Origin: a virus
Direction: 5' to 3' (one strand)
Length of the DNA stretch: 35,178 bases
Virus record (IMG/VR): IMGVR_UViG_3300021326_000002
In this document: positions 1 to 35,178 of the stretch, one piece after another
How positions within the stretch are numbered: position 1 is the first letter of the stretch
How the letters are laid out: each line of letters starts with the position of its first letter
Notes under the pieces: generated by a model
Told to the model about the DNA's origin: nothing
The model's input: only the letters and a program-made list of their open reading frames with translations
Database searches by the model: none
Position numbers and translations under genes: made by a program

Positions 1-127
1 TGATATTCAGCATAATAAATAAACTCCTTATCTATTGATTTTTATGATTTAGGTAGTGCCGCCGCCGCTTGCAGCTTTGCGCATTTCAAAAGACGATACC
101 TCGGTAACTTCCCACAAGTCGCCGTCG
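1..127. repeat. Terminal overlap, identical to 35052-35178 (circular-assembly signature; unique genome length 35,051 bp)
   Basis: Read directly: both ends carry tgatattcagcataataaataaactcc...cccacaagtcgccgtcg. The overlap runs from an intergenic spacer into the 3' end of the major tail gene, so it is not a biological terminus. Confidence 0.9.
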
Positions 128-669
128 AGTTCGTCGGTGGTGTAATGCGCGTTGAATTCAAGCGCAAGCTCGCCCTCGGCTTTCTGCGTCGCGGTCGCGG
201 TAAGTCCGCCCTCGTGCATAGGGTTGTGTATAGTGATCTTCTTGTATGTGCCGTCGATCAGCTTTGCAAACATAGTTATGTTGTCAAGATATGCACTATC
301 GGGGATAATACCCATTTTCGGGTTTTTGATAGTCGCGGGGTCTGCTGCAAGGCTGCTTGTGATCTCTGTGCCTGTGCTGTCGTACATACGGCAAAAAGGC
401 ATAGCAAGCGCGAGGTTGCGCTGCGACATATTGATAACGGTTACTTTCAGCGTTGCCGCCTGCTCGTCAATGGTCTGCATACCCGCCGTTTTGCCTACCC
501 TGCCGTCAAACTCAATGTCGCGAATAGTCGCGGTTGCGGAGAATTCGCCGCCGCCCCTGCAAGGCAAAAGCGGCCTTTCGTTGGTCTTGCCGTAATCAAG
601 AATACAAACGCCCTCGTCAATCTGTATCTTTTCGATTTCCTGCTTTGTAAGGTTTTTTACAATCGGCAT
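49..669 (-). CDS. Major tail protein (206 aa)
   Basis: ATG start with AAGGAGGG RBS. Lies between the tail terminator-like gene and, across the circular junction, the G/T chaperones and tape measure. Size is typical of siphovirus tail tube proteins. Confidence 0.7.
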   Translation of the reverse strand: MPIVKNLTKQEIEKIQIDEGVCILDYGKTNERPLLPCRGGGEFSATATIRDIEFDGRVGKTAGMQTIDEQAATLKVTVINMSQRNLALAMPFCRMYDSTGTEITSSLAADPATIKNPKMGIIPDSAYLDNITMFAKLIDGTYKKITIHNPMHEGGLTATATQKAEGELALEFNAHYTTDELDGDLWEVTEVSSFEMRKAASGGGTT

Positions 670-681
670 TTATAGCCCTCC

Positions 682-1065
682 TTATTCGTAGAATACACGC
701 GCCGTCCACTCTTGCCGACGGTGGTTAATGTCAAACTCGGTTTCGTCCAAGTTCAGCGACTTTTCAAAATTAAGGTGTCCGCCGAAATACCCCTCGGCGC
801 GTATGATCGCCGCGTCAAGGGTGTTGCGCAAGCTGTCGCAAGCCTGCTGCAAGGCGGTGTTGTTGTCGGTTACGCGGTCGTCGCCGAATAGATCGACGTA
901 AAAAAACACAAGGTCGCCGTTGCGGTCTGCTATGTCCGAATGCACGGGGCTGTTAATGACGCAATACAACGCGTCAGACGGCTTTTCAGCGTCCTCGTAG
1001 TATGCGGGCAAGACCTCGTTAAAAGCCGCCACAATCGCCGCGTATAGCCTTGTAGTGTCTATCAT
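682..1065 (-). CDS. Tail terminator / tail completion protein (127 aa)
   Basis: Synteny: last head-tail joining gene immediately upstream of the major tail gene. ATG abuts the stop of the preceding gene. Confidence 0.55.
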   Translation of the reverse strand: MIDTTRLYAAIVAAFNEVLPAYYEDAEKPSDALYCVINSPVHSDIADRNGDLVFFYVDLFGDDRVTDNNTALQQACDSLRNTLDAAIIRAEGYFGGHLNFEKSLNLDETEFDINHRRQEWTARVFYE

Positions 1066-1608
1066 TTAGTCGTCGTCCTCCGCTTCTCCGTCAAATACCT
1101 TGCCGCCCGCCTTTTCGATTTCTTCGTTAAGCAGTTGCAAATATTCCTCTTGTGCTGCCCGTATTTCTGCAATGTTGTTATAAACACTATTGCGTAATAC
1201 ATTTGTCGCCTGCTGTCCGGGGTGGTTGACGTGGTAGCCGTAAAATGTACCTGTGCTTTTGTCGTATAACGGCTTTGCGTCGTCTTTTGTCAAGCGCGGT
1301 ATCGGGTGTGGCTTTGTGCCTTGCTCTATCCACCACGGCGACGAGTGCGACGGCTTCTTGCCGCGCTTTCTCACCTTTTGCCAGCCGTAAAACCCGACTT
1401 GCATTTGCGGTTGTCCCGTCTTGTAGTCGATAAATACCCACGAGGCTATATGGTTTTTTATGTTCTTTGTGCGCATAGGCACGTCGTCGCGGACGTGCTT
1501 TCGTATGACTTTACCACTTGCGCGCAAAGCGGATTTTGCAAGCCCCGCCATTGTCTTTTTGACCTCCGGCGAGGTGTCAACAAACGTTATGCCCGATTTT
1601 TTAGACAT
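1066..1608 (-). CDS. HK97 gp10-like head-tail joining protein (180 aa)
   Basis: Position between the head-closure and tail-terminator genes. Sequence character resembles the HK97 gp10 family. Confidence 0.55.
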   Translation of the reverse strand: MSKKSGITFVDTSPEVKKTMAGLAKSALRASGKVIRKHVRDDVPMRTKNIKNHIASWVFIDYKTGQPQMQVGFYGWQKVRKRGKKPSHSSPWWIEQGTKPHPIPRLTKDDAKPLYDKSTGTFYGYHVNHPGQQATNVLRNSVYNNIAEIRAAQEEYLQLLNEEIEKAGGKVFDGEAEDDD

Positions 1609-1912
1609 CTTCTTTCACCAACGTTGTTAATATAAGCTCGAGGTTTTCGTTTTTGACGGGATATGTACGAACAACGCGATACATCACGCCGCCAAATTCA
1701 AAATATTCCTCGCGCTGATATTCTTCCGCTTTGATCTCAATGCATAGCTCGGGCTTTACGCCTGCTGTTGCTGCTTGATAGAATTCATTGCGCTTGACGC
1801 CTTTTTCATTGCAGTAAACCTCGCGGCGGTCATATCCCGCCTTTGTGGTGCGCCGCATTGCGTCAAGTTTTTTTATCGGCTTGCATAAGTAACCTATATC
1901 GCGCCAATACAC
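1601..1912 (-). CDS. Head closure / head-tail adaptor protein, SPP1 gp16-like (103 aa, GTG start)
   Basis: Size and position after the gp6-like connector. Small beta-rich protein typical of this family. Confidence 0.55.
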   Translation of the reverse strand: MYWRDIGYLCKPIKKLDAMRRTTKAGYDRREVYCNEKGVKRNEFYQAATAGVKPELCIEIKAEEYQREEYFEFGGVMYRVVRTYPVKNENLELILTTLVKEDV

Positions 1913-1916
1913 ACAA

Positions 1917-2225
1917 TCACCCGCTTTCGGTGTCCTTGTATTCGTCCGACAACATTAAATGCCGTTTAAGCATTTCGTAACTTTCGCGGTATCTTTCCGC
2001 GTCGCCGTTATCAAGTCCAAAATCTGCCTTGACGTATGCCGTAATAGCCCGCTTAATAAGCGGGTCGGCTTCGTCATTGACCTTTTTCGCCTTTATGCCG
2101 CCGAGGTCGTGCAGGTCGGCACGGGCGGCGGCTATAAGGTCGGCTATTTCATCGTCAAATTTCGGGTGATTGATACGGAGCGCCGCCCGCATACTTAATA
2201 CATAGCGTTCGGATATATCAGACAT
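1917..2225 (-). CDS. gp6-like head-tail connector (102 aa)
   Basis: Immediately downstream of the major capsid gene. Helical, about 100 aa, with motifs such as ADLIAAARADL and AITAYVKADFG typical of this family. Confidence 0.6.
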   Translation of the reverse strand: MSDISERYVLSMRAALRINHPKFDDEIADLIAAARADLHDLGGIKAKKVNDEADPLIKRAITAYVKADFGLDNGDAERYRESYEMLKRHLMLSDEYKDTESG

Positions 2226-2246
2226 AGGACAACGCCCCCCTTTACT

Positions 2247-3488
2247 TTAGGTCGTCGTTTTCTTCTTGCCGTAAATGACCGTGCCGGGCTGGAGCGCGCC
2301 GCTCCAAAGTCCCCAAGCGGTGTAATCGTCGCGGCGGGTCTTGCCGCTGGTGTCAATTGCGAGGCTAAGTGCTTCGTGCTCATTCATGCGGTAAAATCTG
2401 CTGATATTGCCGATAATGAAATCACCGTCGTTGAGGTAGGGGTCAGACTCTACCTTGTAGCCTGCAACGCTGTTTACACCCACGCCGTTGATAGGATTGT
2501 GAATGTAGTCGCCGACTGTGTTCTTTGTAAACGCGATTTCCTCCATAATGGACGGAGAAACGTAAATCTTTGCGCCTACCTTGTGGCGCTTGTCGGTAAA
2601 CTTACCCAGCGCAACGCCGATACCGTCAAGGGCTGTACCCTCGTACTGATACGATACCGCGTCGGCGGTAATGCCTTTCATCTGCCCGGGGTCAGCCGTT
2701 CCGCCGAGTCCGTAGATAACCTCGTTAATGCTCTTTTCTTCTATCTGCTCCGAAAGTTCGTCAAGCAGATAGTTGAAAAATTCGTTGATCGCCATAGCTT
2801 TGAGCCGCCAAGATACGGCAATAGTTGCCGCGATCTCGGATAGTGCGAGGGTGAGGTTAGCCCATTCAACGGACATTTCGGGGGTTTTGGTGCTTTCCTT
2901 TACGTTCTTTGCCTTTGATACGGTCTTACGGTAAGGGAAATTAAGCAGCCCGGGAACGCTGGTCTTGTGAATGTCCTTGAAAATAGGGCTTACAAGTCCG
3001 ATACGCTCCATAAGCGAGAGGTTAATATCAGTCGGGATAAACAGACCGCCGTTATTAACACCGTCAACGCCTGCGGTCGGTGCGGTATACTGTGTTGCGG
3101 TCGTAGTAACCGCCGTGTCGAGTGCGCGCTGCTCTGCGGGGGTCATTGCCCGGCGGAGAAACATCTTTGCAAACGCGCTCCTATATTCGGGGGTTGCAAG
3201 TATCGCACGCCCCTCGGGCACGGGTGCAGGCGGCTCGGCGCTGCCGTTTTCGGTGATAGGATTAGCAATTGCAGTGGGCGCATTTGTTGCTGCTGCCGCT
3301 GTGCCGCCCATACCCTTGATAGCGTTTTCGCGCCTTTCAAGGTCTGCGAGTTCGTCGTTAAGTGCGTTGATCTCTGTCGTCAGTGCGTCGAGGTCAATAG
3401 CGTTGCCTGCGTCGTCCTTGCCGCTTTCAAGCATACGTCTGATTTCTGCCTTGCGGCGAGAAATTTCGCCTTTTCTCTTTTCAAACAT
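2247..3488 (-). CDS. Major capsid protein, HK97 fold, with N-terminal coiled-coil delta domain (413 aa)
   Basis: Charged coiled-coil N-terminus (EINALNDELADLERRENAIKG) followed by a capsid body. Directly follows the prohead protease gene. Confidence 0.85.
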   Translation of the reverse strand: MFEKRKGEISRRKAEIRRMLESGKDDAGNAIDLDALTTEINALNDELADLERRENAIKGMGGTAAAATNAPTAIANPITENGSAEPPAPVPEGRAILATPEYRSAFAKMFLRRAMTPAEQRALDTAVTTTATQYTAPTAGVDGVNNGGLFIPTDINLSLMERIGLVSPIFKDIHKTSVPGLLNFPYRKTVSKAKNVKESTKTPEMSVEWANLTLALSEIAATIAVSWRLKAMAINEFFNYLLDELSEQIEEKSINEVIYGLGGTADPGQMKGITADAVSYQYEGTALDGIGVALGKFTDKRHKVGAKIYVSPSIMEEIAFTKNTVGDYIHNPINGVGVNSVAGYKVESDPYLNDGDFIIGNISRFYRMNEHEALSLAIDTSGKTRRDDYTAWGLWSGALQPGTVIYGKKKTTT

Positions 3489-3503
3489 GGTTTCTACCTC
3501 CTG

Positions 3504-4112
3504 TTAAATAAGTGTCATTGCTATAAGCTGCTTGCGGCGACGTTCGTACTCCAGCCGTTCAAAGTCCTTTGCGCGCTCCGCTTCAAAAGACTTTCGCGCC
3601 GTTAGCGACGTTTCCTCATACGCGGGTATATCAACCGCCGAAACGTCGTATAGCTTTTTTATTCTTGTTACTTTACGGGTGTGTGTTTCCGGGTCGTACT
3701 CCTCGCCGTCGGGCTCGACAACCGTAAAAGCAAAAGACATTTTGTCAATATATCCGCCGCGTATTTCTTCGTAGAGCTTGCGCCCCTCTTCCGTGCCGGA
3801 TAGATCGGCGGTTATATCAAGCCCGCCGTTGCTAAAATCAAGTTTAAGGGTCTTGTTTTTCAGCCTTGCAACAACCTTGCCACTGTGATTATAATTCATA
3901 ATCACGTCGGACATATCGCAATTTATGAACGCGTTGCGGTCTATGACCTCGTAATACTTTATACCGTCCATTTCAAAAAGGCACGTCGGACTATCAAAGA
4001 CAACTGCACGCCCCTTGACCTGATAGGCGGGCGCGGCGGCGTCGTTCGGCAATGCTTCAACGTTTGCAAATGCGCGGTATTCTCTTTGATTTGGCTTAAA
4101 TGGCATTGTCAT
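3504..4112 (-). CDS. Prohead maturation protease, HK97 family (202 aa)
   Basis: Portal-protease-capsid order. Start overlaps the portal gene end by 17 nt; an alternative ATG lies at 4106. Confidence 0.8.
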   Translation of the reverse strand: MTMPFKPNQREYRAFANVEALPNDAAAPAYQVKGRAVVFDSPTCLFEMDGIKYYEVIDRNAFINCDMSDVIMNYNHSGKVVARLKNKTLKLDFSNGGLDITADLSGTEEGRKLYEEIRGGYIDKMSFAFTVVEPDGEEYDPETHTRKVTRIKKLYDVSAVDIPAYEETSLTARKSFEAERAKDFERLEYERRRKQLIAMTLI

Positions 4113-5358
4113 TTCCCTCTCCCTCCGTTTCTTCTCCGCTATCTTGCGGGGCTTTGTCGCTTGTGTCGCCTAACTGGTATTCGTCGGCTCGATCAGCGTT
4201 CACCATGTTCAACGTTTGAACACGCCTTGCGCCCTCTGCTCCGCCCAGCGGCGACATATTGTAAGCAAGCAGCACATTGTCAACCGTAACCGCGCCAATA
4301 TCCGCAAGAAATTTCAAAGCGGCGGTTTTGTCGGATAGCTTTTCGTTCTGCAAGCTGTTGCCCTCGAATATTATTTCGTTTCCGTAACCGAATTCGCGCC
4401 CGGAAAAAAGCGCGTTTGTAAATGCTTGTGATAGCTGTTCGTAAAACGGCGCGATCTCGCCGTTATAAAACGCGCTTGCCTGTTCGGGGCTTTCCTTGTT
4501 CTGCACAATAGCCTCATTCACGCCGAAATAGTCGTATATTTCGCCCTTGACATATTCAAGCTGCCCTGTCGGTATCGGCGTTTGCTTGTCGTTTATCGGC
4601 GTGTATTCGTACTTATTGTCGGTAACAATAACGCCCGCGCCGTTGTTTTCCATTCGCAAGTTATCGCGGATAAATTCATCACGGCGGCGGTTTAAGTCCT
4701 CGGCTTTGGTACTGGACGCAACTTTCAGTATGCCGCGTATTACCGAAACAAGCTCGGCAAGTTTCCCCATGCTCTGATTAAACGTGTCAGCCGTTTGCAG
4801 TACGGGCGTGATCGGCTTGTTGCTGTCGCCGAATATGTCGTTATTGTTGTTATGCCTGCTTATATGAATTAGATCGGCATACGGGCAAGTGTAGACATTG
4901 CCCGTTGAAAAACGCATTTTGCAAAACAGTTCCCCGCCGACGCTTACAAGCTCTATTGCATAGGCGTTGACGTTGTAGAGTGCTTCAAGCTCACCCGTTA
5001 TAGTGTTCCATACGGGATATACAAAAGCGTTGTTGTATATCTTGTATTGCGTTGCTATGCGGTAATAAAACTTATATGCCGACGTGTACGGGTTTGGTCT
5101 GAATTGCAGCAGCCTATTGTATCGGCTTTTCGATACGTTGATAAAATCAACGTCGCTGCGTCTGATATGGCGCGGCTTGACCTTTGCCGCACGTCTTGCG
5201 AACGCGTCAACCGACGCCCGGACGGTGTTAATGTCGTAGGCGTTGCCCGAGAATGGCACGAACGTTGTTTGCGTCGTATTTAGCAAGGTGTATTGTGTTG
5301 CGGTCTGTATCGTCTTATCCTTGCCGAATATAGTTTGAAAAAGTCCGCGCTTTCGCAT
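4096..5358 (-). CDS. Portal protein, HK97 family (420 aa)
   Basis: Follows TerL. Size and acidic C-terminal tail (DSGEETEGEGNDN) are typical of portal proteins. Confidence 0.85.
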   Translation of the reverse strand: MRKRGLFQTIFGKDKTIQTATQYTLLNTTQTTFVPFSGNAYDINTVRASVDAFARRAAKVKPRHIRRSDVDFINVSKSRYNRLLQFRPNPYTSAYKFYYRIATQYKIYNNAFVYPVWNTITGELEALYNVNAYAIELVSVGGELFCKMRFSTGNVYTCPYADLIHISRHNNNNDIFGDSNKPITPVLQTADTFNQSMGKLAELVSVIRGILKVASSTKAEDLNRRRDEFIRDNLRMENNGAGVIVTDNKYEYTPINDKQTPIPTGQLEYVKGEIYDYFGVNEAIVQNKESPEQASAFYNGEIAPFYEQLSQAFTNALFSGREFGYGNEIIFEGNSLQNEKLSDKTAALKFLADIGAVTVDNVLLAYNMSPLGGAEGARRVQTLNMVNADRADEYQLGDTSDKAPQDSGEETEGEGNDNAI

Positions 5359-5366
5359 TGCTTCAC

Positions 5367-7040
5367 CTACCCAACGTTATACATATAATCTTCAAAATCA
5401 CGAACATAAACAACCCACGCGTTAAGTAGCGATACCATGCCGTCAATACGGCGTTTCGCGCTTATCTTATCGGGCATTATGTTTGATATGCCTATTTCTT
5501 TCTTTGCGGTGTTAGATAAACACCATTTCAAGATCGGGTTATTGTTGTAATTAACGATCTTGTCCTCGAACGCGGCGCCCATTTCGCGCATAGGCTGCGA
5601 AAAAGTGAACGTACCTTGTATGACTTTTTCCATTGTAAAGCCGTTCGCGGTCATTTCATCAACCCAATATCCGGCGAGGGCGCGGTCATATCCGCATTTC
5701 CAACAATCTATCTTGTATCGGTCGCGCATTTCGCAAAACCACGCCGTCACGTCGCTGTAATTGACGCGTGCGCCCTTGCAGACGGTCAAAAGCCCTCTAT
5801 CGCGCCATATCTTATACGGCGCTTCGTCGTTGCTGTGTCCGCCGCTGCGCTGCTTCTTGCCGTCAAGCTCTGCAAGCCTGCTTTCGGGTAAGAAATATTG
5901 TTGCAGTACATAAACCGTCTTATCGTTCGGCTTGCGTATAAGCAGCGTCGCGCACGTCAAGTCCGTTGTCGCGGATAGGTCACAACCGCCTATTGCGTAA
6001 GTGTCATAAACGTCCTCATAAGTAAACGTTGCGGGGTTGTTGATAACATCAAACGACAACCACGACGACGAGCCATTCTCGCGTATGTTAAAATCTTTGC
6101 AAAGCACGCCCGGCAAGTCCTCGGGGTTTTTCAAAGCGCGGTCAACAAAAGACTTTAACGTTTTGGTCTGCTTTATTACACCTAAACCGGGGTTTGCTTT
6201 TATCCAGCATTTAGGGTCTTTGAATTCCTCGCGGCTGTCAAGCTCATAAAGGATAGCTAAAAACGTGTCGTCTATTTCTTCGCCGTCAGCGATCTTGCAG
6301 GCGTACTCGTACATATTGTCAAAAATACATTCGCGTACTGTTCCGGCGGTCGTAATCATAATAATTAACGGCTGCCGTCTGCTCGAGGTTGACTGCTTCA
6401 TAACTTCATACAAGTTGCGATCGCGTATCGCGTGCAGTTCGTCGATAATAACGCCGTGCGAGTTCAGACCGTCAAGCGTGTTACTGTCGGAGGCTAACGC
6501 TTCAAACTTTGACGACGTAGCAGCGAAATAAATGTCGTTGCGCCGCTTTTTCAAAACCGCCCGCAATTCGGGGCTTTGCTTAACCATGTTCACGGCTTCG
6601 GTCAACGCCTTGCGCGCTTGATCTTTCTTTGTCGCAACGGAGTATATTTCCGCCGCGCCCTCACAATCGGCGACAAGCAAGTATAAGGCTATGCCCGCCA
6701 TAAGCGTTGTTTTGCCGTTCTTCCTGCCGACAAGGAACATTGTTTCGCGGAAACGTCGCAAGCCCGTTTCTTTTTCAAGAAATCCGAAAAGCGCTTGTAT
6801 ATATGCTTTCTGAAATAATTCTAAGTGCAGCGGCGCGCCGAGGTCGCCTTGCGCCTGCTTGCAAAATGTTTCGATAAACGCAATAGGACGCTCGCCCTCT
6901 TCTTCGTCGAAATAATATTTATAATTTTTCGGCGGCTTGTCTATCTCTTTCAGTAGCCTTGTATATACTTTCCGCACTCTTGCGGAGGTCTTGATTTTTC
7001 CCTTACGGATAAGCTCGACGTATTCGCGTATGTAGTTCAA
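5367..7040 (-). CDS. terL: Terminase large subunit (557 aa, TTG start)
   Basis: Walker A-like LVGRKNGKTT, Walker B-like VIIDELH, and a C-terminal nuclease region. Located between TerS and the portal gene. Confidence 0.9.
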   Translation of the reverse strand: MNYIREYVELIRKGKIKTSARVRKVYTRLLKEIDKPPKNYKYYFDEEEGERPIAFIETFCKQAQGDLGAPLHLELFQKAYIQALFGFLEKETGLRRFRETMFLVGRKNGKTTLMAGIALYLLVADCEGAAEIYSVATKKDQARKALTEAVNMVKQSPELRAVLKKRRNDIYFAATSSKFEALASDSNTLDGLNSHGVIIDELHAIRDRNLYEVMKQSTSSRRQPLIIMITTAGTVRECIFDNMYEYACKIADGEEIDDTFLAILYELDSREEFKDPKCWIKANPGLGVIKQTKTLKSFVDRALKNPEDLPGVLCKDFNIRENGSSSWLSFDVINNPATFTYEDVYDTYAIGGCDLSATTDLTCATLLIRKPNDKTVYVLQQYFLPESRLAELDGKKQRSGGHSNDEAPYKIWRDRGLLTVCKGARVNYSDVTAWFCEMRDRYKIDCWKCGYDRALAGYWVDEMTANGFTMEKVIQGTFTFSQPMREMGAAFEDKIVNYNNNPILKWCLSNTAKKEIGISNIMPDKISAKRRIDGMVSLLNAWVVYVRDFEDYMYNVG

Positions 7041-7046
7041 AGCCTG

Positions 7047-7406
7047 CTATTTCCTTGTCGGCTTTTTGGTCGCGAACGCTAACAAGGTTTCGCCCACGCG
7101 GTCGGCGTCGGTGGGCGGCAACTGTTCGCATAGCTGCTTGATAACCGCCGAATAGTTCTTTACCATTGCGTTATACTGCGATATAAGCGGGTGCGCCCGC
7201 TCTATCTTGTAATTGCCCTGCGGCATTTCGACTATAACGCCGTCGGCGTCAATGCGCTGCTCCATATCCTTTAGCTTTTCCCGCATAAATACGGCACGTT
7301 CAAACAAGCTATCGTTGATTTTCTTCTTATCTTCGGGCATATTTGCAAAGATTTTTTTAAACTTGTTTAGTTCGCGCTTTCTTATTTTTAATATATCCTC
7401 ATTCAT
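7047..7406 (-). CDS. terS: Terminase small subunit, P27-like (119 aa)
   Basis: Small basic helical protein directly upstream of terL. Resembles the P27 family, which typically accompanies an HNH endonuclease in cos-type phages. Confidence 0.7.
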   Translation of the reverse strand: MNEDILKIRKRELNKFKKIFANMPEDKKKINDSLFERAVFMREKLKDMEQRIDADGVIVEMPQGNYKIERAHPLISQYNAMVKNYSAVIKQLCEQLPPTDADRVGETLLAFATKKPTRK

Positions 7407-7443
7407 TCAAAAATCAACTCCTTTGCCGTGTAGTAGGGGGGTC

Positions 7444-7482
7444 TATACGCGCCCGTGGAGTCCTAAAAAGGACTTATACGCG
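7444..7482. other. Candidate cos/packaging-site core: TATACGCG direct repeats flanking an AGTCCT-aaaa-AGGACT hairpin
   Basis: TATACGCG at 7444-7451 and 7475-7482. A 6-bp stem with a 4-nt loop lies at 7459-7474. The element sits in the non-coding gap just upstream of terS. Confidence 0.3.
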
Positions 7483-7498
7483 GTTCTTAAAAATGGCT

Positions 7499-7777
7499 TT
7501 AATGATTTTCAACCGGGGGGGATATTTCAGATTTTTTTGACGCGGTAAGGTCAGCCGCGCCCGCGTTATATTCGTACTGCTCCCCGATCTCGACGGCTGC
7601 CGTTGCTGCCGTGTTTATAAAAAACCTTGTGCCGTCTACTGTGTCAACCAATGCGCCGCCCTGCTCTACCGCGTCGCAAAGCTGCTTGTCAAAGCTGCTT
7701 ACTGTCTGCGGTACAACAACGGTCTTTTGCAAGACCGCGCCGCCAATGGTATATATATAAATATCCTGCACGATCAT
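7499..7777 (-). CDS. Hypothetical protein (92 aa)
   Basis: ORF whose start overlaps the HNH stop (ATGA). No recognisable motifs. Confidence 0.5.
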   Translation of the reverse strand: MIVQDIYIYTIGGAVLQKTVVVPQTVSSFDKQLCDAVEQGGALVDTVDGTRFFINTAATAAVEIGEQYEYNAGAADLTASKKSEISPPVENH

Positions 7778-8151
7778 TCAGCATTACCTCGCTTTATCAA
7801 GTCGCCGTTAGCGTCGAACATCAAGCCCTTGTCTGTCGCTGGCGTTCCCTCGTGCTCTATTGCGTGACATTCACGGCAAAGCGTTTCAAGGTTTTTCGGG
7901 TTAAGCGATATAAACGGGTCATTGATATTGCGCGGCGTTAAGTGCGTCTTGTGGTGTACGATCTCGCCCGGCGCGCCGCAACGGACGCACAAGCCGAAAT
8001 CACGCTTGAATACATTATCGCGTACCCTCCGCCATTCCGGCGACAAATAGAACTTTTTAGCCCATTCCTGCATATCAGCGTCCCGCCCCTCGCCTTTGTG
8101 CCTTACGGCATACAATATGCGCATACCCTTAACGCCCGCTATTGCGTGCAT
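7774..8151 (-). CDS. HNH endonuclease, packaging-associated (125 aa)
   Basis: Motif CVRCGAPGEIVHHKTH...LETLCRECHAIEH. Located just upstream of the terminase genes. Confidence 0.85.
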   Translation of the reverse strand: MHAIAGVKGMRILYAVRHKGEGRDADMQEWAKKFYLSPEWRRVRDNVFKRDFGLCVRCGAPGEIVHHKTHLTPRNINDPFISLNPKNLETLCRECHAIEHEGTPATDKGLMFDANGDLIKRGNAE

Positions 8152-8169
8152 ATACTCGTCCTAAGTATA

Positions 8170-8221
8170 ATTATAAATCGCTTTGCGAAAAGTTTCTATA
8201 CACGATTTTTACACCGATTTT
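8170..8221 (-). promoter_or_regulatory. Putative activator-dependent late promoter: -10 TATAAT, poor -35, and two tandem 11-12 bp repeats upstream
   Basis: Minus-strand TATAAT at 8170-8175. The -35 position reads TAGAAA. TACACGATTTT (8199-8209) and TACACCGATTTT (8210-8221) sit immediately upstream. Confidence 0.3.
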
Positions 8222-8293
8222 TGTATAATTTGCCTAAACATTCAGCGCGATCAGCCGCTTTAATAGATCTGCCATTTGTGCAATATGCAAAAA

Positions 8294-8716
8294 TCACCGA
8301 AAAAGCCGCCCGCCGTAATAAAGCATAGCAAAGCCCCTTACTGCCCTGTTTTTGATATTATAAAGCGTCGTAAGGCTTTCGTAGTGCATATATTCAAGTA
8401 TATATTCTTTCGGCTTATGTTCGATATACCACCAACGCAATATAACACGTTCTTCACTGTCAAGTTGCTGCAATACCTGTTCTATGTGGGTTATCAGCTT
8501 GTACGTATAGTCTATGTCGTCTAAGGTCTGTTTGTATTCAAGCCACAAGGACTCGGCTTTGCTAAACGCGCCGCGCCGCTTTTTGCTATCTTGTGCGGGC
8601 GGCTCGGCTGCATACTTTGCAAGCATTGTCTTTCGCTCTTGTAAGTTGTTTACGGACTTTTTAAGCGTCGGTAATTCTGTTAGCACCTTTTCGGCTTCTT
8701 TGAAATAATCTATCAT
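8294..8716 (-). CDS. Late-gene transcriptional activator, sigma-70 region-4-like (ArpU/RinA type) (140 aa)
   Basis: C-terminal LDSEERVILRWWYIEHKPKEYILEYMHYESLTTLYNIKNRAVRGF resembles a sigma region-4 HTH. I chose the internal ATG at 8716 (ATGA overlap with the Rep stop) over the longer track ORF that starts at 8863. Confidence 0.55.
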   Translation of the reverse strand: MIDYFKEAEKVLTELPTLKKSVNNLQERKTMLAKYAAEPPAQDSKKRRGAFSKAESLWLEYKQTLDDIDYTYKLITHIEQVLQQLDSEERVILRWWYIEHKPKEYILEYMHYESLTTLYNIKNRAVRGFAMLYYGGRLFR

Positions 8717-9546
8717 TTTGTTTTGTTGCCCCCTTTTGGGTTTACTTTCTTTTTGGCTGTTGGCTTCTTTCGCATACGAACAGTGATATAAAAGCCGCCA
8801 TTGACCTCGTTGTATAGTGCCTTTGCCGACGAAAAGAAATAGCCCGGATATAGCTTTTCCCATTCCGCTTTAGCGTCATTACCCAGCGTGTATAATTCAT
8901 ATGCTTTTGACTTGCTTATGCGCCCGTCACGCTTTGTTTCTTTCGGCTGCACAACATTTCTTGACGCGCTCCAAGCATTGCCGAGGTTTTTGTCGTCGGG
9001 TTCTTCTTCATTTTCTGCGTTCGGCTTTTTCTTCTTGCAAAAATAGTCCGCCAATCCGCAAACGCCCTCATTGTCGAAAATAACAAGCGACGAATACGCA
9101 TAGCCCATTCCCCATATTTTATCAAGTTCGGCGGTCGTCATATCTGCGCAATTCAAAATCATGTGATGATGATAACGTCCTGATCGCTTGCCCTTTTCCG
9201 TCACGACTATGTATTTCAGTTCGGGCAAGCCCTTTTTCTTGCGGTAACGCTTCAAGCGTTTGAAAAAGTTTTGACGTGATCGCAACGCCGCTGCGTCGTC
9301 GGTGGGCAAGTTGGCGTTATTGTAAGACGGATTGTAAAAAATCGCCTCGCCCGGTATGAAATTAGCCATTACCAAGCGTTCAAGTTTCTTGACCCTGCAT
9401 TGATGATTATACTTTTCTTGCGTTAGCGAGGTCGGCTTTGCTTTCTTCTTGCGCTTGCCTTTTGTGCTCTGTTTGAAAACGGGGAAAACGTCAATATCAA
9501 GATATTCGTTACATTCGTGACGCTGTTCTCTGTACAATGCCCGCAT
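8713..9546 (-). CDS. HUH-superfamily rolling-circle replication initiator-like protein (277 aa)
   Basis: HUH-like motif RYHHHMIL, YxxK-like motif LADYFCKKKK, and basic N- and C-termini. Confidence 0.5.
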   Translation of the reverse strand: MRALYREQRHECNEYLDIDVFPVFKQSTKGKRKKKAKPTSLTQEKYNHQCRVKKLERLVMANFIPGEAIFYNPSYNNANLPTDDAAALRSRQNFFKRLKRYRKKKGLPELKYIVVTEKGKRSGRYHHHMILNCADMTTAELDKIWGMGYAYSSLVIFDNEGVCGLADYFCKKKKPNAENEEEPDDKNLGNAWSASRNVVQPKETKRDGRISKSKAYELYTLGNDAKAEWEKLYPGYFFSSAKALYNEVNGGFYITVRMRKKPTAKKKVNPKGGNKTK

Positions 9547-9585
9547 AGCTGTTTACCCCTCCTTTGCGTTTCTTATCCTGCTTTG

Positions 9586-9660
9586 CTTGTGAGAACGTAG
9601 GGGGGAACGGGGGAAGTGTCCCCCATTCCCCCCTACAACCCCTTTGCCCCCTCTCACAAG
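9586..9660. other. 75-nt three-segment hairpin (26 bp paired) overlapping a minus-strand G-quadruplex motif; candidate origin or regulatory element
   Basis: Stems: cttgtgaga/tctcacaag, gtaggggggaa/ttcccccctac and ggggga/tccccc, with loop agtg. The minus strand reads GGGGGcaaaGGGGttgtaGGGGGGaatGGGGG (9620-9651). Confidence 0.6.
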
Positions 9661-9775
9661 AAAAACAAATATTTATTTTTGATTTTCTGCAACCCTACAT
9701 TGTGGTTACTAAGATAAGATACATTACAAGCCCTTATCGCCTGCCCGTGCAGGCTGTAAAATCGGGCTGTTATAT

Positions 9776-10408
9776 TCAATAGTCAATAAAGCGCATTTGT
9801 GCCATTACGCCCGATAATCGGCGCATAGCCTTGTCGTAAAATTCGGCGTTGATTTCCGCACCCACGAAATCAAACCCCGCATTGTAGCAGGCAATAAGGC
9901 TTGACGCACTGCCTGTGTGCGTGTCTAATATCTTGTCACCTTGATTTGCGTATTGCCCCAAAAGCCACGAATACAAGGCGACGGGCTTTTGTGTCGGGTG
10001 TATTCGGTCGGCTTCTGCGTTTACGCCGCCGAAAAACGGGTAATCAAAACATTTTGCGTTGCCGTGAAAACTTGTCCACGCTAACTCCCCGTCGGCGTAA
10101 CTTGTGACGGGCTGGTGTTTATACCAAAATACAAACTCCTTGCAGGCGGGCAACATATCCGACAAATGATTATAGCCCCAAATGATTTGATTTTTTGATA
10201 CTCTGAATAGCTCTTTGAAATAGTCGGGGGTCGGTTTAAGATCGTTTGCGTAATTTACCCCCCCGTAACGTGCAATACGGCTTGACGCCTTAAAAGCCTT
10301 TTCTATCCCGTATGGCGGGTCACAAATAGCAAGGTCGAAATATTTATCGGGGTAAGCCTGCATAAGCTGCATACAATCTATATTATATATGGTGTTCAAA
10401 TCGAACAC
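9776..10408 (-). CDS. Orphan DNA methyltransferase, N6-adenine/N4-cytosine type (210 aa, GTG start)
   Basis: Catalytic motif AICDPPYG near the N-terminus and an AdoMet-binding-like ILDTHTGSASS near the C-terminus. No adjacent restriction endonuclease gene. Confidence 0.85.
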   Translation of the reverse strand: MFDLNTIYNIDCMQLMQAYPDKYFDLAICDPPYGIEKAFKASSRIARYGGVNYANDLKPTPDYFKELFRVSKNQIIWGYNHLSDMLPACKEFVFWYKHQPVTSYADGELAWTSFHGNAKCFDYPFFGGVNAEADRIHPTQKPVALYSWLLGQYANQGDKILDTHTGSASSLIACYNAGFDFVGAEINAEFYDKAMRRLSGVMAQMRFIDY

Positions 10409-10523
10409 GTTTCCGCCCCCCTTATACTATTTATATATAGATAGGACATAACGCCCACCGTGTAAGCGGGCGTTTATACTGTCCTTTTATAGCTCATTAA
10501 CACACGCGTGCGTTAAACGTGCG

Positions 10524-11099
10524 TTATGTGTCGAGAATAGCCGACGCGATCATATCGGCGGTGTGTGTATAAAGCACATTCGGATATAGCTTTATAGCGT
10601 GGTTGTAATAGTTCCAGCGTTCTTTGTCGTCGAATGCGCCCATGTGCCAGCGTATGCAAGCTATTTCCTCATCGGTCAATCTGCCGTGCAGGATATTTTG
10701 AGCAAGTATAACAGACTTTTCGCCGTGACCGTCAAGCAAGGTTTCTTTATTATAAATGTATATCGGCTTGCCGTTCTCGTCGCCAACGTACTTGTATGTA
10801 TCGCACTTGCAAAGATCGTGCAGCATACCGACAATATACGGGCTGCGTTCATTGCCCCATTTAAGCCCGAGCCTTTCGGTGAGGTTTACAAGCTGCTCCG
10901 TGACCGCCTTTGAATGGTCGAACAAGCCGCCGCTGTATGCTCCGTGAAATTTGGTTGACGCGGGAACGGTGAAAAAGCCCATTTTGTCAAGCTGTTCAAT
11001 AGCGCCTTTTTTGTCATACGGCACAAAGTTGAACGCTTTGCACATAAGCGCTTTGAATTCTTCTATGCGTATATCCTTGTTCTTCGTTGTGTCCCGCAT
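10524..11099 (-). CDS. HD-domain phosphohydrolase (191 aa)
   Basis: H...HD signature (FHGAYSGGLFDHS ... MLHDLCK). Confidence 0.7.
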   Translation of the reverse strand: MRDTTKNKDIRIEEFKALMCKAFNFVPYDKKGAIEQLDKMGFFTVPASTKFHGAYSGGLFDHSKAVTEQLVNLTERLGLKWGNERSPYIVGMLHDLCKCDTYKYVGDENGKPIYIYNKETLLDGHGEKSVILAQNILHGRLTDEEIACIRWHMGAFDDKERWNYYNHAIKLYPNVLYTHTADMIASAILDT

Positions 11100-11101
11100 A
11101 G

Positions 11102-11845
11102 TTAGTCCTCCTCGCCGCCTATTGCTTCATCAAGTATTATGCGCCCGTCGCGCGCCTGTCGGCGCGCGATCAAGATTTCATGATTGAATGTACAAGCCGG
11201 GGCGACGCCGATACTGTACGTCGCGTAGCTGTAGTTGAGCGCCCCCGACGGGTTGACGTAGCGGACGTTGCTCGCGTAGCCGACGTCACAACTCCACGGC
11301 GTAAGCGTCCATACATAGTCACTATAACGCGGTACAAGCGCCCTGTACTTGCGGTATTGGTCGCAAGATAGCAGCGTTACAAAGTCCTCGCAAGTGCCGT
11401 ATTTTGTGTCGCCGTTATCTGCCGTAAGGTCGGAACGGGTCTTGACAAGGTGCTTTGTGTTGATCTTCATGTGGTCTATGTATTCGTTATTCAGATAGCG
11501 GCGCAATTCAGATCGCGCCCAATTGTTTGACCCGTCGCCGCCCTTGTCGTTAAACTGCACGTCGTCGGCTATGTCCGCCGTGATCGCGAAATAGTCGCCG
11601 TTGTCGGTGACGTCAAGCAGAACGTACTCATAGTCGTTATAATAGAAATGGTCGCCCGGCTCGAGGTCGTAGTATTCGTCGGCTTCGTCATACTCTGTAT
11701 CGCCGATTTTACCCATTGCCGCAAGTGCAGCGTTATAAATTTCTGTTCCTATGTGGGCGAATTCCTGTAATATGTCGCTTGCTTCGCCCTCAATAACAAC
11801 TTTAACGCCGCCGAGTGCGTTTTCGTCCTTGTATGCTTTTATCAT
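11102..11845 (-). CDS. Second DGR target protein: acidic N-terminal domain plus a C-type-lectin-like variable C-terminal domain (247 aa)
   Basis: Strong RBS AAGGAGG. The C-terminus WTLTPWSCDVGYASNVRYVNPSGALNYSYATYSIGVAPAC is encoded by VR2, which matches the TR. Confidence 0.85.
   Translation of the reverse strand: MIKAYKDENALGGVKVVIEGEASDILQEFAHIGTEIYNAALAAMGKIGDTEYDEADEYYDLEPGDHFYYNDYEYVLLDVTDNGDYFAITADIADDVQFNDKGGDGSNNWARSELRRYLNNEYIDHMKINTKHLVKTRSDLTADNGDTKYGTCEDFVTLLSCDQYRKYRALVPRYSDYVWTLTPWSCDVGYASNVRYVNPSGALNYSYATYSIGVAPACTFNHEILIARRQARDGRIILDEAIGGEED
11148..11169 (-). other. GC hairpin (9-bp stem, 4-nt loop) 22 nt downstream of VR2, inside the coding sequence
   Basis: tcgcgcgcc-tgtc-ggcgcgcga; the sense-strand loop is GACA. 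Confidence 0.7.
11192..11287 (-). repeat. DGR variable repeat 2 (VR2)
   Basis: Aligns to TR 23730-23825. All 10 mismatches are at TR adenines (sense strand); there are none at the 69 non-adenine positions. Confidence 0.85.
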
Positions 11846-11847
11846 TG

Positions 11848-12042
11848 TTATTCCTCCTTGACTTCGGGTTTCTTTCCGTACATTTTTTCGTCAATGTCTT
11901 TGAGTTGATAATATCTCGGTATCGTGTTAAGCCTGCAAGGTACGCGGCTCTCGCTGTCGTAAAACGGACAACTTTTGCACTTTCTGCGATTGCAAAATTT
12001 GTGAAGTATGTGCGCTGCCCTGAGTGCTTTTGTAAAGTTCAT
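11848..12042 (-). CDS. Hypothetical Cys-rich small protein (64 aa)
   Basis: ATG at 12042 preceded by AAGGAG. The longer TTG-started track ORF would overlap the upstream gene. Confidence 0.45.
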   Translation of the reverse strand: MNFTKALRAAHILHKFCNRRKCKSCPFYDSESRVPCRLNTIPRYYQLKDIDEKMYGKKPEVKEE

Positions 12043-12079
12043 TTTCGTTCTCCTTATATTCTTTGCAAGCCTGCTCTTG

Positions 12080-12352
12080 TCAGCGTGGTTGACGAGAATT
12101 TGTAACAAAATAATGATCGCGGTCAAGCGGCTTGTTTTCGTCGTATAGCTCTATGTTTCGCGGTTCGTCCCATACCATGCAGCGCTCGTTATCGTCAACA
12201 AGCCCGACGGAAATAAACTTGCGCCCGTCGCTTTCGGTAACGTGCTTGTATTCCTTGATACGCTTATATACTATCAGACAACCCGAACAACGGCAATTAT
12301 GAACGATACGCACTTGATCTATATACGCTTGCCTTGCTTCGTCAATCGTCAC
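12080..12352 (-). CDS. Hypothetical protein (90 aa, GTG start)
   Basis: ORF in the co-directional early gene array. No recognisable motifs. Confidence 0.45.
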   Translation of the reverse strand: MTIDEARQAYIDQVRIVHNCRCSGCLIVYKRIKEYKHVTESDGRKFISVGLVDDNERCMVWDEPRNIELYDENKPLDRDHYFVTNSRQPR

Positions 12353-12605
12353 GCTCCGCCGCCCCGCTTTCGTATATGGTTTTTAGATAGTTTTCCGTCT
12401 GCCTTGAAAACAACTGTCTATTTCTTTTGGCTTCGTTCTTTGCCTGCTCGTTCCGCCAATCGAAATAAACGATAACAACCTCGACGGCGGTAACAAAGCC
12501 GAGCACAACCCACGCAAGCGGCGTATTAAATGCCGCTGCAAGTATGAAAAAGAATTCCCACACAAAGCAGACGATCGCGCAACCCGCTTCATCAGATATT
12601 TTCAT
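12342..12605 (-). CDS. Small membrane protein with two predicted TM helices (87 aa)
   Basis: Hydrophobic stretches CAIVCFVWEFFFILAAAF and LAWVVLGFVTAVEVVIVYF. Confidence 0.5.
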   Translation of the reverse strand: MKISDEAGCAIVCFVWEFFFILAAAFNTPLAWVVLGFVTAVEVVIVYFDWRNEQAKNEAKRNRQLFSRQTENYLKTIYESGAAERDD

Positions 12606-12617
12606 ATTTACCCCCTA

Positions 12618-13013
12618 TCAGAACGGGCAAGGGATATGCTCGGCAAGTTCTGCCTCCAGCGCGTCAAAAGCCGCCTTTGTATTGCGGTGGTTTTTGTACG
12701 CTTTAAGCAGGCTTTCGCACATCTTATAAAGCCTTGTGTAATCGTCCAGCGTTGCCGCTGCGAACGCTTCGGCGCGTTTTGCGTCCGCCGCCCGTTCCTT
12801 TGCCCTTAACAGTTCGCCGAATTCGTCAGCGGACATATTATGTATAATTATGCGGTGTCCTGTCTGCTCGGGGTTTCTTACCCTTGACAAGCGGTTTCTA
12901 ACGCCGCCCTTTGACCGCCCCATTATTTCAGCGATCGCCGCATAGGTCTTGCCCTCGTCGGCAAGCTGCAAAAGCAGCTTATCCTCGGCGGGCGTCCATT
13001 TTGTTTCAGACAT
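12618..13013 (-). CDS. Myb/SANT-like HTH DNA-binding protein (131 aa)
   Basis: N-terminal WTPAEDKLLLQLADEGKTYAAIAEIMGRSKGGVRNRLSRV. Confidence 0.55.
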   Translation of the reverse strand: MSETKWTPAEDKLLLQLADEGKTYAAIAEIMGRSKGGVRNRLSRVRNPEQTGHRIIIHNMSADEFGELLRAKERAADAKRAEAFAAATLDDYTRLYKMCESLLKAYKNHRNTKAAFDALEAELAEHIPCPF

Positions 13014-13020
13014 AACAAAA

Positions 13021-13155
13021 TCACTCCGTTTCGTCAGTTTTCTTGAAATATTCGATTTCTTCCCATGTGGTTGACGATATACCTTGCGCCCATATCGAGC
13101 CGATAATGATAGCTACAACCACGCCCGCCAATATAGCGGCGATAATACCAAGCAA
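13021..13155 (-). CDS. Small single-pass membrane protein (44 aa, TTG start); below the ORF-track size cutoff
   Basis: GGAGGTG RBS 6 nt upstream of the TTG. Sequence LLGIIAAILAGVVVAIIIGSIW. Fills the gap between two genes exactly. Confidence 0.45.
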   Translation of the reverse strand: MLGIIAAILAGVVVAIIIGSIWAQGISSTTWEEIEYFKKTDETE

Positions 13156-13156
13156 A

Positions 13157-13768
13157 TTAACCACCTCCCCGCATAATGTTTTCTTGATATTCTCTAAGCC
13201 ATTGCAGCGCCTTTGTCGCCTGCTGCTGTTCTCTGTATGATACGCGTTCTTTTTTGCGGCGGTATTTTCTATAATCGACGCTTGATATTGTTGTTATATC
13301 AATATCCCCGCCCATTTCTTGAATACGTTCTAACGGTCGGTCAGTTTCGGCTTGATCTGATAGCAGCACCGCCACAAGCCGCGCCCGCCGTTCCCGTCCG
13401 AGCCCGTGTTCGCGGTGTAGCTGGACGAACAACAAGCGCACGTTGTTGATATACACATCTTTAACGCTGCTGTTGACCGGGTGCATAAACTTTTCAACAA
13501 TGCGTCTACAATCGTCAGTATAAACCCCGATGCTGTCGCAAGCCTGCTGTATTTTGTAGTCGAATACGTCAAGCTGCTCGTATTCGTCCGATATGCTGCA
13601 ATACTCTGTCCTATCGTCAAGAAACGTGCATATTGCTTTCGGGTACATGATTTTCGGAAATAGTTTGTTTGCCGTCAAAAGCACTATGCACATAACGTTG
13701 ACGGTTTCGTTTGCCGCGTCAATGATCGGCTTGTTTTTGTGGTAGTCCTTGAAAACTCTGTTTGTCAT
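13157..13768 (-). CDS. Hypothetical protein (203 aa)
   Basis: ATG with AAGGAGGG RBS. No recognisable motifs. Confidence 0.55.
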   Translation of the reverse strand: MTNRVFKDYHKNKPIIDAANETVNVMCIVLLTANKLFPKIMYPKAICTFLDDRTEYCSISDEYEQLDVFDYKIQQACDSIGVYTDDCRRIVEKFMHPVNSSVKDVYINNVRLLFVQLHREHGLGRERRARLVAVLLSDQAETDRPLERIQEMGGDIDITTISSVDYRKYRRKKERVSYREQQQATKALQWLREYQENIMRGGG

Positions 13769-13901
13769 GTTCGCCCTCCTTGCCTTTTGGCTTGTAATCC
13801 TTGCACGGGTAAAGCCTGCTCCATTCGGGGCATTTATAGCAGCTTTTGCAATCGTAGCACGTTATAACCTTTGGTTTGGTGTAATGTATCTTATTATTCA
13901 T
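13719..13901 (-). CDS. Hypothetical Cys-rich small protein (about 60 aa)
   Basis: CYDCKSCYKCPEW motif. ATG at 13901 overlaps the upstream stop. The 3' end overlaps the next gene by 50 nt. Confidence 0.35.
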   Translation of the reverse strand: MNNKIHYTKPKVITCYDCKSCYKCPEWSRLYPCKDYKPKGKEGEHDKQSFQGLPQKQADH

Positions 13902-14097
13902 AATCAACTTTCAACCACCTTTTATAATTACCGGGGTCGCTTTCGCTGTAATCTATGTCAAGATCAACTATGTCATATTCACAACCAAAAGGCAACAGTA
14001 AAACACGCGTTGGCAATTGTGCGCTAATTTCTGTATGCAGCTTTCGCAAATCTTCCACTTTCATATTTCGATTTGCTTTTATTACAATTACTTTCAC
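13894..14097 (-). CDS. Hypothetical protein (67 aa, GTG start)
   Basis: GGGGGG RBS followed by GTG at 14097. The longer track ORF would overlap the small TM gene upstream. Confidence 0.4.
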   Translation of the reverse strand: MKVIVIKANRNMKVEDLRKLHTEISAQLPTRVLLLPFGCEYDIVDLDIDYSESDPGNYKRWLKVDYE

Positions 14098-14108
14098 TTT
14101 TGCCCCCC

Positions 14109-14255
14109 TTAAAACGTTACCGTCACGTTGAGTACGGCGGCGGCAAGCCAGTATATGCCCCGCCGTGCGTCCTTTTGAATAAAGCACATGATCGCCGCCA
14201 GCACGTCTATAATTATCAGCAAAAGCGGCAATATCTGTTCGGGCTTAATCTTCAT
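14109..14255 (-). CDS. Small two-TM membrane protein (48 aa); below the ORF-track size cutoff
   Basis: GGAGG RBS. Sequence MKIKPEQILPLLLIIIDVLAAIMCFIQKDARRGIYWLAAAVLNVTVTF. Confidence 0.45.
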   Translation of the reverse strand: MKIKPEQILPLLLIIIDVLAAIMCFIQKDARRGIYWLAAAVLNVTVTF

Positions 14256-14433
14256 CACAAGCCTCCACCAGCTTTTCAACCGCTGCGTTAATGTAGTCGA
14301 TTGCGGCTCGGGTCGCCTGCGTTCCGGCAGCGTTGTTGTCGCACGTTACCGTCAATTCGTCGATAATGCTTTCAAGTTCATCAATCGCCGCACGCCTGCG
14401 GGCATAGTCGCACAATTCGTAATTTGCTATCAT
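14245..14433 (-). CDS. Hypothetical protein (62 aa)
   Basis: ATGA start/stop overlap with the upstream gene. Confidence 0.45.
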   Translation of the reverse strand: MIANYELCDYARRRAAIDELESIIDELTVTCDNNAAGTQATRAAIDYINAAVEKLVEACDED

Positions 14434-14870
14434 ACGCCCGCCCCTATGCTGCTGTATATCTTGTCGTCGCCTTTATACGGCAAATCCTTTACGTTCTTGT
14501 AAGGTAGGTTTGCTATACTCATTCGCATACGCACCACAAGCTCCGGCGACGCAAATTTGCTATATGCAGCACCGACGCCCGATACTTCCTCGGTACACCA
14601 CGTTTCGGGTGTAAGGTCTTTTGCTTCATAGTAAACAACAAAGCCGTTTATTTCGTGCCGCCTGCCGCGTCCGATCATCTTATAATACTTTGAATATCCC
14701 TTGCCCTGCGCACAAGCCCTGAAATAAATAGCTTGATATTCGTCGCCGTCCTTGTAGTGTTCATAGCTTTCGCACTCGCCGTCGTCGTTAATAACAAGTG
14801 TGCCGTTGTAGGTGCAGTCCCGGCAATGCTCATTATATTTGCAAGTGTCATTCGTGCAAATCAGTTTCAA
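14430..14870 (-). CDS. Hypothetical protein with a Cys-rich N-terminus (146 aa, TTG start)
   Basis: AAGGGAGTG RBS. N-terminal CTNDTCKYNEHCRDC...C. Confidence 0.5.
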   Translation of the reverse strand: MKLICTNDTCKYNEHCRDCTYNGTLVINDDGECESYEHYKDGDEYQAIYFRACAQGKGYSKYYKMIGRGRRHEINGFVVYYEAKDLTPETWCTEEVSGVGAAYSKFASPELVVRMRMSIANLPYKNVKDLPYKGDDKIYSSIGAGV

Positions 14871-14885
14871 TTAAATCACTCCCTT

Positions 14886-16259
14886 TCATTTGAAACACTC
14901 ATGCGTACCCGACAGCAGTTTCGTTTCATCACTGCTCATCTTGTAGCGGACACGGGTCAGTATAGCGTACCAATTTTCAAGCCGTGTGTTGCGCTGGTAT
15001 CTGCCCTCGTAGTCGTGTAGTGATGTTCTATACATACCCTCGTTGATCGTACTAAGCATAGCAAGCATGACGCTTTCGGGGTGTTTCTTAACACGGTCAC
15101 GATAATCTGCGCCCTTGAGAAAAGCCTCCCAGCTATCGTATTTTTCGCTGTCAATGTCGAGGATTTCGGCGACTTCCTCGTAATCAATATCATCAAGTCC
15201 AGCCTCACCGAGAAATGCTTCCGTGATAGTCGGTATAAATTCACGATTTGCAAAGTCTTTTACAAAAGCCTTGCGCAAGTCTGCTGCCTGCTTTTCGAGT
15301 TCGCTTACCTTGCGGTCACGTTCACGCCGTCGGTCTTCCTGCCGCCGTTTTTCAGCTTCTGCGGCTTTGTCGGCTTCGGTCTGCTTGCTTGCATCGGTGT
15401 ATATGTACACCCACGCATACTCCGGCGCATCGCTGCTTATAGTGTAATACTTTGCGTCACCTGTCTGTATAAGGTCTTCAAGCTCTTCTCTTTTCTTGTC
15501 GTCGGGTTCTTTCGACGCAGTTAAATAGCCTATCTGCCGATAACCGAAACGCTTGTCGTATGGTATGCGCTTCAATCCCATTTCCTCAAGCATTACTACA
15601 TTCTTTTTCAGATTTTCGCCCGCGTTTTCCTGCGAAATGATCTGATTAACTTTCCATTTAAAATTTTGCGTTCCGATAGTTTTTAAGGCTTCATTTTTCT
15701 TTTCGGGGTCTTTTATCTTTTCAAGCTCTATGTAATCAGCAAACGTTGCTTGTCTTTCCTCTGCCTTGCGCAGTTCTTCTTGATCTAATTCAAGCAGTTT
15801 AAGGCGGTGTCTGATCGTAGTTTTGCTAAGTCCCGTTTTCTTCGCTATGCCCTCTTGCGTTTCGCCGAGGTCTAACATCATTTGAAATCCCTGCGCCTGC
15901 TCATATACGGTAAGGTCTGCACGCTGCATATTTTCAAGCAGCATTGTTGCCGCTTGCTCGCGTTCGTCCATTTCAACCACCATACACGGCACCATTTCAA
16001 GCCCTGCCGCTTTCGCCGCCGCAAGTCTGCGGTGTCCTATGATAACGGTGTAGCCGTCTGGGTCGTCCTCGTCCGGGTGCGCTGCTTCAACACCTTTACC
16101 GCCCCACACTACCGTTAAATTCTGAAATATGCCGTTTGCCTTTATGCTCTCGGCAAGTTCCGTGATGTCGCCAACGTCCCGGCGAGGGTTGTTGGGGTGC
16201 GGATAGATCATATTAACGGGTAGCTCGGTATCTCTGTACCTAACTTTCAATGAAATCAC
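14886..16259 (-). CDS. ParB N-terminal-domain (ParB/Srx-like) protein (457 aa)
   Basis: YPHPNNPRR, IIGHRRLAAAKAAG and an HTH-like GIAKKTGLSKTTIRHRL. The true start may be the TTG at 16250. Confidence 0.8.
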   Translation of the reverse strand: MISLKVRYRDTELPVNMIYPHPNNPRRDVGDITELAESIKANGIFQNLTVVWGGKGVEAAHPDEDDPDGYTVIIGHRRLAAAKAAGLEMVPCMVVEMDEREQAATMLLENMQRADLTVYEQAQGFQMMLDLGETQEGIAKKTGLSKTTIRHRLKLLELDQEELRKAEERQATFADYIELEKIKDPEKKNEALKTIGTQNFKWKVNQIISQENAGENLKKNVVMLEEMGLKRIPYDKRFGYRQIGYLTASKEPDDKKREELEDLIQTGDAKYYTISSDAPEYAWVYIYTDASKQTEADKAAEAEKRRQEDRRRERDRKVSELEKQAADLRKAFVKDFANREFIPTITEAFLGEAGLDDIDYEEVAEILDIDSEKYDSWEAFLKGADYRDRVKKHPESVMLAMLSTINEGMYRTSLHDYEGRYQRNTRLENWYAILTRVRYKMSSDETKLLSGTHECFK

Positions 16260-16444
16260 TCCGTTTCTTTGAATTTCTGCTTTTTAAGCCATTTTTTATA
16301 GTCCGCCATAACGGCGGGGTCGTCAAAATATCTTGTCATAGCGTGCAGCGTAGCGCGTGCCGCACCGTTTGCTATGTGCTTCGGTATGTCGGCGGGCTTT
16401 AGCTGCTGCGTACCCGCTTTCGGTTTAAGTATCATTTCAGCCAT
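16256..16444 (-). CDS. Hypothetical protein (62 aa)
   Basis: ATG start. Its stop overlaps the start of the ParB-like gene. Confidence 0.45.
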   Translation of the reverse strand: MAEMILKPKAGTQQLKPADIPKHIANGAARATLHAMTRYFDDPAVMADYKKWLKKQKFKETE

Positions 16445-16459
16445 AAGCCCTCCCCCTTA

Positions 16460-17092
16460 TCATTCAACCCACATTCTCGGCGGCAAATGTGCTATTTCTT
16501 TGTCGAACGCTTCGCCGCTCTTGCCCGTGAGGTCTTTGTACAAAAGGTTAATGCGTTCGTTCTTTTGCGCCAGTAGCGCGCCCCTTTCGTCCAGTTCTTC
16601 AACAATAGACGTTAAGCAATCATGCGCCGCCTTTATGTCATAAAACATAACGATCGTCATTAACACTTTACGGAAATTGCGTATTAACTCTTGCTTTGTC
16701 AGCCGCATAAGCCGTTTTTCGCATTCTTGTACGGCGAGTTCTTCTTCAAAAGACGTAAGTTTGTAATAGTCCAGTTCCGCGGCGTCCCAGCCGTAAACGG
16801 TGAAAAGATCGCCTAAAAGATTGACCGTCATATCGTCCCAAACCTCGGACAAGGTATCGTATTCGCCGTAACAGTCGTATTCGGTAAGCTGTTCATACAT
16901 AGCCCACGCCCCGGCGGATAATTCGTCGAATTGGTCTTTATAGTCGTTGTAGTAGCCCTCGACGCTGGTATCTTCATAGCCGTACATATCGCCGTTCTCA
17001 CCGATCTCGTCGAGCCAGTCCGTTATATTGTCATAGCTCAACGACGCGGCTAAACACGACTTTTTGTAAAGCGGCGTTTTGCTTTTCTTCAT
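16460..17092 (-). CDS. Hypothetical highly acidic protein (210 aa)
   Basis: ATG at 17092 preceded by AAGGGGG. The N-terminal half is rich in D/E/Y. Confidence 0.5.
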   Translation of the reverse strand: MKKSKTPLYKKSCLAASLSYDNITDWLDEIGENGDMYGYEDTSVEGYYNDYKDQFDELSAGAWAMYEQLTEYDCYGEYDTLSEVWDDMTVNLLGDLFTVYGWDAAELDYYKLTSFEEELAVQECEKRLMRLTKQELIRNFRKVLMTIVMFYDIKAAHDCLTSIVEELDERGALLAQKNERINLLYKDLTGKSGEAFDKEIAHLPPRMWVE

Positions 17093-17105
17093 AATTGCCG
17101 CCCCC

Positions 17106-17384
17106 TTAATGACAAATGATGTAGTCGAAAACATCACGCGCCGTTGCGGCTAGGCTATCGCCGTCAACGCGGATTGACACCTCATGCCCGTTGTTGTACT
17201 GGATTGAAACATATTCCCTACCGTCACATATCCAGTATTCAAGGCTGTGTATGTTTGTGTCAGCCTTTTTGACGGCTGCCGATAATTCCCCTTTGACAAA
17301 TAGGGCTTTGCTTGACTGCGATTTAGTCATACTCAAATCGGCGTTAATTGCCTCGGCTGCGTTAGTTTTAACATAAAAGTTCAT
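17106..17384 (-). CDS. Hypothetical protein (92 aa)
   Basis: ATG with an extended SD (GAAACGGAGTGATTT). Confidence 0.5.
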   Translation of the reverse strand: MNFYVKTNAAEAINADLSMTKSQSSKALFVKGELSAAVKKADTNIHSLEYWICDGREYVSIQYNNGHEVSIRVDGDSLAATARDVFDYIICH

Positions 17385-17427
17385 GAAATCACTCCGTTTC
17401 TATATAAAGCCTGCTGGTTATGCACTT

Positions 17428-17450
17428 TAACTTACGTAATGTGTAAGTTA
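17428..17450. promoter_or_regulatory. Operator-like inverted repeat, distal copy: TAACTTACG-N5-TGTAAGTTA
   Basis: Same 9-N5-9 architecture and half-site as the copy at 17693-17715. Overlaps the 3' end of the cro-like gene. Confidence 0.4.
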
Positions 17451-17671
17451 CGTGCAAAAAAAATATTACCTGCATTCTGTGGGGGAATGTCAAGAGCCGC
17501 TACAAGTTTATACATAGCGTCCGAGGACGGCTGCGCCGTGCCTTTTAGTATCTTCCCGAGTGTAGTTCTGTCAATCCCGCTTGCTTTTGCAAGGTCAACC
17601 GTCTTAACAAAGCCCTTTTCAATCATCATTTTTCTAAGAGCGACGGTATCAGTTATAAATAAACTGCTCAT
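17432..17671 (-). CDS. Cro-like XRE-family HTH regulator (79 aa)
   Basis: HTH VDLAKASGIDRTTLGKILKG. First gene of the leftward operon, divergent from the repressor gene. Confidence 0.75.
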   Translation of the reverse strand: MSSLFITDTVALRKMMIEKGFVKTVDLAKASGIDRTTLGKILKGTAQPSSDAMYKLVAALDIPPQNAGNIFFARNLHIT

Positions 17672-17692
17672 GCTTTCAACCTCCTTAATTTC

Positions 17693-17715
17693 AAACTTAC
17701 GTACCCCGTAAGTTT
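17693..17715. promoter_or_regulatory. Operator: perfect inverted repeat AAACTTACG-N5-CGTAAGTTT
   Basis: Abuts the -10 element and covers the predicted transcription start of the leftward (lytic) promoter. Confidence 0.55.
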
Positions 17716-17744
17716 ATAATAACATACTTTAATTCAGTTGTCAA
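17716..17744 (-). promoter_or_regulatory. Leftward early/lytic promoter: TTGACA, 17-nt spacer, TGT-TATTAT
   Basis: Consensus -35 (17739-17744), 17-nt spacer, extended -10 (17716-21 plus TGn). Confidence 0.6.
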
Positions 17745-17785
17745 GCCCTTTTTTCAAGTTTTTTTATATTTTTGCTGAAAATGTC

Positions 17786-17814
17786 TTGCATTTTGCGTTA
17801 GTTTGTGTTATTAT
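17786..17814 (+). promoter_or_regulatory. Rightward repressor promoter: TTGCAT, 17-nt spacer, TGT-TATTAT
   Basis: -35 at 17786-17791 and extended -10 at 17806-17814, 33 nt upstream of the repressor ATG. Confidence 0.55.
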
Positions 17815-17846
17815 AAGATTATAACATAGTTAAAGGCGGTGTTGAT

Positions 17847-18221
17847 ATGGCAATATTGCAGGATAGAATAAAAGAACGGCGAAACGCTCTCGGGCTAACT
17901 TTGTTAGAAATTGCCGAGCAATTAAATGTAACCGAGGCTACAATGCAGCGTTATGAAAACGGACAAATAAAGAATATAAAGCACGAAACAATATACGCAC
18001 TTTCGCAAATACTAAAGTGTAGCCCATCTTATTTAATGGGGTGGTCTAATAGCATATCGGAAAAGCCTGCTGTTGATAATGGCAAATTATCAGACCGTCA
18101 AAAACGCATTGTCGAATTGTTCAACGATCTAACCGACGAACAACAAGATAACCTGATAGGGCGCGCCGAAATGCTTGTTGAATTGAACGAACAAGAATAC
18201 AAACGGCAAGAGAACGCATAA
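17847..18221 (+). CDS. CI-like XRE-family repressor (124 aa)
   Basis: HTH LTLLEIAEQLNVTEATMQRYENGQ. Divergent from the cro-like gene and heads the int-containing plus-strand block. Confidence 0.8.
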   Translation: MAILQDRIKERRNALGLTLLEIAEQLNVTEATMQRYENGQIKNIKHETIYALSQILKCSPSYLMGWSNSISEKPAVDNGKLSDRQKRIVELFNDLTDEQQDNLIGRAEMLVELNEQEYKRQENA

Positions 18222-18257
18222 AGGTACATATTTGTAAGCATTAAAAGGGGTGGTTTT

Positions 18258-19061
18258 ATGGCATTTAAACGCAAAACAGCTATAATTATCGTGCTTTCGC
18301 TTTCTGTTCTTGCTTCTTGTGGCAATAGCTCGGGCGGTTCTTCCACAAATCCGGCTATCAGCACGCAGGAAACATCAACCGTTACAACAACTACACAAGC
18401 GGAAATTACAACCACAACAACCGAAACAACAACTACAACAAAAGAAACAACAACTACCACAACAAAAGCGACGACTAAAGCAACTGAAACGACAACAAGC
18501 GGACATAGGTATTATATACTTAATCACAATACGGGCAAGATACATAACCCGTTATGTCACACTTTGGAGGATAGCAGCGACGAATACGAGGAATTGATTG
18601 ATATTGGTATGGATTGGGTGAACGCTAACGGTTATTCGCTGTGCAAGGTTTGTAACCCTATCGTACCGCCTACGTCAGACAATAACCCGACAACCACAAC
18701 AAAAGAATATGACCGCAACTATTATCCGTTTAGTGAACAAAAAGAGATCAAATTAAAATATGACGCTGTTCTGTATTTTGCACCCGATAAAACGTCCGAC
18801 GACTTGTATAAATTTGGTGCAGGTACAATTTTAATTGCTGTCGGTGAAACAAGCGACTTTTTCGCGGTCACTATGAATAATGAAATAGTATTCTGTGAAA
18901 AGGTTGCTGCCGAATACTATTCCGAGCCTGTCTATACTGACGCTCCGCAAACAGACCCACCGCAAACAGACCCACCGCAAACCGAGCCGCCTCAAACAGA
19001 CGTACCGCAAACAGACCCGCCACAAACAGACCCGCCACAAACGCTTGCGGTAACGGAATAA
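18258..19061 (+). CDS. Lysogeny-module lipoprotein (moron) with a Thr-rich linker, Cys/His motif, SH3b-like segment and C-terminal TDPPQ repeats (267 aa)
   Basis: Signal peptide plus lipobox LSVLAS-C. TTTTQAEITTTTTETTTTTKETTTTTT. H-x3-C...C-x2-C (HNPLCH...LCKVCNP). Seven pentapeptide repeats at the C-terminus. Confidence 0.75.
   Translation: MAFKRKTAIIIVLSLSVLASCGNSSGGSSTNPAISTQETSTVTTTTQAEITTTTTETTTTTKETTTTTTKATTKATETTTSGHRYYILNHNTGKIHNPLCHTLEDSSDEYEELIDIGMDWVNANGYSLCKVCNPIVPPTSDNNPTTTTKEYDRNYYPFSEQKEIKLKYDAVLYFAPDKTSDDLYKFGAGTILIAVGETSDFFAVTMNNEIVFCEKVAAEYYSEPVYTDAPQTDPPQTDPPQTEPPQTDVPQTDPPQTDPPQTLAVTE
18936..19040 (+). repeat. Seven tandem 15-bp repeats encoding T-D/E-x-P-Q
   Basis: The unit acagacccaccgcaa and variants were read directly, in frame with the lipoprotein ORF. 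Confidence 0.85.
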
Positions 19062-19073
19062 AGGGGCGTTATT

Positions 19074-20684
19074 ATGGCAACAAAGAATGACGATAAATTG
19101 ATAACGGGCTACATATACGCCCGCTATTCCCCCGGACCGCAACAAACCGAGGCAAGTATCGAGGGGCAAGTCCGCGAATGCAAGGAATATGCGGACCGTA
19201 ACGGCATACGCATTATAAACGTATATTCAGATAGCAAGCAGACGGGGCGCAATGACAAGCGAGCGGGCTTTCAACAAATGCTCCGTGATTGCAAGCGAGG
19301 CGGCGTGTCCGTCGTGCTGGTATGGAAATTAGACCGTTTCGGGCGCAATCGTGCAGAAATAGCACAAAACCGCGCTTTGCTGAAATTGTCGGGCGTCAAG
19401 GTCGTTTCCGCTATGGAGCATATACCCGAAACGCCCGAGGGCATTATCCTTGAAAGTGTCCTCGAGGGTATGGCTGAATACTATTCCGCTAACCTTGCGG
19501 AAAATGTAAAACGTGGGTTAAAAGAAAACGCCCTGCAATGCAAGGCGAACGGGGCGGGGCAAAGTTTAGGCTATGTTGTCGGTGATGATCGGCGGTACAA
19601 GATAGAGCCGAGCGAGGCGGCTATCGTCAAGCGGATATTTACCGAATACGACGACGGCGCAAAGATCGCGGACATTTGGCGCGGGCTTGTGGCTGCCGGG
19701 GTAAAGACAAAACGCGGCAAAGAGTTTACACAATACGGGATAGCGCGTATTTTAAGCAACCGTGCGTATATAGGCGAATACCGATACGGCGACATTGTAA
19801 CGCCCGGCGGTATGCCCCGCATTATTGACGACGATCTATTTGAACGCGTGCAGGCGCGACGGAATGCGGGCAAATCCGCGCCGACGCGGCGGAGTACAAG
19901 CTGTGACGTTGATTTTCTGCTTACGGGTAAGTGCGTTTGCGGCTGCTGTAAAGGCACAATGCGCGGCACGTCGGGAACGGGCAAAAGCGGGCATAAGTTC
20001 TATTATTACGCTTGCCACAACAAAATATACAAGCACGCTAAATGTACCAAAAAGAACGTTAATAAAGAATGGCTCGAGGGCGAGGTTACGCGCTTGACCG
20101 TCGAATATATCTTGACCGACGAAATAATAGACTTTATCGCCGAAAAGGTCATAGAGGTGCAGGTTGCCGAACAAGCGGACAAATCAATGTTACAATACTA
20201 TGAAAACGAATTAAAGGAAACGCAACGCGCCTTGAATAACATTGTAAAGGCTATCGAGGACGGGCTTGTAACGTCCAGCACAAAAGCCCGCTTGTTTGAG
20301 TTAGAGGAACGCAAAGCCGCGTTAGAAATCAACATTGAAAAAGAGAAAATACAATACCCGCCCCTCGACAAAATGCAAGTTGTGTATTTCTTGCAGCGCT
20401 TCAAGGGCGGCTCGGTTGATGATAAGGAATACCAACGGCAAATAATAGACCTGTTCGTCAATCGCGTGATCGTGTACGACGACAAGATCACTATTACATA
20501 CAACGTCAGCGGCGAACACAACGAATTGACCGCCGATATTATAGAAAAGGCTGCAAATTCGGCGGAGTCGGGGTGTTCGACTAAATACACGTCAAGTCCA
20601 TCATTTGCAGAAAAGTCGAACACTGTTACAATATTCTTTGTCGGTGGACTTTTCGGAATAACCGTAAAAACCCGCAAGGCGTAA
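19074..20684 (+). CDS. int: Large serine recombinase (integrase) (536 aa)
   Basis: Resolvase-type N-terminus YIYARYSPGPQQTEASIEGQ...VLVWKLDRFGRN, a recombinase domain, a Cys-rich zinc ribbon (CVCGCCKG...) and a coiled coil. Confidence 0.9.
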   Translation: MATKNDDKLITGYIYARYSPGPQQTEASIEGQVRECKEYADRNGIRIINVYSDSKQTGRNDKRAGFQQMLRDCKRGGVSVVLVWKLDRFGRNRAEIAQNRALLKLSGVKVVSAMEHIPETPEGIILESVLEGMAEYYSANLAENVKRGLKENALQCKANGAGQSLGYVVGDDRRYKIEPSEAAIVKRIFTEYDDGAKIADIWRGLVAAGVKTKRGKEFTQYGIARILSNRAYIGEYRYGDIVTPGGMPRIIDDDLFERVQARRNAGKSAPTRRSTSCDVDFLLTGKCVCGCCKGTMRGTSGTGKSGHKFYYYACHNKIYKHAKCTKKNVNKEWLEGEVTRLTVEYILTDEIIDFIAEKVIEVQVAEQADKSMLQYYENELKETQRALNNIVKAIEDGLVTSSTKARLFELEERKAALEINIEKEKIQYPPLDKMQVVYFLQRFKGGSVDDKEYQRQIIDLFVNRVIVYDDKITITYNVSGEHNELTADIIEKAANSAESGCSTKYTSSPSFAEKSNTVTIFFVGGLFGITVKTRKA

Positions 20685-20700
20685 GCCCTGCGGGTTTTGT
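20666..20700. terminator. Bidirectional intrinsic terminator between the convergent int and endolysin genes
   Basis: aaaaa-cccgcaaggc-gtaa-gccctgcggg-ttttgttt. The integrase stop codon lies in the loop. Confidence 0.65.
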
Positions 20701-20737
20701 TTGTTGTGCATAAATATTCAGCTCGCGTTTTTGTGCA

Positions 20738-21616
20738 TTATTTCATAAGCATTTCGCCCAGCGCCTTTACAAGCCTGCTGCCTGCAATACCGTTCTGCTT
20801 ATAGCCGAGCCGCTTCAAAAGCTCATTAGTAGCCTTTTCTGTGCCGTCGCCGAATACGTTGTCATTGTTGACCTTTACGGAAACGATCTTTTTTGCGTAT
20901 GCTATCAAAAGCAGCTGCTTGTAAGAAAGTATGCCGAGGCTCTTGTCGCCTTTTTTTGCCCCGCTTGTGTCAAGCACCTTTTCGCCGCTTTCCTGCTTCT
21001 TATATCCGTTGTACCCGCCGCTCTTGATCGTGTTCGGGTAATCGACGTAGCAATAATCGCAATCAACATTGCCACTTATTCCGTTTACCTTGCCGCTGGA
21101 TGTGTACTGCCACATTGCATACGTTCCCGAATAATTCAGCTTGCTTGCATATTCCGCAACCCACAAAGTATAACGCCTTGCAACATCGTTTGAAATGTAG
21201 CTTTGCAGCGGCGAACGGGATATATAAAGCCCAGCGAAATATCCGCACTTTTCCAACTCCCCACAAAAAGCCTTTACTAAGCTGTCGCAAAACGACTTAC
21301 CCCTAACAAACTGTGCTTTTTCCTCGAGGTCAAAAAAGATAGGGTATTCAAACTTTTTGCCGCTAATGATCGTCATGCAGGCTTTAGCCTCGGCGATCGC
21401 GTCGGCGGTGCTGGTAGCGTATGAATACCAATACACGCCGACGTCAAGCCCTGCCGCCTTTGCGTTCTTATAGTTCTGTTCAAAGTACGGGTCTTTCTGC
21501 GACGTGTACTTGCCAAAGCCCGCACGAATGATAGCAAACATGACACCCGCCGCCTTGACCTTTGCAAAATCAATATTACCTTGATACTGTGAAATGTCTA
21601 TGCCCTTTATAGTCAT
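20738..21616 (-). CDS. Endolysin: GH25 muramidase with a C-terminal cell-wall-binding region (292 aa)
   Basis: IKGIDISQYQGNIDFAKVKAAGVMFAIIRAG. ATG at 21616 with GGAGGG RBS, chosen over the longer track ORF. Confidence 0.85.
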   Translation of the reverse strand: MTIKGIDISQYQGNIDFAKVKAAGVMFAIIRAGFGKYTSQKDPYFEQNYKNAKAAGLDVGVYWYSYATSTADAIAEAKACMTIISGKKFEYPIFFDLEEKAQFVRGKSFCDSLVKAFCGELEKCGYFAGLYISRSPLQSYISNDVARRYTLWVAEYASKLNYSGTYAMWQYTSSGKVNGISGNVDCDYCYVDYPNTIKSGGYNGYKKQESGEKVLDTSGAKKGDKSLGILSYKQLLLIAYAKKIVSVKVNNDNVFGDGTEKATNELLKRLGYKQNGIAGSRLVKALGEMLMK

Positions 21617-21617
21617 A

Positions 21618-22079
21618 TTATCCCTCCTTGTCCTTTTCGTCCGTTTCTGCGTTGTTTTCAACTGCAACTTTCAGTTTATGCACTATTGCCGTAAGGAATG
21701 ACGGCAACGGCACGCCGATTATAGCGAGGTTTTCAAGTATTGAAATCAATTCGTTTATAATCAGCCATATTGCGACGATCACGCCGAATAGATAGTTAAT
21801 TTCAACGTCAATGCCTATCTTTTGCAGACCCGACGCTAAAAGCCAGTCCACAACCGCCGCCACGCATACGACAAGCAGATAGCACACTTTTTTGACAATG
21901 CCTTTAATGCCTGTCCTGCTGGATAGATCGGCATTTATCCACGCTTTAATCATTCCCGTTATGTAGTCGATCACCATAACCAATAGCAGAAATACAAGCG
22001 GTATGGCAATTTCGCGGAAATAAGCAGTCAGCCCGCCGACTATCACGGCAAAAACGGCTTTGAATACATTTTCCCTCAA
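21618..22079 (-). CDS. Holin, phage_holin_4_1 (TcdE-like) type (153 aa, TTG start)
   Basis: Multiple TM helices and the motif VIDYITGMIKAW. AGGAGG lies 8 nt upstream of the TTG at 22079; the track ORF extends to 22115. Confidence 0.75.
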   Translation of the reverse strand: MRENVFKAVFAVIVGGLTAYFREIAIPLVFLLLVMVIDYITGMIKAWINADLSSRTGIKGIVKKVCYLLVVCVAAVVDWLLASGLQKIGIDVEINYLFGVIVAIWLIINELISILENLAIIGVPLPSFLTAIVHKLKVAVENNAETDEKDKEG

Positions 22080-22083
22080 ATCG

Positions 22084-22239
22084 TTACGCCTCCTCGCTGC
22101 CGTCGTCGAAATCAAGCCCGGTAATGGTTTTGTATTCGTCGGCGGTTATCCAGCCTTTGCATACCGCGTCATATACCTGTCTTATGCTCCAATAGCCTTT
22201 ATCATAGTAGCCCTTGACCTTTTCAAATTTCTTACTCAT
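22084..22239 (-). CDS. xkdX: XkdX-family small protein (51 aa); below the ORF-track size cutoff
   Basis: My translation is MSKKFEKVKGYYDKGYWSIRQVYDAVCKGWITADEYKTITGLDFDDGSEEA, the typical XkdX pattern and position upstream of the holin. Confidence 0.7.
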   Translation of the reverse strand: MSKKFEKVKGYYDKGYWSIRQVYDAVCKGWITADEYKTITGLDFDDGSEEA

Positions 22240-22534
22240 TGTCGCCGCCCTCCTTGCTGCTGTCGTCTGCCTCTTCGGCTATAATGTCGCCGTTATCCGA
22301 TACCCCCTTGAAAACGTACTCGGTGTCGTTCGCGTAGAAATGATCGCCGGGGGCTATTTCGTCGGTGATCGTGGTGTCGGTGTCGCTGTCGAGTTCAATA
22401 TCGCACATCATGGCAATATAATCGACGTTCGCCGCGTTCTTGTTGGTGGCTTCGGCAAGCGCTGCATTTTTAGCGCGCTCTCTTATCGCCTGTTCGCTTG
22501 CGGGAATAAATCCAAACATTACAATACCTCCCAT
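22232..22534 (-). CDS. Acidic 100-aa protein, a VR-less paralogue of the N-terminal domain of the second DGR target
   Basis: EIAPGDHFYANDTEYVFKGVSDNGDIIAEEAD compared with DLEPGDHFYYNDYEYVLLDVTDNGDYFAITAD in the 11102-11845 product. Confidence 0.6.
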   Translation of the reverse strand: MGGIVMFGFIPASEQAIRERAKNAALAEATNKNAANVDYIAMMCDIELDSDTDTTITDEIAPGDHFYANDTEYVFKGVSDNGDIIAEEADDSSKEGGDNE

Positions 22535-22705
22535 AAATTATAATAATAGTCTGTCATGCTTGCGATCAGCTTGTAGCAATCGCCCTTTGACGCGTGAGCA
22601 ACCCAGCTTTTGAAACATTCGTCAACGTCCTTGCGGCTCATTAACCCCGCCTTGCAGCGGGAAACAAGTTTCTTTAGCTTTCGACGTTCACGCGTTACCT
22701 TTTTT
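22519..22705 (-). CDS. RT C-terminal (thumb-like) segment, readable only in the +1 frame after the A6 run at 22700-22705
   Basis: My translation is KKVTRERRKLKKLVSRCKAGLMSRKDVDECFKSWVAHASKGDCYKLIASMTDYYYNLWEVL, with its stop at 22519-22521. It would restore an RT of about 350 aa. Confidence 0.6.
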
Positions 22706-23572
22706 AGGCAATACGCGCATTACCACTTTACCCGAGGGCGTCAGCCTAAAACTAAAGCCCATAAAATGTAACGGTTGTGTTATCGGGAAAATGTGCGTTT
22801 TCTTCTTACTCAACTGCAAGCCGAGCGCGGCTAAGTGGTTTTTGATTTGTTCACGGCAAGCCCGCAAATATTCTTTGTCGGGGTGTATCAAAATAAAATC
22901 GTCCATATATCGCACATAGCCTTTTATGTGCAAGGCTTCTTTTATATAATGGTCGAGGTCGTCGAGGACGGCTAATTGTATAAGCTGCGTTACTTGTGAG
23001 CCGAGCCCCATACCCTTTGACGGGTCGCTGCCCTGCGTAAAACTGTTTACAATGCGTTCAACCTCGCCTAACGCCCAACTATCTTTGATGCGCTTTTGAA
23101 CGGCTGCACAAGCGACTATGTGCGGCGTGCTGCCGAAATAGTCGGATATATCGCATTTGAGCACATAGCCGTTACAACCGTATTTGCGGTAATGTCTTTG
23201 TAAATGGCATTTCAAGCGGTTTCGTGCAAAGTCTGTGCCTTTGCCGACTTGACAAGCGGCATTGTCGTAAATGAACGACTTTGAAATGTTTTCAGTTAGG
23301 TAATTATCGCATAAAGACCGTTGAAATACGCGATCTTTTATTCTTGTACTCACAATTACCCTCCTTTTCGGCTCGGTGATCGTGAATACCGTGTATTTGC
23401 CTATCTGATATTTGCCGCTTAACAATTCGTCTTTGAGCAAACAACAATTTACCAAGCCGTTTTTAACAAAGCCTGCCGCACTGTCTTTCCACATTATGCC
23501 GCGTTTACATTTGAGCATAGCCGCGTAAAGACTTTCAAACGAGCATACCGTTAATTTTACATTATCATTCAT
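22688..23572 (-). CDS. DGR reverse transcriptase, main ORF (294 aa as sequenced; apparently truncated by a frameshift)
   Basis: Motifs KRRVIVSTRIKDRVFQ, DISDYFGS, GLGSQVTQL (DGR-type (I/L)GxxxSQ-like) and YMDDFILIH. Confidence 0.85.
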   Translation of the reverse strand: MNDNVKLTVCSFESLYAAMLKCKRGIMWKDSAAGFVKNGLVNCCLLKDELLSGKYQIGKYTVFTITEPKRRVIVSTRIKDRVFQRSLCDNYLTENISKSFIYDNAACQVGKGTDFARNRLKCHLQRHYRKYGCNGYVLKCDISDYFGSTPHIVACAAVQKRIKDSWALGEVERIVNSFTQGSDPSKGMGLGSQVTQLIQLAVLDDLDHYIKEALHIKGYVRYMDDFILIHPDKEYLRACREQIKNHLAALGLQLSKKKTHIFPITQPLHFMGFSFRLTPSGKVVMRVLPKKGNA

Positions 23573-23728
23573 AAAAATAATAATTACGCTGTTTATAGTG
23601 ATACTTACTTGTTTTTCAAGTAAACCACATCAACGTTATACTTTCACCTCTGAAATAGGTTAGGACAATAATTCCTTGTGTGAGTGCTCTGATTTCCGCC
23701 TTTTGGCTTACTTTATGCGGGCGTTTCT
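23573..23728 (-). ncRNA. TR-to-RT spacer, presumed part of the DGR template RNA
   Basis: A 156-nt non-coding stretch between the TR 3' end and the RT start. By analogy with characterised DGRs this region takes part in cDNA priming. Confidence 0.4.
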
Positions 23729-23845
23729 CACAATCCGGGGCGACGCCGTTACTGTTCGTCGCGTTGTTGTTGTTGAGCGCCCCCGACGGGTTGACGTTGC
23801 GGACGTTGTTCGCGTTGCCGACGTTCGGGGAACGCAACCACCAAT
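23729..23845 (-). repeat. DGR template repeat (TR), 117 nt, 28 adenines on the sense strand
   Basis: Rich in AAC codons in the VR reading frame (NVGNANNVRNVNPSGALNNNNATNSNG). Identical to VR1 and VR2 at every non-adenine position. Confidence 0.9.
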
Positions 23846-23860
23846 GATAGCGTTTTACAA

Positions 23861-24280
23861 TTATTGCCCTGCTGCTTTGTCGTGCTTCTCGATCTCGGCT
23901 TTACGCCAATTCCTGATTAGGTTTTGCACGTCGTATATAAGCCGCGTCCAATGTTCAACGCGTGCGGTTTCAAGGCTATATGTGCGGTATGCAATATCAA
24001 CCATACTTAACAAAGCGTATGTTTCGGCGAGTGCCTGCGTCTGATAGCGCTTTCTTAATATGTAGTCTGTATCGTCCCGCACAAATACGGAATTAGCCAT
24101 ATTAACGCCGTTGTTGATATTCATTGCACTTTCGACAATCTTACTTGTCAAGCACCAACGGTAACGTTTAGGGAACGTCTTTTCGTTCGCGCAAATCTTC
24201 AACGTATATTCCGCAAGGTCGCGGGCTTTTGTGATAACTACAAGTTTACCCTCGCTTTGCTTTGATTTTACAACCGACAT
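23861..24280 (-). CDS. avd: Accessory variability determinant (Avd), four-helix-bundle protein (139 aa)
   Basis: Size, basic character and the FPKRYRWCLTSKIVESAMNINNGVNMAN motif. Located between the target gene and the TR. Confidence 0.8.
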   Translation of the reverse strand: MSVVKSKQSEGKLVVITKARDLAEYTLKICANEKTFPKRYRWCLTSKIVESAMNINNGVNMANSVFVRDDTDYILRKRYQTQALAETYALLSMVDIAYRTYSLETARVEHWTRLIYDVQNLIRNWRKAEIEKHDKAAGQ

Positions 24281-24292
24281 ATTAGCCTCCGT

Positions 24293-24312
24293 TCCGCCCC
24301 TATCGGGGCGGA
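24293..24312 (-). other. GC hairpin (8-bp stem, 4-nt loop) 18 nt downstream of VR1
   Basis: tccgcccc-tatc-ggggcgga; the sense-strand loop is GATA. Lies between the target stop codon and the avd RBS, with no U-tract after it. Confidence 0.7.
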
Positions 24313-24319
24313 TTTTAGT

Positions 24320-25732
24320 TTAGATGATTACACAAGCCGGGGCGACGCCGAAACTGTACGTCGCGACGTTGCTGTTGAGCGCCCCCGACGGGATGACGCT
24401 GCGGACGACGTACGCGTTGCCGACGAACGGGGAACGCAACCACCAATATTTAGCCGCCCCGGCGCGATACTTGATACGGTTAGTGTCTGCCCCCGTACCC
24501 GCTGCCGCAAGGTCTGAATAATTGGAATAGTACGCGTATGCCTTGCCCTCGCCGCCTGCGATCTCGTTACCCGTGTACGCCTCTGTACGCGAAATCAAGA
24601 ACACTTTTTCGTCGGTTTCCACCGAGCCGCCGCCGTCCGAAACGTTGTTCAGCGCGGTTACTTTCTTAACCTTACCCAGCACGGCGACGAATTCGGGGTC
24701 AACGCCAAACAAAAAGCCTGCTGTTGTTGCAGCCCAAGAGGGCGGACGATCAAACTTTGTCTGCGGCGTCCATACCGAGCCCGCCGCCTTGCTGCTGTTG
24801 ATATACTGCCGCATAGCACTTTCAACGTAGTTGTTTGAACCGTAGCGGACGCGCTGAATACTGTTGATGTTGTTAGCTGCGTCCCCTGCGGTTGTAAGCT
24901 GCCCGAGGTTAGTTCCTGTTGTGCCGGACGATACGGGCACACTTTCAATAGCTGTTGTTGCAGAGGCAGACGCCCAGCTTGATACTTTTGCGGCGCTTGC
25001 CTGCGCATTGTAGCCCCAAGAGAACGTAAGCACGCCCTTTGCTGGTACGTCCTGCGTCAGCGTAAACTGATAGCCCGTGTCTTTGTAAGTGTTATATGTT
25101 GCGTCATACGTCGGGTCTATCGTAAAATAGTAATTTCCTGCAACAAGCCCGTTTTCTGCGTAGTAGAACGCCTCGGCGGCGTCATACTGTAACTCAGCTA
25201 TGCAGTCGTGCAGCTGCAATGTCAAGCTGTGTTCAAACTGTGTGTCGCTCGGTGCGTCATGATCTATGCCGATAACGTCAAATGTCAGCTTTGCGGCGGT
25301 TTCGTGGACTATAACCGCGTCGCCGTGTGCAGGCGTTCCCGTAACGGTTATGCCGTATGCTGCAAGCTGTACGGGCGCGTCGTTGTAGTGCCATTCTGCG
25401 CCGTTGTAAACGAATTCATAGTCGCCGCCGTGTACAACGCCGACGGCTGCTATAAACGCGTCAGCGTTGACCGTAGCCGCCGTAATGCCCGCGCTGGTGT
25501 CGGGGTCTGTGTTGCCGACGGTTGCATTTATCGCGGTTTCCTTTTCGGCTATGATCTGATCGCCGATATGGAAAAAGTGCGACGCAAGCCCCGCCCTTAC
25601 GATCGCCTGCACGTCCTTAAAGCTGGTGATGTTGTAGCCGCCCGTATTGGCTGCGATCGCTGCGCACGACTTTGCGATCTGCTGCATTGTGCTGTCTTTC
25701 ACAAGGTCAATATCAATGATAGGGTCAGACAT
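24320..25732 (-). CDS. Primary DGR target: receptor-binding / tail-fibre tip protein with a C-type-lectin-like variable C-terminus (470 aa)
   Basis: Last large gene of the tail-fibre module. The C-terminus YWWLRSPFVGNAYVVRSVIPSGALNSNVATYSFGVAPACVII is encoded by VR1. Confidence 0.85.
   Translation of the reverse strand: MSDPIIDIDLVKDSTMQQIAKSCAAIAANTGGYNITSFKDVQAIVRAGLASHFFHIGDQIIAEKETAINATVGNTDPDTSAGITAATVNADAFIAAVGVVHGGDYEFVYNGAEWHYNDAPVQLAAYGITVTGTPAHGDAVIVHETAAKLTFDVIGIDHDAPSDTQFEHSLTLQLHDCIAELQYDAAEAFYYAENGLVAGNYYFTIDPTYDATYNTYKDTGYQFTLTQDVPAKGVLTFSWGYNAQASAAKVSSWASASATTAIESVPVSSGTTGTNLGQLTTAGDAANNINSIQRVRYGSNNYVESAMRQYINSSKAAGSVWTPQTKFDRPPSWAATTAGFLFGVDPEFVAVLGKVKKVTALNNVSDGGGSVETDEKVFLISRTEAYTGNEIAGGEGKAYAYYSNYSDLAAAGTGADTNRIKYRAGAAKYWWLRSPFVGNAYVVRSVIPSGALNSNVATYSFGVAPACVII
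24331..24447 (-). repeat. DGR variable repeat 1 (VR1), 117 nt
   Basis: 14 mismatches to the TR, all at TR adenines (14 of 28). The other 89 positions are identical. Confidence 0.9.
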
Positions 25733-25735
25733 TTT

Positions 25736-25939
25736 TTACTCCTCCGTTTCTGTTGTTTGATTAGGGTCATACCTCAATACTAAGCTGTTGTCAGCTTGAA
25801 TTGACAAAAGAAAATTCTTGTCGTGGAATATCGCCGCTATTGCCGAATTGGCGGCGGTCGCTGCCTCGTTCGCTGCGGTTGTTGCTATTTCCACGTTTGC
25901 CATAGTCTTTTTACATATAGCCAAAGTTTCAACGTCCAT
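25736..25939 (-). CDS. Hypothetical tail-fibre-module protein (67 aa)
   Basis: ORF tightly packed between fibre-module genes. Confidence 0.45.
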   Translation of the reverse strand: MDVETLAICKKTMANVEIATTAANEAATAANSAIAAIFHDKNFLLSIQADNSLVLRYDPNQTTETEE

Positions 25940-25951
25940 ACACGCCCTCCT

Positions 25952-26146
25952 TTACTGTTCTACCCATTCGCCCGCGTCGGCGTCGAACATATAAAGCCCG
26001 CCCGTGTCGATCTCGTAGAACGTTGAGCCGTTGCCGACGTTAAAGCCCTCGCAAGTTTCCGTCGGCTTCGTGTCGGTGGACTTGCCGCGCAATTCCAGTA
26101 TTGCCGAACCGTCGCTCGCTGTCGTCGCCTTAAATACCGTTACCAT
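25952..26146 (-). CDS. Hypothetical tail-fibre-module protein (64 aa)
   Basis: ATG with GGAGGTGG RBS. Confidence 0.5.
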   Translation of the reverse strand: MVTVFKATTASDGSAILELRGKSTDTKPTETCEGFNVGNGSTFYEIDTGGLYMFDADAGEWVEQ

Positions 26147-26160
26147 GTAACCACCTCCGA

Positions 26161-26829
26161 TTAAAGATCATATACATAAGCGTGCGGCGCGCCGTCCTTT
26201 ATCCTCAACTTGACAATGTACGTTGTGTTGGTGTCAAGGTTTTTGAGCGCAAGCCCGTCTATTGCGTCGCCTACCGCCTCGGCGGCGGCATTTGCCCGGG
26301 CGGCTGCTGTGTTTGCTGTTCCCGCCGCCGTGTTCGCCGTGCCTGCTGCCGTATTGGCATTTGCGGCGGCTGTGTTTGCTGTTCCCGCTGCCGTATTGGC
26401 TATGTCTACCGCGTCGTCAGCTTCGCGGAGCGCGGCTTCAAGTATGGTGAATTCGTCGCGGCTTTCTATCTCGGTATCAGATATTGCAGACTTTTCAATG
26501 CGTAGATAGAAAATAAAGGTCGTCAATATCTGTGTACCCTTATATAGCCCGATCTCGGCTATTGCCACGCCCGGGACGGCTAACGCCTGCGAGGTCAGTT
26601 CCGCCGTAACTGTATTGCCGCTTACTGTCGCCGCGTTGTATATGGCGGTGTTGTCGGGTTTTAGGACGCGTATTCGTGCCGTTGTGCCGCTGTCAAGCGT
26701 GTACGCTGCGCCGCTTTCAAGCAGCGTTACCGCAACATAGCGCGTTCCCTTGTCGCCCTGCTTTGCGTAGACCGTCGGCGGCGAGTTGTTCAAGGCAATA
26801 TCAAGTTTTATTTCGGTCGTTGTCTGCAT
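26161..26829 (-). CDS. BppU-N-like baseplate/fibre protein with an Ala-rich heptad repeat (222 aa)
   Basis: N-terminal IKLDIALNNSPPTVYAKQGDKGTRYVAVTLL... pattern, and ANTAAGT-type repeats at aa 144-184. Confidence 0.6.
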   Translation of the reverse strand: MQTTTEIKLDIALNNSPPTVYAKQGDKGTRYVAVTLLESGAAYTLDSGTTARIRVLKPDNTAIYNAATVSGNTVTAELTSQALAVPGVAIAEIGLYKGTQILTTFIFYLRIEKSAISDTEIESRDEFTILEAALREADDAVDIANTAAGTANTAAANANTAAGTANTAAGTANTAAARANAAAEAVGDAIDGLALKNLDTNTTYIVKLRIKDGAPHAYVYDL

Positions 26830-26830
26830 A

Positions 26831-27202
26831 TTATCCCTCCTCGATCATAAAATCAAGGGCGGCAATAAAGCTGATAGGCACGCCCGCCTCGGGTATGTCG
26901 TCAAGGCTTATCGTGACAATATCAAGGCTAACGCGTTCAAGCGCTATTTCAGTAATAGCCTTGTTTACCTTGTCAAAAAGCTGCGGCTCTTGCTCCGCGT
27001 CAACGGTTGACCTGCCGCCGCTTTCGCGGTCTATGATCTCGTTTCGCGCCGTTTCAAACGCCTGCAAAGCCTGCTTAATGGCTAACTTGTTCTTGATGAT
27101 CTTATAGGCTATCTTTGGCGGCATTACAATGTCCTTTGCCGTCGCCGCCTCCAGCCTTGCCGAAATCCGCACAAGTTCGCCGTTTGTGAATTCCTTTTCC
27201 AT
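26831..27202 (-). CDS. Hypothetical protein downstream of Tal (123 aa)
   Basis: ATG at 27202 just after the Tal stop. The longer TTG-started track ORF would overlap Tal. Confidence 0.5.
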   Translation of the reverse strand: MEKEFTNGELVRISARLEAATAKDIVMPPKIAYKIIKNKLAIKQALQAFETARNEIIDRESGGRSTVDAEQEPQLFDKVNKAITEIALERVSLDIVTISLDDIPEAGVPISFIAALDFMIEEG

Positions 27203-27203
27203 A

Positions 27204-30200
27204 TCAAACCGCCCTTTCTGCTTCAAGTGCTGTTATACGCCCCTCGAGGTGCTTGACATAAGCAAGCAGGGGCGAAATAAATTCTTCGTACCTTAACGCG
27301 TATTCGCTGCCGTCGCCACCCACGTCAACAAATGCCGCAAATTCCGACGTGTCAATGCCTGCTGCCGTCATAGCTTGCAGGACGTTTTGAGCGATAAAGC
27401 CCGTATGTGTGCGCCCCGACAAAGCTATATCGGCGTTGTATCGGAATGATACGGGGTCAATTGCCTTTATCATTTGCAAATACTTGTCCGCAAGCGGCGT
27501 TATATCCTGCTTGTGTCGGCTGTCGGACGATACCGCAACGGGGCTGCCGTTGGCGTAGATGTTCGAGCCGACGAGCTTCAAGGGGAGTTGATTCATACCT
27601 ACATATAAAGCATCGTTGTTTACCCACCTAAACGCAATTGTACCTGTGCAAGTTATGCCGTAGCCGTCGTCAACATCGACGTATCCGCCCCGTACATATA
27701 CGCTTGCGTTTTCATGCCACGTTGGCGCATAGTGATATGTTGTTCTATGGTGCTTTATGACGCCGCCGCCGTCTAAGTGTATATCGCCGCCAGCGTTGAT
27801 ATACAACGGGCAAGAGTTGACGCCAATTCCAAGCCATAAGCCCGAATTTGACACGCCCCCGTCGCTGTCGGCATATCTTAACCCGATATTGCCGCCCCAT
27901 GCAACACCTACATTATTGATAAAATTTACACTCGATCTGAATTGACCTGCAAACTTAACGCTATCAACAAAATAGTGTCTGCAATCAAACTGATCGTACC
28001 CGTCGCCGTCAAGGCTCATGTAATAATAGCCGTTAATTGTATTGTTCATGGCGCGCCCGAACATTAGTCCGTGATAATTGGTTGACGCTAAAAAGCCAGT
28101 TCGTGTTAAACTGCCTTGATGTACAGGGACAATAACTGATACTCTGCTGTTGTCGTAATAGGTTTCTATCTGTCCGCTTGTCATCTTCGTTCTATACCCT
28201 GTCGTGCCGCCCGAGGTTACACTACCCGTCATCGTAGCATTTGACATTGTAGCATTTCCGTTTGCGTCAAGCCTGAAATTGCCCGTTGTAATGATAAGCC
28301 GCCCGGCTGTTAGCGATATTGTGTCGGAGCTTTGGTTGATCTCTGATACAACGTCGCCGCTTGATACTTTAAGGCTTATATTATTAGCGTTCTGCGTGAT
28401 CTGCGTTTGCAGCTTGTTTGTAATAAGCGATAATGTTTTCTGATAGACCCACGACGAGCCGTTAGACAAGTACAAATAACCGTTATTCTGATTGAGGTAA
28501 TATTTGCCGTTATTGCTTGCGGCTGCATATCCTGCCGCGGCTGGTGTGCCGTATCCGTATAAATTCACGGTGTCGCTTGATGTGTCGTACTTGCTTTGTG
28601 CCTTACTTACGGTCGATAATATGCCGTTTTCGGAAACGCTTATGCGGCTGTCGGTTTCGGTTTTGGTGTAATAGTCGTTGCTTAACTTTGTATTAAAGCT
28701 AAGTGTCAAGCCGTTTGCGCTTGTGGTGATCGCTGTGTCGGTTTCTGTTTTGGTGTAGTAGCCGCCGAGCTTATCGTTAGTATAATCGTTAGCGTCAGTT
28801 ATAGCCCCGTCTATCAAATTCCCTGTTTCGGTCTTTGTGTAGACTTGCAGCATAATACTATTTGCGCTTGCGGTTATTTGGCTGTTCGTTTCGGTTTTAG
28901 TATAATACCCTGTCAATTTGTTGTCGGTGTAGTCGTTAGCGTCGTCTATTGCGTCGCTTACCGCGTTGCTTATCTGTGTGTTGGTCTGTGTTTTGGTGTA
29001 GACTTGCAGCATTATATTATTAGCGCTTACCGAAATTTTACTATCCGTTTCAGACTTTGTGTAATAGCCGCCTAACTGTGCGTCGGTGTAGTCGTTAGCG
29101 TCACTTACTGCGCCGTCAATCAAATTACCCGTTTCGGTCTTTGTATAGACTTGCAGCATTATATTGTCCGCCGTCTGCTGTATCAGCGTTTGCGAACGTG
29201 TTTCCGACGCGCTTATAGCGTCGGTGTAGCTGTTTGTAATGCTGCTGCGCAATTCTTCATCAGCGACGGAGAATTCTTGTTCAACGGTTTCTTGTGCGCC
29301 GCTTATGGCGTCGGTGATCTGCTGCTTAAAGCCTGCTGAAATGGCGTTAGCCTGCACGCTGTCAGCGCGTAGCAATGCGCCGTTAAGTGTACCCGCTGTT
29401 ATGAAATCGGCTACAATAGCGCCGTTCATAGTCATTGCAAGCCCGTATGTGCCATTATAACCCGTTGACGAATAGCCAAGCCCCGCCGAGTTCCAGCGCC
29501 ACACATGGACGGCGGTTTCTATGTCGGGCGTGTCCATTATCAAAATTTCCTGTGGGTGCTCTGCGGGGTGCAATACCACATAGCCGCCCGAATTGCCCGT
29601 TATAAGCGCGGTCGCTTCGTCAATAGCCTGTCGCCATTCTGCCGTAGCATTTGCAAATCCCTCGCGCACAACGGTTGCAAGGTCGTTCAACGCCTTTTCC
29701 TGTTCGAGCACGGTATCGGCAAAGCTGCTGCGTGCCTCGCCGAGTTCGACGCTTTTATATTTTTCGTTCAAGGTGTCGTAAACTGTCTTAATGACCTTTG
29801 CTTTTGTGGATATACCCAGCTTGACAAAACGTACTGTTACAACATCGCAAAGCTGTACGCGTTCGAGGGGCGCTATGTCCTTGTATTCTTCGGTTTGCCA
29901 TAAGGATATAAACGACGCTTGTATATTTACTTTGGGCGTTCCGAGTTCTTCGTGCGCCGCAATATACGCCGTTGCCTTGTTCCTTAAAGCCTGCTCGGTA
30001 ATTTCTTCGTTATCCCCGAATGTGTCCGACAAATTGATTATTGCCGCCTTTTGGTGTCCGACATTGCCCGCGATCGTAAGCGGTAATACCTTTTCTTCGA
30101 GCGTTACAACAATGTCGCTGCTTTCGGTGTTACCGTTCGCGTCGGTGGTTTCCTCGGTGTATATAGCATACGGGAATATATGTGTATAGGTTTCTGTTAT

Positions 30201-30806
30201 GTTGCGTTCCTGCTGAATGTCGGTCAAGTTCTTGCCGTATTCGATCGTAACGCCGCGATCTGCTCCCCTGTGGGCGTGCAGCTTTATAACGTAATTGTCA
30301 AATTCATATTCGCCGCCCCAAACGTCTAATACGCTCCCCTGCTGTCCGCCGAGAACGGCACGCAAGGAACACGGCTCGGCAATGTCAATGCTGTTCAGCG
30401 TCGAAATGTCACTCCACGCCGTAAAGCTGCTTTCAAATGCGCCTGCGTTTATAGCTCTGTTGATCGCTGCTTGTGCCGTGGTTGACTTTGCGGCAAGTGC
30501 AACAAGCGGTATGCCGTTAGCGTCGTATGATATATGTTCGGCGTTATACGTCACAATGCCGTCTATCGGCTTGCTATGCGCGTATATGCGGAAAAGCTGC
30601 AAGGTGCTTGTTTCGTTCGCCTTTGCCTTTATCACGTCGCCCTCGTCAATATCCGAATAGTGCAAGCCCGTTGCAGGATATTCAAACGTCATTTCGTAAG
30701 CGCCGTTACGTTCCTCGGTAACGTCACAAGATATAATATCGGTCAGAAATCCCGCGCCGTTGCGGGTGTAGTTTGTGTCGTCCTTTTTATAAAGAATTGG
30801 TATCAT
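27204..30806 (-). CDS. Tail-associated lysin-like (Tal) protein fused to a tail fibre with a C-terminal S74-type intramolecular chaperone (about 1200 aa)
   Basis: N-terminal prophage-tail motifs (NGAGFLTD...CDVTEERNGAYEMTFEYP), central roughly 50-aa repeats, and C-terminal SDSRHKQDI...FIAQNV...YALRYEEF. ATG at 30806 (ATGA overlap with Dit, GAGGTG RBS) preferred to the GTG at 30818. Confidence 0.8.
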   Translation of the reverse strand: MIPILYKKDDTNYTRNGAGFLTDIISCDVTEERNGAYEMTFEYPATGLHYSDIDEGDVIKAKANETSTLQLFRIYAHSKPIDGIVTYNAEHISYDANGIPLVALAAKSTTAQAAINRAINAGAFESSFTAWSDISTLNSIDIAEPCSLRAVLGGQQGSVLDVWGGEYEFDNYVIKLHAHRGADRGVTIEYGKNLTDIQQERNITETYTHIFPYAIYTEETTDANGNTESSDIVVTLEEKVLPLTIAGNVGHQKAAIINLSDTFGDNEEITEQALRNKATAYIAAHEELGTPKVNIQASFISLWQTEEYKDIAPLERVQLCDVVTVRFVKLGISTKAKVIKTVYDTLNEKYKSVELGEARSSFADTVLEQEKALNDLATVVREGFANATAEWRQAIDEATALITGNSGGYVVLHPAEHPQEILIMDTPDIETAVHVWRWNSAGLGYSSTGYNGTYGLAMTMNGAIVADFITAGTLNGALLRADSVQANAISAGFKQQITDAISGAQETVEQEFSVADEELRSSITNSYTDAISASETRSQTLIQQTADNIMLQVYTKTETGNLIDGAVSDANDYTDAQLGGYYTKSETDSKISVSANNIMLQVYTKTQTNTQISNAVSDAIDDANDYTDNKLTGYYTKTETNSQITASANSIMLQVYTKTETGNLIDGAITDANDYTNDKLGGYYTKTETDTAITTSANGLTLSFNTKLSNDYYTKTETDSRISVSENGILSTVSKAQSKYDTSSDTVNLYGYGTPAAAGYAAASNNGKYYLNQNNGYLYLSNGSSWVYQKTLSLITNKLQTQITQNANNISLKVSSGDVVSEINQSSDTISLTAGRLIITTGNFRLDANGNATMSNATMTGSVTSGGTTGYRTKMTSGQIETYYDNSRVSVIVPVHQGSLTRTGFLASTNYHGLMFGRAMNNTINGYYYMSLDGDGYDQFDCRHYFVDSVKFAGQFRSSVNFINNVGVAWGGNIGLRYADSDGGVSNSGLWLGIGVNSCPLYINAGGDIHLDGGGVIKHHRTTYHYAPTWHENASVYVRGGYVDVDDGYGITCTGTIAFRWVNNDALYVGMNQLPLKLVGSNIYANGSPVAVSSDSRHKQDITPLADKYLQMIKAIDPVSFRYNADIALSGRTHTGFIAQNVLQAMTAAGIDTSEFAAFVDVGGDGSEYALRYEEFISPLLAYVKHLEGRITALEAERAV

Positions 30807-31528
30807 ATCGTACACCACCTCGGCACAATTTCGGCTTTTGTCGCGTTGCCTGTTATCGTTATAGTGTTAGCCCCCGGCGCAAACGTCGGGAACGTGTCGC
30901 CCGTCATGATGTTATTAAGGGGTGTTAAGCCCTTGTATGCGTTCATGATCTCGCTGTCTATTTCCACATACCCCGAAACGCCCGTAAATGTGTTTGTAAC
31001 TGCATTTACTGATAGCGTTATATTACCGTTGCCGTATATTCTTATGTACGGCGCTGCGGTCAGCTTCTCGGGGTTATATATCTGTGTGCTTGATTGACGT
31101 ATGGTTATTGTCTTTTGTCCGTCGAATGAATAGCGGTACGGCTTGCAATTGAACGTCAAGGACATTTCGCCGTAGTTTGTGAGTTCTTCGGCAATATCGA
31201 CGCCGCCCTCTACCGCTGCATAGCGGAAATATCGCGGGTTGTAACTATCCCATAGCACATTATATCCGCCGCCGACGGATAACCAATCTTTTATACTGTC
31301 GGCAAGATCGCTGAATGTTCGCGCGTCTTTTTTCAGTAATGCAAGTTCGTAAGGTATCGAAACATTCTTGTATCGCCCGTTGTCTTGTATCAAATCGCCG
31401 TTCCGCCCGGGAACGCTAACGAATTCAAAGTCGCGCTCGGCGGCGTTGTATGTGCCTTTGCTTTTGATATACAAAGAGAATTCAAGGGAGTTTTTTCCCT
31501 TGTAGTAAAGATACGGTAATCTTTGCAT
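30803..31528 (-). CDS. Distal tail protein (Dit) (241 aa)
   Basis: Located between the tape measure and Tal. Contains VSVPGRNGDL, typical of the siphovirus tail family. Confidence 0.75.
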   Translation of the reverse strand: MQRLPYLYYKGKNSLEFSLYIKSKGTYNAAERDFEFVSVPGRNGDLIQDNGRYKNVSIPYELALLKKDARTFSDLADSIKDWLSVGGGYNVLWDSYNPRYFRYAAVEGGVDIAEELTNYGEMSLTFNCKPYRYSFDGQKTITIRQSSTQIYNPEKLTAAPYIRIYGNGNITLSVNAVTNTFTGVSGYVEIDSEIMNAYKGLTPLNNIMTGDTFPTFAPGANTITITGNATKAEIVPRWCTI

Positions 31529-34383
31529 TATCCGAATACAACTCCCTTTCGTCTTATTTTGCTTTCGATCTTATACATGATAAGGTCTATAAAGTCGTCA
31601 ATGTCCTTTTCGGTCTTGTTTTCTATCTTGTCGATATTAACCGAAACGTCAATGTTAATGCTCGGCTTGCCCGCGTCGGTCGTCGGCACTACAATTTCGC
31701 GTACCGCCTGCCGTATGTAGTCAAGTAATACGCTTATAGGTGCGACGGCTTCCTCGCCTGCCTCGCCGCCTACCTTTGCCGTGCCTGCTTCGGGGTCAAT
31801 GTCAAATACGGTCGGCTTTTTCATTACCGCGCCTTTTGCGTACCATTCAATACCCAGCGACGGGATAGAGCCCTCGAGCAAGTCACCCAAGCTCCAGCCG
31901 GACGGGCTAATAGCAAAGTGCGGTAATTTGATTTGCGGCAACGATACATTGAAATTGAAAAATGACTTTATTTTGTCAATGGCATTTTTTACAACGTTTC
32001 GCACATTGTCGAAAATGTTTGTAAACGTCTGCTTGATATTGTTCAAGCGGTTTGTTACGGTGTTTTTGACGTTGTCAAGCCCGCTTGTAATGGTTGTTTT
32101 TATGGCGTTTATTATATTGCTTACTTTGTTTTTGATGTTGTCAAAAATACTTGTAAACTTCTGCTTGATATTGTCAAGGACATTTGAAACAACATTCTTG
32201 ATAGCGTTTAAGCCGTTAGTAAATATCTGCTTGTAAAAATTAAAGATATTCCCGAAAAACTGCTTAATGTCGTTAAAGATTTTTGTTACAATGTCCTTTG
32301 CCTTATTAAACGCCTCGTCCCAATTGCCTAAAAAGACGTCAAGTATTATTTCGACGATCTTATTAAACAATTCAACGGCTTTTTCATAATAGCCCTTTAA
32401 GGTGTCGGCGCAAAAGGCTAAAAACGTCATAATACCGTCTATCGCGGGTGTAAGTATGCTTACAACCGTTTCGACGATCTCCATTATAAACGCTATCAGT
32501 TCGGGCAAAATAGCGCTTATCAAGTCCATAAGCGGCGTTATCAGAATTAACAGAATGTCTAATAACGGCTGGATAACCGGCAATAGCTGCATTAACAAGT
32601 CTGTAAGTATCGGCAATACGCTTTCAATTATCTGCGTAAGCAGCGGCATACATTCTTGTATTAGCTGAATGATAACGGGTAATATTGCGTTTACTATTTC
32701 GGTTATCGTCGGCATTAACGCGTCGATAAGCTGCACGATCACGGGCAATATAGCCTCGATAATCTGCATAGCAAGCGGCAATATTGTATTTATCAAGTCG
32801 ATAAGTACGGGCAATACCGCGTCAATTATCTTTGTAAGCAGGGGCAAAACGGACTTGATAATGCTAACGAGCGACGGCAACAACGTTTTTATAAGGCGTG
32901 TTACGATCGGTAATATAGCGTTTATCAAATCGACAATGACGGGCAATACCGCGTCTATTATGTCGGTCAGTATCGGCAATATTTCCTCGATAACATCTAC
33001 CAATAGCGGCAAGATAGTTTCAACCACTTTCAAAAGCGGCGGTATTATCTGCTGTATCAGCTTAACGATAACAGGCAGCACCGCAGAAATAAGGCTTTGC
33101 GATGGCGGTAATAGCGTTTGTATCAAATCAAATAGTATCGGGAATACTGTATTAGTCAGTTCGATAAGCGGCGGCAATATGCCGTCAAATACGCTTGTCA
33201 GTATTGGAATAAATCCCTCGATCAGCTTTTGAACATTCGGTAAGTTGTCGGTAATAACTTCAATAGCCTGCTCAACTATCGGTATCAATGCTGTACCGAT
33301 CTGCTGCTTGATAAGTGCAAAATTGTTTTTTAGCTTGCCGAGCTTAGCATTGAGGGTGTCGCCCATTGTTTCAAACGCCTTTTGCGTTGCACCTGCCGAG
33401 GTCTGCATTTCGCCGAGAATGTTTGCGAAATCCTCTCCGCCGTCCTTGACCAGCGTCATTGCTGCTGCGCCTGCAAGCTGCTTGTTGAACATATCTTTAA
33501 GCGTCAAGCCTGCGTTGCCTGCATAATCATTAAGCATATTAAGCACATCGGCGGTGCTTTTGCCCTCGGCTTGCAGTTCCGCAAAGCTCTTGCCGGATAT
33601 TTCGCGTAAAGCCTTATCGGCTTTTGAGCCTGTTTTTGACAGTTCGCCGAGCATAGAGTTGATCTGCGTACCTGCCTGCGCTGTTGCGACGCCGTTTTTT
33701 GTCAGTACGGCGTACTGCGTTGACAGGTCGTCCATAGCAACGTTAGCACCCGACGCAATAGGTATCGTTTGACCTAATGATGCCGCTAGTTCGTCAACGG
33801 TAGTTTTACCGAGGTTCTGCGTAGTGATAAGCATATCCGAAATGTCGGTTGCTTTGTCGGCTTCTAAGCCATACGCATTAAGGGCTGTCGTAAGTACATC
33901 AACGGCGGTTGTTGTATCAGTAAAACCGCCCTTTGCCAGCTTAACGGCATTCGTTGTAAATTCTACTGCGTCAGCTTGATCTACCGAGGCAGATATAGCC
34001 GAGTATGTCGCATCGGAAAAATCAGAAAAAGCAACACCGGTTTCGCCGGAGGCTTTTATGATCTGGTCGTAAATGCCCTGTATATCTTCTTCCGTACCCG
34101 ATAATAGCGTTTTAACTTTCGCAAACGCCGTTTCTTGTTCGGCTGCGTCAGTAGCCATTTTATAAGCAGCGCCGCCGAGGGCGGTTGCAGCCGCAACGGT
34201 CATTGTTCCCATTGTTACGGCTGCATTGCCTATAGTGCTAAATGCTTTACCAATCTTTGAGCCTGCGCTTTCGCCCTTTTTGGTCGTTTCGTCTATGCTC
34301 TTGTCGGCTTCTTTGTTGTCAATGAATATAGTTCCAAATAGCGAAAAGATATTAGCCACGGTTGCGCCCCCTATCCGCCTCAA
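31528..34383 (-). CDS. Tape measure protein (951 aa; the true start may be the GTG at 34359)
   Basis: Largest helical protein downstream of the G/T chaperones, with 21 consecutive 11-residue repeats. Confidence 0.9.
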   Translation of the reverse strand: MRRIGGATVANIFSLFGTIFIDNKEADKSIDETTKKGESAGSKIGKAFSTIGNAAVTMGTMTVAAATALGGAAYKMATDAAEQETAFAKVKTLLSGTEEDIQGIYDQIIKASGETGVAFSDFSDATYSAISASVDQADAVEFTTNAVKLAKGGFTDTTTAVDVLTTALNAYGLEADKATDISDMLITTQNLGKTTVDELAASLGQTIPIASGANVAMDDLSTQYAVLTKNGVATAQAGTQINSMLGELSKTGSKADKALREISGKSFAELQAEGKSTADVLNMLNDYAGNAGLTLKDMFNKQLAGAAAMTLVKDGGEDFANILGEMQTSAGATQKAFETMGDTLNAKLGKLKNNFALIKQQIGTALIPIVEQAIEVITDNLPNVQKLIEGFIPILTSVFDGILPPLIELTNTVFPILFDLIQTLLPPSQSLISAVLPVIVKLIQQIIPPLLKVVETILPLLVDVIEEILPILTDIIDAVLPVIVDLINAILPIVTRLIKTLLPSLVSIIKSVLPLLTKIIDAVLPVLIDLINTILPLAMQIIEAILPVIVQLIDALMPTITEIVNAILPVIIQLIQECMPLLTQIIESVLPILTDLLMQLLPVIQPLLDILLILITPLMDLISAILPELIAFIMEIVETVVSILTPAIDGIMTFLAFCADTLKGYYEKAVELFNKIVEIILDVFLGNWDEAFNKAKDIVTKIFNDIKQFFGNIFNFYKQIFTNGLNAIKNVVSNVLDNIKQKFTSIFDNIKNKVSNIINAIKTTITSGLDNVKNTVTNRLNNIKQTFTNIFDNVRNVVKNAIDKIKSFFNFNVSLPQIKLPHFAISPSGWSLGDLLEGSIPSLGIEWYAKGAVMKKPTVFDIDPEAGTAKVGGEAGEEAVAPISVLLDYIRQAVREIVVPTTDAGKPSINIDVSVNIDKIENKTEKDIDDFIDLIMYKIESKIRRKGVVFG

Positions 34384-34669
34384 TGATCGGCATAAACTCG
34401 CTTATGATTTCCTCGCCTGTCCGGGGTGGTGCGGTCGCTGTGTGGCTTCTCTCCGTGCGCTTTGCGCCGCTGTTAAATGCTTTGTCGATATAGTCCGAAT
34501 AGCTTATGAAATCGGACTTGCTGCCGCCTTTAAGCTGGTGCAGCGCGCGCTCGGTAAGCCATAAAGGAAAAAGCCGCTTTTCTGTTTCGGCTTTTAGTTC
34601 CTCTTGCTCCCATTTCTGCGCCGCTGGTATCAGATACCCCAATGCGTCAAGCGGCAATTCTGAAATCAA
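34352..34669 (-). CDS. Tail assembly chaperone, gpT-like -1 frame segment (expressed as a G-T fusion)
   Basis: In the -1 frame relative to 34693-35064. That frame is open from the slippery site through to 34352. Confidence 0.65.
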   Translation of the reverse strand: MISELPLDALGYLIPAAQKWEQEELKAETEKRLFPLWLTERALHQLKGGSKSDFISYSDYIDKAFNSGAKRTERSHTATAPPRTGEEIISEFMPIIEADRGRNRG

Positions 34670-34692
34670 ATTCCAGTCATAATACTTTGTTA

Positions 34693-35064
34693 TTAGTCTG
34701 CACGTTTCGGCTTTACCTTGTCGTGTAGAGCACGCTTGAAAAAAACCGTCATGCCCTCGTCGTGTATGATCTCGTCGAGAACGGCGAACGTGTCAAGGTC
34801 GTTAGCCTCTTCGACGGTAACGCCCTTGTAGGCTGCTGCAAGCTCGGGCAAGAAATCCGCCACGGTGTCAAGCTGCGGGAGCAGCGCGCTAATTGCCGTT
34901 ACGGCAAGTTCGCCCGCCTTTTCGGTGGTAAGCTGCGCCAGCGCGTCCTCCTTGCTCTTTGCGTCGGTGAATATGTCCGCGTCCTTTAGGGTGTCAATTA
35001 CGGGTGTGAGGTCAAGCCTGCTTGTTATTCTCAAAAGTATCTGCAAAGATTTGATATTCAGCAT
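34693..35064 (-). CDS. Tail assembly chaperone, gpG-like (123 aa)
   Basis: Position between the major tail and tape measure genes. Acidic helical protein. Confidence 0.7.
   Translation of the reverse strand: MLNIKSLQILLRITSRLDLTPVIDTLKDADIFTDAKSKEDALAQLTTEKAGELAVTAISALLPQLDTVADFLPELAAAYKGVTVEEANDLDTFAVLDEIIHDEGMTVFFKRALHDKVKPKRAD
34738..34744 (-). other. Slippery heptamer T_TTT_TTC for programmed -1 frameshifting (G-T fusion of about 237 aa)
   Basis: The sense strand reads acg gtT TTT TTC aag, in the correct phase (X_XXY_YYZ), 15 codons before the gpG stop. Confidence 0.6.
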
Positions 35065-35178
35065 AATAAATAAACTCCTTATCTATTGATTTTTATGATT
35101 TAGGTAGTGCCGCCGCCGCTTGCAGCTTTGCGCATTTCAAAAGACGATACCTCGGTAACTTCCCACAAGTCGCCGTCG
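35052..35178. repeat. Second copy of the 127-bp terminal overlap (35100-35178 duplicates the 3' end of the major tail gene)
   Basis: Identical to bases 1-127. Confidence 0.9.

Follow-up and report, generated by a model that had tools for sequence, protein, structure and literature searches.

DGR target pairs consisting of a large DUF6273 protein and a remote small one have been described in Toutatisvirus (bioRxiv 10.1101/2024.10.15.618418), in Lelie and CP11 (PMC11792537) and in nd4 and nd12, whose small members are nd4_tgt2 and nd12_tgt2 (Baykov et al. 2023, PMC10743442). The VR2 gene is part of the Toutatisvirus core genome and is represented by gp24 in FP_Toutatis (bioRxiv 10.1101/2024.10.15.618418), and 'small DGR target proteins' have been reported for phages Lelie and CP11 (PMC11792537). 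The DNA analysed here is the 35,178-nucleotide IMG/VR virus record IMGVR_UViG_3300021326_000002, the whole of which is called the window. It derives from a temperate, siphovirus-like phage of 35 kb from ruminant or gut Clostridia. In BLASTP comparisons its 247-aa target protein was 36% identical to nd4_tgt2 (E 3e-24) and 30% identical to Toutatis gp24 (E 1e-14), and it is homologous also to the small targets of nd12 and Lelie. Judged by sequence, it is a member of the described small 'target 2' DUF6273 family of gut Clostridia phages. An earlier note on this DNA had implied that a remote second target was new; since the layout is already published for Toutatisvirus, nd4/nd12 and Lelie/CP11 and the window protein is homologous to theirs, this novelty falls away.

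The cassette of RT, Avd and TR is complete and lies in the same genome as VR2. Its parts and the two targets are:

22688..23572, minus strand: DGR reverse transcriptase (RT), 294 aa; Pfam RVT_1, phrog_1423 at 1.9e-79, LGSQVTQ and YMDD motifs
23729..23845, minus strand: TR, with 28 coding-strand adenines, mostly in AAC codons
23861..24280, minus strand: Avd accessory protein, 139 aa; phrog_3206 'Avd protein of DGR' at 2e-16, Pfam bAvd match below the cut-off
24320-25732, minus strand: target gene 1, 470 aa, DUF6273, in tail-fibre position after a BppU_N protein
24331..24447, minus strand: VR1, at the C-terminal end of target gene 1; differs from the TR at 14 positions, each of them an A in the TR
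11102..11845, minus strand: target gene 2, small DUF6273 protein of 247 aa (Pfam and phrog_9958)
11192..11287, minus strand: VR2, the variable repeat of the remote target; matches TR 23730-23825 with 86/96 positions identical

On the comparative evidence presented below, VR2 is in all likelihood a true second target on which the phage's only DGR still acts (probability about 0.97). A single mutagenic RT system would thus rewrite both a tail-fibre gene and, at a distance of 12.4 kb, a small gene for a lectin-like protein. When the entire window was scanned without gaps, TR 23730-23825 turned up in only three copies, namely the TR itself, one at 11192 (86/96) and one at 24332 (82/96), and a repeat search of the window recovered the same TR/VR1/VR2 set as one repeat family. 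On the coding (minus) strand, all ten VR2 mismatches lie at TR adenines (6 A>T, 3 A>G, 1 A>C). Adenines make up 27 of the 96 aligned TR positions and the other 69 carry no mismatch, a confinement with a hypergeometric P of 7.5e-7. The count of mismatches in the earlier note, including the absence of non-adenine differences on exact alignment, is therefore accurate. Its statement that the VR2 pattern is unlike that of VR1 also holds, the 14 adenine mismatches of VR1 being differently placed. VR1, VR2 and the TR share one codon register, so that changes land on AAC codons, and the VR1 sequence differs between members of the cluster. Also as claimed, VR2 covers the TR only in part. Its homology is limited to TR 23730-23825 and stops exactly at 11287, 20-21 nt short of the VR1/TR homology, which reaches 23845; the mismatch at 11287 is the boundary base. 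The offset between VR2 and the TR is 12,538 nt.

The 247-aa protein matches Pfam DUF6273 (PF19789) with 38.1 bits against a gathering threshold of 23.5, and phrog_9958 with an E value of 1e-50. The structure prediction called for in the earlier note (AF2, pLDDT 88) divides it into three parts:

11702..11845, minus strand: N-terminal beta-beta-alpha domain, residues 1-48; AF2 pLDDT about 70-78, family-specific
11657..11701, minus strand: disordered acidic linker, residues 49-63; 8 of 15 residues D or E, no K or R
11126..11656, minus strand: C-type-lectin-like DUF6273 domain, residues 64-240; pLDDT mostly 93-98, 88 toward the C-terminal end

VR2 encodes residues 187-218 and thus lies in the predicted lectin-like domain. 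Using Foldseek, this domain matched viral DUF6273 models (E about 1e-8); the best PDB match was the C-terminal domain of Legionella Lcl (E 0.028), followed by CD23-type lectins. All PDB matches are weak, and they support a C-type-lectin-like fold class but nothing more specific. AF2 confidence falls to a pLDDT of about 56 at residues 41-50 and below 50 at residues 49-53. The acidic N-terminal domain proposed earlier stands as regards acidity, which is a property of the whole protein (pI 4.4); its actual make-up is a beta-beta-alpha domain followed by an acidic linker. The reported lack of a signal peptide or TM segment was borne out, as sequence analysis detected neither of them nor any hydrophobic stretch (maximum Kyte-Doolittle 19-residue mean 0.87). 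Pfam and AF2 likewise gave no beta-prism, Ig or collagen-type attachment domain.

The N-terminal part of family members is an exchangeable module. Three homologues (P0022, P0024 and P0028) begin with a Lar_restr_allev zinc ribbon (PF14354, 52-59 bits), and the 180-aa homologues lack an N-terminal module and consist of the bare C-lec domain. Pfam found no PF14354 zinc ribbon in the 247-aa protein, and we rejected its assignment as a Lar-type restriction alleviation protein, the domain being confined to those three homologues. Lar_restr_allev is essentially a small zinc ribbon, and its name is weak evidence of function. A word-indexed search with residues 1-50 returned no match. Exhaustive phmmer returned members of the family, one truncated form of 64 aa and, beyond these, nothing but three giant repeat proteins rich in Thr/Ser, which are compositional matches that we do not regard as relatives. 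Neither search gave a functional lead for this domain.

Target gene 2 belongs to the early rightward operon. A regulator gene lies on one side of it and the HD, methylase and Rep genes on the other, within a Cro-to-Rep gene string in which it is separated by 2 nt from each neighbour. The elements of this operon that bear on its expression and context are:

17716..17744, minus strand: best promoter-like site of the early rightward operon, TTGACA-17-TATTAT with upstream TG, 11/12; consensus match only
10524..11099, minus strand: HD-type phosphohydrolase, 191 aa, starting 2 nt after target gene 2; phrog_28876 at 1.6e-25, Pfam HD weak
9776..10408, minus strand: DNA methyltransferase, 210 aa; Pfam N6_N4_Mtase, phrog_67, no restriction partner nearby

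The promoter-like site is located upstream of a Cro-like gene (17432-17671), and consensus matching listed no minus-strand terminator-like site between it and target gene 2. All of the genome but the lysogeny genes is transcribed in the same direction, which would allow expression of target gene 2 to continue by read-through at late times. The gene is thus outside the virion module and is followed by an HD hydrolase and an orphan methyltransferase, in agreement with the earlier note. Adjacency to the HD gene is kept in relatives at 50-90% identity; as a functional partner of target 2 the hydrolase was discarded, since it occurs in only 4 of 78 distant loci, and far away. In 43-47 of these 78 loci the placement is the same as in the window, with Rep and TerL downstream, and an early/replication position is found also in Toutatis, nd4 and an SPbeta-like phage. 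The homologue and neighbourhood search suggested in the earlier note thus places the family in early or replication modules of four unrelated phage backbones and, among the loci inspected, never beside tail or head genes.

At most loci of the ~180-aa homologues no TR was found within +-10 kb, a range that would miss a DGR farther off, such as the one at 12.5 kb in the window. Four loci (L064, L189, L214 and L216) have a TR ~7 kb upstream, with 13/13 to 23/24 mismatches at adenines only. An exact-peptide scan of GTDB genomes for the family gave no match, and a profile-based GTDB scan placed it in Clostridia (Ruminococcus, Eubacteriaceae, Acutalibacteraceae, Oscillibacter, Anaerotruncus and Christensenellaceae). 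Its members are frequent in prophages of Clostridia that can be cultivated, e.g. Ruminococcus and Faecalibacterium.

The early/replication placement in the window and in four unrelated backbones, the lack of a signal peptide or TM segment and the exchangeable N-terminal module, Lar-like in some homologues, would favour a soluble, non-virion role. The evidence leans modestly towards an intracellular binder over a decoration protein or adhesin encoded away from the structural genes. That the 247-aa protein acts at a non-virion, intracellular site is, on these grounds, an evenly poised proposition. Against such a site stands the VR2 domain itself, which shares its fold and its TR with the VR1 domain of the tail fibre. 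To our knowledge, every phage DGR target of experimentally shown function is a receptor-binding protein.

The best surviving alternative accepts VR2 as an active target and takes its protein for a virion-associated or extracellular adhesin, a reading to which we give a substantial chance, if one somewhat short of even. After assembly, the small protein might attach by its N-terminal module to the capsid, the tail or the VR1 protein, there to bind receptors or decorate the particle, or else it might be a lectin released at lysis. An exchangeable N-terminal module and a flexible linker would suit a docking adaptor, the DUF6273 C-lec fold and the TR are common to the tail-fibre target, and the second-best match of the protein, a weak one, is to phrog_10993 'Hoc-like head decoration'. 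Decoration proteins may be encoded outside the structural module, e.g. T4 hoc and soc. Nevertheless, the conserved position away from tail and head genes argues against an adhesin, as do the lack of attachment domains and of a signal peptide and the reduction of the 180-aa forms to a bare C-lec domain. The authors describing the small-target family have proposed a receptor-binding role (PMC10743442; bioRxiv 10.1101/2024.10.15.618418), and the ligands of an adhesin would be host-surface or gut glycans, as put forward for nd4_tgt2/nd12_tgt2 and the Toutatis small target.

The most far-reaching version of an intracellular role is that the small DUF6273 'target 2' proteins, this one among them, are DGR-diversified binders that the phage produces at an early stage of infection and that work much like a repertoire of antibodies. 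They would be directed against variable host proteins, for example defence systems, or against the cytoplasmic precursors of receptors. We consider this version possible but rather unlikely. If true, one retroelement would evolve both the entry device and a counter-defence or host-takeover factor, and the protein, if it acts inside the cell, would be without precedent among viruses as a hypervariable intracellular effector.

Whichever its site of action, an active target should carry the elements that direct the cDNA to it. Candidates for these are present at both repeats:

11192..11209, minus strand: GC-rich 3' element of VR2 (IMH-like), GGCGTCGCCCCGGCTTGT; same sequence in VR1 (24332-24349)
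11149..11168, minus strand: VR2 hairpin/cruciform element CGCGCGCC-GACA-GGCGCGCG, in coding sequence, encoding ARRQAR
24293..24312, minus strand: VR1 hairpin TCCGCCCC-GATA-GGGGCGGA, 19 nt past the VR1 end and just beyond the stop codon

The TR counterpart of the IMH-like element, GGCGTCGCCCCGGATTGT (23730-23747), has an A where VR1 and VR2 have a C. This difference, the A>C mismatch at 11196 (GGATTGT/GGCTTGT), recurs in both VRs of relative 3300028805_000317. Comparison of the sequences makes a fixed IMH/IMH* difference more likely than a product of mutagenesis. As the only difference between the IMH-like element and the TR, it falls at a TR adenine, which mutagenesis followed by selection would also give; the codon at this site is a nearly invariant Ala among homologues.

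Hairpin/cruciform features of DGRs consist of a 7-10 bp GC stem and a 4-nt GRNA loop located 4-34 bp downstream of the VR (PMC3240598). The VR2 hairpin, with an 8-bp GC stem and a GRNA-type GACA loop 23 nt past the VR2 end, agrees with this rule in all three respects. It is kept in register at most homologue loci and is retained even in homologues whose ORF stops within the loop. Among 18 distinct sequences, five of the eight pairs show compensatory changes, and the covariation score of 0.239 (0.161 in shuffles) was attained in 0/500 shuffles. Thus, a DGR targeting hairpin can sit inside coding sequence and be preserved by compensatory changes. No coding-embedded hairpin was found at the equivalent place of Toutatis gp24 or nd4_tgt2, indicating a trait of the window protein's subfamily and not of all small targets.

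Population variation of VR2 was judged from assembled contigs and cluster members. Contigs L179-L182, which come from four other samples, equal the window over 8-20.7 kb and depart from it at 11212 and 11218 only, both of which are TR-adenine sites in VR2. A difference of two bases between near-isogenic genomes is less than full re-homing would give, which implies that either the 3' conversion tract was short or selection acted on the variants. Homologues at 85-99% identity differ almost only at AAC codons. In relative 3300028805_000317, whose RT is 85% identical, the VR2 homologue carries the non-adenine differences of that phage's own TR in addition to 17 adenine-only mismatches. The proposal in the earlier note that VR2 reflects independent mutagenic homing and not a decaying duplicate is thus supported by four independent lines, namely the cis elements, co-evolution with the TR in a relative, AAC-confined hypervariability and the two-base, VR2-only difference.

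The same observations leave very little room for VR2 as a fossil, i.e. a decaying duplicate of VR1 or the TR that receives no cDNA and retains the adenine bias as a remnant. The partial coverage of the TR and the distance to the cassette would fit a fossil, and there is a precedent in homologue P0028 (L226), which retains an IMH-like sequence although its hairpin and scaffold have decayed and no TR lies within 10 kb. At the window's VR2, however, none of the 69 non-adenine positions has changed, the hairpin is maintained by compensatory changes, a VR2-only difference separates otherwise identical genomes, and the relative's VR2 follows that relative's divergent TR. Moreover, target proteins 1 and 2 are only distantly related beyond the VR, where similarity is so marginal that we also rejected target 2 as a recent duplicate of target 1. 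The fossil reading is effectively refuted already. Ordinary gene conversion or recombination without reverse transcription, to which three direct repeats of ~100 nt each in one genome might lend themselves, has a negligible chance of explaining the likeness of TR, VR1 and VR2, as it homogenises repeats rather than diversifying them, would not limit differences to template adenines independently in two repeats, and ignores a complete RT/Avd/TR cassette. VR2 as an active target of the DGR thus illustrates clearly, in nature and with support at the population level, that one TR can serve two unlinked targets in a small temperate phage.

How VR2 would be rewritten can be outlined by borrowing the mechanism from the Bordetella phage BPP-1 paradigm, of which the parts are what is observed in the window. 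The RT (22688-23572) and Avd would copy TR RNA into cDNA and misread adenines. The cDNA would then home in trans to DNA with an IMH-like 3' element, a nearby downstream GC hairpin with a GRNA loop, and upstream homology serving 5' integration of the cDNA. VR2 offers all three, so that the 3' 96 nt of the TR can overwrite 11192-11287. Overwriting would re-randomise about ten AAC-templated codons of VR2, predicted to form the exposed part of the C-type-lectin-like DUF6273 domain. The early rightward operon would supply the protein, a soluble and acidic molecule with neither signal peptide nor recognisable virion-attachment domain. On this reading it would do its binding as a free hypervariable protein, within the infected cell or after release at lysis, and would not be a built-in tail component.

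Compared with BPP-1, the window shares adenine-specific copy-and-replace from TR to VR by an RT and Avd (PMC3240598, PMC2408619), a GC-rich 3' element of the VR, a downstream GC hairpin with a 4-nt GRNA loop and a VR in a C-lec fold. BPP-1 has one adjacent target, the trimeric tail-fibre tip protein Mtd with beta-prism and beta-sandwich domains. In contrast, the target described here is remote, small, devoid of recognisable attachment domains and located in an early operon, and a single base separates its IMH-like element from the TR copy. An Mtd-like tail-fibre tip was rejected for the 247-aa protein in view of its early-operon gene and its N-terminus, a 48-residue beta-beta-alpha domain followed by a disordered linker.

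The closest match is the nd4_tgt2/Toutatis gp24 type of protein, which shares a single C-lec-like DUF6273 domain without Ig domains, a VR near the C-terminus followed by a short tail, and a gene among early/replication genes. Here, too, it is the second target of one TR, and the larger DUF6273 target adjoins the cassette. Both small targets are remote, at 17,480 nt from the TR in Toutatis and 12,538 nt in the window. The window phage has a different backbone from the nd4 and Toutatis phages, and two parts of its small target, the beta-beta-alpha domain at the N-terminus and the acidic linker, are peculiar to the window subfamily. Target 1 of the window is no tentaclin, a type of protein with Ig domains and the C-lec at the N-terminus; it has 470 aa and a C-terminal VR. 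The 247-aa protein was not accepted as a tentaclin either (PMC10743442), as it has no Ig-like domain and its VR lies near the 3' end.

Finally, multi-target and remote-target DGRs of cells, as in Legionella, Treponema denticola and cyanobacteria or with the antigen-sensor STAND proteins of multicellular bacteria (bioRxiv 10.1101/2023.09.22.558884), make the same use of one TR for several VRs, some of them far from the RT. Cytoplasmic C-lec proteins occur among their targets, which indicates that DGR diversification is not confined to surface proteins. These cellular DGRs are chromosomal, whereas here the element and both of its targets reside in a 35-kb temperate phage.

The variable repeat VR2 (11192-11287) of the 247-aa protein gene is, on sequence grounds, very probably an active target of the diversity-generating retroelement (DGR; probability about 0.97). 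Four independent lines support this: cis elements, co-evolution with the template repeat (TR), hypervariable templated codons and a natural population test. A scan of the full window for copies of TR 23730-23825 returned TR, VR1 and VR2 only. On the coding strand VR2 differs from TR at 10 positions, all of them TR adenines (27 of the 96 positions), and at 0 of the 69 others (hypergeometric P 7.5e-7); VR1 has 14 mismatches, 14/14 at adenines, in a pattern unlike that of VR2. The adenine-only mismatches reported in the earlier note are therefore upheld by exact alignment. As TR, VR1 and VR2 have a common codon register, the changes land on AAC codons. The match between VR2 and TR runs to precisely 11287, and that between VR1 and TR extends about 20 nt further, in line with the early stop described before. 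One mismatch, 11287, is this boundary base. Another, 11196 (A in TR, C in VR), is shared by VR1 and by the two VRs of a relative and is thus probably a fixed difference between the GC-rich, IMH-like 3' element of the VRs and its TR copy (IMH*).

The GC-rich 3' end GGCGTCGCCCCGGCTTGT is identical in VR1 and VR2, where TR has GGATTGT. Located 19-23 nt past each VR end is an 8-bp GC hairpin with a 4-nt GRNA loop:

11149-11168: VR2 hairpin, CGCGCGCC-GACA-GGCGCGCG, inside the ORF and encoding ARRQAR
24293-24312: VR1 hairpin, TCCGCCCC-GATA-GGGGCGGA

For Bordetella phage BPP-1 and other phage DGRs, the requirements are a GC stem of 7-10 bp, a GRNA loop, a distance of 4-34 bp to the VR, an IMH and upstream homology (PMC3240598); the elements at VR1 and VR2 fit these, the shared GC-rich 3' end being IMH-like. 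Diversification of VR2 would follow the BPP-1 paradigm, all of whose sequence elements are present, with the IMH as a candidate. Across homologue loci the VR2 hairpin is kept in register, with both-side changes in five of the eight stem pairs and a covariation score of 0.239 (0.161 when shuffled; 0/500 shuffles reached 0.239, and slid controls scored far lower). One subgroup (L034, L041, L060, L069 and similar IMG/VR loci) has a TGA within the hairpin loop (TTG CAC TGA CAG GTG CAG) that terminates the ORF, about 25 nt past the codon for the APAC cysteine in the small DUF6273 gene. Here the stem is preserved via compensatory GCACT/GGTGC changes. Because it is kept where the ORF stops in the loop, the hairpin is, judged from these alignments, a nucleic-acid element under selection and not a protein constraint. 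The coding-embedded, covarying hairpin is specific to the subfamily of the window protein; such a hairpin was looked for in two published small targets, FP_Toutatis gp24 and nd4_tgt2, and was not found.

Co-evolution with TR is seen in contig IMGVR 3300028805_000317, whose RT is 85% and small protein 50% identical to those of the window. Its TR carries several non-adenine differences from the window TR, and its VR2 homologue, 12.2 kb off, carries exactly these plus 17 adenine-only mismatches. When homologues of 50-99% identity are aligned, they share the conserved scaffold WTLTPWSC.VG.A..VR.V.PSGAL....AT.S.GVAPACTFNHEIL, and the AAC-templated positions are hypervariable. Contigs from four other samples (L179-L182) equal the window over 8-20.7 kb except at 11212 and 11218, both inside VR2 and both TR-adenine sites. 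Counted protein by protein, 23 contigs encode the exact VR1 protein and 11 each the two VR2 variants (P0121, P0122), which suggests that VR2 changed in this lineage while VR1 stayed fixed. VR1 too varies, among more distant members. Both changed sites lie in the last 27 nt at the 3' end, and so small a change may reflect a short conversion tract. Together with the cis elements, TR co-evolution and the hypervariable templated codons, this two-base, VR2-only difference favours independent mutagenic homing over a decaying duplicate, as had been proposed. The longest contigs with these VR2 variants, of about 150 kb, indicate an integrated prophage.

The window is the complete, circularly assembled genome of a temperate tailed phage, whose relatives come from gut metagenomes, ruminant ones included, and from Clostridia MAGs. 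Its exact 127-nt terminal direct repeat (1-127 = 35052-35178) is an assembly overlap, the genome being circular or terminally redundant. Pfam matches on identical contigs, read along the minus strand, gave the following map:

17432-17671, minus: Cro-like gene, then small ORFs
14886-16259, minus: ParB-like protein
12618-13013, minus: sigma/Myb-type HTH protein, then three small ORFs
11102-11845, minus: 247-aa VR2 target gene
following, minus: HD phosphohydrolase, DNA methyltransferase, Rep initiator, activator-like protein, HNH protein
next, minus: TerS, TerL, portal, protease, capsid
past the genome junction, minus: tail genes, BppU_N protein, 470-aa VR1 target
then, minus: Avd (DGR accessory protein), TR, RT, XkdX, holin, GH25 endolysin
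opposite strand: CI-like repressor, lipoprotein, serine integrase

In an integrated prophage, an att site near the integrase (19074-20684) would part VR2 from the DGR cassette, placing them about 22.6 kb instead of 12.5 kb apart. Between repressor and integrase, a 267-aa ORF (18258-19061, plus) encodes a predicted lipoprotein with a lipobox signal peptide (LSVLASC|G), a Thr-rich linker and seven C-terminal (D)PPQT repeats; the protein repeats match a 15-nt tandem repeat (18907-19041) and a 21-nt repeat (18372-18476). It is a cargo gene of the lysogeny module, possibly for superinfection exclusion or surface modification. Further repeats occur in the BppU_N baseplate protein (26161-26829, minus; 7-residue NTAAGTA run, 21-nt tandem repeat at 26282-26407), a 951-aa putative tape-measure gene (33-nt periodicity, 32575-33176) and a 1204-aa Prophage_tail/Peptidase_S74 tail protein (147-159-nt repeats, 28684-29163).

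The best early-promoter-like site, a putative one, is about 6 kb upstream of the 247-aa gene, which lies 2 nt from each neighbour. Its position outside the virion module holds beyond this genome: close relatives have the same synteny, and at every locus inspected the small target is in the early/replication part. It stands among HD, methylase, regulator and Rep genes in Toutatis, adjoins polymerase-subunit, SSB and DnaC genes in nd4, and is found among DnaB, RecJ, RNA ligase and YopX genes in an SPbeta-like phage. Downstream on the same strand, Rep was present in 43 and TerL in 47 of 78 distant IMG/VR loci.

The protein matches Pfam DUF6273 (38.1 bits, cut-off 23.5) and phrog_9958, of unknown function (E 1e-50). 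An AlphaFold2 model from 76 sequences (mean pLDDT 88) predicts the following parts:

residues 1-48: small N-terminal beta-beta-alpha unit
residues 49-63: acidic disordered linker
residues 64-240: compact domain, pLDDT mostly >93
residues 187-218: VR-encoded stretch, followed by a 29-residue tail of two more strands

The compact domain matches viral DUF6273 models (E ~1e-8) and, weakly, C-type-lectin-like structures, among them CD23 and the C-terminal domain of Legionella Lcl. The protein as a whole is acidic (pI 4.4); the acidic N-terminal domain of the earlier note corresponds to the beta-beta-alpha unit plus the linker behind it. As stated before, no signal peptide or TM segment was found. 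A recent duplication of the VR1 protein is ruled out, since similarity outside the VR is only marginal.

With about even confidence, we lean towards a soluble binder that works inside infected cells or as a free protein: its gene keeps to the early module across relatives, the protein has neither an attachment domain nor a signal for export, and N-terminal modules are swapped. Somewhat less probable is a receptor-binding or decoration protein, as published for small targets; fold and template are shared with the tail-fibre target, and to our knowledge the phage DGR targets that have been characterised by experiment all bind receptors. A hypervariable intracellular binder for counter-defence or host takeover seems rather unlikely. 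Overall, the earlier observation is confirmed and its interpretation supported, and the function of a widespread, actively diversified early-region protein is a testable question.

The N-terminal module is exchangeable, being absent from many forms of about 180 aa and a beta-beta-alpha unit in the window subfamily. In three homologues (P0022, P0024, P0028) the N-terminal module is a Lar_restr_allev zinc ribbon, scoring 52-59 bits against a cut-off of 28.6. P0028 (L226:10001-10801) belongs to an SPbeta-like replication module with DnaB, RecJ, RNA ligase, YopX and an AAA_33 kinase; it retains an IMH-like GGCGTCGCCCCGG, its hairpin and PSGAL scaffold have decayed, no TR was found within 10 kb, and its VR looks like a fossil. 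The two-target layout recurs with different spacing in (pro)phages from Ruminococcus and other Clostridia (L064, L189, L214, L216): a TR lies about 7 kb upstream of the small-target VR, adenines account for 13/13, 15/15, 18/18 and 23/24 of the mismatches between the two, and a second VR adjoins the TR.

Homologues of the 247-aa protein include nd4_tgt2 (36% identity, E 3e-24), FP_Toutatis gp24 (30%, 1e-14), nd12_tgt2 and the Lelie small target. The two-target, small-target architecture already appears in three papers. Baykov et al. 2023 (PMC10743442) found that the DGRs of nd4 and nd12 have two targets, of which the small 'target 2' consists of a C-lec DUF6273 domain only; they proposed an Mtd-like receptor-binding role for it. 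A second paper (PMC11792537) covers the small DGR target proteins of phages Lelie and CP11. The iLund4u preprint (10.1101/2024.10.15.618418) placed a second VR gene of unknown function in the Toutatisvirus core genome, 17,480 nt from TR, and reported targets persisting in DGR-less phages. Outside these three, the survey of Roux et al. 2021 (PMC8144416) could not, as its authors state, detect remote targets. The window adds one more member to this published architecture and protein family.

Follow-up and report, generated by a model that had tools for sequence, protein, structure and literature searches.

How far can a nucleic-acid structure dictate the codons of a gene that contains it? In the diversity-generating retroelement (DGR) of Bordetella phage BPP-1, an RT–Avd complex copies the transcript of a template repeat (TR) into adenine-mutagenized cDNA, which then replaces a variable repeat (VR). 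The recipient VR is marked by the IMH and by a GC-rich hairpin located a few to about 30 nt downstream, and the TR has no hairpin. The stretch of viral DNA analyzed here (the window; IMG/VR record IMGVR_UViG_3300021326_000002, 35,178 nt) contains an inverted repeat of this kind at positions 11148 to 11169, within an open reading frame. A sequence-only reading had taken it for a DGR target-recognition element and proposed that a nucleic-acid structural signal constrains the coding sequence at this site.

A DGR with a remote second target

Bases 1 to 127 of the window recur exactly at 35052 to 35178, and from this 127-nt terminal direct repeat the window can be recognized as a complete phage genome assembled as a circle. 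The parts of its DGR all lie on the minus strand. The full repeat that the TR shares with VR1 spans 23729 to 23845, and the portion common to VR2 spans 23730 to 23825. VR1 (24331–24447) forms the 3′ end of target gene 1 (24320–25732), which encodes a DUF6273 protein, and an Avd-like accessory gene with a weak bAvd match occupies 23861 to 24280. The gene for the DGR reverse transcriptase (RT; RVT_1) lies at 22519 to 23629, and between it and the TR is an RT-2 RNA motif (23564–23725; Rfam, 41.8 bits against a gathering score of 40), the sole Rfam match of the window. The TR, the Avd-like gene, and the adenine-specific differences between TR and VR that are expected of a complete DGR are thus all present. 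The window copy does not encode an intact DGR-type RT, as the gene is split by a one-base frameshift. Residues 1 to 302 of the RT from a related phage (G001) align in one frame (23608–22700) and residues 301 to 361 in another (22704–22522), and the split, at 22700 to 22708 on the minus strand, comes from a surplus A in the A6 run CCTAAAAAAGG.

The repeat occurs a third time as VR2 (11192–11287, minus strand, 96 nt), 12.4 kb away, where the sequence for the DUF6273 domain ends in the remote target gene 2 (11102–11845, minus strand), which encodes a 247-residue, C-type-lectin-like protein. Over the 96 nt that VR2 and the TR share, every mismatch falls at a TR adenine, and VR2 is therefore a true DGR variable repeat. 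Its 3′ end is a GC-rich, IMH-like stretch, where an A-to-C change distinguishes the IMH from its TR copy. The last VR/TR-homologous codon is that of Cys218, and the protein continues beyond it as a translated tail of 29 residues; the figure of 31 given in the sequence-only reading has to be corrected to this extent, the count depending on the VR end that is chosen. The next gene (10524–11099, minus strand), which has a weak HD-domain match, starts 2 nt after the stop codon of target gene 2, and its GAGGAGG ribosome-binding site sits in the last codons of the tail. In a search with the predicted fold of target 2 (P0001, model m1d66dc577190), the top match among solved structures was the Thomasclavelia ramosa IgA peptidase (9qa6, E = 5e-6), followed by weak matches to C-type lectin domains. 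Residues 1 to 45 form an extra N-terminal strand–helix module that is absent from the 180-residue relatives described below.

To follow the locus in nature, we compared contigs, rather than reads, of four public runs (X6, X7, X9, and X13) with the window over positions 10900 to 24500. Across these 13,601 bases, a 34,992-nt contig from X7 departs from the window just twice, at 11212 and 11218. Each of the two sites is a TR-adenine position within VR2, where the changes give I212L and Y210D, and the chance that both differences would fall at such sites is approximately (27/13601) squared. The hairpin downstream is identical. The X7 sample may be related to the source sample, in which case the differences represent within-population variation and support the same conclusion. 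By this comparison VR2 is active in nature, with recent change at TR-adenine sites. Logan contigs also end inside VR2 in X6 and X9 (11204–11279) and inside VR1 in X6, X9, and X13 (about 24350), a pattern that commonly marks hypervariability of both VRs within a sample. The A6 run of the RT gene is one base shorter in X9 and X13, which have an intact RT frame, and carries the extra A in X6 and X7. VR2 differs between the window and X7 although both RT copies are frameshifted, so either the frameshift came after the changes in VR2 or some activity persists, by slippage or with a helper RT.

The hairpin downstream of VR2

The two arms of the hairpin on the minus strand, at 11148 to 11156 and 11161 to 11169, are 100% complementary and form a 9-bp stem around a 4-nt loop. 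The plus strand reads TCGCGCGCC-TGTC-GGCGCGCGA and the coding, minus strand TCGCGCGCC-GACA-GGCGCGCGA; all nine pairs are G/C except the outermost, T-A. The stem begins 22 nt past the Cys218 codon, after a spacer (11170–11191, minus strand) that encodes T219 to L225, and the hairpin occupies the codons for I226-A-R-R-Q-A-R-D233, read in frame as GCG-CGC-CGA-CAG-GCG-CGC. The stem-loop, its distance from VR2, and its placement within the ARRQARD codons of the target protein are accordingly as the sequence-only reading had described them.

When folded as DNA, the 61-nt context of the hairpin reaches −16.3 kcal/mol, compared with −9.5 ± 2.1 kcal/mol for shuffled sequences (z = −3.2), and one of 200 shuffles folds equally well. 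We also scanned the whole window for perfect stems of at least 7 bp with loops of 3 to 8 nt. Only two of these hairpins contain at least seven G/C pairs, the one after VR2 and a second at 24293 to 24312 (minus strand) that follows VR1. The latter has an 8-bp stem (TCCGCCCC/GGGGCGGA) with the loop GATA, and because it begins 19 nt past the Cys codon and 7 nt past the stop codon, it is untranslated. No hairpin follows the TR, where the 71 nt downstream fold like shuffled sequences (z = 0.01). A chance inverted repeat in a stretch whose neighboring codons are GC-rich is a reading that the folding score, the absence of any like structure in 35 kb apart from the VR1 twin, and the covariation over 29 distinct sequences presented below effectively refute; we give it negligible probability.

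Guo et al. (2011; PMC3240598) described the DGR target hairpin or cruciform as a 7- to 10-bp GC-rich stem with a 4-nt loop of sense consensus GRNA, located 4 to 34 bp after the VR and absent after the TR. MyDGR (PMC6602519) applies the same criteria. The VR2 hairpin, with its 9-bp stem, GACA loop, and 22-nt distance, agrees with every one of the sequence criteria, as does the VR1 hairpin (8 bp, GATA, 19 nt). Stem, loop, distance from the VR, and absence after the TR all uphold its earlier assignment to the DGR target-recognition type, and we estimate a probability of about 85% that the inverted repeat at 11148 to 11169 is the cis-acting target-site hairpin/cruciform of the phage DGR. It is a known kind of element, here in a coding position. 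In BPP-1 the hairpin is required for efficient homing, with stem structure as well as loop sequence and size being important (PMC3240598), and its proposed roles include a recognition or nicking signal (PMC3240598) and a means of keeping the target single-stranded for longer (PMC12875486). By analogy, the VR2 hairpin would raise homing efficiency, for which the recent changes at TR-adenine sites of VR2 offer indirect support, and it probably acts as DNA.

The position of the hairpin also invites an explanation at the RNA level, as an mRNA stabilizer or attenuator, or as a regulator of the closely coupled HD gene downstream. The hairpin lies 46 nt upstream of the start of that gene, whose ribosome-binding site is in the tail, and a few relatives have T-G (U-G) pairs in the stem, which suit RNA better than DNA. 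No T-run follows the VR2 stem on either strand, however, and the terminator scan called no terminator-like site at the hairpin, so we rejected an intrinsic (rho-independent) terminator. A known RNA was likewise rejected, as the Rfam scan of the window matched no family there. Further, the genome has just one more hairpin of this type, located after VR1 amid different genes, and in relatives what lies downstream changes from case to case, whereas the spacing from the VR stays constant. We consider an RNA-level function very unlikely and retain the target-site hairpin as our reading.

Base pairing and peptide in homologous tails

A sharper question is whether the conserved entity is the DNA hairpin or the peptide that it encodes. 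A protein search yielded 154 homologs, and in 25 of them (52–92% identity) R228, R229, Q230, and A231 are invariant. In an AlphaFold model based on a 25-sequence alignment (mean pLDDT 78), residues 225 to 229 and 236 to 240 form a β-hairpin with pLDDT values of 86 to 92, and residues past the stem (G234, L238, and E240) are conserved through synonymous changes. The translated tail thus appears to be a real part of the protein with a confidently predicted β-hairpin. The proposal that the tail accommodates the DNA structure holds insofar as the hairpin lies within it, but the predicted fold and the conservation of G234, L238, and E240 indicate that the tail is not a mere spacer. These data also favor the alternative that the protein requires an RRQA β-hairpin and that GC-rich Arg and Ala codons yield the DNA hairpin as a by-product, as do the retention of the motif in phages without an RT and one locus (L114) in which RRQAR is kept although the closing pair is lost to a synonymous CAA. 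By contrast, at the codon usage of the window, a sequence encoding IARRQARD would form all nine pairs with a probability of approximately 0.0017.

To separate pairing from peptide, we turned to the DNA of more distant relatives, obtained through profile scans of IMG/VR and metagenomes; the closest homologs, with 85 to 91% identity and mostly from Logan/ENA, are known by protein only, and a scan of viral contigs with the single protein gave no matches. For lineages with PRRQAQ or ARRQAH, the protein sequence predicts a 5-bp stem. The covariation analysis used 29 distinct homologous tails, aligned without gaps. A core 6-bp stem and tetraloop are present in the same register across these 29 tails, in which 73.6% of cells are paired, compared with 26 to 41% when the partners are slid, and the covariation score exceeds that of all 500 of 500 shuffles. 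Pair 28:39 is C-G in 22 tails, T-A (UA) in seven, and unpaired in none, and the change converts Arg CGC to Cys TGC together with a synonymous change of Ala from GCG to GCA. Pairs 26:41 and 29:38 likewise vary on both sides, making three covarying pairs in total. At the next pair outward, Ala and Arg (GCG..CGC) interchange with Val or Leu and His or Gln (GTG or TTG..CAC or CAG). All 29 tails have G as the third base of the Gln codon, the base that closes the loop, whereas the free loop position, the third base of Arg229, may be A, T, C, or G. Some relatives have the loops GTCA, GCCA, or GTTA, of which GTCA and GCCA fall outside the strict GRNA consensus. Pairing is therefore kept through compensatory changes in the 29 tails, and the stem conservation that the sequence-only reading had named as a check is present.

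Hairpins at the same place are also found where no RRQA peptide is made from them. We surveyed 155 VR ends for a clean hairpin, defined as a stem of at least 5 bp with a 4-nt loop, of which 49 have it within the ORF, 29 have it past the stop codon, and 77 lack it. Sister genes end in LFNPKIFE and a stop codon, followed at the same offset by an untranslated CGCCTC-GATA-GAGGCG, and in one lineage a TGA stop lies within the loop and the stem is a compensated CAC..GTG. At one locus (L113:1969–2040), an upstream 2-nt indel places an intact TGCGCC-GACA-GGCGCA in another frame, with the tail LHCADRRSYIR and loss of the peptide. Two further loci (L109:1945–2010 and L157:1972–2037, tail ..SRQTR..) have a 5-bp stem with a 7-nt loop in place of the tetraloop hairpin, and their stems, AGTCG..CGACT and AGCCG..CGGCT, differ by a compensatory C-G to T-A change. 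Near-identical loci compared for VR turnover against hairpin state include intact-hairpin pairs with changed and with unchanged VRs, a comparison that recombination confounds.

The compensatory pairs that change amino acids, together with the untranslated, frameshifted, and stop-in-loop copies, imply that DNA pairing, and not only the protein, constrains these codons. A peptide requirement would not account for pairing that persists while residues change from Arg to Cys or from Ala/Arg to Val/His or Leu/Gln, for hairpins after stops, with a stop in the loop, in another frame, or after VR1, or for a Gln third base that is fixed beside a loop position that accepts any base. We judge the peptide alone to be an unlikely explanation. 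As read from the aligned sequences, DNA base pairing constrains the codons of the VR2 hairpin, and the proposed constraint of a nucleic-acid structure on coding sequence is sustained both by the compensatory changes and by the untranslated hairpins at the same offset, including those after VR1. The best reading is a dual constraint in which both DNA and protein act on the tail. The remote target gene has no stop directly after its VR, so that the hairpin is read as codons; keeping a GC stem and a G..A tetraloop would fix codon positions that are otherwise free and thereby give rise to the family-wide RRQA motif; and because the tail also serves the protein as a predicted β-hairpin, the 22 nt would come under both constraints.

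This element is a textbook target hairpin and adds little to the mechanism of DGRs. Its value is as a clean natural case in which a DNA-structure signal overlaps a reading frame and in which base-pairing needs appear to override residue identity (Arg to Cys, Ala/Arg to Val/His). RRQA would then be a “conserved protein motif” created by pairing, which might be annotated in error as a functional peptide.

Related phages and known systems

Three related phages (G001, G011, and G013) have an intact RT and a TR, the same two-target layout, and a remote hairpin in RRQA codons, with differing stems; the architecture thus recurs with different stems. G001 (33.4 kb, 100% complete) carries a TR and encodes an RT that is intact at 361 residues and 85% identical to that of the window. 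In G001 and G011 a VR1 hairpin follows the stop codon, and in G001 it is CGCCGC-GACA-GCGGCG. The remote VR2 of G001 has zero non-A mismatches and is followed in frame by TGTGCGCC-GCCA-GGCGCACA, and the in-frame hairpins of G011 and G013 are TGCGCC-GTCA/GACA-GGCGCA. By eye, no comparable GC hairpin is present in the stretches downstream of the TRs of these three phages.

The hairpin also occurs in a family of 180-residue DUF6273 proteins, encoded in nine near-complete phage records (G002–G006 and G017–G020) at loci L013, L020, L007, L009, L014, L021, L050, L027, and L005; three further loci (L177, L179, and L183) are listed with this family. The RRQA codons contain an in-frame TGCGCC-GACA-GGCGCA. 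None of the nine records has an RVT_1 match, and a DNA search of four of them found no TR copy. The VR of the family nevertheless bears the mark of diversification, with at least three bases in 28 of 95 columns, 27 of them at codon positions 1 and 2, compared with 12 of 230 columns upstream of the VR. We tried the TRs of the window, G001, G011, and G013 as templates for this family and rejected them, each having at least 11 non-A mismatches. A fitting TR lies beside an RT in two genomes of the same collection (G021 and G022); it matches the invariant positions exactly and has A at the variable ones. G022 also carries a 180-residue target of its own, and there (L183, G022:C1:22261–22394) a small indel at the 3′ end of the VR shifts the frame before the tail and leaves the downstream hairpin unchanged.

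The 180-residue family can be explained either by recent loss of the DGR or by diversification in trans. A tentative extension, which we hold to be possible but the less probable outcome, is that the VR–IMH–hairpin cassette is a portable “address label” that also works across genomes, such that phages without an RT are diversified in trans by the DGR of a co-resident relative. If so, trans-targeting would be the selective force that maintains the translated hairpin, and hairpin-defective alleles would be natural loss-of-targeting mutants. All of the defective alleles tested are in genomes without an RT, and stems are intact in six of six RT-bearing genomes; this sample is small and non-independent (about p = 0.05–0.09), and we do not rely on it. 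In any case, stems and loops vary naturally among the homologs, and these variants, like the carriers without an RT, could serve in tests of the role of the hairpin.

Several observations weigh against the target-site reading of the hairpin. In the Wu et al. (2018) survey (PMC5758913), such repeats are reported for only 34% of DGRs, and about half of the homologous VR ends have no clean hairpin. RRQA may be wanted by the protein, given its place in the predicted β-hairpin and the pair-breaking CAA of L114; the GTCA and GCCA loops of relatives deviate from GRNA; many hairpin carriers have no RT or TR of their own; and the RT of the window is frameshifted.

Comparison with known systems places the VR2 hairpin close to that of the BPP-1 DGR (PMC3240598). 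Both have a GC-rich stem of 8 to 10 bp and a 4-nt loop that, read on the sense strand, begins with G and ends with A, both lie shortly 3′ of the VR and IMH with none after the TR, and in both it is the structure, and not the stem sequence, that is conserved. They differ in that the mtd stop codon of BPP-1 falls within a 4-bp spacer, leaving the hairpin untranslated, whereas the VR2 spacer is 22 nt and the ORF continues for 29 codons past the VR. The loop is GAAA in BPP-1 and GACA after VR2, and the VR2 hairpin is characterized here from sequence alone. It fits exactly the search criteria of MyDGR and Wu et al. (PMC6602519 and PMC5758913), and it resembles the repeats of the latter survey, which occur in some DGRs only and are not terminators. 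The passages of the two papers drawn on here are silent on whether the repeat lies in coding sequence. Relatives of VR2 often have 5- to 6-bp stems and the loops GTCA or GCCA and would escape these criteria; DGR finders that demand stems of 7 to 10 bp, or that ignore coding sequence, would miss many such hairpins.

The gut phages nd4 and nd12 (PMC10743442) resemble the window in having one TR and two C-type-lectin-like targets of the DUF6273 fold family, one of them non-adjacent. The genes of the target 2 type in nd4, nd12, FP_Toutatis, and Lelie have longer tails, and the roughly 45 nt next to their VRs contain no canonical GC hairpin; these relatives therefore offer no comparison for the hairpin itself. 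Finally, group IIC introns, whose targeting of terminator stem-loops is discussed in PMC3240598, are like DGRs in using a GC-rich DNA stem-loop as part of retroelement target recognition. Compared with their targets, the VR2 element has neither a U-tract nor an intron, its loop sequence is conserved, and it lies inside a gene.

Follow-up and report, generated by a model that had tools for sequence, protein, structure and literature searches.

The locus that ends the tail module of this phage genome raises the question whether it is a complete diversity-generating retroelement (DGR), as a sequence-only reading had proposed for positions 22519–25732 of the 35,178-nt stretch of viral DNA analysed here (IMG/VR record IMGVR_UViG_3300021326_000002; hereafter the window). 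The best explanation, which we hold with good confidence, is that the locus is a canonical DGR of a 35-kb temperate siphovirus from rumen Ruminococcus, that the element has two recipients, and that the copy in the window is most likely inactive. All features described below lie on the minus strand. The elements are arranged in the order DUF6273 target, GC hairpin with a GATA loop, Avd-like gene, template repeat (TR), structured spacer RNA and reverse transcriptase (RT). The proposed order, with its 156-nt spacer and YMDD RT, agrees with the open reading frames, the hairpin scan and the profile matches, and the Clostridia-type siphovirus context was also correct. That a phage DGR closes the tail module is supported by the homology of the RT to Brt, the Rfam RT-2 spacer, the lectin-like DUF6273 targets and the adenine-restricted differences among the variable repeats (VRs) of sister phages. 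The cassette is found within the proposed limits, but these leave out a second target carrying VR2 (11192–11287), and "complete" does not hold for this sequence since the RT frame is broken by a one-base insertion at 22700–22705.

The TR (23729–23845) is 117 nt long and includes 28 adenines and, in frame, 12 AAC codons, and VR1 (24331–24447), also 117 nt, encodes residues about 429–468 of target 1. Compared exactly and without gaps on the minus strand, the two differ at 14 positions, with 14 of the 28 adenines and none of the 89 non-adenine positions substituted, and the hypergeometric probability that all 14 mismatches fall on adenines by chance is 8.7e-11. This re-alignment reproduced every number given earlier. 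The substitutions are nine A>T, four A>G and one A>C, and the homology stops abruptly at both ends. In the target reading frame 24 of the 28 TR adenines sit in the 12 AAC codons, which bears out the claimed dominance of this codon, and the variable codons correspond to residues 436–466 of the 470-aa target, within the last ~40 residues as stated. The theoretical ceiling of 4^28 = 7.2e16 variants is arithmetically right, and at the protein level the ceiling is about 3.3e16. The count of 14 adenine-templated differences needs one correction: all are at TR adenines, but the A>C at TR 23734/VR1 24336 is a fixed difference of the family, the TR having GAT and the VR GCT in 21 of 21 TR/VR pairs from 18 related loci. 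It would therefore mark the homing boundary, and 13 rather than 14 differences should record mutagenesis.

Target gene 2 (11102–11845, 247 aa) encodes a small DUF6273 protein in the early/replication block, about 11 kb from the rest of the element, with genes for an HD hydrolase, a methyltransferase, a Rep protein and a sigma/Myb-like regulator as neighbours. It belongs to the same DGR and is a second recipient. VR2 is 96 nt long and matches TR 23730–23825 in the same codon register, and its 10 mismatches over this length are all at TR adenines (P = 7.5e-7). Homologues of target 2 with 68–92% identity vary exactly at the AAC-templated residues, while the conserved tail past the VR, FNHEILIARRQARDGRI, encoded at hairpin 2 (see below), is near-invariant among them. 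The protein matches Pfam DUF6273 (1.9e-9) and phrog_9958 (1e-50). Its AF2 model has a pLDDT of 88.2, and Foldseek matches it to PDB 9qa6 (1.8e-8, TMq 0.57), to the Lcl C-terminal domain 8q4e (probability 0.98) and, further down, weakly to C-type lectin domains. Directly 3' of the RT gene is a 100-aa ORF (22232–22534), associated with the element, that has no family match in profile searches; a 32-residue stretch in it is related to the N-terminal part of target 2 (59% identity, BLASTP E 1e-10), and the ORF may be a remnant of a target-2-like gene.

Target gene 1 (24320–25732, 470 aa) is the last gene of the tail module and encodes an N-terminal beta-rich part and a C-terminal lectin-like DUF6273 domain (Pfam 2.5e-18, residues 291–469), with a match also to phrog_19280 (2e-49). 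It is preceded by Tal (Prophage_tail and Peptidase_S74) and a BppU_N protein, matches that confirm the proposed placement, and is likely a receptor-binding protein at the distal end of the tail. Foldseek searches with its AF2 model (pLDDT 87.6) returned PDB 9qa6, whose N-terminal domain is a solved DUF6273 domain, and many DUF6273 or tail-collar proteins from uncultured phages. Both target models resemble the one solved DUF6273 domain and, weakly, C-type lectin domains; the variable residues lie on this C-type-lectin-like domain, and the VR is found where the gene ends at its 3' side. Neither target gave a direct structural match to Mtd or TvpA, and Mtd was found neither by sequence nor by Foldseek.

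Both VRs end in the GC-rich sequence GGCGTCGCCCCGG. At VR1 this IMH-like 3' end (24331–24349) continues with CTTGTG, where the TR has ATTGTG, and it may be the boundary of information transfer by analogy to the (GC)14 boundary of BPP-1 (PMC3240598). Target-recognition hairpin 1 (24293–24312) is predicted 18 nt past VR1 in the intergenic region between target 1 and avd, with an 8-bp GC-rich stem and a GATA loop. Hairpin 2 (11148–11169), with a 9-bp GC stem and a GACA loop, is located 22 nt past VR2 within the coding sequence, where it encodes ...ARRQAR.... Both fit the published rule of a 7–10 bp GC stem, a GRNA loop and a distance of 4–34 bp (PMC3240598), and a GC-rich IMH-like end followed by a predicted GRNA-loop hairpin is present at both VRs. 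Of 25 related VRs, 20 are followed by hairpins that have GACA or GATA loops and stems differing in sequence, and three more have GTCA, GGTA or GTTA loops (23 of 25 in all).

The Avd-like gene (23861–24280, 139 aa) is located between target 1 and the TR, a place conserved in the relatives. The ORF aligns over the whole profile, at scores below the cut-offs, with Pfam bAvd (2.3e-4, 22 bits, cut-off 40) and NCBIfam DivGenRetAVD (8.4e-5, 22.8 bits, cut-off 80), and bAvd is matched by 11 of 17 orthologues, at best with 4.4e-6; a PDB sequence match was not obtained even using a profile. The 156-nt gap between TR and RT is occupied by a structured RNA (23564–23725), immediately 5' of the RT start, that reaches 41.8 bits against the full Rfam model RT-2 (RF03077, positions 1–222), above the gathering score of 40 (local E 2e-8). 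RT-2 is found at the same place in related loci (L001, L002, L003 and L087), with 41.1–46.4 bits in relatives, and compensatory changes occur in 15 of 18 predicted pairs across 19 related spacers. By analogy to the Sp RNA of BPP-1 (bioRxiv 10.1101/2023.10.23.563531, PMC6182149), this spacer is presumed to be the priming and RT/Avd-binding part of the DGR RNA.

The RT matches Pfam RVT_1 (5e-14), and its best relative in the PDB is 8ub7_A (1e-25), with an alignment over residues 9–343 that runs across the frameshift. The chain was taken as Brt because it has 328 aa with YMDD at 213–216, as is stated for Brt in PMC3240598. This relative scores 94 bits, against at most 42 bits for RTs of the CRISPR-associated, group II intron and other types. 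In the motif-4 region LGSQVTQ is aligned with IGSLTSQ of Brt, and none of the NCBIfam retron, group II or DRT models reaches its cut-off. By best match and motif comparison, an RT of the DGR clade adjoins the TR.

The span 22519–23572, given as one RT gene by the sequence-only reading, is not a single ORF. The 5' frame (22688–23572), which includes the YMDD motif, has 291 native and three aberrant codons, 294 in total, and then TGA; the frame is broken after Lys291 by one extra A in an A6 homopolymer (22700–22705). The conserved C-terminal 59 residues (VTRERRKL...SWVAHASKGDCYKL...) are encoded in the +1 frame at 22519–22699. This lost segment aligns to residues about 270–323 of Brt and to the uninterrupted RTs of relatives, and from its match to the C-terminal part of Brt we take it to be the thumb, which in Brt touches the template:primer duplex and the 'Thumb Ring' of the Sp RNA. 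An intact translatable RT gene is not present in this copy, which is therefore most likely inactive or strongly attenuated. The RT reads through with A5 or A4 in all of the 80 best IMG/VR loci, where the A6 frameshift is absent, and in the sister phages L087, L175 and L177; A5 is found in L001, L087, L175, L177 and L178. Seven ENA and JGI contigs (L081–L085, L093 and L094) have A6 as well, and the exact truncated product was read on 24 contigs from 39 index blocks. The allele is real, being seen in many assemblies from at least three pipelines. Several of the samples carrying A6 share an accession series and are perhaps not independent.

It is possible, but unlikely, that the DGR still works here, either because slippage gets past A6, by +1 on the ribosome (a shift of Lys-tRNA from AAA to AAG) or during transcription, or because A5/A6 is a phase-variable switch that throttles the RT. 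A +1 slip on AAA-AAG, like the loss of one A in transcription, would regenerate exactly the ancestral ...LPKKVTRE... protein, so that some full-length RT may still be made, and the coexistence of A5 and A6 in genomes otherwise identical over 6.6 kb suggests that the site changes faster than its surroundings. However, the run is short with 5–6 A, while slippage-prone tracts typically have 7–9 nt or more; in the relatives the gene stays in one frame with A4 or A5, and all of the 80 best IMG/VR loci do without a shift. A stimulatory element is not evident, and the 0-frame stop is three codons downstream. Against regulation are also two further DGR knock-outs among the relatives, avd Q82* and RT Q180*, which are plain nonsense mutations and point to decay or selection for loss instead.

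An error of sequencing or assembly in the homopolymer, in which case the real phage would have an intact RT of 350 aa and a complete element, is less probable still. A single-base change inside a homopolymer is what such an error would look like, and the L178 contig, otherwise 100% identical, carries A5. But A6 was obtained in ENA k141 assemblies, in JGI assemblies and in the window, where a 127-nt overlap of the ends points to a further assembly, and two truncated products, P0379 and P0375, have records on 18 and 11 contigs, respectively. Homopolymers of six bases are not normally error-prone in short-read consensus.

Six sister contigs, 98.1–99.3% identical, have six different VR1s, and 79 of the 84 differences are at A-templated sites, indicating that the DGR of the clade has been active. 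The density of differences is 9–13% in VR1 against 0.4–1.7% outside it in these 98–99% identical genomes, and the TR is unchanged in five of the six contigs. Among ten sister contigs covering the TR it is identical in eight, and their VRs all differ where covered, except in L178, which has the VR1 of the window. For the clade the VR heterogeneity is, in these contigs, confined to A-templated sites apart from the few differences given, and in protein clusters of at least 90% identity nearly all variation is at AAC-templated residues. All A6 contigs examined share one VR1 with L178, their A5 twin; the identical VRs can therefore not be attributed to the frameshift, and they may represent one clonal, mostly lysogenic population.

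That the three 96–117-nt repeats are duplicated domain segments, or gene conversion of lectin-like paralogues, beside an unrelated retron or group II RT and without mutagenic homing is effectively refuted by the TR/VR statistics and the sister comparison: both targets are DUF6273 proteins and some similarity is thus expected, but the stretch between avd and RT that holds the TR is non-coding, all 24 mismatches of the two comparisons are at adenines of a single copy (P = 9e-11 and 7e-7), the sisters differ almost only at A-templated positions with the TR constant, and the RT is closest to Brt.

For the DGR a mechanism can be proposed from the paradigm of Bordetella phage BPP-1. A transcript running from the end of avd across the TR and the structured spacer would be bound by the RT together with Avd, the spacer would prime cDNA synthesis on the TR with unfaithful copying of adenines, and the cDNA would replace a homologous VR. 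The recipient sites should be marked by the GC-rich IMH-like end of the VR and the downstream GC hairpin with its GRNA loop, the recipients being VR1 at the C-terminus of target 1 and VR2 in the small DUF6273 protein of the early block. VR1 and VR2 of this copy would then be a record of earlier rounds of mutagenic homing.

The prototype DGR of BPP-1 (mtd-avd-TR-brt) has the order target, hairpin, avd, TR, spacer RNA and RT in common with the window, and likewise shows A-restricted differences, an AAC-rich TR, a lectin-like distal tail protein that has the VR at the 3' end of its gene, and a GC-rich VR end with a downstream GC hairpin and 4-nt GRNA loop (PMC3240598). Its Brt is the closest solved homologue of the window RT. 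Unlike BPP-1, the target fold family is DUF6273 and not of the Mtd type, there are two targets with one about 11 kb away, the spacer belongs to RT-2 instead of RT-10, the Avd is weakly similar, the host is a Gram-positive rumen anaerobe and the RT is frameshifted. A large and a small DUF6273 (C-lec) target are found in the DGRs of the Faecalibacterium prophages Lelie and CP11 and the gut phages nd4 and nd12 (PMC11792537, PMC10743442). They are temperate, infect Oscillospiraceae or gut Firmicutes and have, as here, one TR for two targets; both targets contain a DUF6273 domain whose C-terminal end holds the VR. Their small target has about 230–290 aa and a single globular lectin-like domain between short helices, and the 470-aa and 247-aa proteins of the window match this large-plus-small pair. 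In nd4 and nd12, target 1 has Ig-like domains (tentaclins) and a VR close to the 5' end; target 1 of the window is without Ig-like domains. In further contrast to these four phages, the small target gene of the window belongs to the early/replication block, lies 11 kb away from the RT and has its hairpin within the coding sequence, and the host is rumen Ruminococcus.

The DGR family to which the element belongs is very large, and large-plus-small DUF6273 target pairs have already been published. From uncultured phages, 393 IMG/VR loci of it and 4,231 RT homologues at E <= 1e-50 were retrieved; the RTs are 34–85% identical to that of the window and the cassette order is the same. A-restricted TR/VR pairs are present in 26 of 30 loci examined, and RT-2-type spacers, hairpins with GRNA loops (mostly GACA or GATA) and the fixed TR GAT/VR GCT difference are shared with the window, whose A6 frameshift none of the 80 best loci has. 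A second, remote VR in a homologue of target 2 is found also in L007, L008, L017 and L018, but this gene is not always in the same place: in L007 it follows the lysis genes, whereas in the window it is part of the early region. Position and fold suggest that target 1 binds the receptor, and the same holds for whatever function target 2 may have. Tropism switching, as put forward by the sequence-only reading, can reasonably be inferred from the position and fold of the target but, as the RT is broken, it would apply to the past of the lineage or to its A5 siblings rather than to this copy.

The template repeat (TR, 23729-23845) and the variable repeat of target 1 (VR1, 24331-24447) of the diversity-generating retroelement (DGR) align on the minus strand over 117 nt without gaps, and the homology ends abruptly at both flanks. 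Exact comparison on this strand gives 14 mismatches, all at TR adenines (14 of 28 adenines, 0 of the 89 other bases), with a probability of 8.7e-11 that 14 random mismatches would all fall on A, and the repeat numbers of the sequence-only reading, including its lack of non-A mismatches, are all correct on realignment. In the frame of the 470-aa ORF (24320-25732) the TR contains 12 AAC codons, and the altered codons are those of residues 436-466. One of the differences, TR GAT against VR GCT near the 3' end and following the GC-rich GGCGTCGCCCCGG, is fixed; the same A>C is present in VR1, in the variable repeat of target 2 (VR2) and in 21 of 21 TR/VR pairs from 18 related loci. With the (GC)14 boundary of phage BPP-1 as a model (PMC3240598), it is read as a difference of the IMH/IMH* type that would lie beyond the point of information transfer from the TR. 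Alternatively, Ala may be the only residue tolerated at that position, and under either reading mutagenesis is recorded by 13 and not 14 of the VR1 differences. The TR of the sister phage L180 lacks one AAC codon through a 3-nt deletion at window 23773-23775, showing that TR length varies within the clade.

The DGR had been described as complete from the sequence alone, but its reverse transcriptase (RT) gene is broken by a frameshift. The ORF stops after 294 codons (...VLPKKGNA*) and the conserved C-terminal 59 residues are in the +1 frame, to 22519, the cause being a run of six A (A6) at 22700-22705 on the minus strand, one nucleotide longer than the run (A5) in the closest IMG/VR relative. 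The best 80 of 393 IMG/VR loci all read through, and three sister phages (L087, L175 and L177, 98-99% identical) have A5 and a 350-aa RT. With the frameshift removed, the RT of the window is likewise 350 aa and matches RVT_1, and among solved structures its best relative, by a wide margin, is 8ub7_A (E 1e-25, 94 bits, residues 9-343), with other RT classes at 42 bits or less. This chain has 328 aa with YMDD at 213-216 and belongs to a set of nine entries consistent with the bRT-Avd-RNA cryo-EM study; since Brt, the RT of BPP-1, has the same length and YMDD position (PMC3240598), 8ub7_A is taken to be the Bordetella phage RT. The lost segment aligns with the C-terminal part of Brt, taken to be the thumb, which in the cryo-EM study grips the template:primer duplex, with the "Thumb Ring" of the spacer around it. 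The 294-aa product is presumably inactive.

Conserved programmed frameshifting is rejected as the reason for the broken frame since no relative needs a shift. An assembly accident is ruled out by seven ENA and JGI contigs that equal the window, A6 included, over the whole cassette, the samples possibly not being independent, and by the exact truncated RT product, which is encoded on 24 examined contigs. Exact-pattern scans for the A6 junction in viral and metagenome contig collections gave no matches, A6-bearing samples being evidently absent there, and the allele was instead traced via contigs encoding the truncated product. The contigs compared with the window stem from samples of the ENA ERZ272470xx series, from JGI 3300021306, 3300021318, 3300023687 and 3300036167, and from Logan SRR runs.

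A whole-window repeat search identified VR2 as a third repeat copy at 11192-11287 on the minus strand, corresponding to TR 23730-23825 with the codon register preserved and with 10 mismatches, all at TR adenines (P = 7.5e-7). It lies in the 247-aa ORF of target 2 (11102-11845), which follows the RT at a distance of about 11 kb along the direction of transcription and has early genes as neighbours, namely a sigma/Myb-like regulator, an HD hydrolase, a methyltransferase and a Rep protein. Beyond each VR stands a GC-rich hairpin whose loop has 4 bases, TCCGCCCC-GATA-GGGGCGGA located 18 nt downstream of VR1 and TCGCGCGCC-GACA-GGCGCGCGA located 22 nt downstream of VR2, the latter within coding sequence. 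Both fit the target-site rule of phage DGRs, a 7-10 bp GC stem with a GRNA loop 4-34 bp after the VR (PMC3240598), and equivalent hairpins with differing stems are found after 23 of 25 VRs of related loci, with GACA or GATA loops in 20 and GTCA, GGTA or GTTA in three. No related locus was confirmed with target 2 as query in IMG/VR, and its homologues were drawn from the protein database. A 100-aa ORF just 3' of the RT (22232-22534, minus strand), without family match, has a stretch of 32 residues with 59% identity to the N-terminal part of target 2 and the shared motif ...PGDHFY.ND.EYV...DNGD..., and may be the remnant of a target-2-like gene.

Both targets contain DUF6273, and their AlphaFold models (pLDDT 87.6 for target 1 and 88.2 for target 2) match PDB entry 9qa6, whose N-terminal domain is annotated as DUF6273 (PMC12402451). 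This domain, from an IgA peptidase of Thomasclavelia ramosa, is the sole strong match among solved structures for either target; the peptidase has been studied for Fab-dependent recognition of IgA and may be a lead to ligands of DUF6273. For target 2, the model has a further match to the C-terminal domain of Legionella Lcl and then a long tail of matches to C-type lectin domains, each of the latter being weak. A PDB sequence search with target 1 found nothing, and Foldseek of its full model against PDB gave the 9qa6 domain only, with no Mtd, TvpA or FGE; the claim of a C-type lectin fold thus rests on the weak target 2 matches and on the literature, in which DUF6273 targets of DGRs have already been assigned the C-lec fold (PMC10743442). 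Target 1 is a putative receptor binder. Target 2 looks like a cytoplasmic protein of the early region; instead of a virion adhesin it could be a diversified binder acting inside the cell, host defence proteins being one example of what it might bind.

Between target 1 and the TR is a 139-aa ORF that matches bAvd and NCBIfam DivGenRetAVD over the full length but below threshold; bAvd is also matched by 11 of its 17 orthologues, and the protein has no match among PDB sequences, either alone or as a 17-sequence profile; the assignment as Avd is for these reasons probable but not proven. The 156-nt spacer between TR and RT matches the full model of Rfam RT-2 (RF03077), scoring 41.8 bits where the gathering score is 40. 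RT-2 is also matched at the equivalent place in four relatives, and an alignment of 19 related spacers has compensatory changes in 15 of 18 predicted pairs. RT-10 has been placed in the BPP-1 spacer and other RT motifs were speculated to serve other DGRs (PMC5737381); the match supports RT-2, an orphan motif, as such a spacer motif here, sited where the DGR spacer RNA belongs, and backs that suggestion. By analogy with the Sp RNA of BPP-1, the RT-2 RNA would prime cDNA synthesis and dock RT and Avd.

Six sister contigs, 98.1-99.3% identical outside the VR, each have a different VR1, with a density of differences of 9-13% in the VR versus 0.4-1.7% elsewhere. Adenine-templated positions account for 79 of the 84 VR differences, the TR is unchanged in five of the six contigs, and for both targets an equivalent adenine-templated pattern is seen in clusters of proteins that share 90% identity or more. 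Judged from these patterns, the DGR is alive at the level of the clade. Synonymous and non-synonymous RT substitutions in lineages with an intact gene number 5 and 0 in L177, 5 and 0 in L180, 7 and 4 in L175, and 0 and 4 in L087. All A6 contigs have one VR1 in common, as if the VRs had been frozen by a dead RT, but this is rejected as proof because contig L178 (ENA ERZ27247020, 35,473 nt), which equals window 20700-27300 except for A5, carries the identical VR1. The common repeat says nothing of RT function and reflects a clonal population, in which intact and frameshifted RT alleles evidently coexist in one strain with one VR1.

Two further alleles inactivate the machinery. In L094, an integrated A6 copy on a 150-kb host contig, the Avd-like gene has Q82* (2793-3038; window 24037), a C>T that changes codon 82 from CAG to stop and is the only base differing from the window in 6.5 kb. 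L181 and L182, from two sequencing runs of a 98.4%-identical sister lineage with an A5 RT, have RT Q180* (window 23035), an independent inactivation of the RT gene. Genomes more than 98% identical thus contain three independent knock-outs, RT A5>A6, avd Q82* and RT Q180*, and the window's own strain has only two polymorphisms in about 6.5 kb, both of them knock-outs (A5/A6 and avd Q82*). A5/A6 could be a reversible or leaky switch, a +1 slip being enough to bring back the ancestral protein exactly, and if true this would give rare bursts of hypermutation. The wider proposal, that loss or throttling of the DGR is recurrent and possibly selected, with A5/A6 as such a switch and target 2 as an intracellular binder, is improbable in our estimate.

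Bases 1-127 of the window are 100% identical to bases 35052-35178 over the 127 nt, indicating a circular genome of 35,051 bp, and genes span the window ends with the tail module on one side and the head module on the other. The window encodes a complete siphovirus, with terminase, portal, protease and major head protein, followed in the tail module by tape measure, Dit, a 1204-aa Tal with a Peptidase_S74 end and a BppU_N protein, and then target 1 with the DGR and genes for XkdX-like protein, holin and GH25 lysin. No tRNA or tmRNA genes are present in the window. A Rep-type replication initiator (phrog_3584, REP_ORF2-G2P) and a ParB-like protein are encoded on the minus strand at 8713-9546 and 14886-16259. 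Direct repeats occur in the BppU_N gene (26282-26407, 21 nt, encoding NTAAGTA-type units), in the Tal gene (28684-29163, 147-159 nt, encoding YTKTET-type units) and, with 33-nt periodicity, in the tape measure gene (32575-33176). The window also encodes a divergent serine recombinase (ORF 19074-20684, plus strand), and beside it is a 267-aa ORF (18258-19061, plus strand) without PHROG family match, with at least six tandem 15-nt units (CAGACCCACCGCAAA-like) near its 3' end at 18907-19041 and a second block of 21-nt repeats at 18372-18476. Integrated copies adjoin smpB, whose product shares 96% identity with the SmpB of a MAG from an uncultured rumen Ruminococcus; the host is taken to be a rumen Ruminococcus. 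In the integrated copies L081 and L094 the identity to the window stops at about 20597, 88 nt before the stop of the recombinase ORF, with smpB, a 172-aa ORF and a large SpaA-repeat protein in the host DNA beyond, and the attachment crossover seems to fall within the recombinase gene, in its 3' end.

No GenBank phage was matched when the cassette was searched by megablast. Mechanism and parts list are common to the BPP-1 prototype, large and small DUF6273 targets under one TR are found as here in Faecalibacterium prophages and gut phages (PMC11792537, PMC10743442), and some IMG/VR relatives also have a remote second VR in a target 2 homologue. The RT family comprises 393 IMG/VR loci and 4,231 database homologues at E <= 1e-50, so that a DGR family known to be huge in gut and rumen viromes, with its target pairing already described, gains little from this element as a DGR. 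The features beyond routine are a frameshifted RT that has an intact twin, knock-outs that recur, the siting of target 2 in the early region with a hairpin inside coding sequence, and a DGR spacer to which Rfam RT-2 is assigned. The practical value of the locus is that of a caution and a resource: TR/VR statistics alone would label the element complete despite its broken RT, and the A5/A6 twins, the nonsense alleles of avd and RT and the near-identical sisters with different VRs make up a natural allelic series. Combined with read-level or long-read data, this series could reveal the rate of VR turnover, whether the RT needs its C-terminal part in vivo, and whether an active DGR is selected against in lysogens.

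Follow-up and report, generated by a model that had tools for sequence, protein, structure and literature searches.

A recent A5-to-A6 insertion that probably inactivates the DGR reverse transcriptase of a clonal temperate gut-phage lineage

DGR reverse transcriptases (RTs) that have been truncated by a frameshift, a nonsense codon or an IS insertion, and that are accompanied by clean VR/TR pairs differing at A only, have been read as recent inactivations (Schillinger et al. 2012, PMC3521204). For instance, the DiGReF examples include a frameshift in Bacteroides sp. 9_1_42FAA and a nonsense codon in Ruminococcus gnavus ATCC 29149 (PMC3521204). A further described case is Quimbyvirus, where the DGR RT occupies three overlapping frames and recoding was considered (Benler et al. 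2021, PMC8008677). The thumb of the Bordetella RT (bRT) touches the template:primer duplex, and around it runs an RNA ‘thumb ring’; these contacts are needed for cDNA synthesis, and mutation of the thumb ring lowers it (bioRxiv 10.1101/2023.10.23.563531). Slippage on A-runs has been studied elsewhere: in a Firmicute test with IS1447, slippage product was detectable only when the run had 7 A or more, runs of 0-6 A giving none (PMC6211511), and productive A-run slippage sites in other bacteria have 8-9 A (PMC1088944).

The locus described here lies on a 35,178-nt stretch of viral DNA (IMG/VR record IMGVR_UViG_3300021326_000002), the whole of which is called the window below. The reading that we prefer, at a probability of roughly 80%, is that a genuine and recent A5-to-A6 insertion in one clonal temperate gut-phage lineage removes the thumb of the RT, most likely leaving the DGR off and its VR frozen. 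Positions 1-127 of the window are an exact repeat of 35052-35178, so the window is the closed circular assembly of a temperate phage genome of 35,051 bp. In the integrated copies L002, L003 and L260, identity to the window is lost at about 20597, which falls within the final ~29 codons of the gene for the large serine recombinase (ORF 19074-20684, plus strand). On the host side of L002 (6973-7324) the sequence goes straight into the 3′ end of a tmRNA gene (tag DNDNFAMAA), with smpB next; attB thus lies at ssrA, used here by a serine rather than a tyrosine integrase. The DGR cassette comprises, besides the RT, the following features.

24320-25732, minus strand: DGR target gene, 470 aa, with a DUF6273 C-terminal domain (Pfam E=2.5e-18), adjoining tail-fibre genes.
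24331-24447, minus strand: variable repeat (VR), at the 3′ end of the target gene.
23861-24280, minus strand: Avd-like accessory gene, 139 aa, between the target gene and the TR, a conserved position.
23729-23845, minus strand: template repeat (TR), a 117-nt direct repeat 88% identical to the VR.

Thus a TR/VR pair, a DGR-type RT beside the TR (frameshifted in the window) and a target gene carrying the VR are all present, as expected of a DGR. The VR lies within the last 40 codons of the DUF6273 target protein, a domain that is probably C-type-lectin-like as judged from the Pfam match, and the match of the 139-aa ORF to bAvd (PF22296) is weak (E=2e-4, below the gathering score). The target gene has BppU_N and Prophage_tail genes as neighbours, and the cassette is flanked by tail-fibre genes on one side and by a lysis module (XkdX, holin, GH25 lysin) and the serine recombinase on the other. 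All 14 of the 14 mismatches between TR and VR fall at TR adenines, which bears out the adenine-only VR divergence noted in the initial annotation. Across strains, the TR is identical in seven of the eight loci compared, with one base different in the remaining one (L173), and the target-protein variants have 8-10 changes each in the VR as against 3-8 elsewhere in the protein. Since the TR is near-invariant and the VRs, identical within clones, are 15-20 nt apart between strains, the DGR has been active on a between-strain timescale.

The RT gene and its surroundings in the window are arranged as follows.

22688-23572, minus strand: truncated DGR reverse transcriptase ORF, 294 aa (from the ORF list and its translation).
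22700-22705, minus strand (T6 on the plus strand): A6 homopolymer, site of the one-base insertion (read from the sequence).
22519-22699, minus strand: +1-frame continuation, matching the RT thumb, residues 292-350 of the intact protein (three helices), and TAA.
22232-22519, minus strand: downstream gene, 95 aa (from the gene tables).

The 294-aa ORF, which matches RVT_1 in Pfam (E=5e-14), ends ...MRVLPKKGNA followed by TGA (sense CCT AAA AAA GGT AAC GCG TGA), and its product consists of native residues 1-291, covering the N-terminal extension, fingers and palm with YMDD, plus an out-of-frame GNA tail. As the frameshift comes after residue 291, the whole thumb is missing from this product. From the A6 run the +1 frame is open through KKVTRERRKLKKLVSRCKAGLMSRKDVDECFKSWVAHASKGDCYKLIASMTDYYYNLWEVL (KKVTRERRKL...NLWEVL) to a stop at 22519-22521. 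Deleting one A in silico (A5) gives a protein of 350 aa, the same as in intact alleles, and a run of A8 gives 351 aa. The initial annotation had placed the RT stop at 22688 after ...RVLPKKGNA, the A6 run at 22700-22705 and the end of the +1 frame at 22519, and had expected a restored protein of about 350 aa; the coordinates are all correct and the expected length agrees with that of the A5 product. We also considered a 40-aa ORF at 22519-22641 as a separate trans-acting thumb fragment and rejected it, as its start is a mere internal Met of the intact protein.

The frameshift also changes the relation of the RT to the gene that follows it. When the RT is intact, its stop codon and the ATG of the next gene, of 95 aa, share bases (TAATG; for instance, RT 4001-5053 and next gene 5053-5340), and this stop/ATG overlap, at 22517-22521 in window coordinates, suggests translational coupling of the two. 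In the A6 allele the RT stop is 168 nt upstream of the 95-aa gene (for instance, RT end 4885 and next start 5054), and because the RT terminates that far ahead of it, expression of the 95-aa gene might also be affected.

Homology and structure both point to the +1-frame piece as the authentic end of the protein. It matches the C-terminus of the intact 350-aa alleles (P0127/L165) at 100% identity, and a search with the A5-fused protein gave 5,529 homologs, the best 120 of which are almost all of 345-390 aa with a query coverage of 94-100%, the exception being one fragment of 278 aa. In an alignment of 60 homologs the junction L-P-x-K-V-(T/S)-x-E-R-R (LPKKVTRERR type) is uninterrupted and a motif further downstream, ...CFKSWVAHASKGDCYKLI... 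(CF.SW.AHA.KGD.Y.LI), is strongly conserved. The homologs thus run on through the junction to about 350 aa; RTs that end naturally near ...LPKK, which would have made the similarity in the +1 frame coincidental, were looked for among them and were not encountered. The best PDB sequence match of the fused RT is the Bordetella DGR RT (8ub7_A, E=1e-25, query 9-343 aligned with chain 12-323), and the same structure is the best fold match found by Foldseek for the AlphaFold model of an intact allele that is 99% identical (P0001; TM 0.80/0.84 over 344 columns). The mean confidence of this model is high (pLDDT 92.4), and its C-terminus consists of helices 289-307, 313-327 and 333-348, with a pLDDT there of about 95. 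The thumb-like character proposed for this stretch in the initial annotation is therefore upheld by the intact-allele C-termini, by the 8ub7_A alignment and by the three-helix model, and the piece is, by alignment and modelling, a genuine RT C-terminus and no chance open frame.

When the run is compared across relatives, A5 is found throughout the close ones. All fetched loci with an intact RT and 85-100% identity have A5 (CCT or TCT AAA AAG GTA ACG); at 99-100% RT protein identity to the fused query, 14 of 14 such loci have A5, while all eight loci of the clone to which the window belongs have A6. Since every intact relative of 85-100% identity carries A5, the window has a one-A insertion, with A5 as the ancestral state. 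More distant relatives have GAA AAG, CAG AAA, AAG AAG or similar codons, so that the run is mostly of 2-4 A, always in frame. Comparison of 259 fetched loci with the fused RT gave one full-length HSP in 226, and only the eight members of the A6 clone are split at the A6 site; the same A-run and frame split, sought in related phages, is thus absent outside one clone among these 259 loci. Two loci unrelated to the clone, L193 (a Christensenellaceae MAG, 4001-5070) and L138 (74-1052), match the RT in two frames near residues 170-190, and may be other frameshifted DGR RTs; the coverage of L138 is just 1.4x, so error is possible there.

Wider searches served mainly to place the clade. Scans of IMG/VR and of JGI/ENA metagenome contigs with the fused protein returned relatives of at most 85% identity, which were used for the conservation survey, and the A6 clone was not among the matches in these scans. 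An exact-pattern scan of IMG/VR for A5-A7 in the context of the RT junction gave no match, and the best entry in the GenBank phage collection was an unannotated 69% DNA match. A scan of genomes pointed to hosts for distant relatives only; these were for the most part Ruminococcus and Clostridia MAGs, and the highest identity was 72%.

The A6 allele itself recurs widely. A protein collection drawn from JGI, ENA and Logan has the exact 294-aa product in 39 indexed blocks, from which 24 contigs were read, and the same allele called from Met27 (P0122, ...LPKKGNA) is found on 11 further JGI contigs. This brings the total to 35 contigs or more; three or more projects and no fewer than two assemblers are represented. 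We read eight A6 loci completely or partially (the window, L001-L003 and L256-L259), the samples being ENA ERZ27247018 and ERZ27247045 and JGI 3300023711, 3300036438, 3300036409, 3300036554 and 3300036550. Compared with the window over up to 6.9 kb, each clone locus shows one substitution or none. One of them, L001, has a k141-style name and is 35,192 nt long, or 35,051+141, as the window is 35,051+127; we infer from these lengths that the two are one 35,051-bp circle closed by two assemblers, both with A6. As the variant segregates perfectly with lineage across projects and pipelines, a pattern that random homopolymer error does not predict, A6 is best taken as a genuine, heritable and clonal allele.

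A sister lineage with the ancestral run could also be recovered. The contigs L165/L260 (ENA ERZ27247020) have A5 and an intact RT of 350 aa, and in L260 a stretch of 8,569 nt, VR included, departs from the window in the A-run alone. Because the sister is identical over this length save for the A-run, the A5-to-A6 insertion is very recent. We rejected L165 as a strictly isogenic twin of the window, since longer flanks reveal a tail-fibre gene of 98.3% identity, making it a sister lineage or a recombinant. The difference is seen between L260 1-4581 and window 28834-33425, which lie in this gene and have 57 mismatches and 14 gaps; a tail-fibre gene of 98.3% identity beside an identical 8.6 kb suggests that the receptor-binding module has recently recombined. 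This region, whose protein (Prophage_tail + Peptidase_S74) has 1249 aa in L260 and 1200 aa in the window, is mosaic.

Loss of the RT is not confined to the A6 clone. In sister strains with an A5 background we found a CAG>TAG nonsense change at codon 180 (L174/L175; Logan SRR29188412, SRR29188423) and a CAA>TAA nonsense change at codon 84 (L263; JGI 3300041765), and both alleles fall in the same 90% cluster as the A6 clone. With three independent lesions in one narrow clade, RT loss there is recurrent and tolerated.

The sequence of events that we favour is thus one in which A5 became A6 in a short homopolymer of the RT gene, most likely in a single event of replication slippage. Standard decoding would then give the 294-aa RT with N-terminal extension, fingers and palm and without the three-helix thumb, so that what the window carries would be an inactivated RT, with a heritable truncating lesion that removes the whole thumb. 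Since the thumb that is lost grips the template:primer duplex and the thumb ring in the Bordetella RT, the DGR would most likely be switched off in this lineage, with the VR frozen in its last written state; loss of RT activity in the A6 lineage is what sequence and analogy together lead us to infer. Full-length RT would be made only through rare, unprogrammed slippage on the A6 run, and such slippage, in rebuilding the exact wild-type RT, could give a leaky phenotype. It is slightly odd for a defective allele that the A6 clone is the most often sampled member of the clade, and it may owe its frequency to a successful lysogen with which it hitch-hikes, or to one source having been sampled repeatedly; the lack of SNPs across three projects hints at a shared source.

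We also looked at the VR within the clone, as adenine-site VR variation among near-identical genomes was the activity test applied to Quimbyvirus (PMC8008677). No adenine-templated VR change was found among the eight A6 loci. The single SNP of L258 is 4 nt outside the VR and at a position where the TR has T, and is thus not of the DGR type; the exact target protein of the clone is present on 23 contigs. We did not retain this stasis as evidence of RT inactivity, since the A5 clones L170-L173 are likewise identical in the VR at a similar divergence.

An unlikely alternative is that the A5/A6 tract is a slipped-strand on/off switch, freezing a good receptor-binding variant and allowing later diversification. 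Both tract lengths do occur on backgrounds that show no other difference over 8.57 kb, so that tract-length polymorphism among near-identical genomes is indeed seen (A5 in L260, A6 in the window), and two reports (PMC2831843, PMC5084427) document homopolymer tracts in coding genes as a route of phase variation in prokaryotes. Against a switch, there is no homoplasy: A6 occurs in one clone, about 10 other A5 lineages have no shifted tract, and recurrent independent switching was not seen among the loci compared. The tract is also unconserved, the relatives being mostly A2-A4, and at 5-6 nt it is short by the standards of contingency loci. Additionally, the other null alleles of the clade are irreversible nonsense changes, which points to plain decay. 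A broader proposal would have the tract turn DGR mutagenesis on and off, or dim it, as a functional switch, either through replication slippage that can be reversed or through +1 decoding at a low level that restores the exact wild-type RT; we regard this as distinctly unlikely. Were a switch real, a temperate phage could freeze a successful receptor-binding variant and retain the option to diversify, and a reversibly switching tract would be a simple regulatory layer on DGR mutagenesis, hitherto undemonstrated.

Highly unlikely, in our assessment, is that programmed +1 ribosomal frameshifting or transcriptional slippage at A6 is the normal way of producing the RT, throttling its dosage. The wild-type RT would be restored exactly if tRNA-Lys slipped by +1 on AAA AAA G or if the mRNA lacked one A, and a programmed frameshift in a DGR RT has been proposed for Quimbyvirus (PMC8008677). 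Folding of the RNA around the run (22610-22712, minus strand) predicts a small hairpin, UUGCCU / AGGUAA, with the A-run as its loop, and this 103-nt region folds slightly better than shuffled sequences; at z=-2.2 the effect is modest and we found it unconvincing as a recoding stimulator. A GC-rich hairpin (CCCGCUGCAAGGCGGGG) is also predicted, about 45 nt downstream. However, the split is confined to one clone, with the nearest relatives and more than 200 others in frame, and the A-run itself is not conserved. Inspection of the sequence revealed no stop or rare/slow codon in the A-site and no upstream Shine-Dalgarno-like stimulator, of the kind that prfB-type +1 sites have. At six A, moreover, the run is below the shortest shown to support slippage. 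In this analysis we added, as a second criterion for recoding, that the split be conserved among relatives; neither a conserved two-frame arrangement nor a slippery motif of a type and length that works was found here, and A6 as a programmed recoding site is, on these comparisons, not supported.

Least probable of all is a homopolymer sequencing or assembly error concealing a true A5 and an intact RT: though homopolymers are the classic site of indel errors and the A5 contig L165/L260, identical around the run, comes from the same ENA series (ERZ272470xx), A6 is present in the 35 or more contigs, which come from ENA, JGI and Logan and from two assemblers at the least, and follows lineage in every clone locus and every close relative, the A5 contig is of a different strain by its diverged tail-fibre region, and the window has 38 other homopolymers of at least 6 nt free of any such problem, with the 11 other listed genes of the locus essentially equal in length in A6 and A5 genomes. 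Of the three options that the initial annotation left open, recent inactivation is thus the best supported, with error very unlikely and recoding unsupported.

Recent inactivation, as the preferred reading, has some practical consequences. In curation, the RT is best marked as a frameshifted, probably non-functional allele, and neither as a recoding event nor as an error to be silently corrected, and surveys should list the DGR of the A6 lineage among the probably inactive ones. A clean natural pair is available in the A6 clone and its A5 sister, which are identical over 8.6 kb around the DGR; together with the two nonsense alleles, this pair could be used to gauge the rate of VR change with and without the RT, and the whole set of alleles could test whether RT loss is neutral or favoured in lysogens.

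Comparison with known systems places the locus as follows. The slippage sites of IS1447 (A9), Thermus dnaX (A9) and Shigella mxiE (T9) have, as here, an A/T homopolymer at the junction of overlapping frames, but their runs are of 7-9 nt or longer and conserved, whereas that of the window is of 6 nt, derived and unconserved (PMC1088944, PMC6211511). Quimbyvirus is similar in that the DGR RT of a gut phage is not contained in a single ORF. There, however, adenine-site VR variation among genomes of >95% ANI was taken as RT activity, while here the split is found in one clone, VR variation is absent from it and the nearest relatives are in frame. The bRT of Bordetella phage BPP-1 (8ub7) has the same fold, the same order of domains (N-terminal extension, fingers, palm, thumb), an Avd partner, for which there is an Avd-like ORF here, and a TR/VR pair; it differs in that identity is about 25% and in that the window allele is without a thumb through the frameshift. 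The DGRs of Schillinger et al. (2012) are alike in having an RT cut by a point indel beside an intact TR/VR pair with adenine-directed differences only. Error was left open for those cases, whereas here it is largely excluded by recurrence across assemblies, and here the ancestral in-frame sister allele has been recovered as well. By analogy with them, the A6 RT is most naturally seen as a further instance of the DGR RT inactivation already described.
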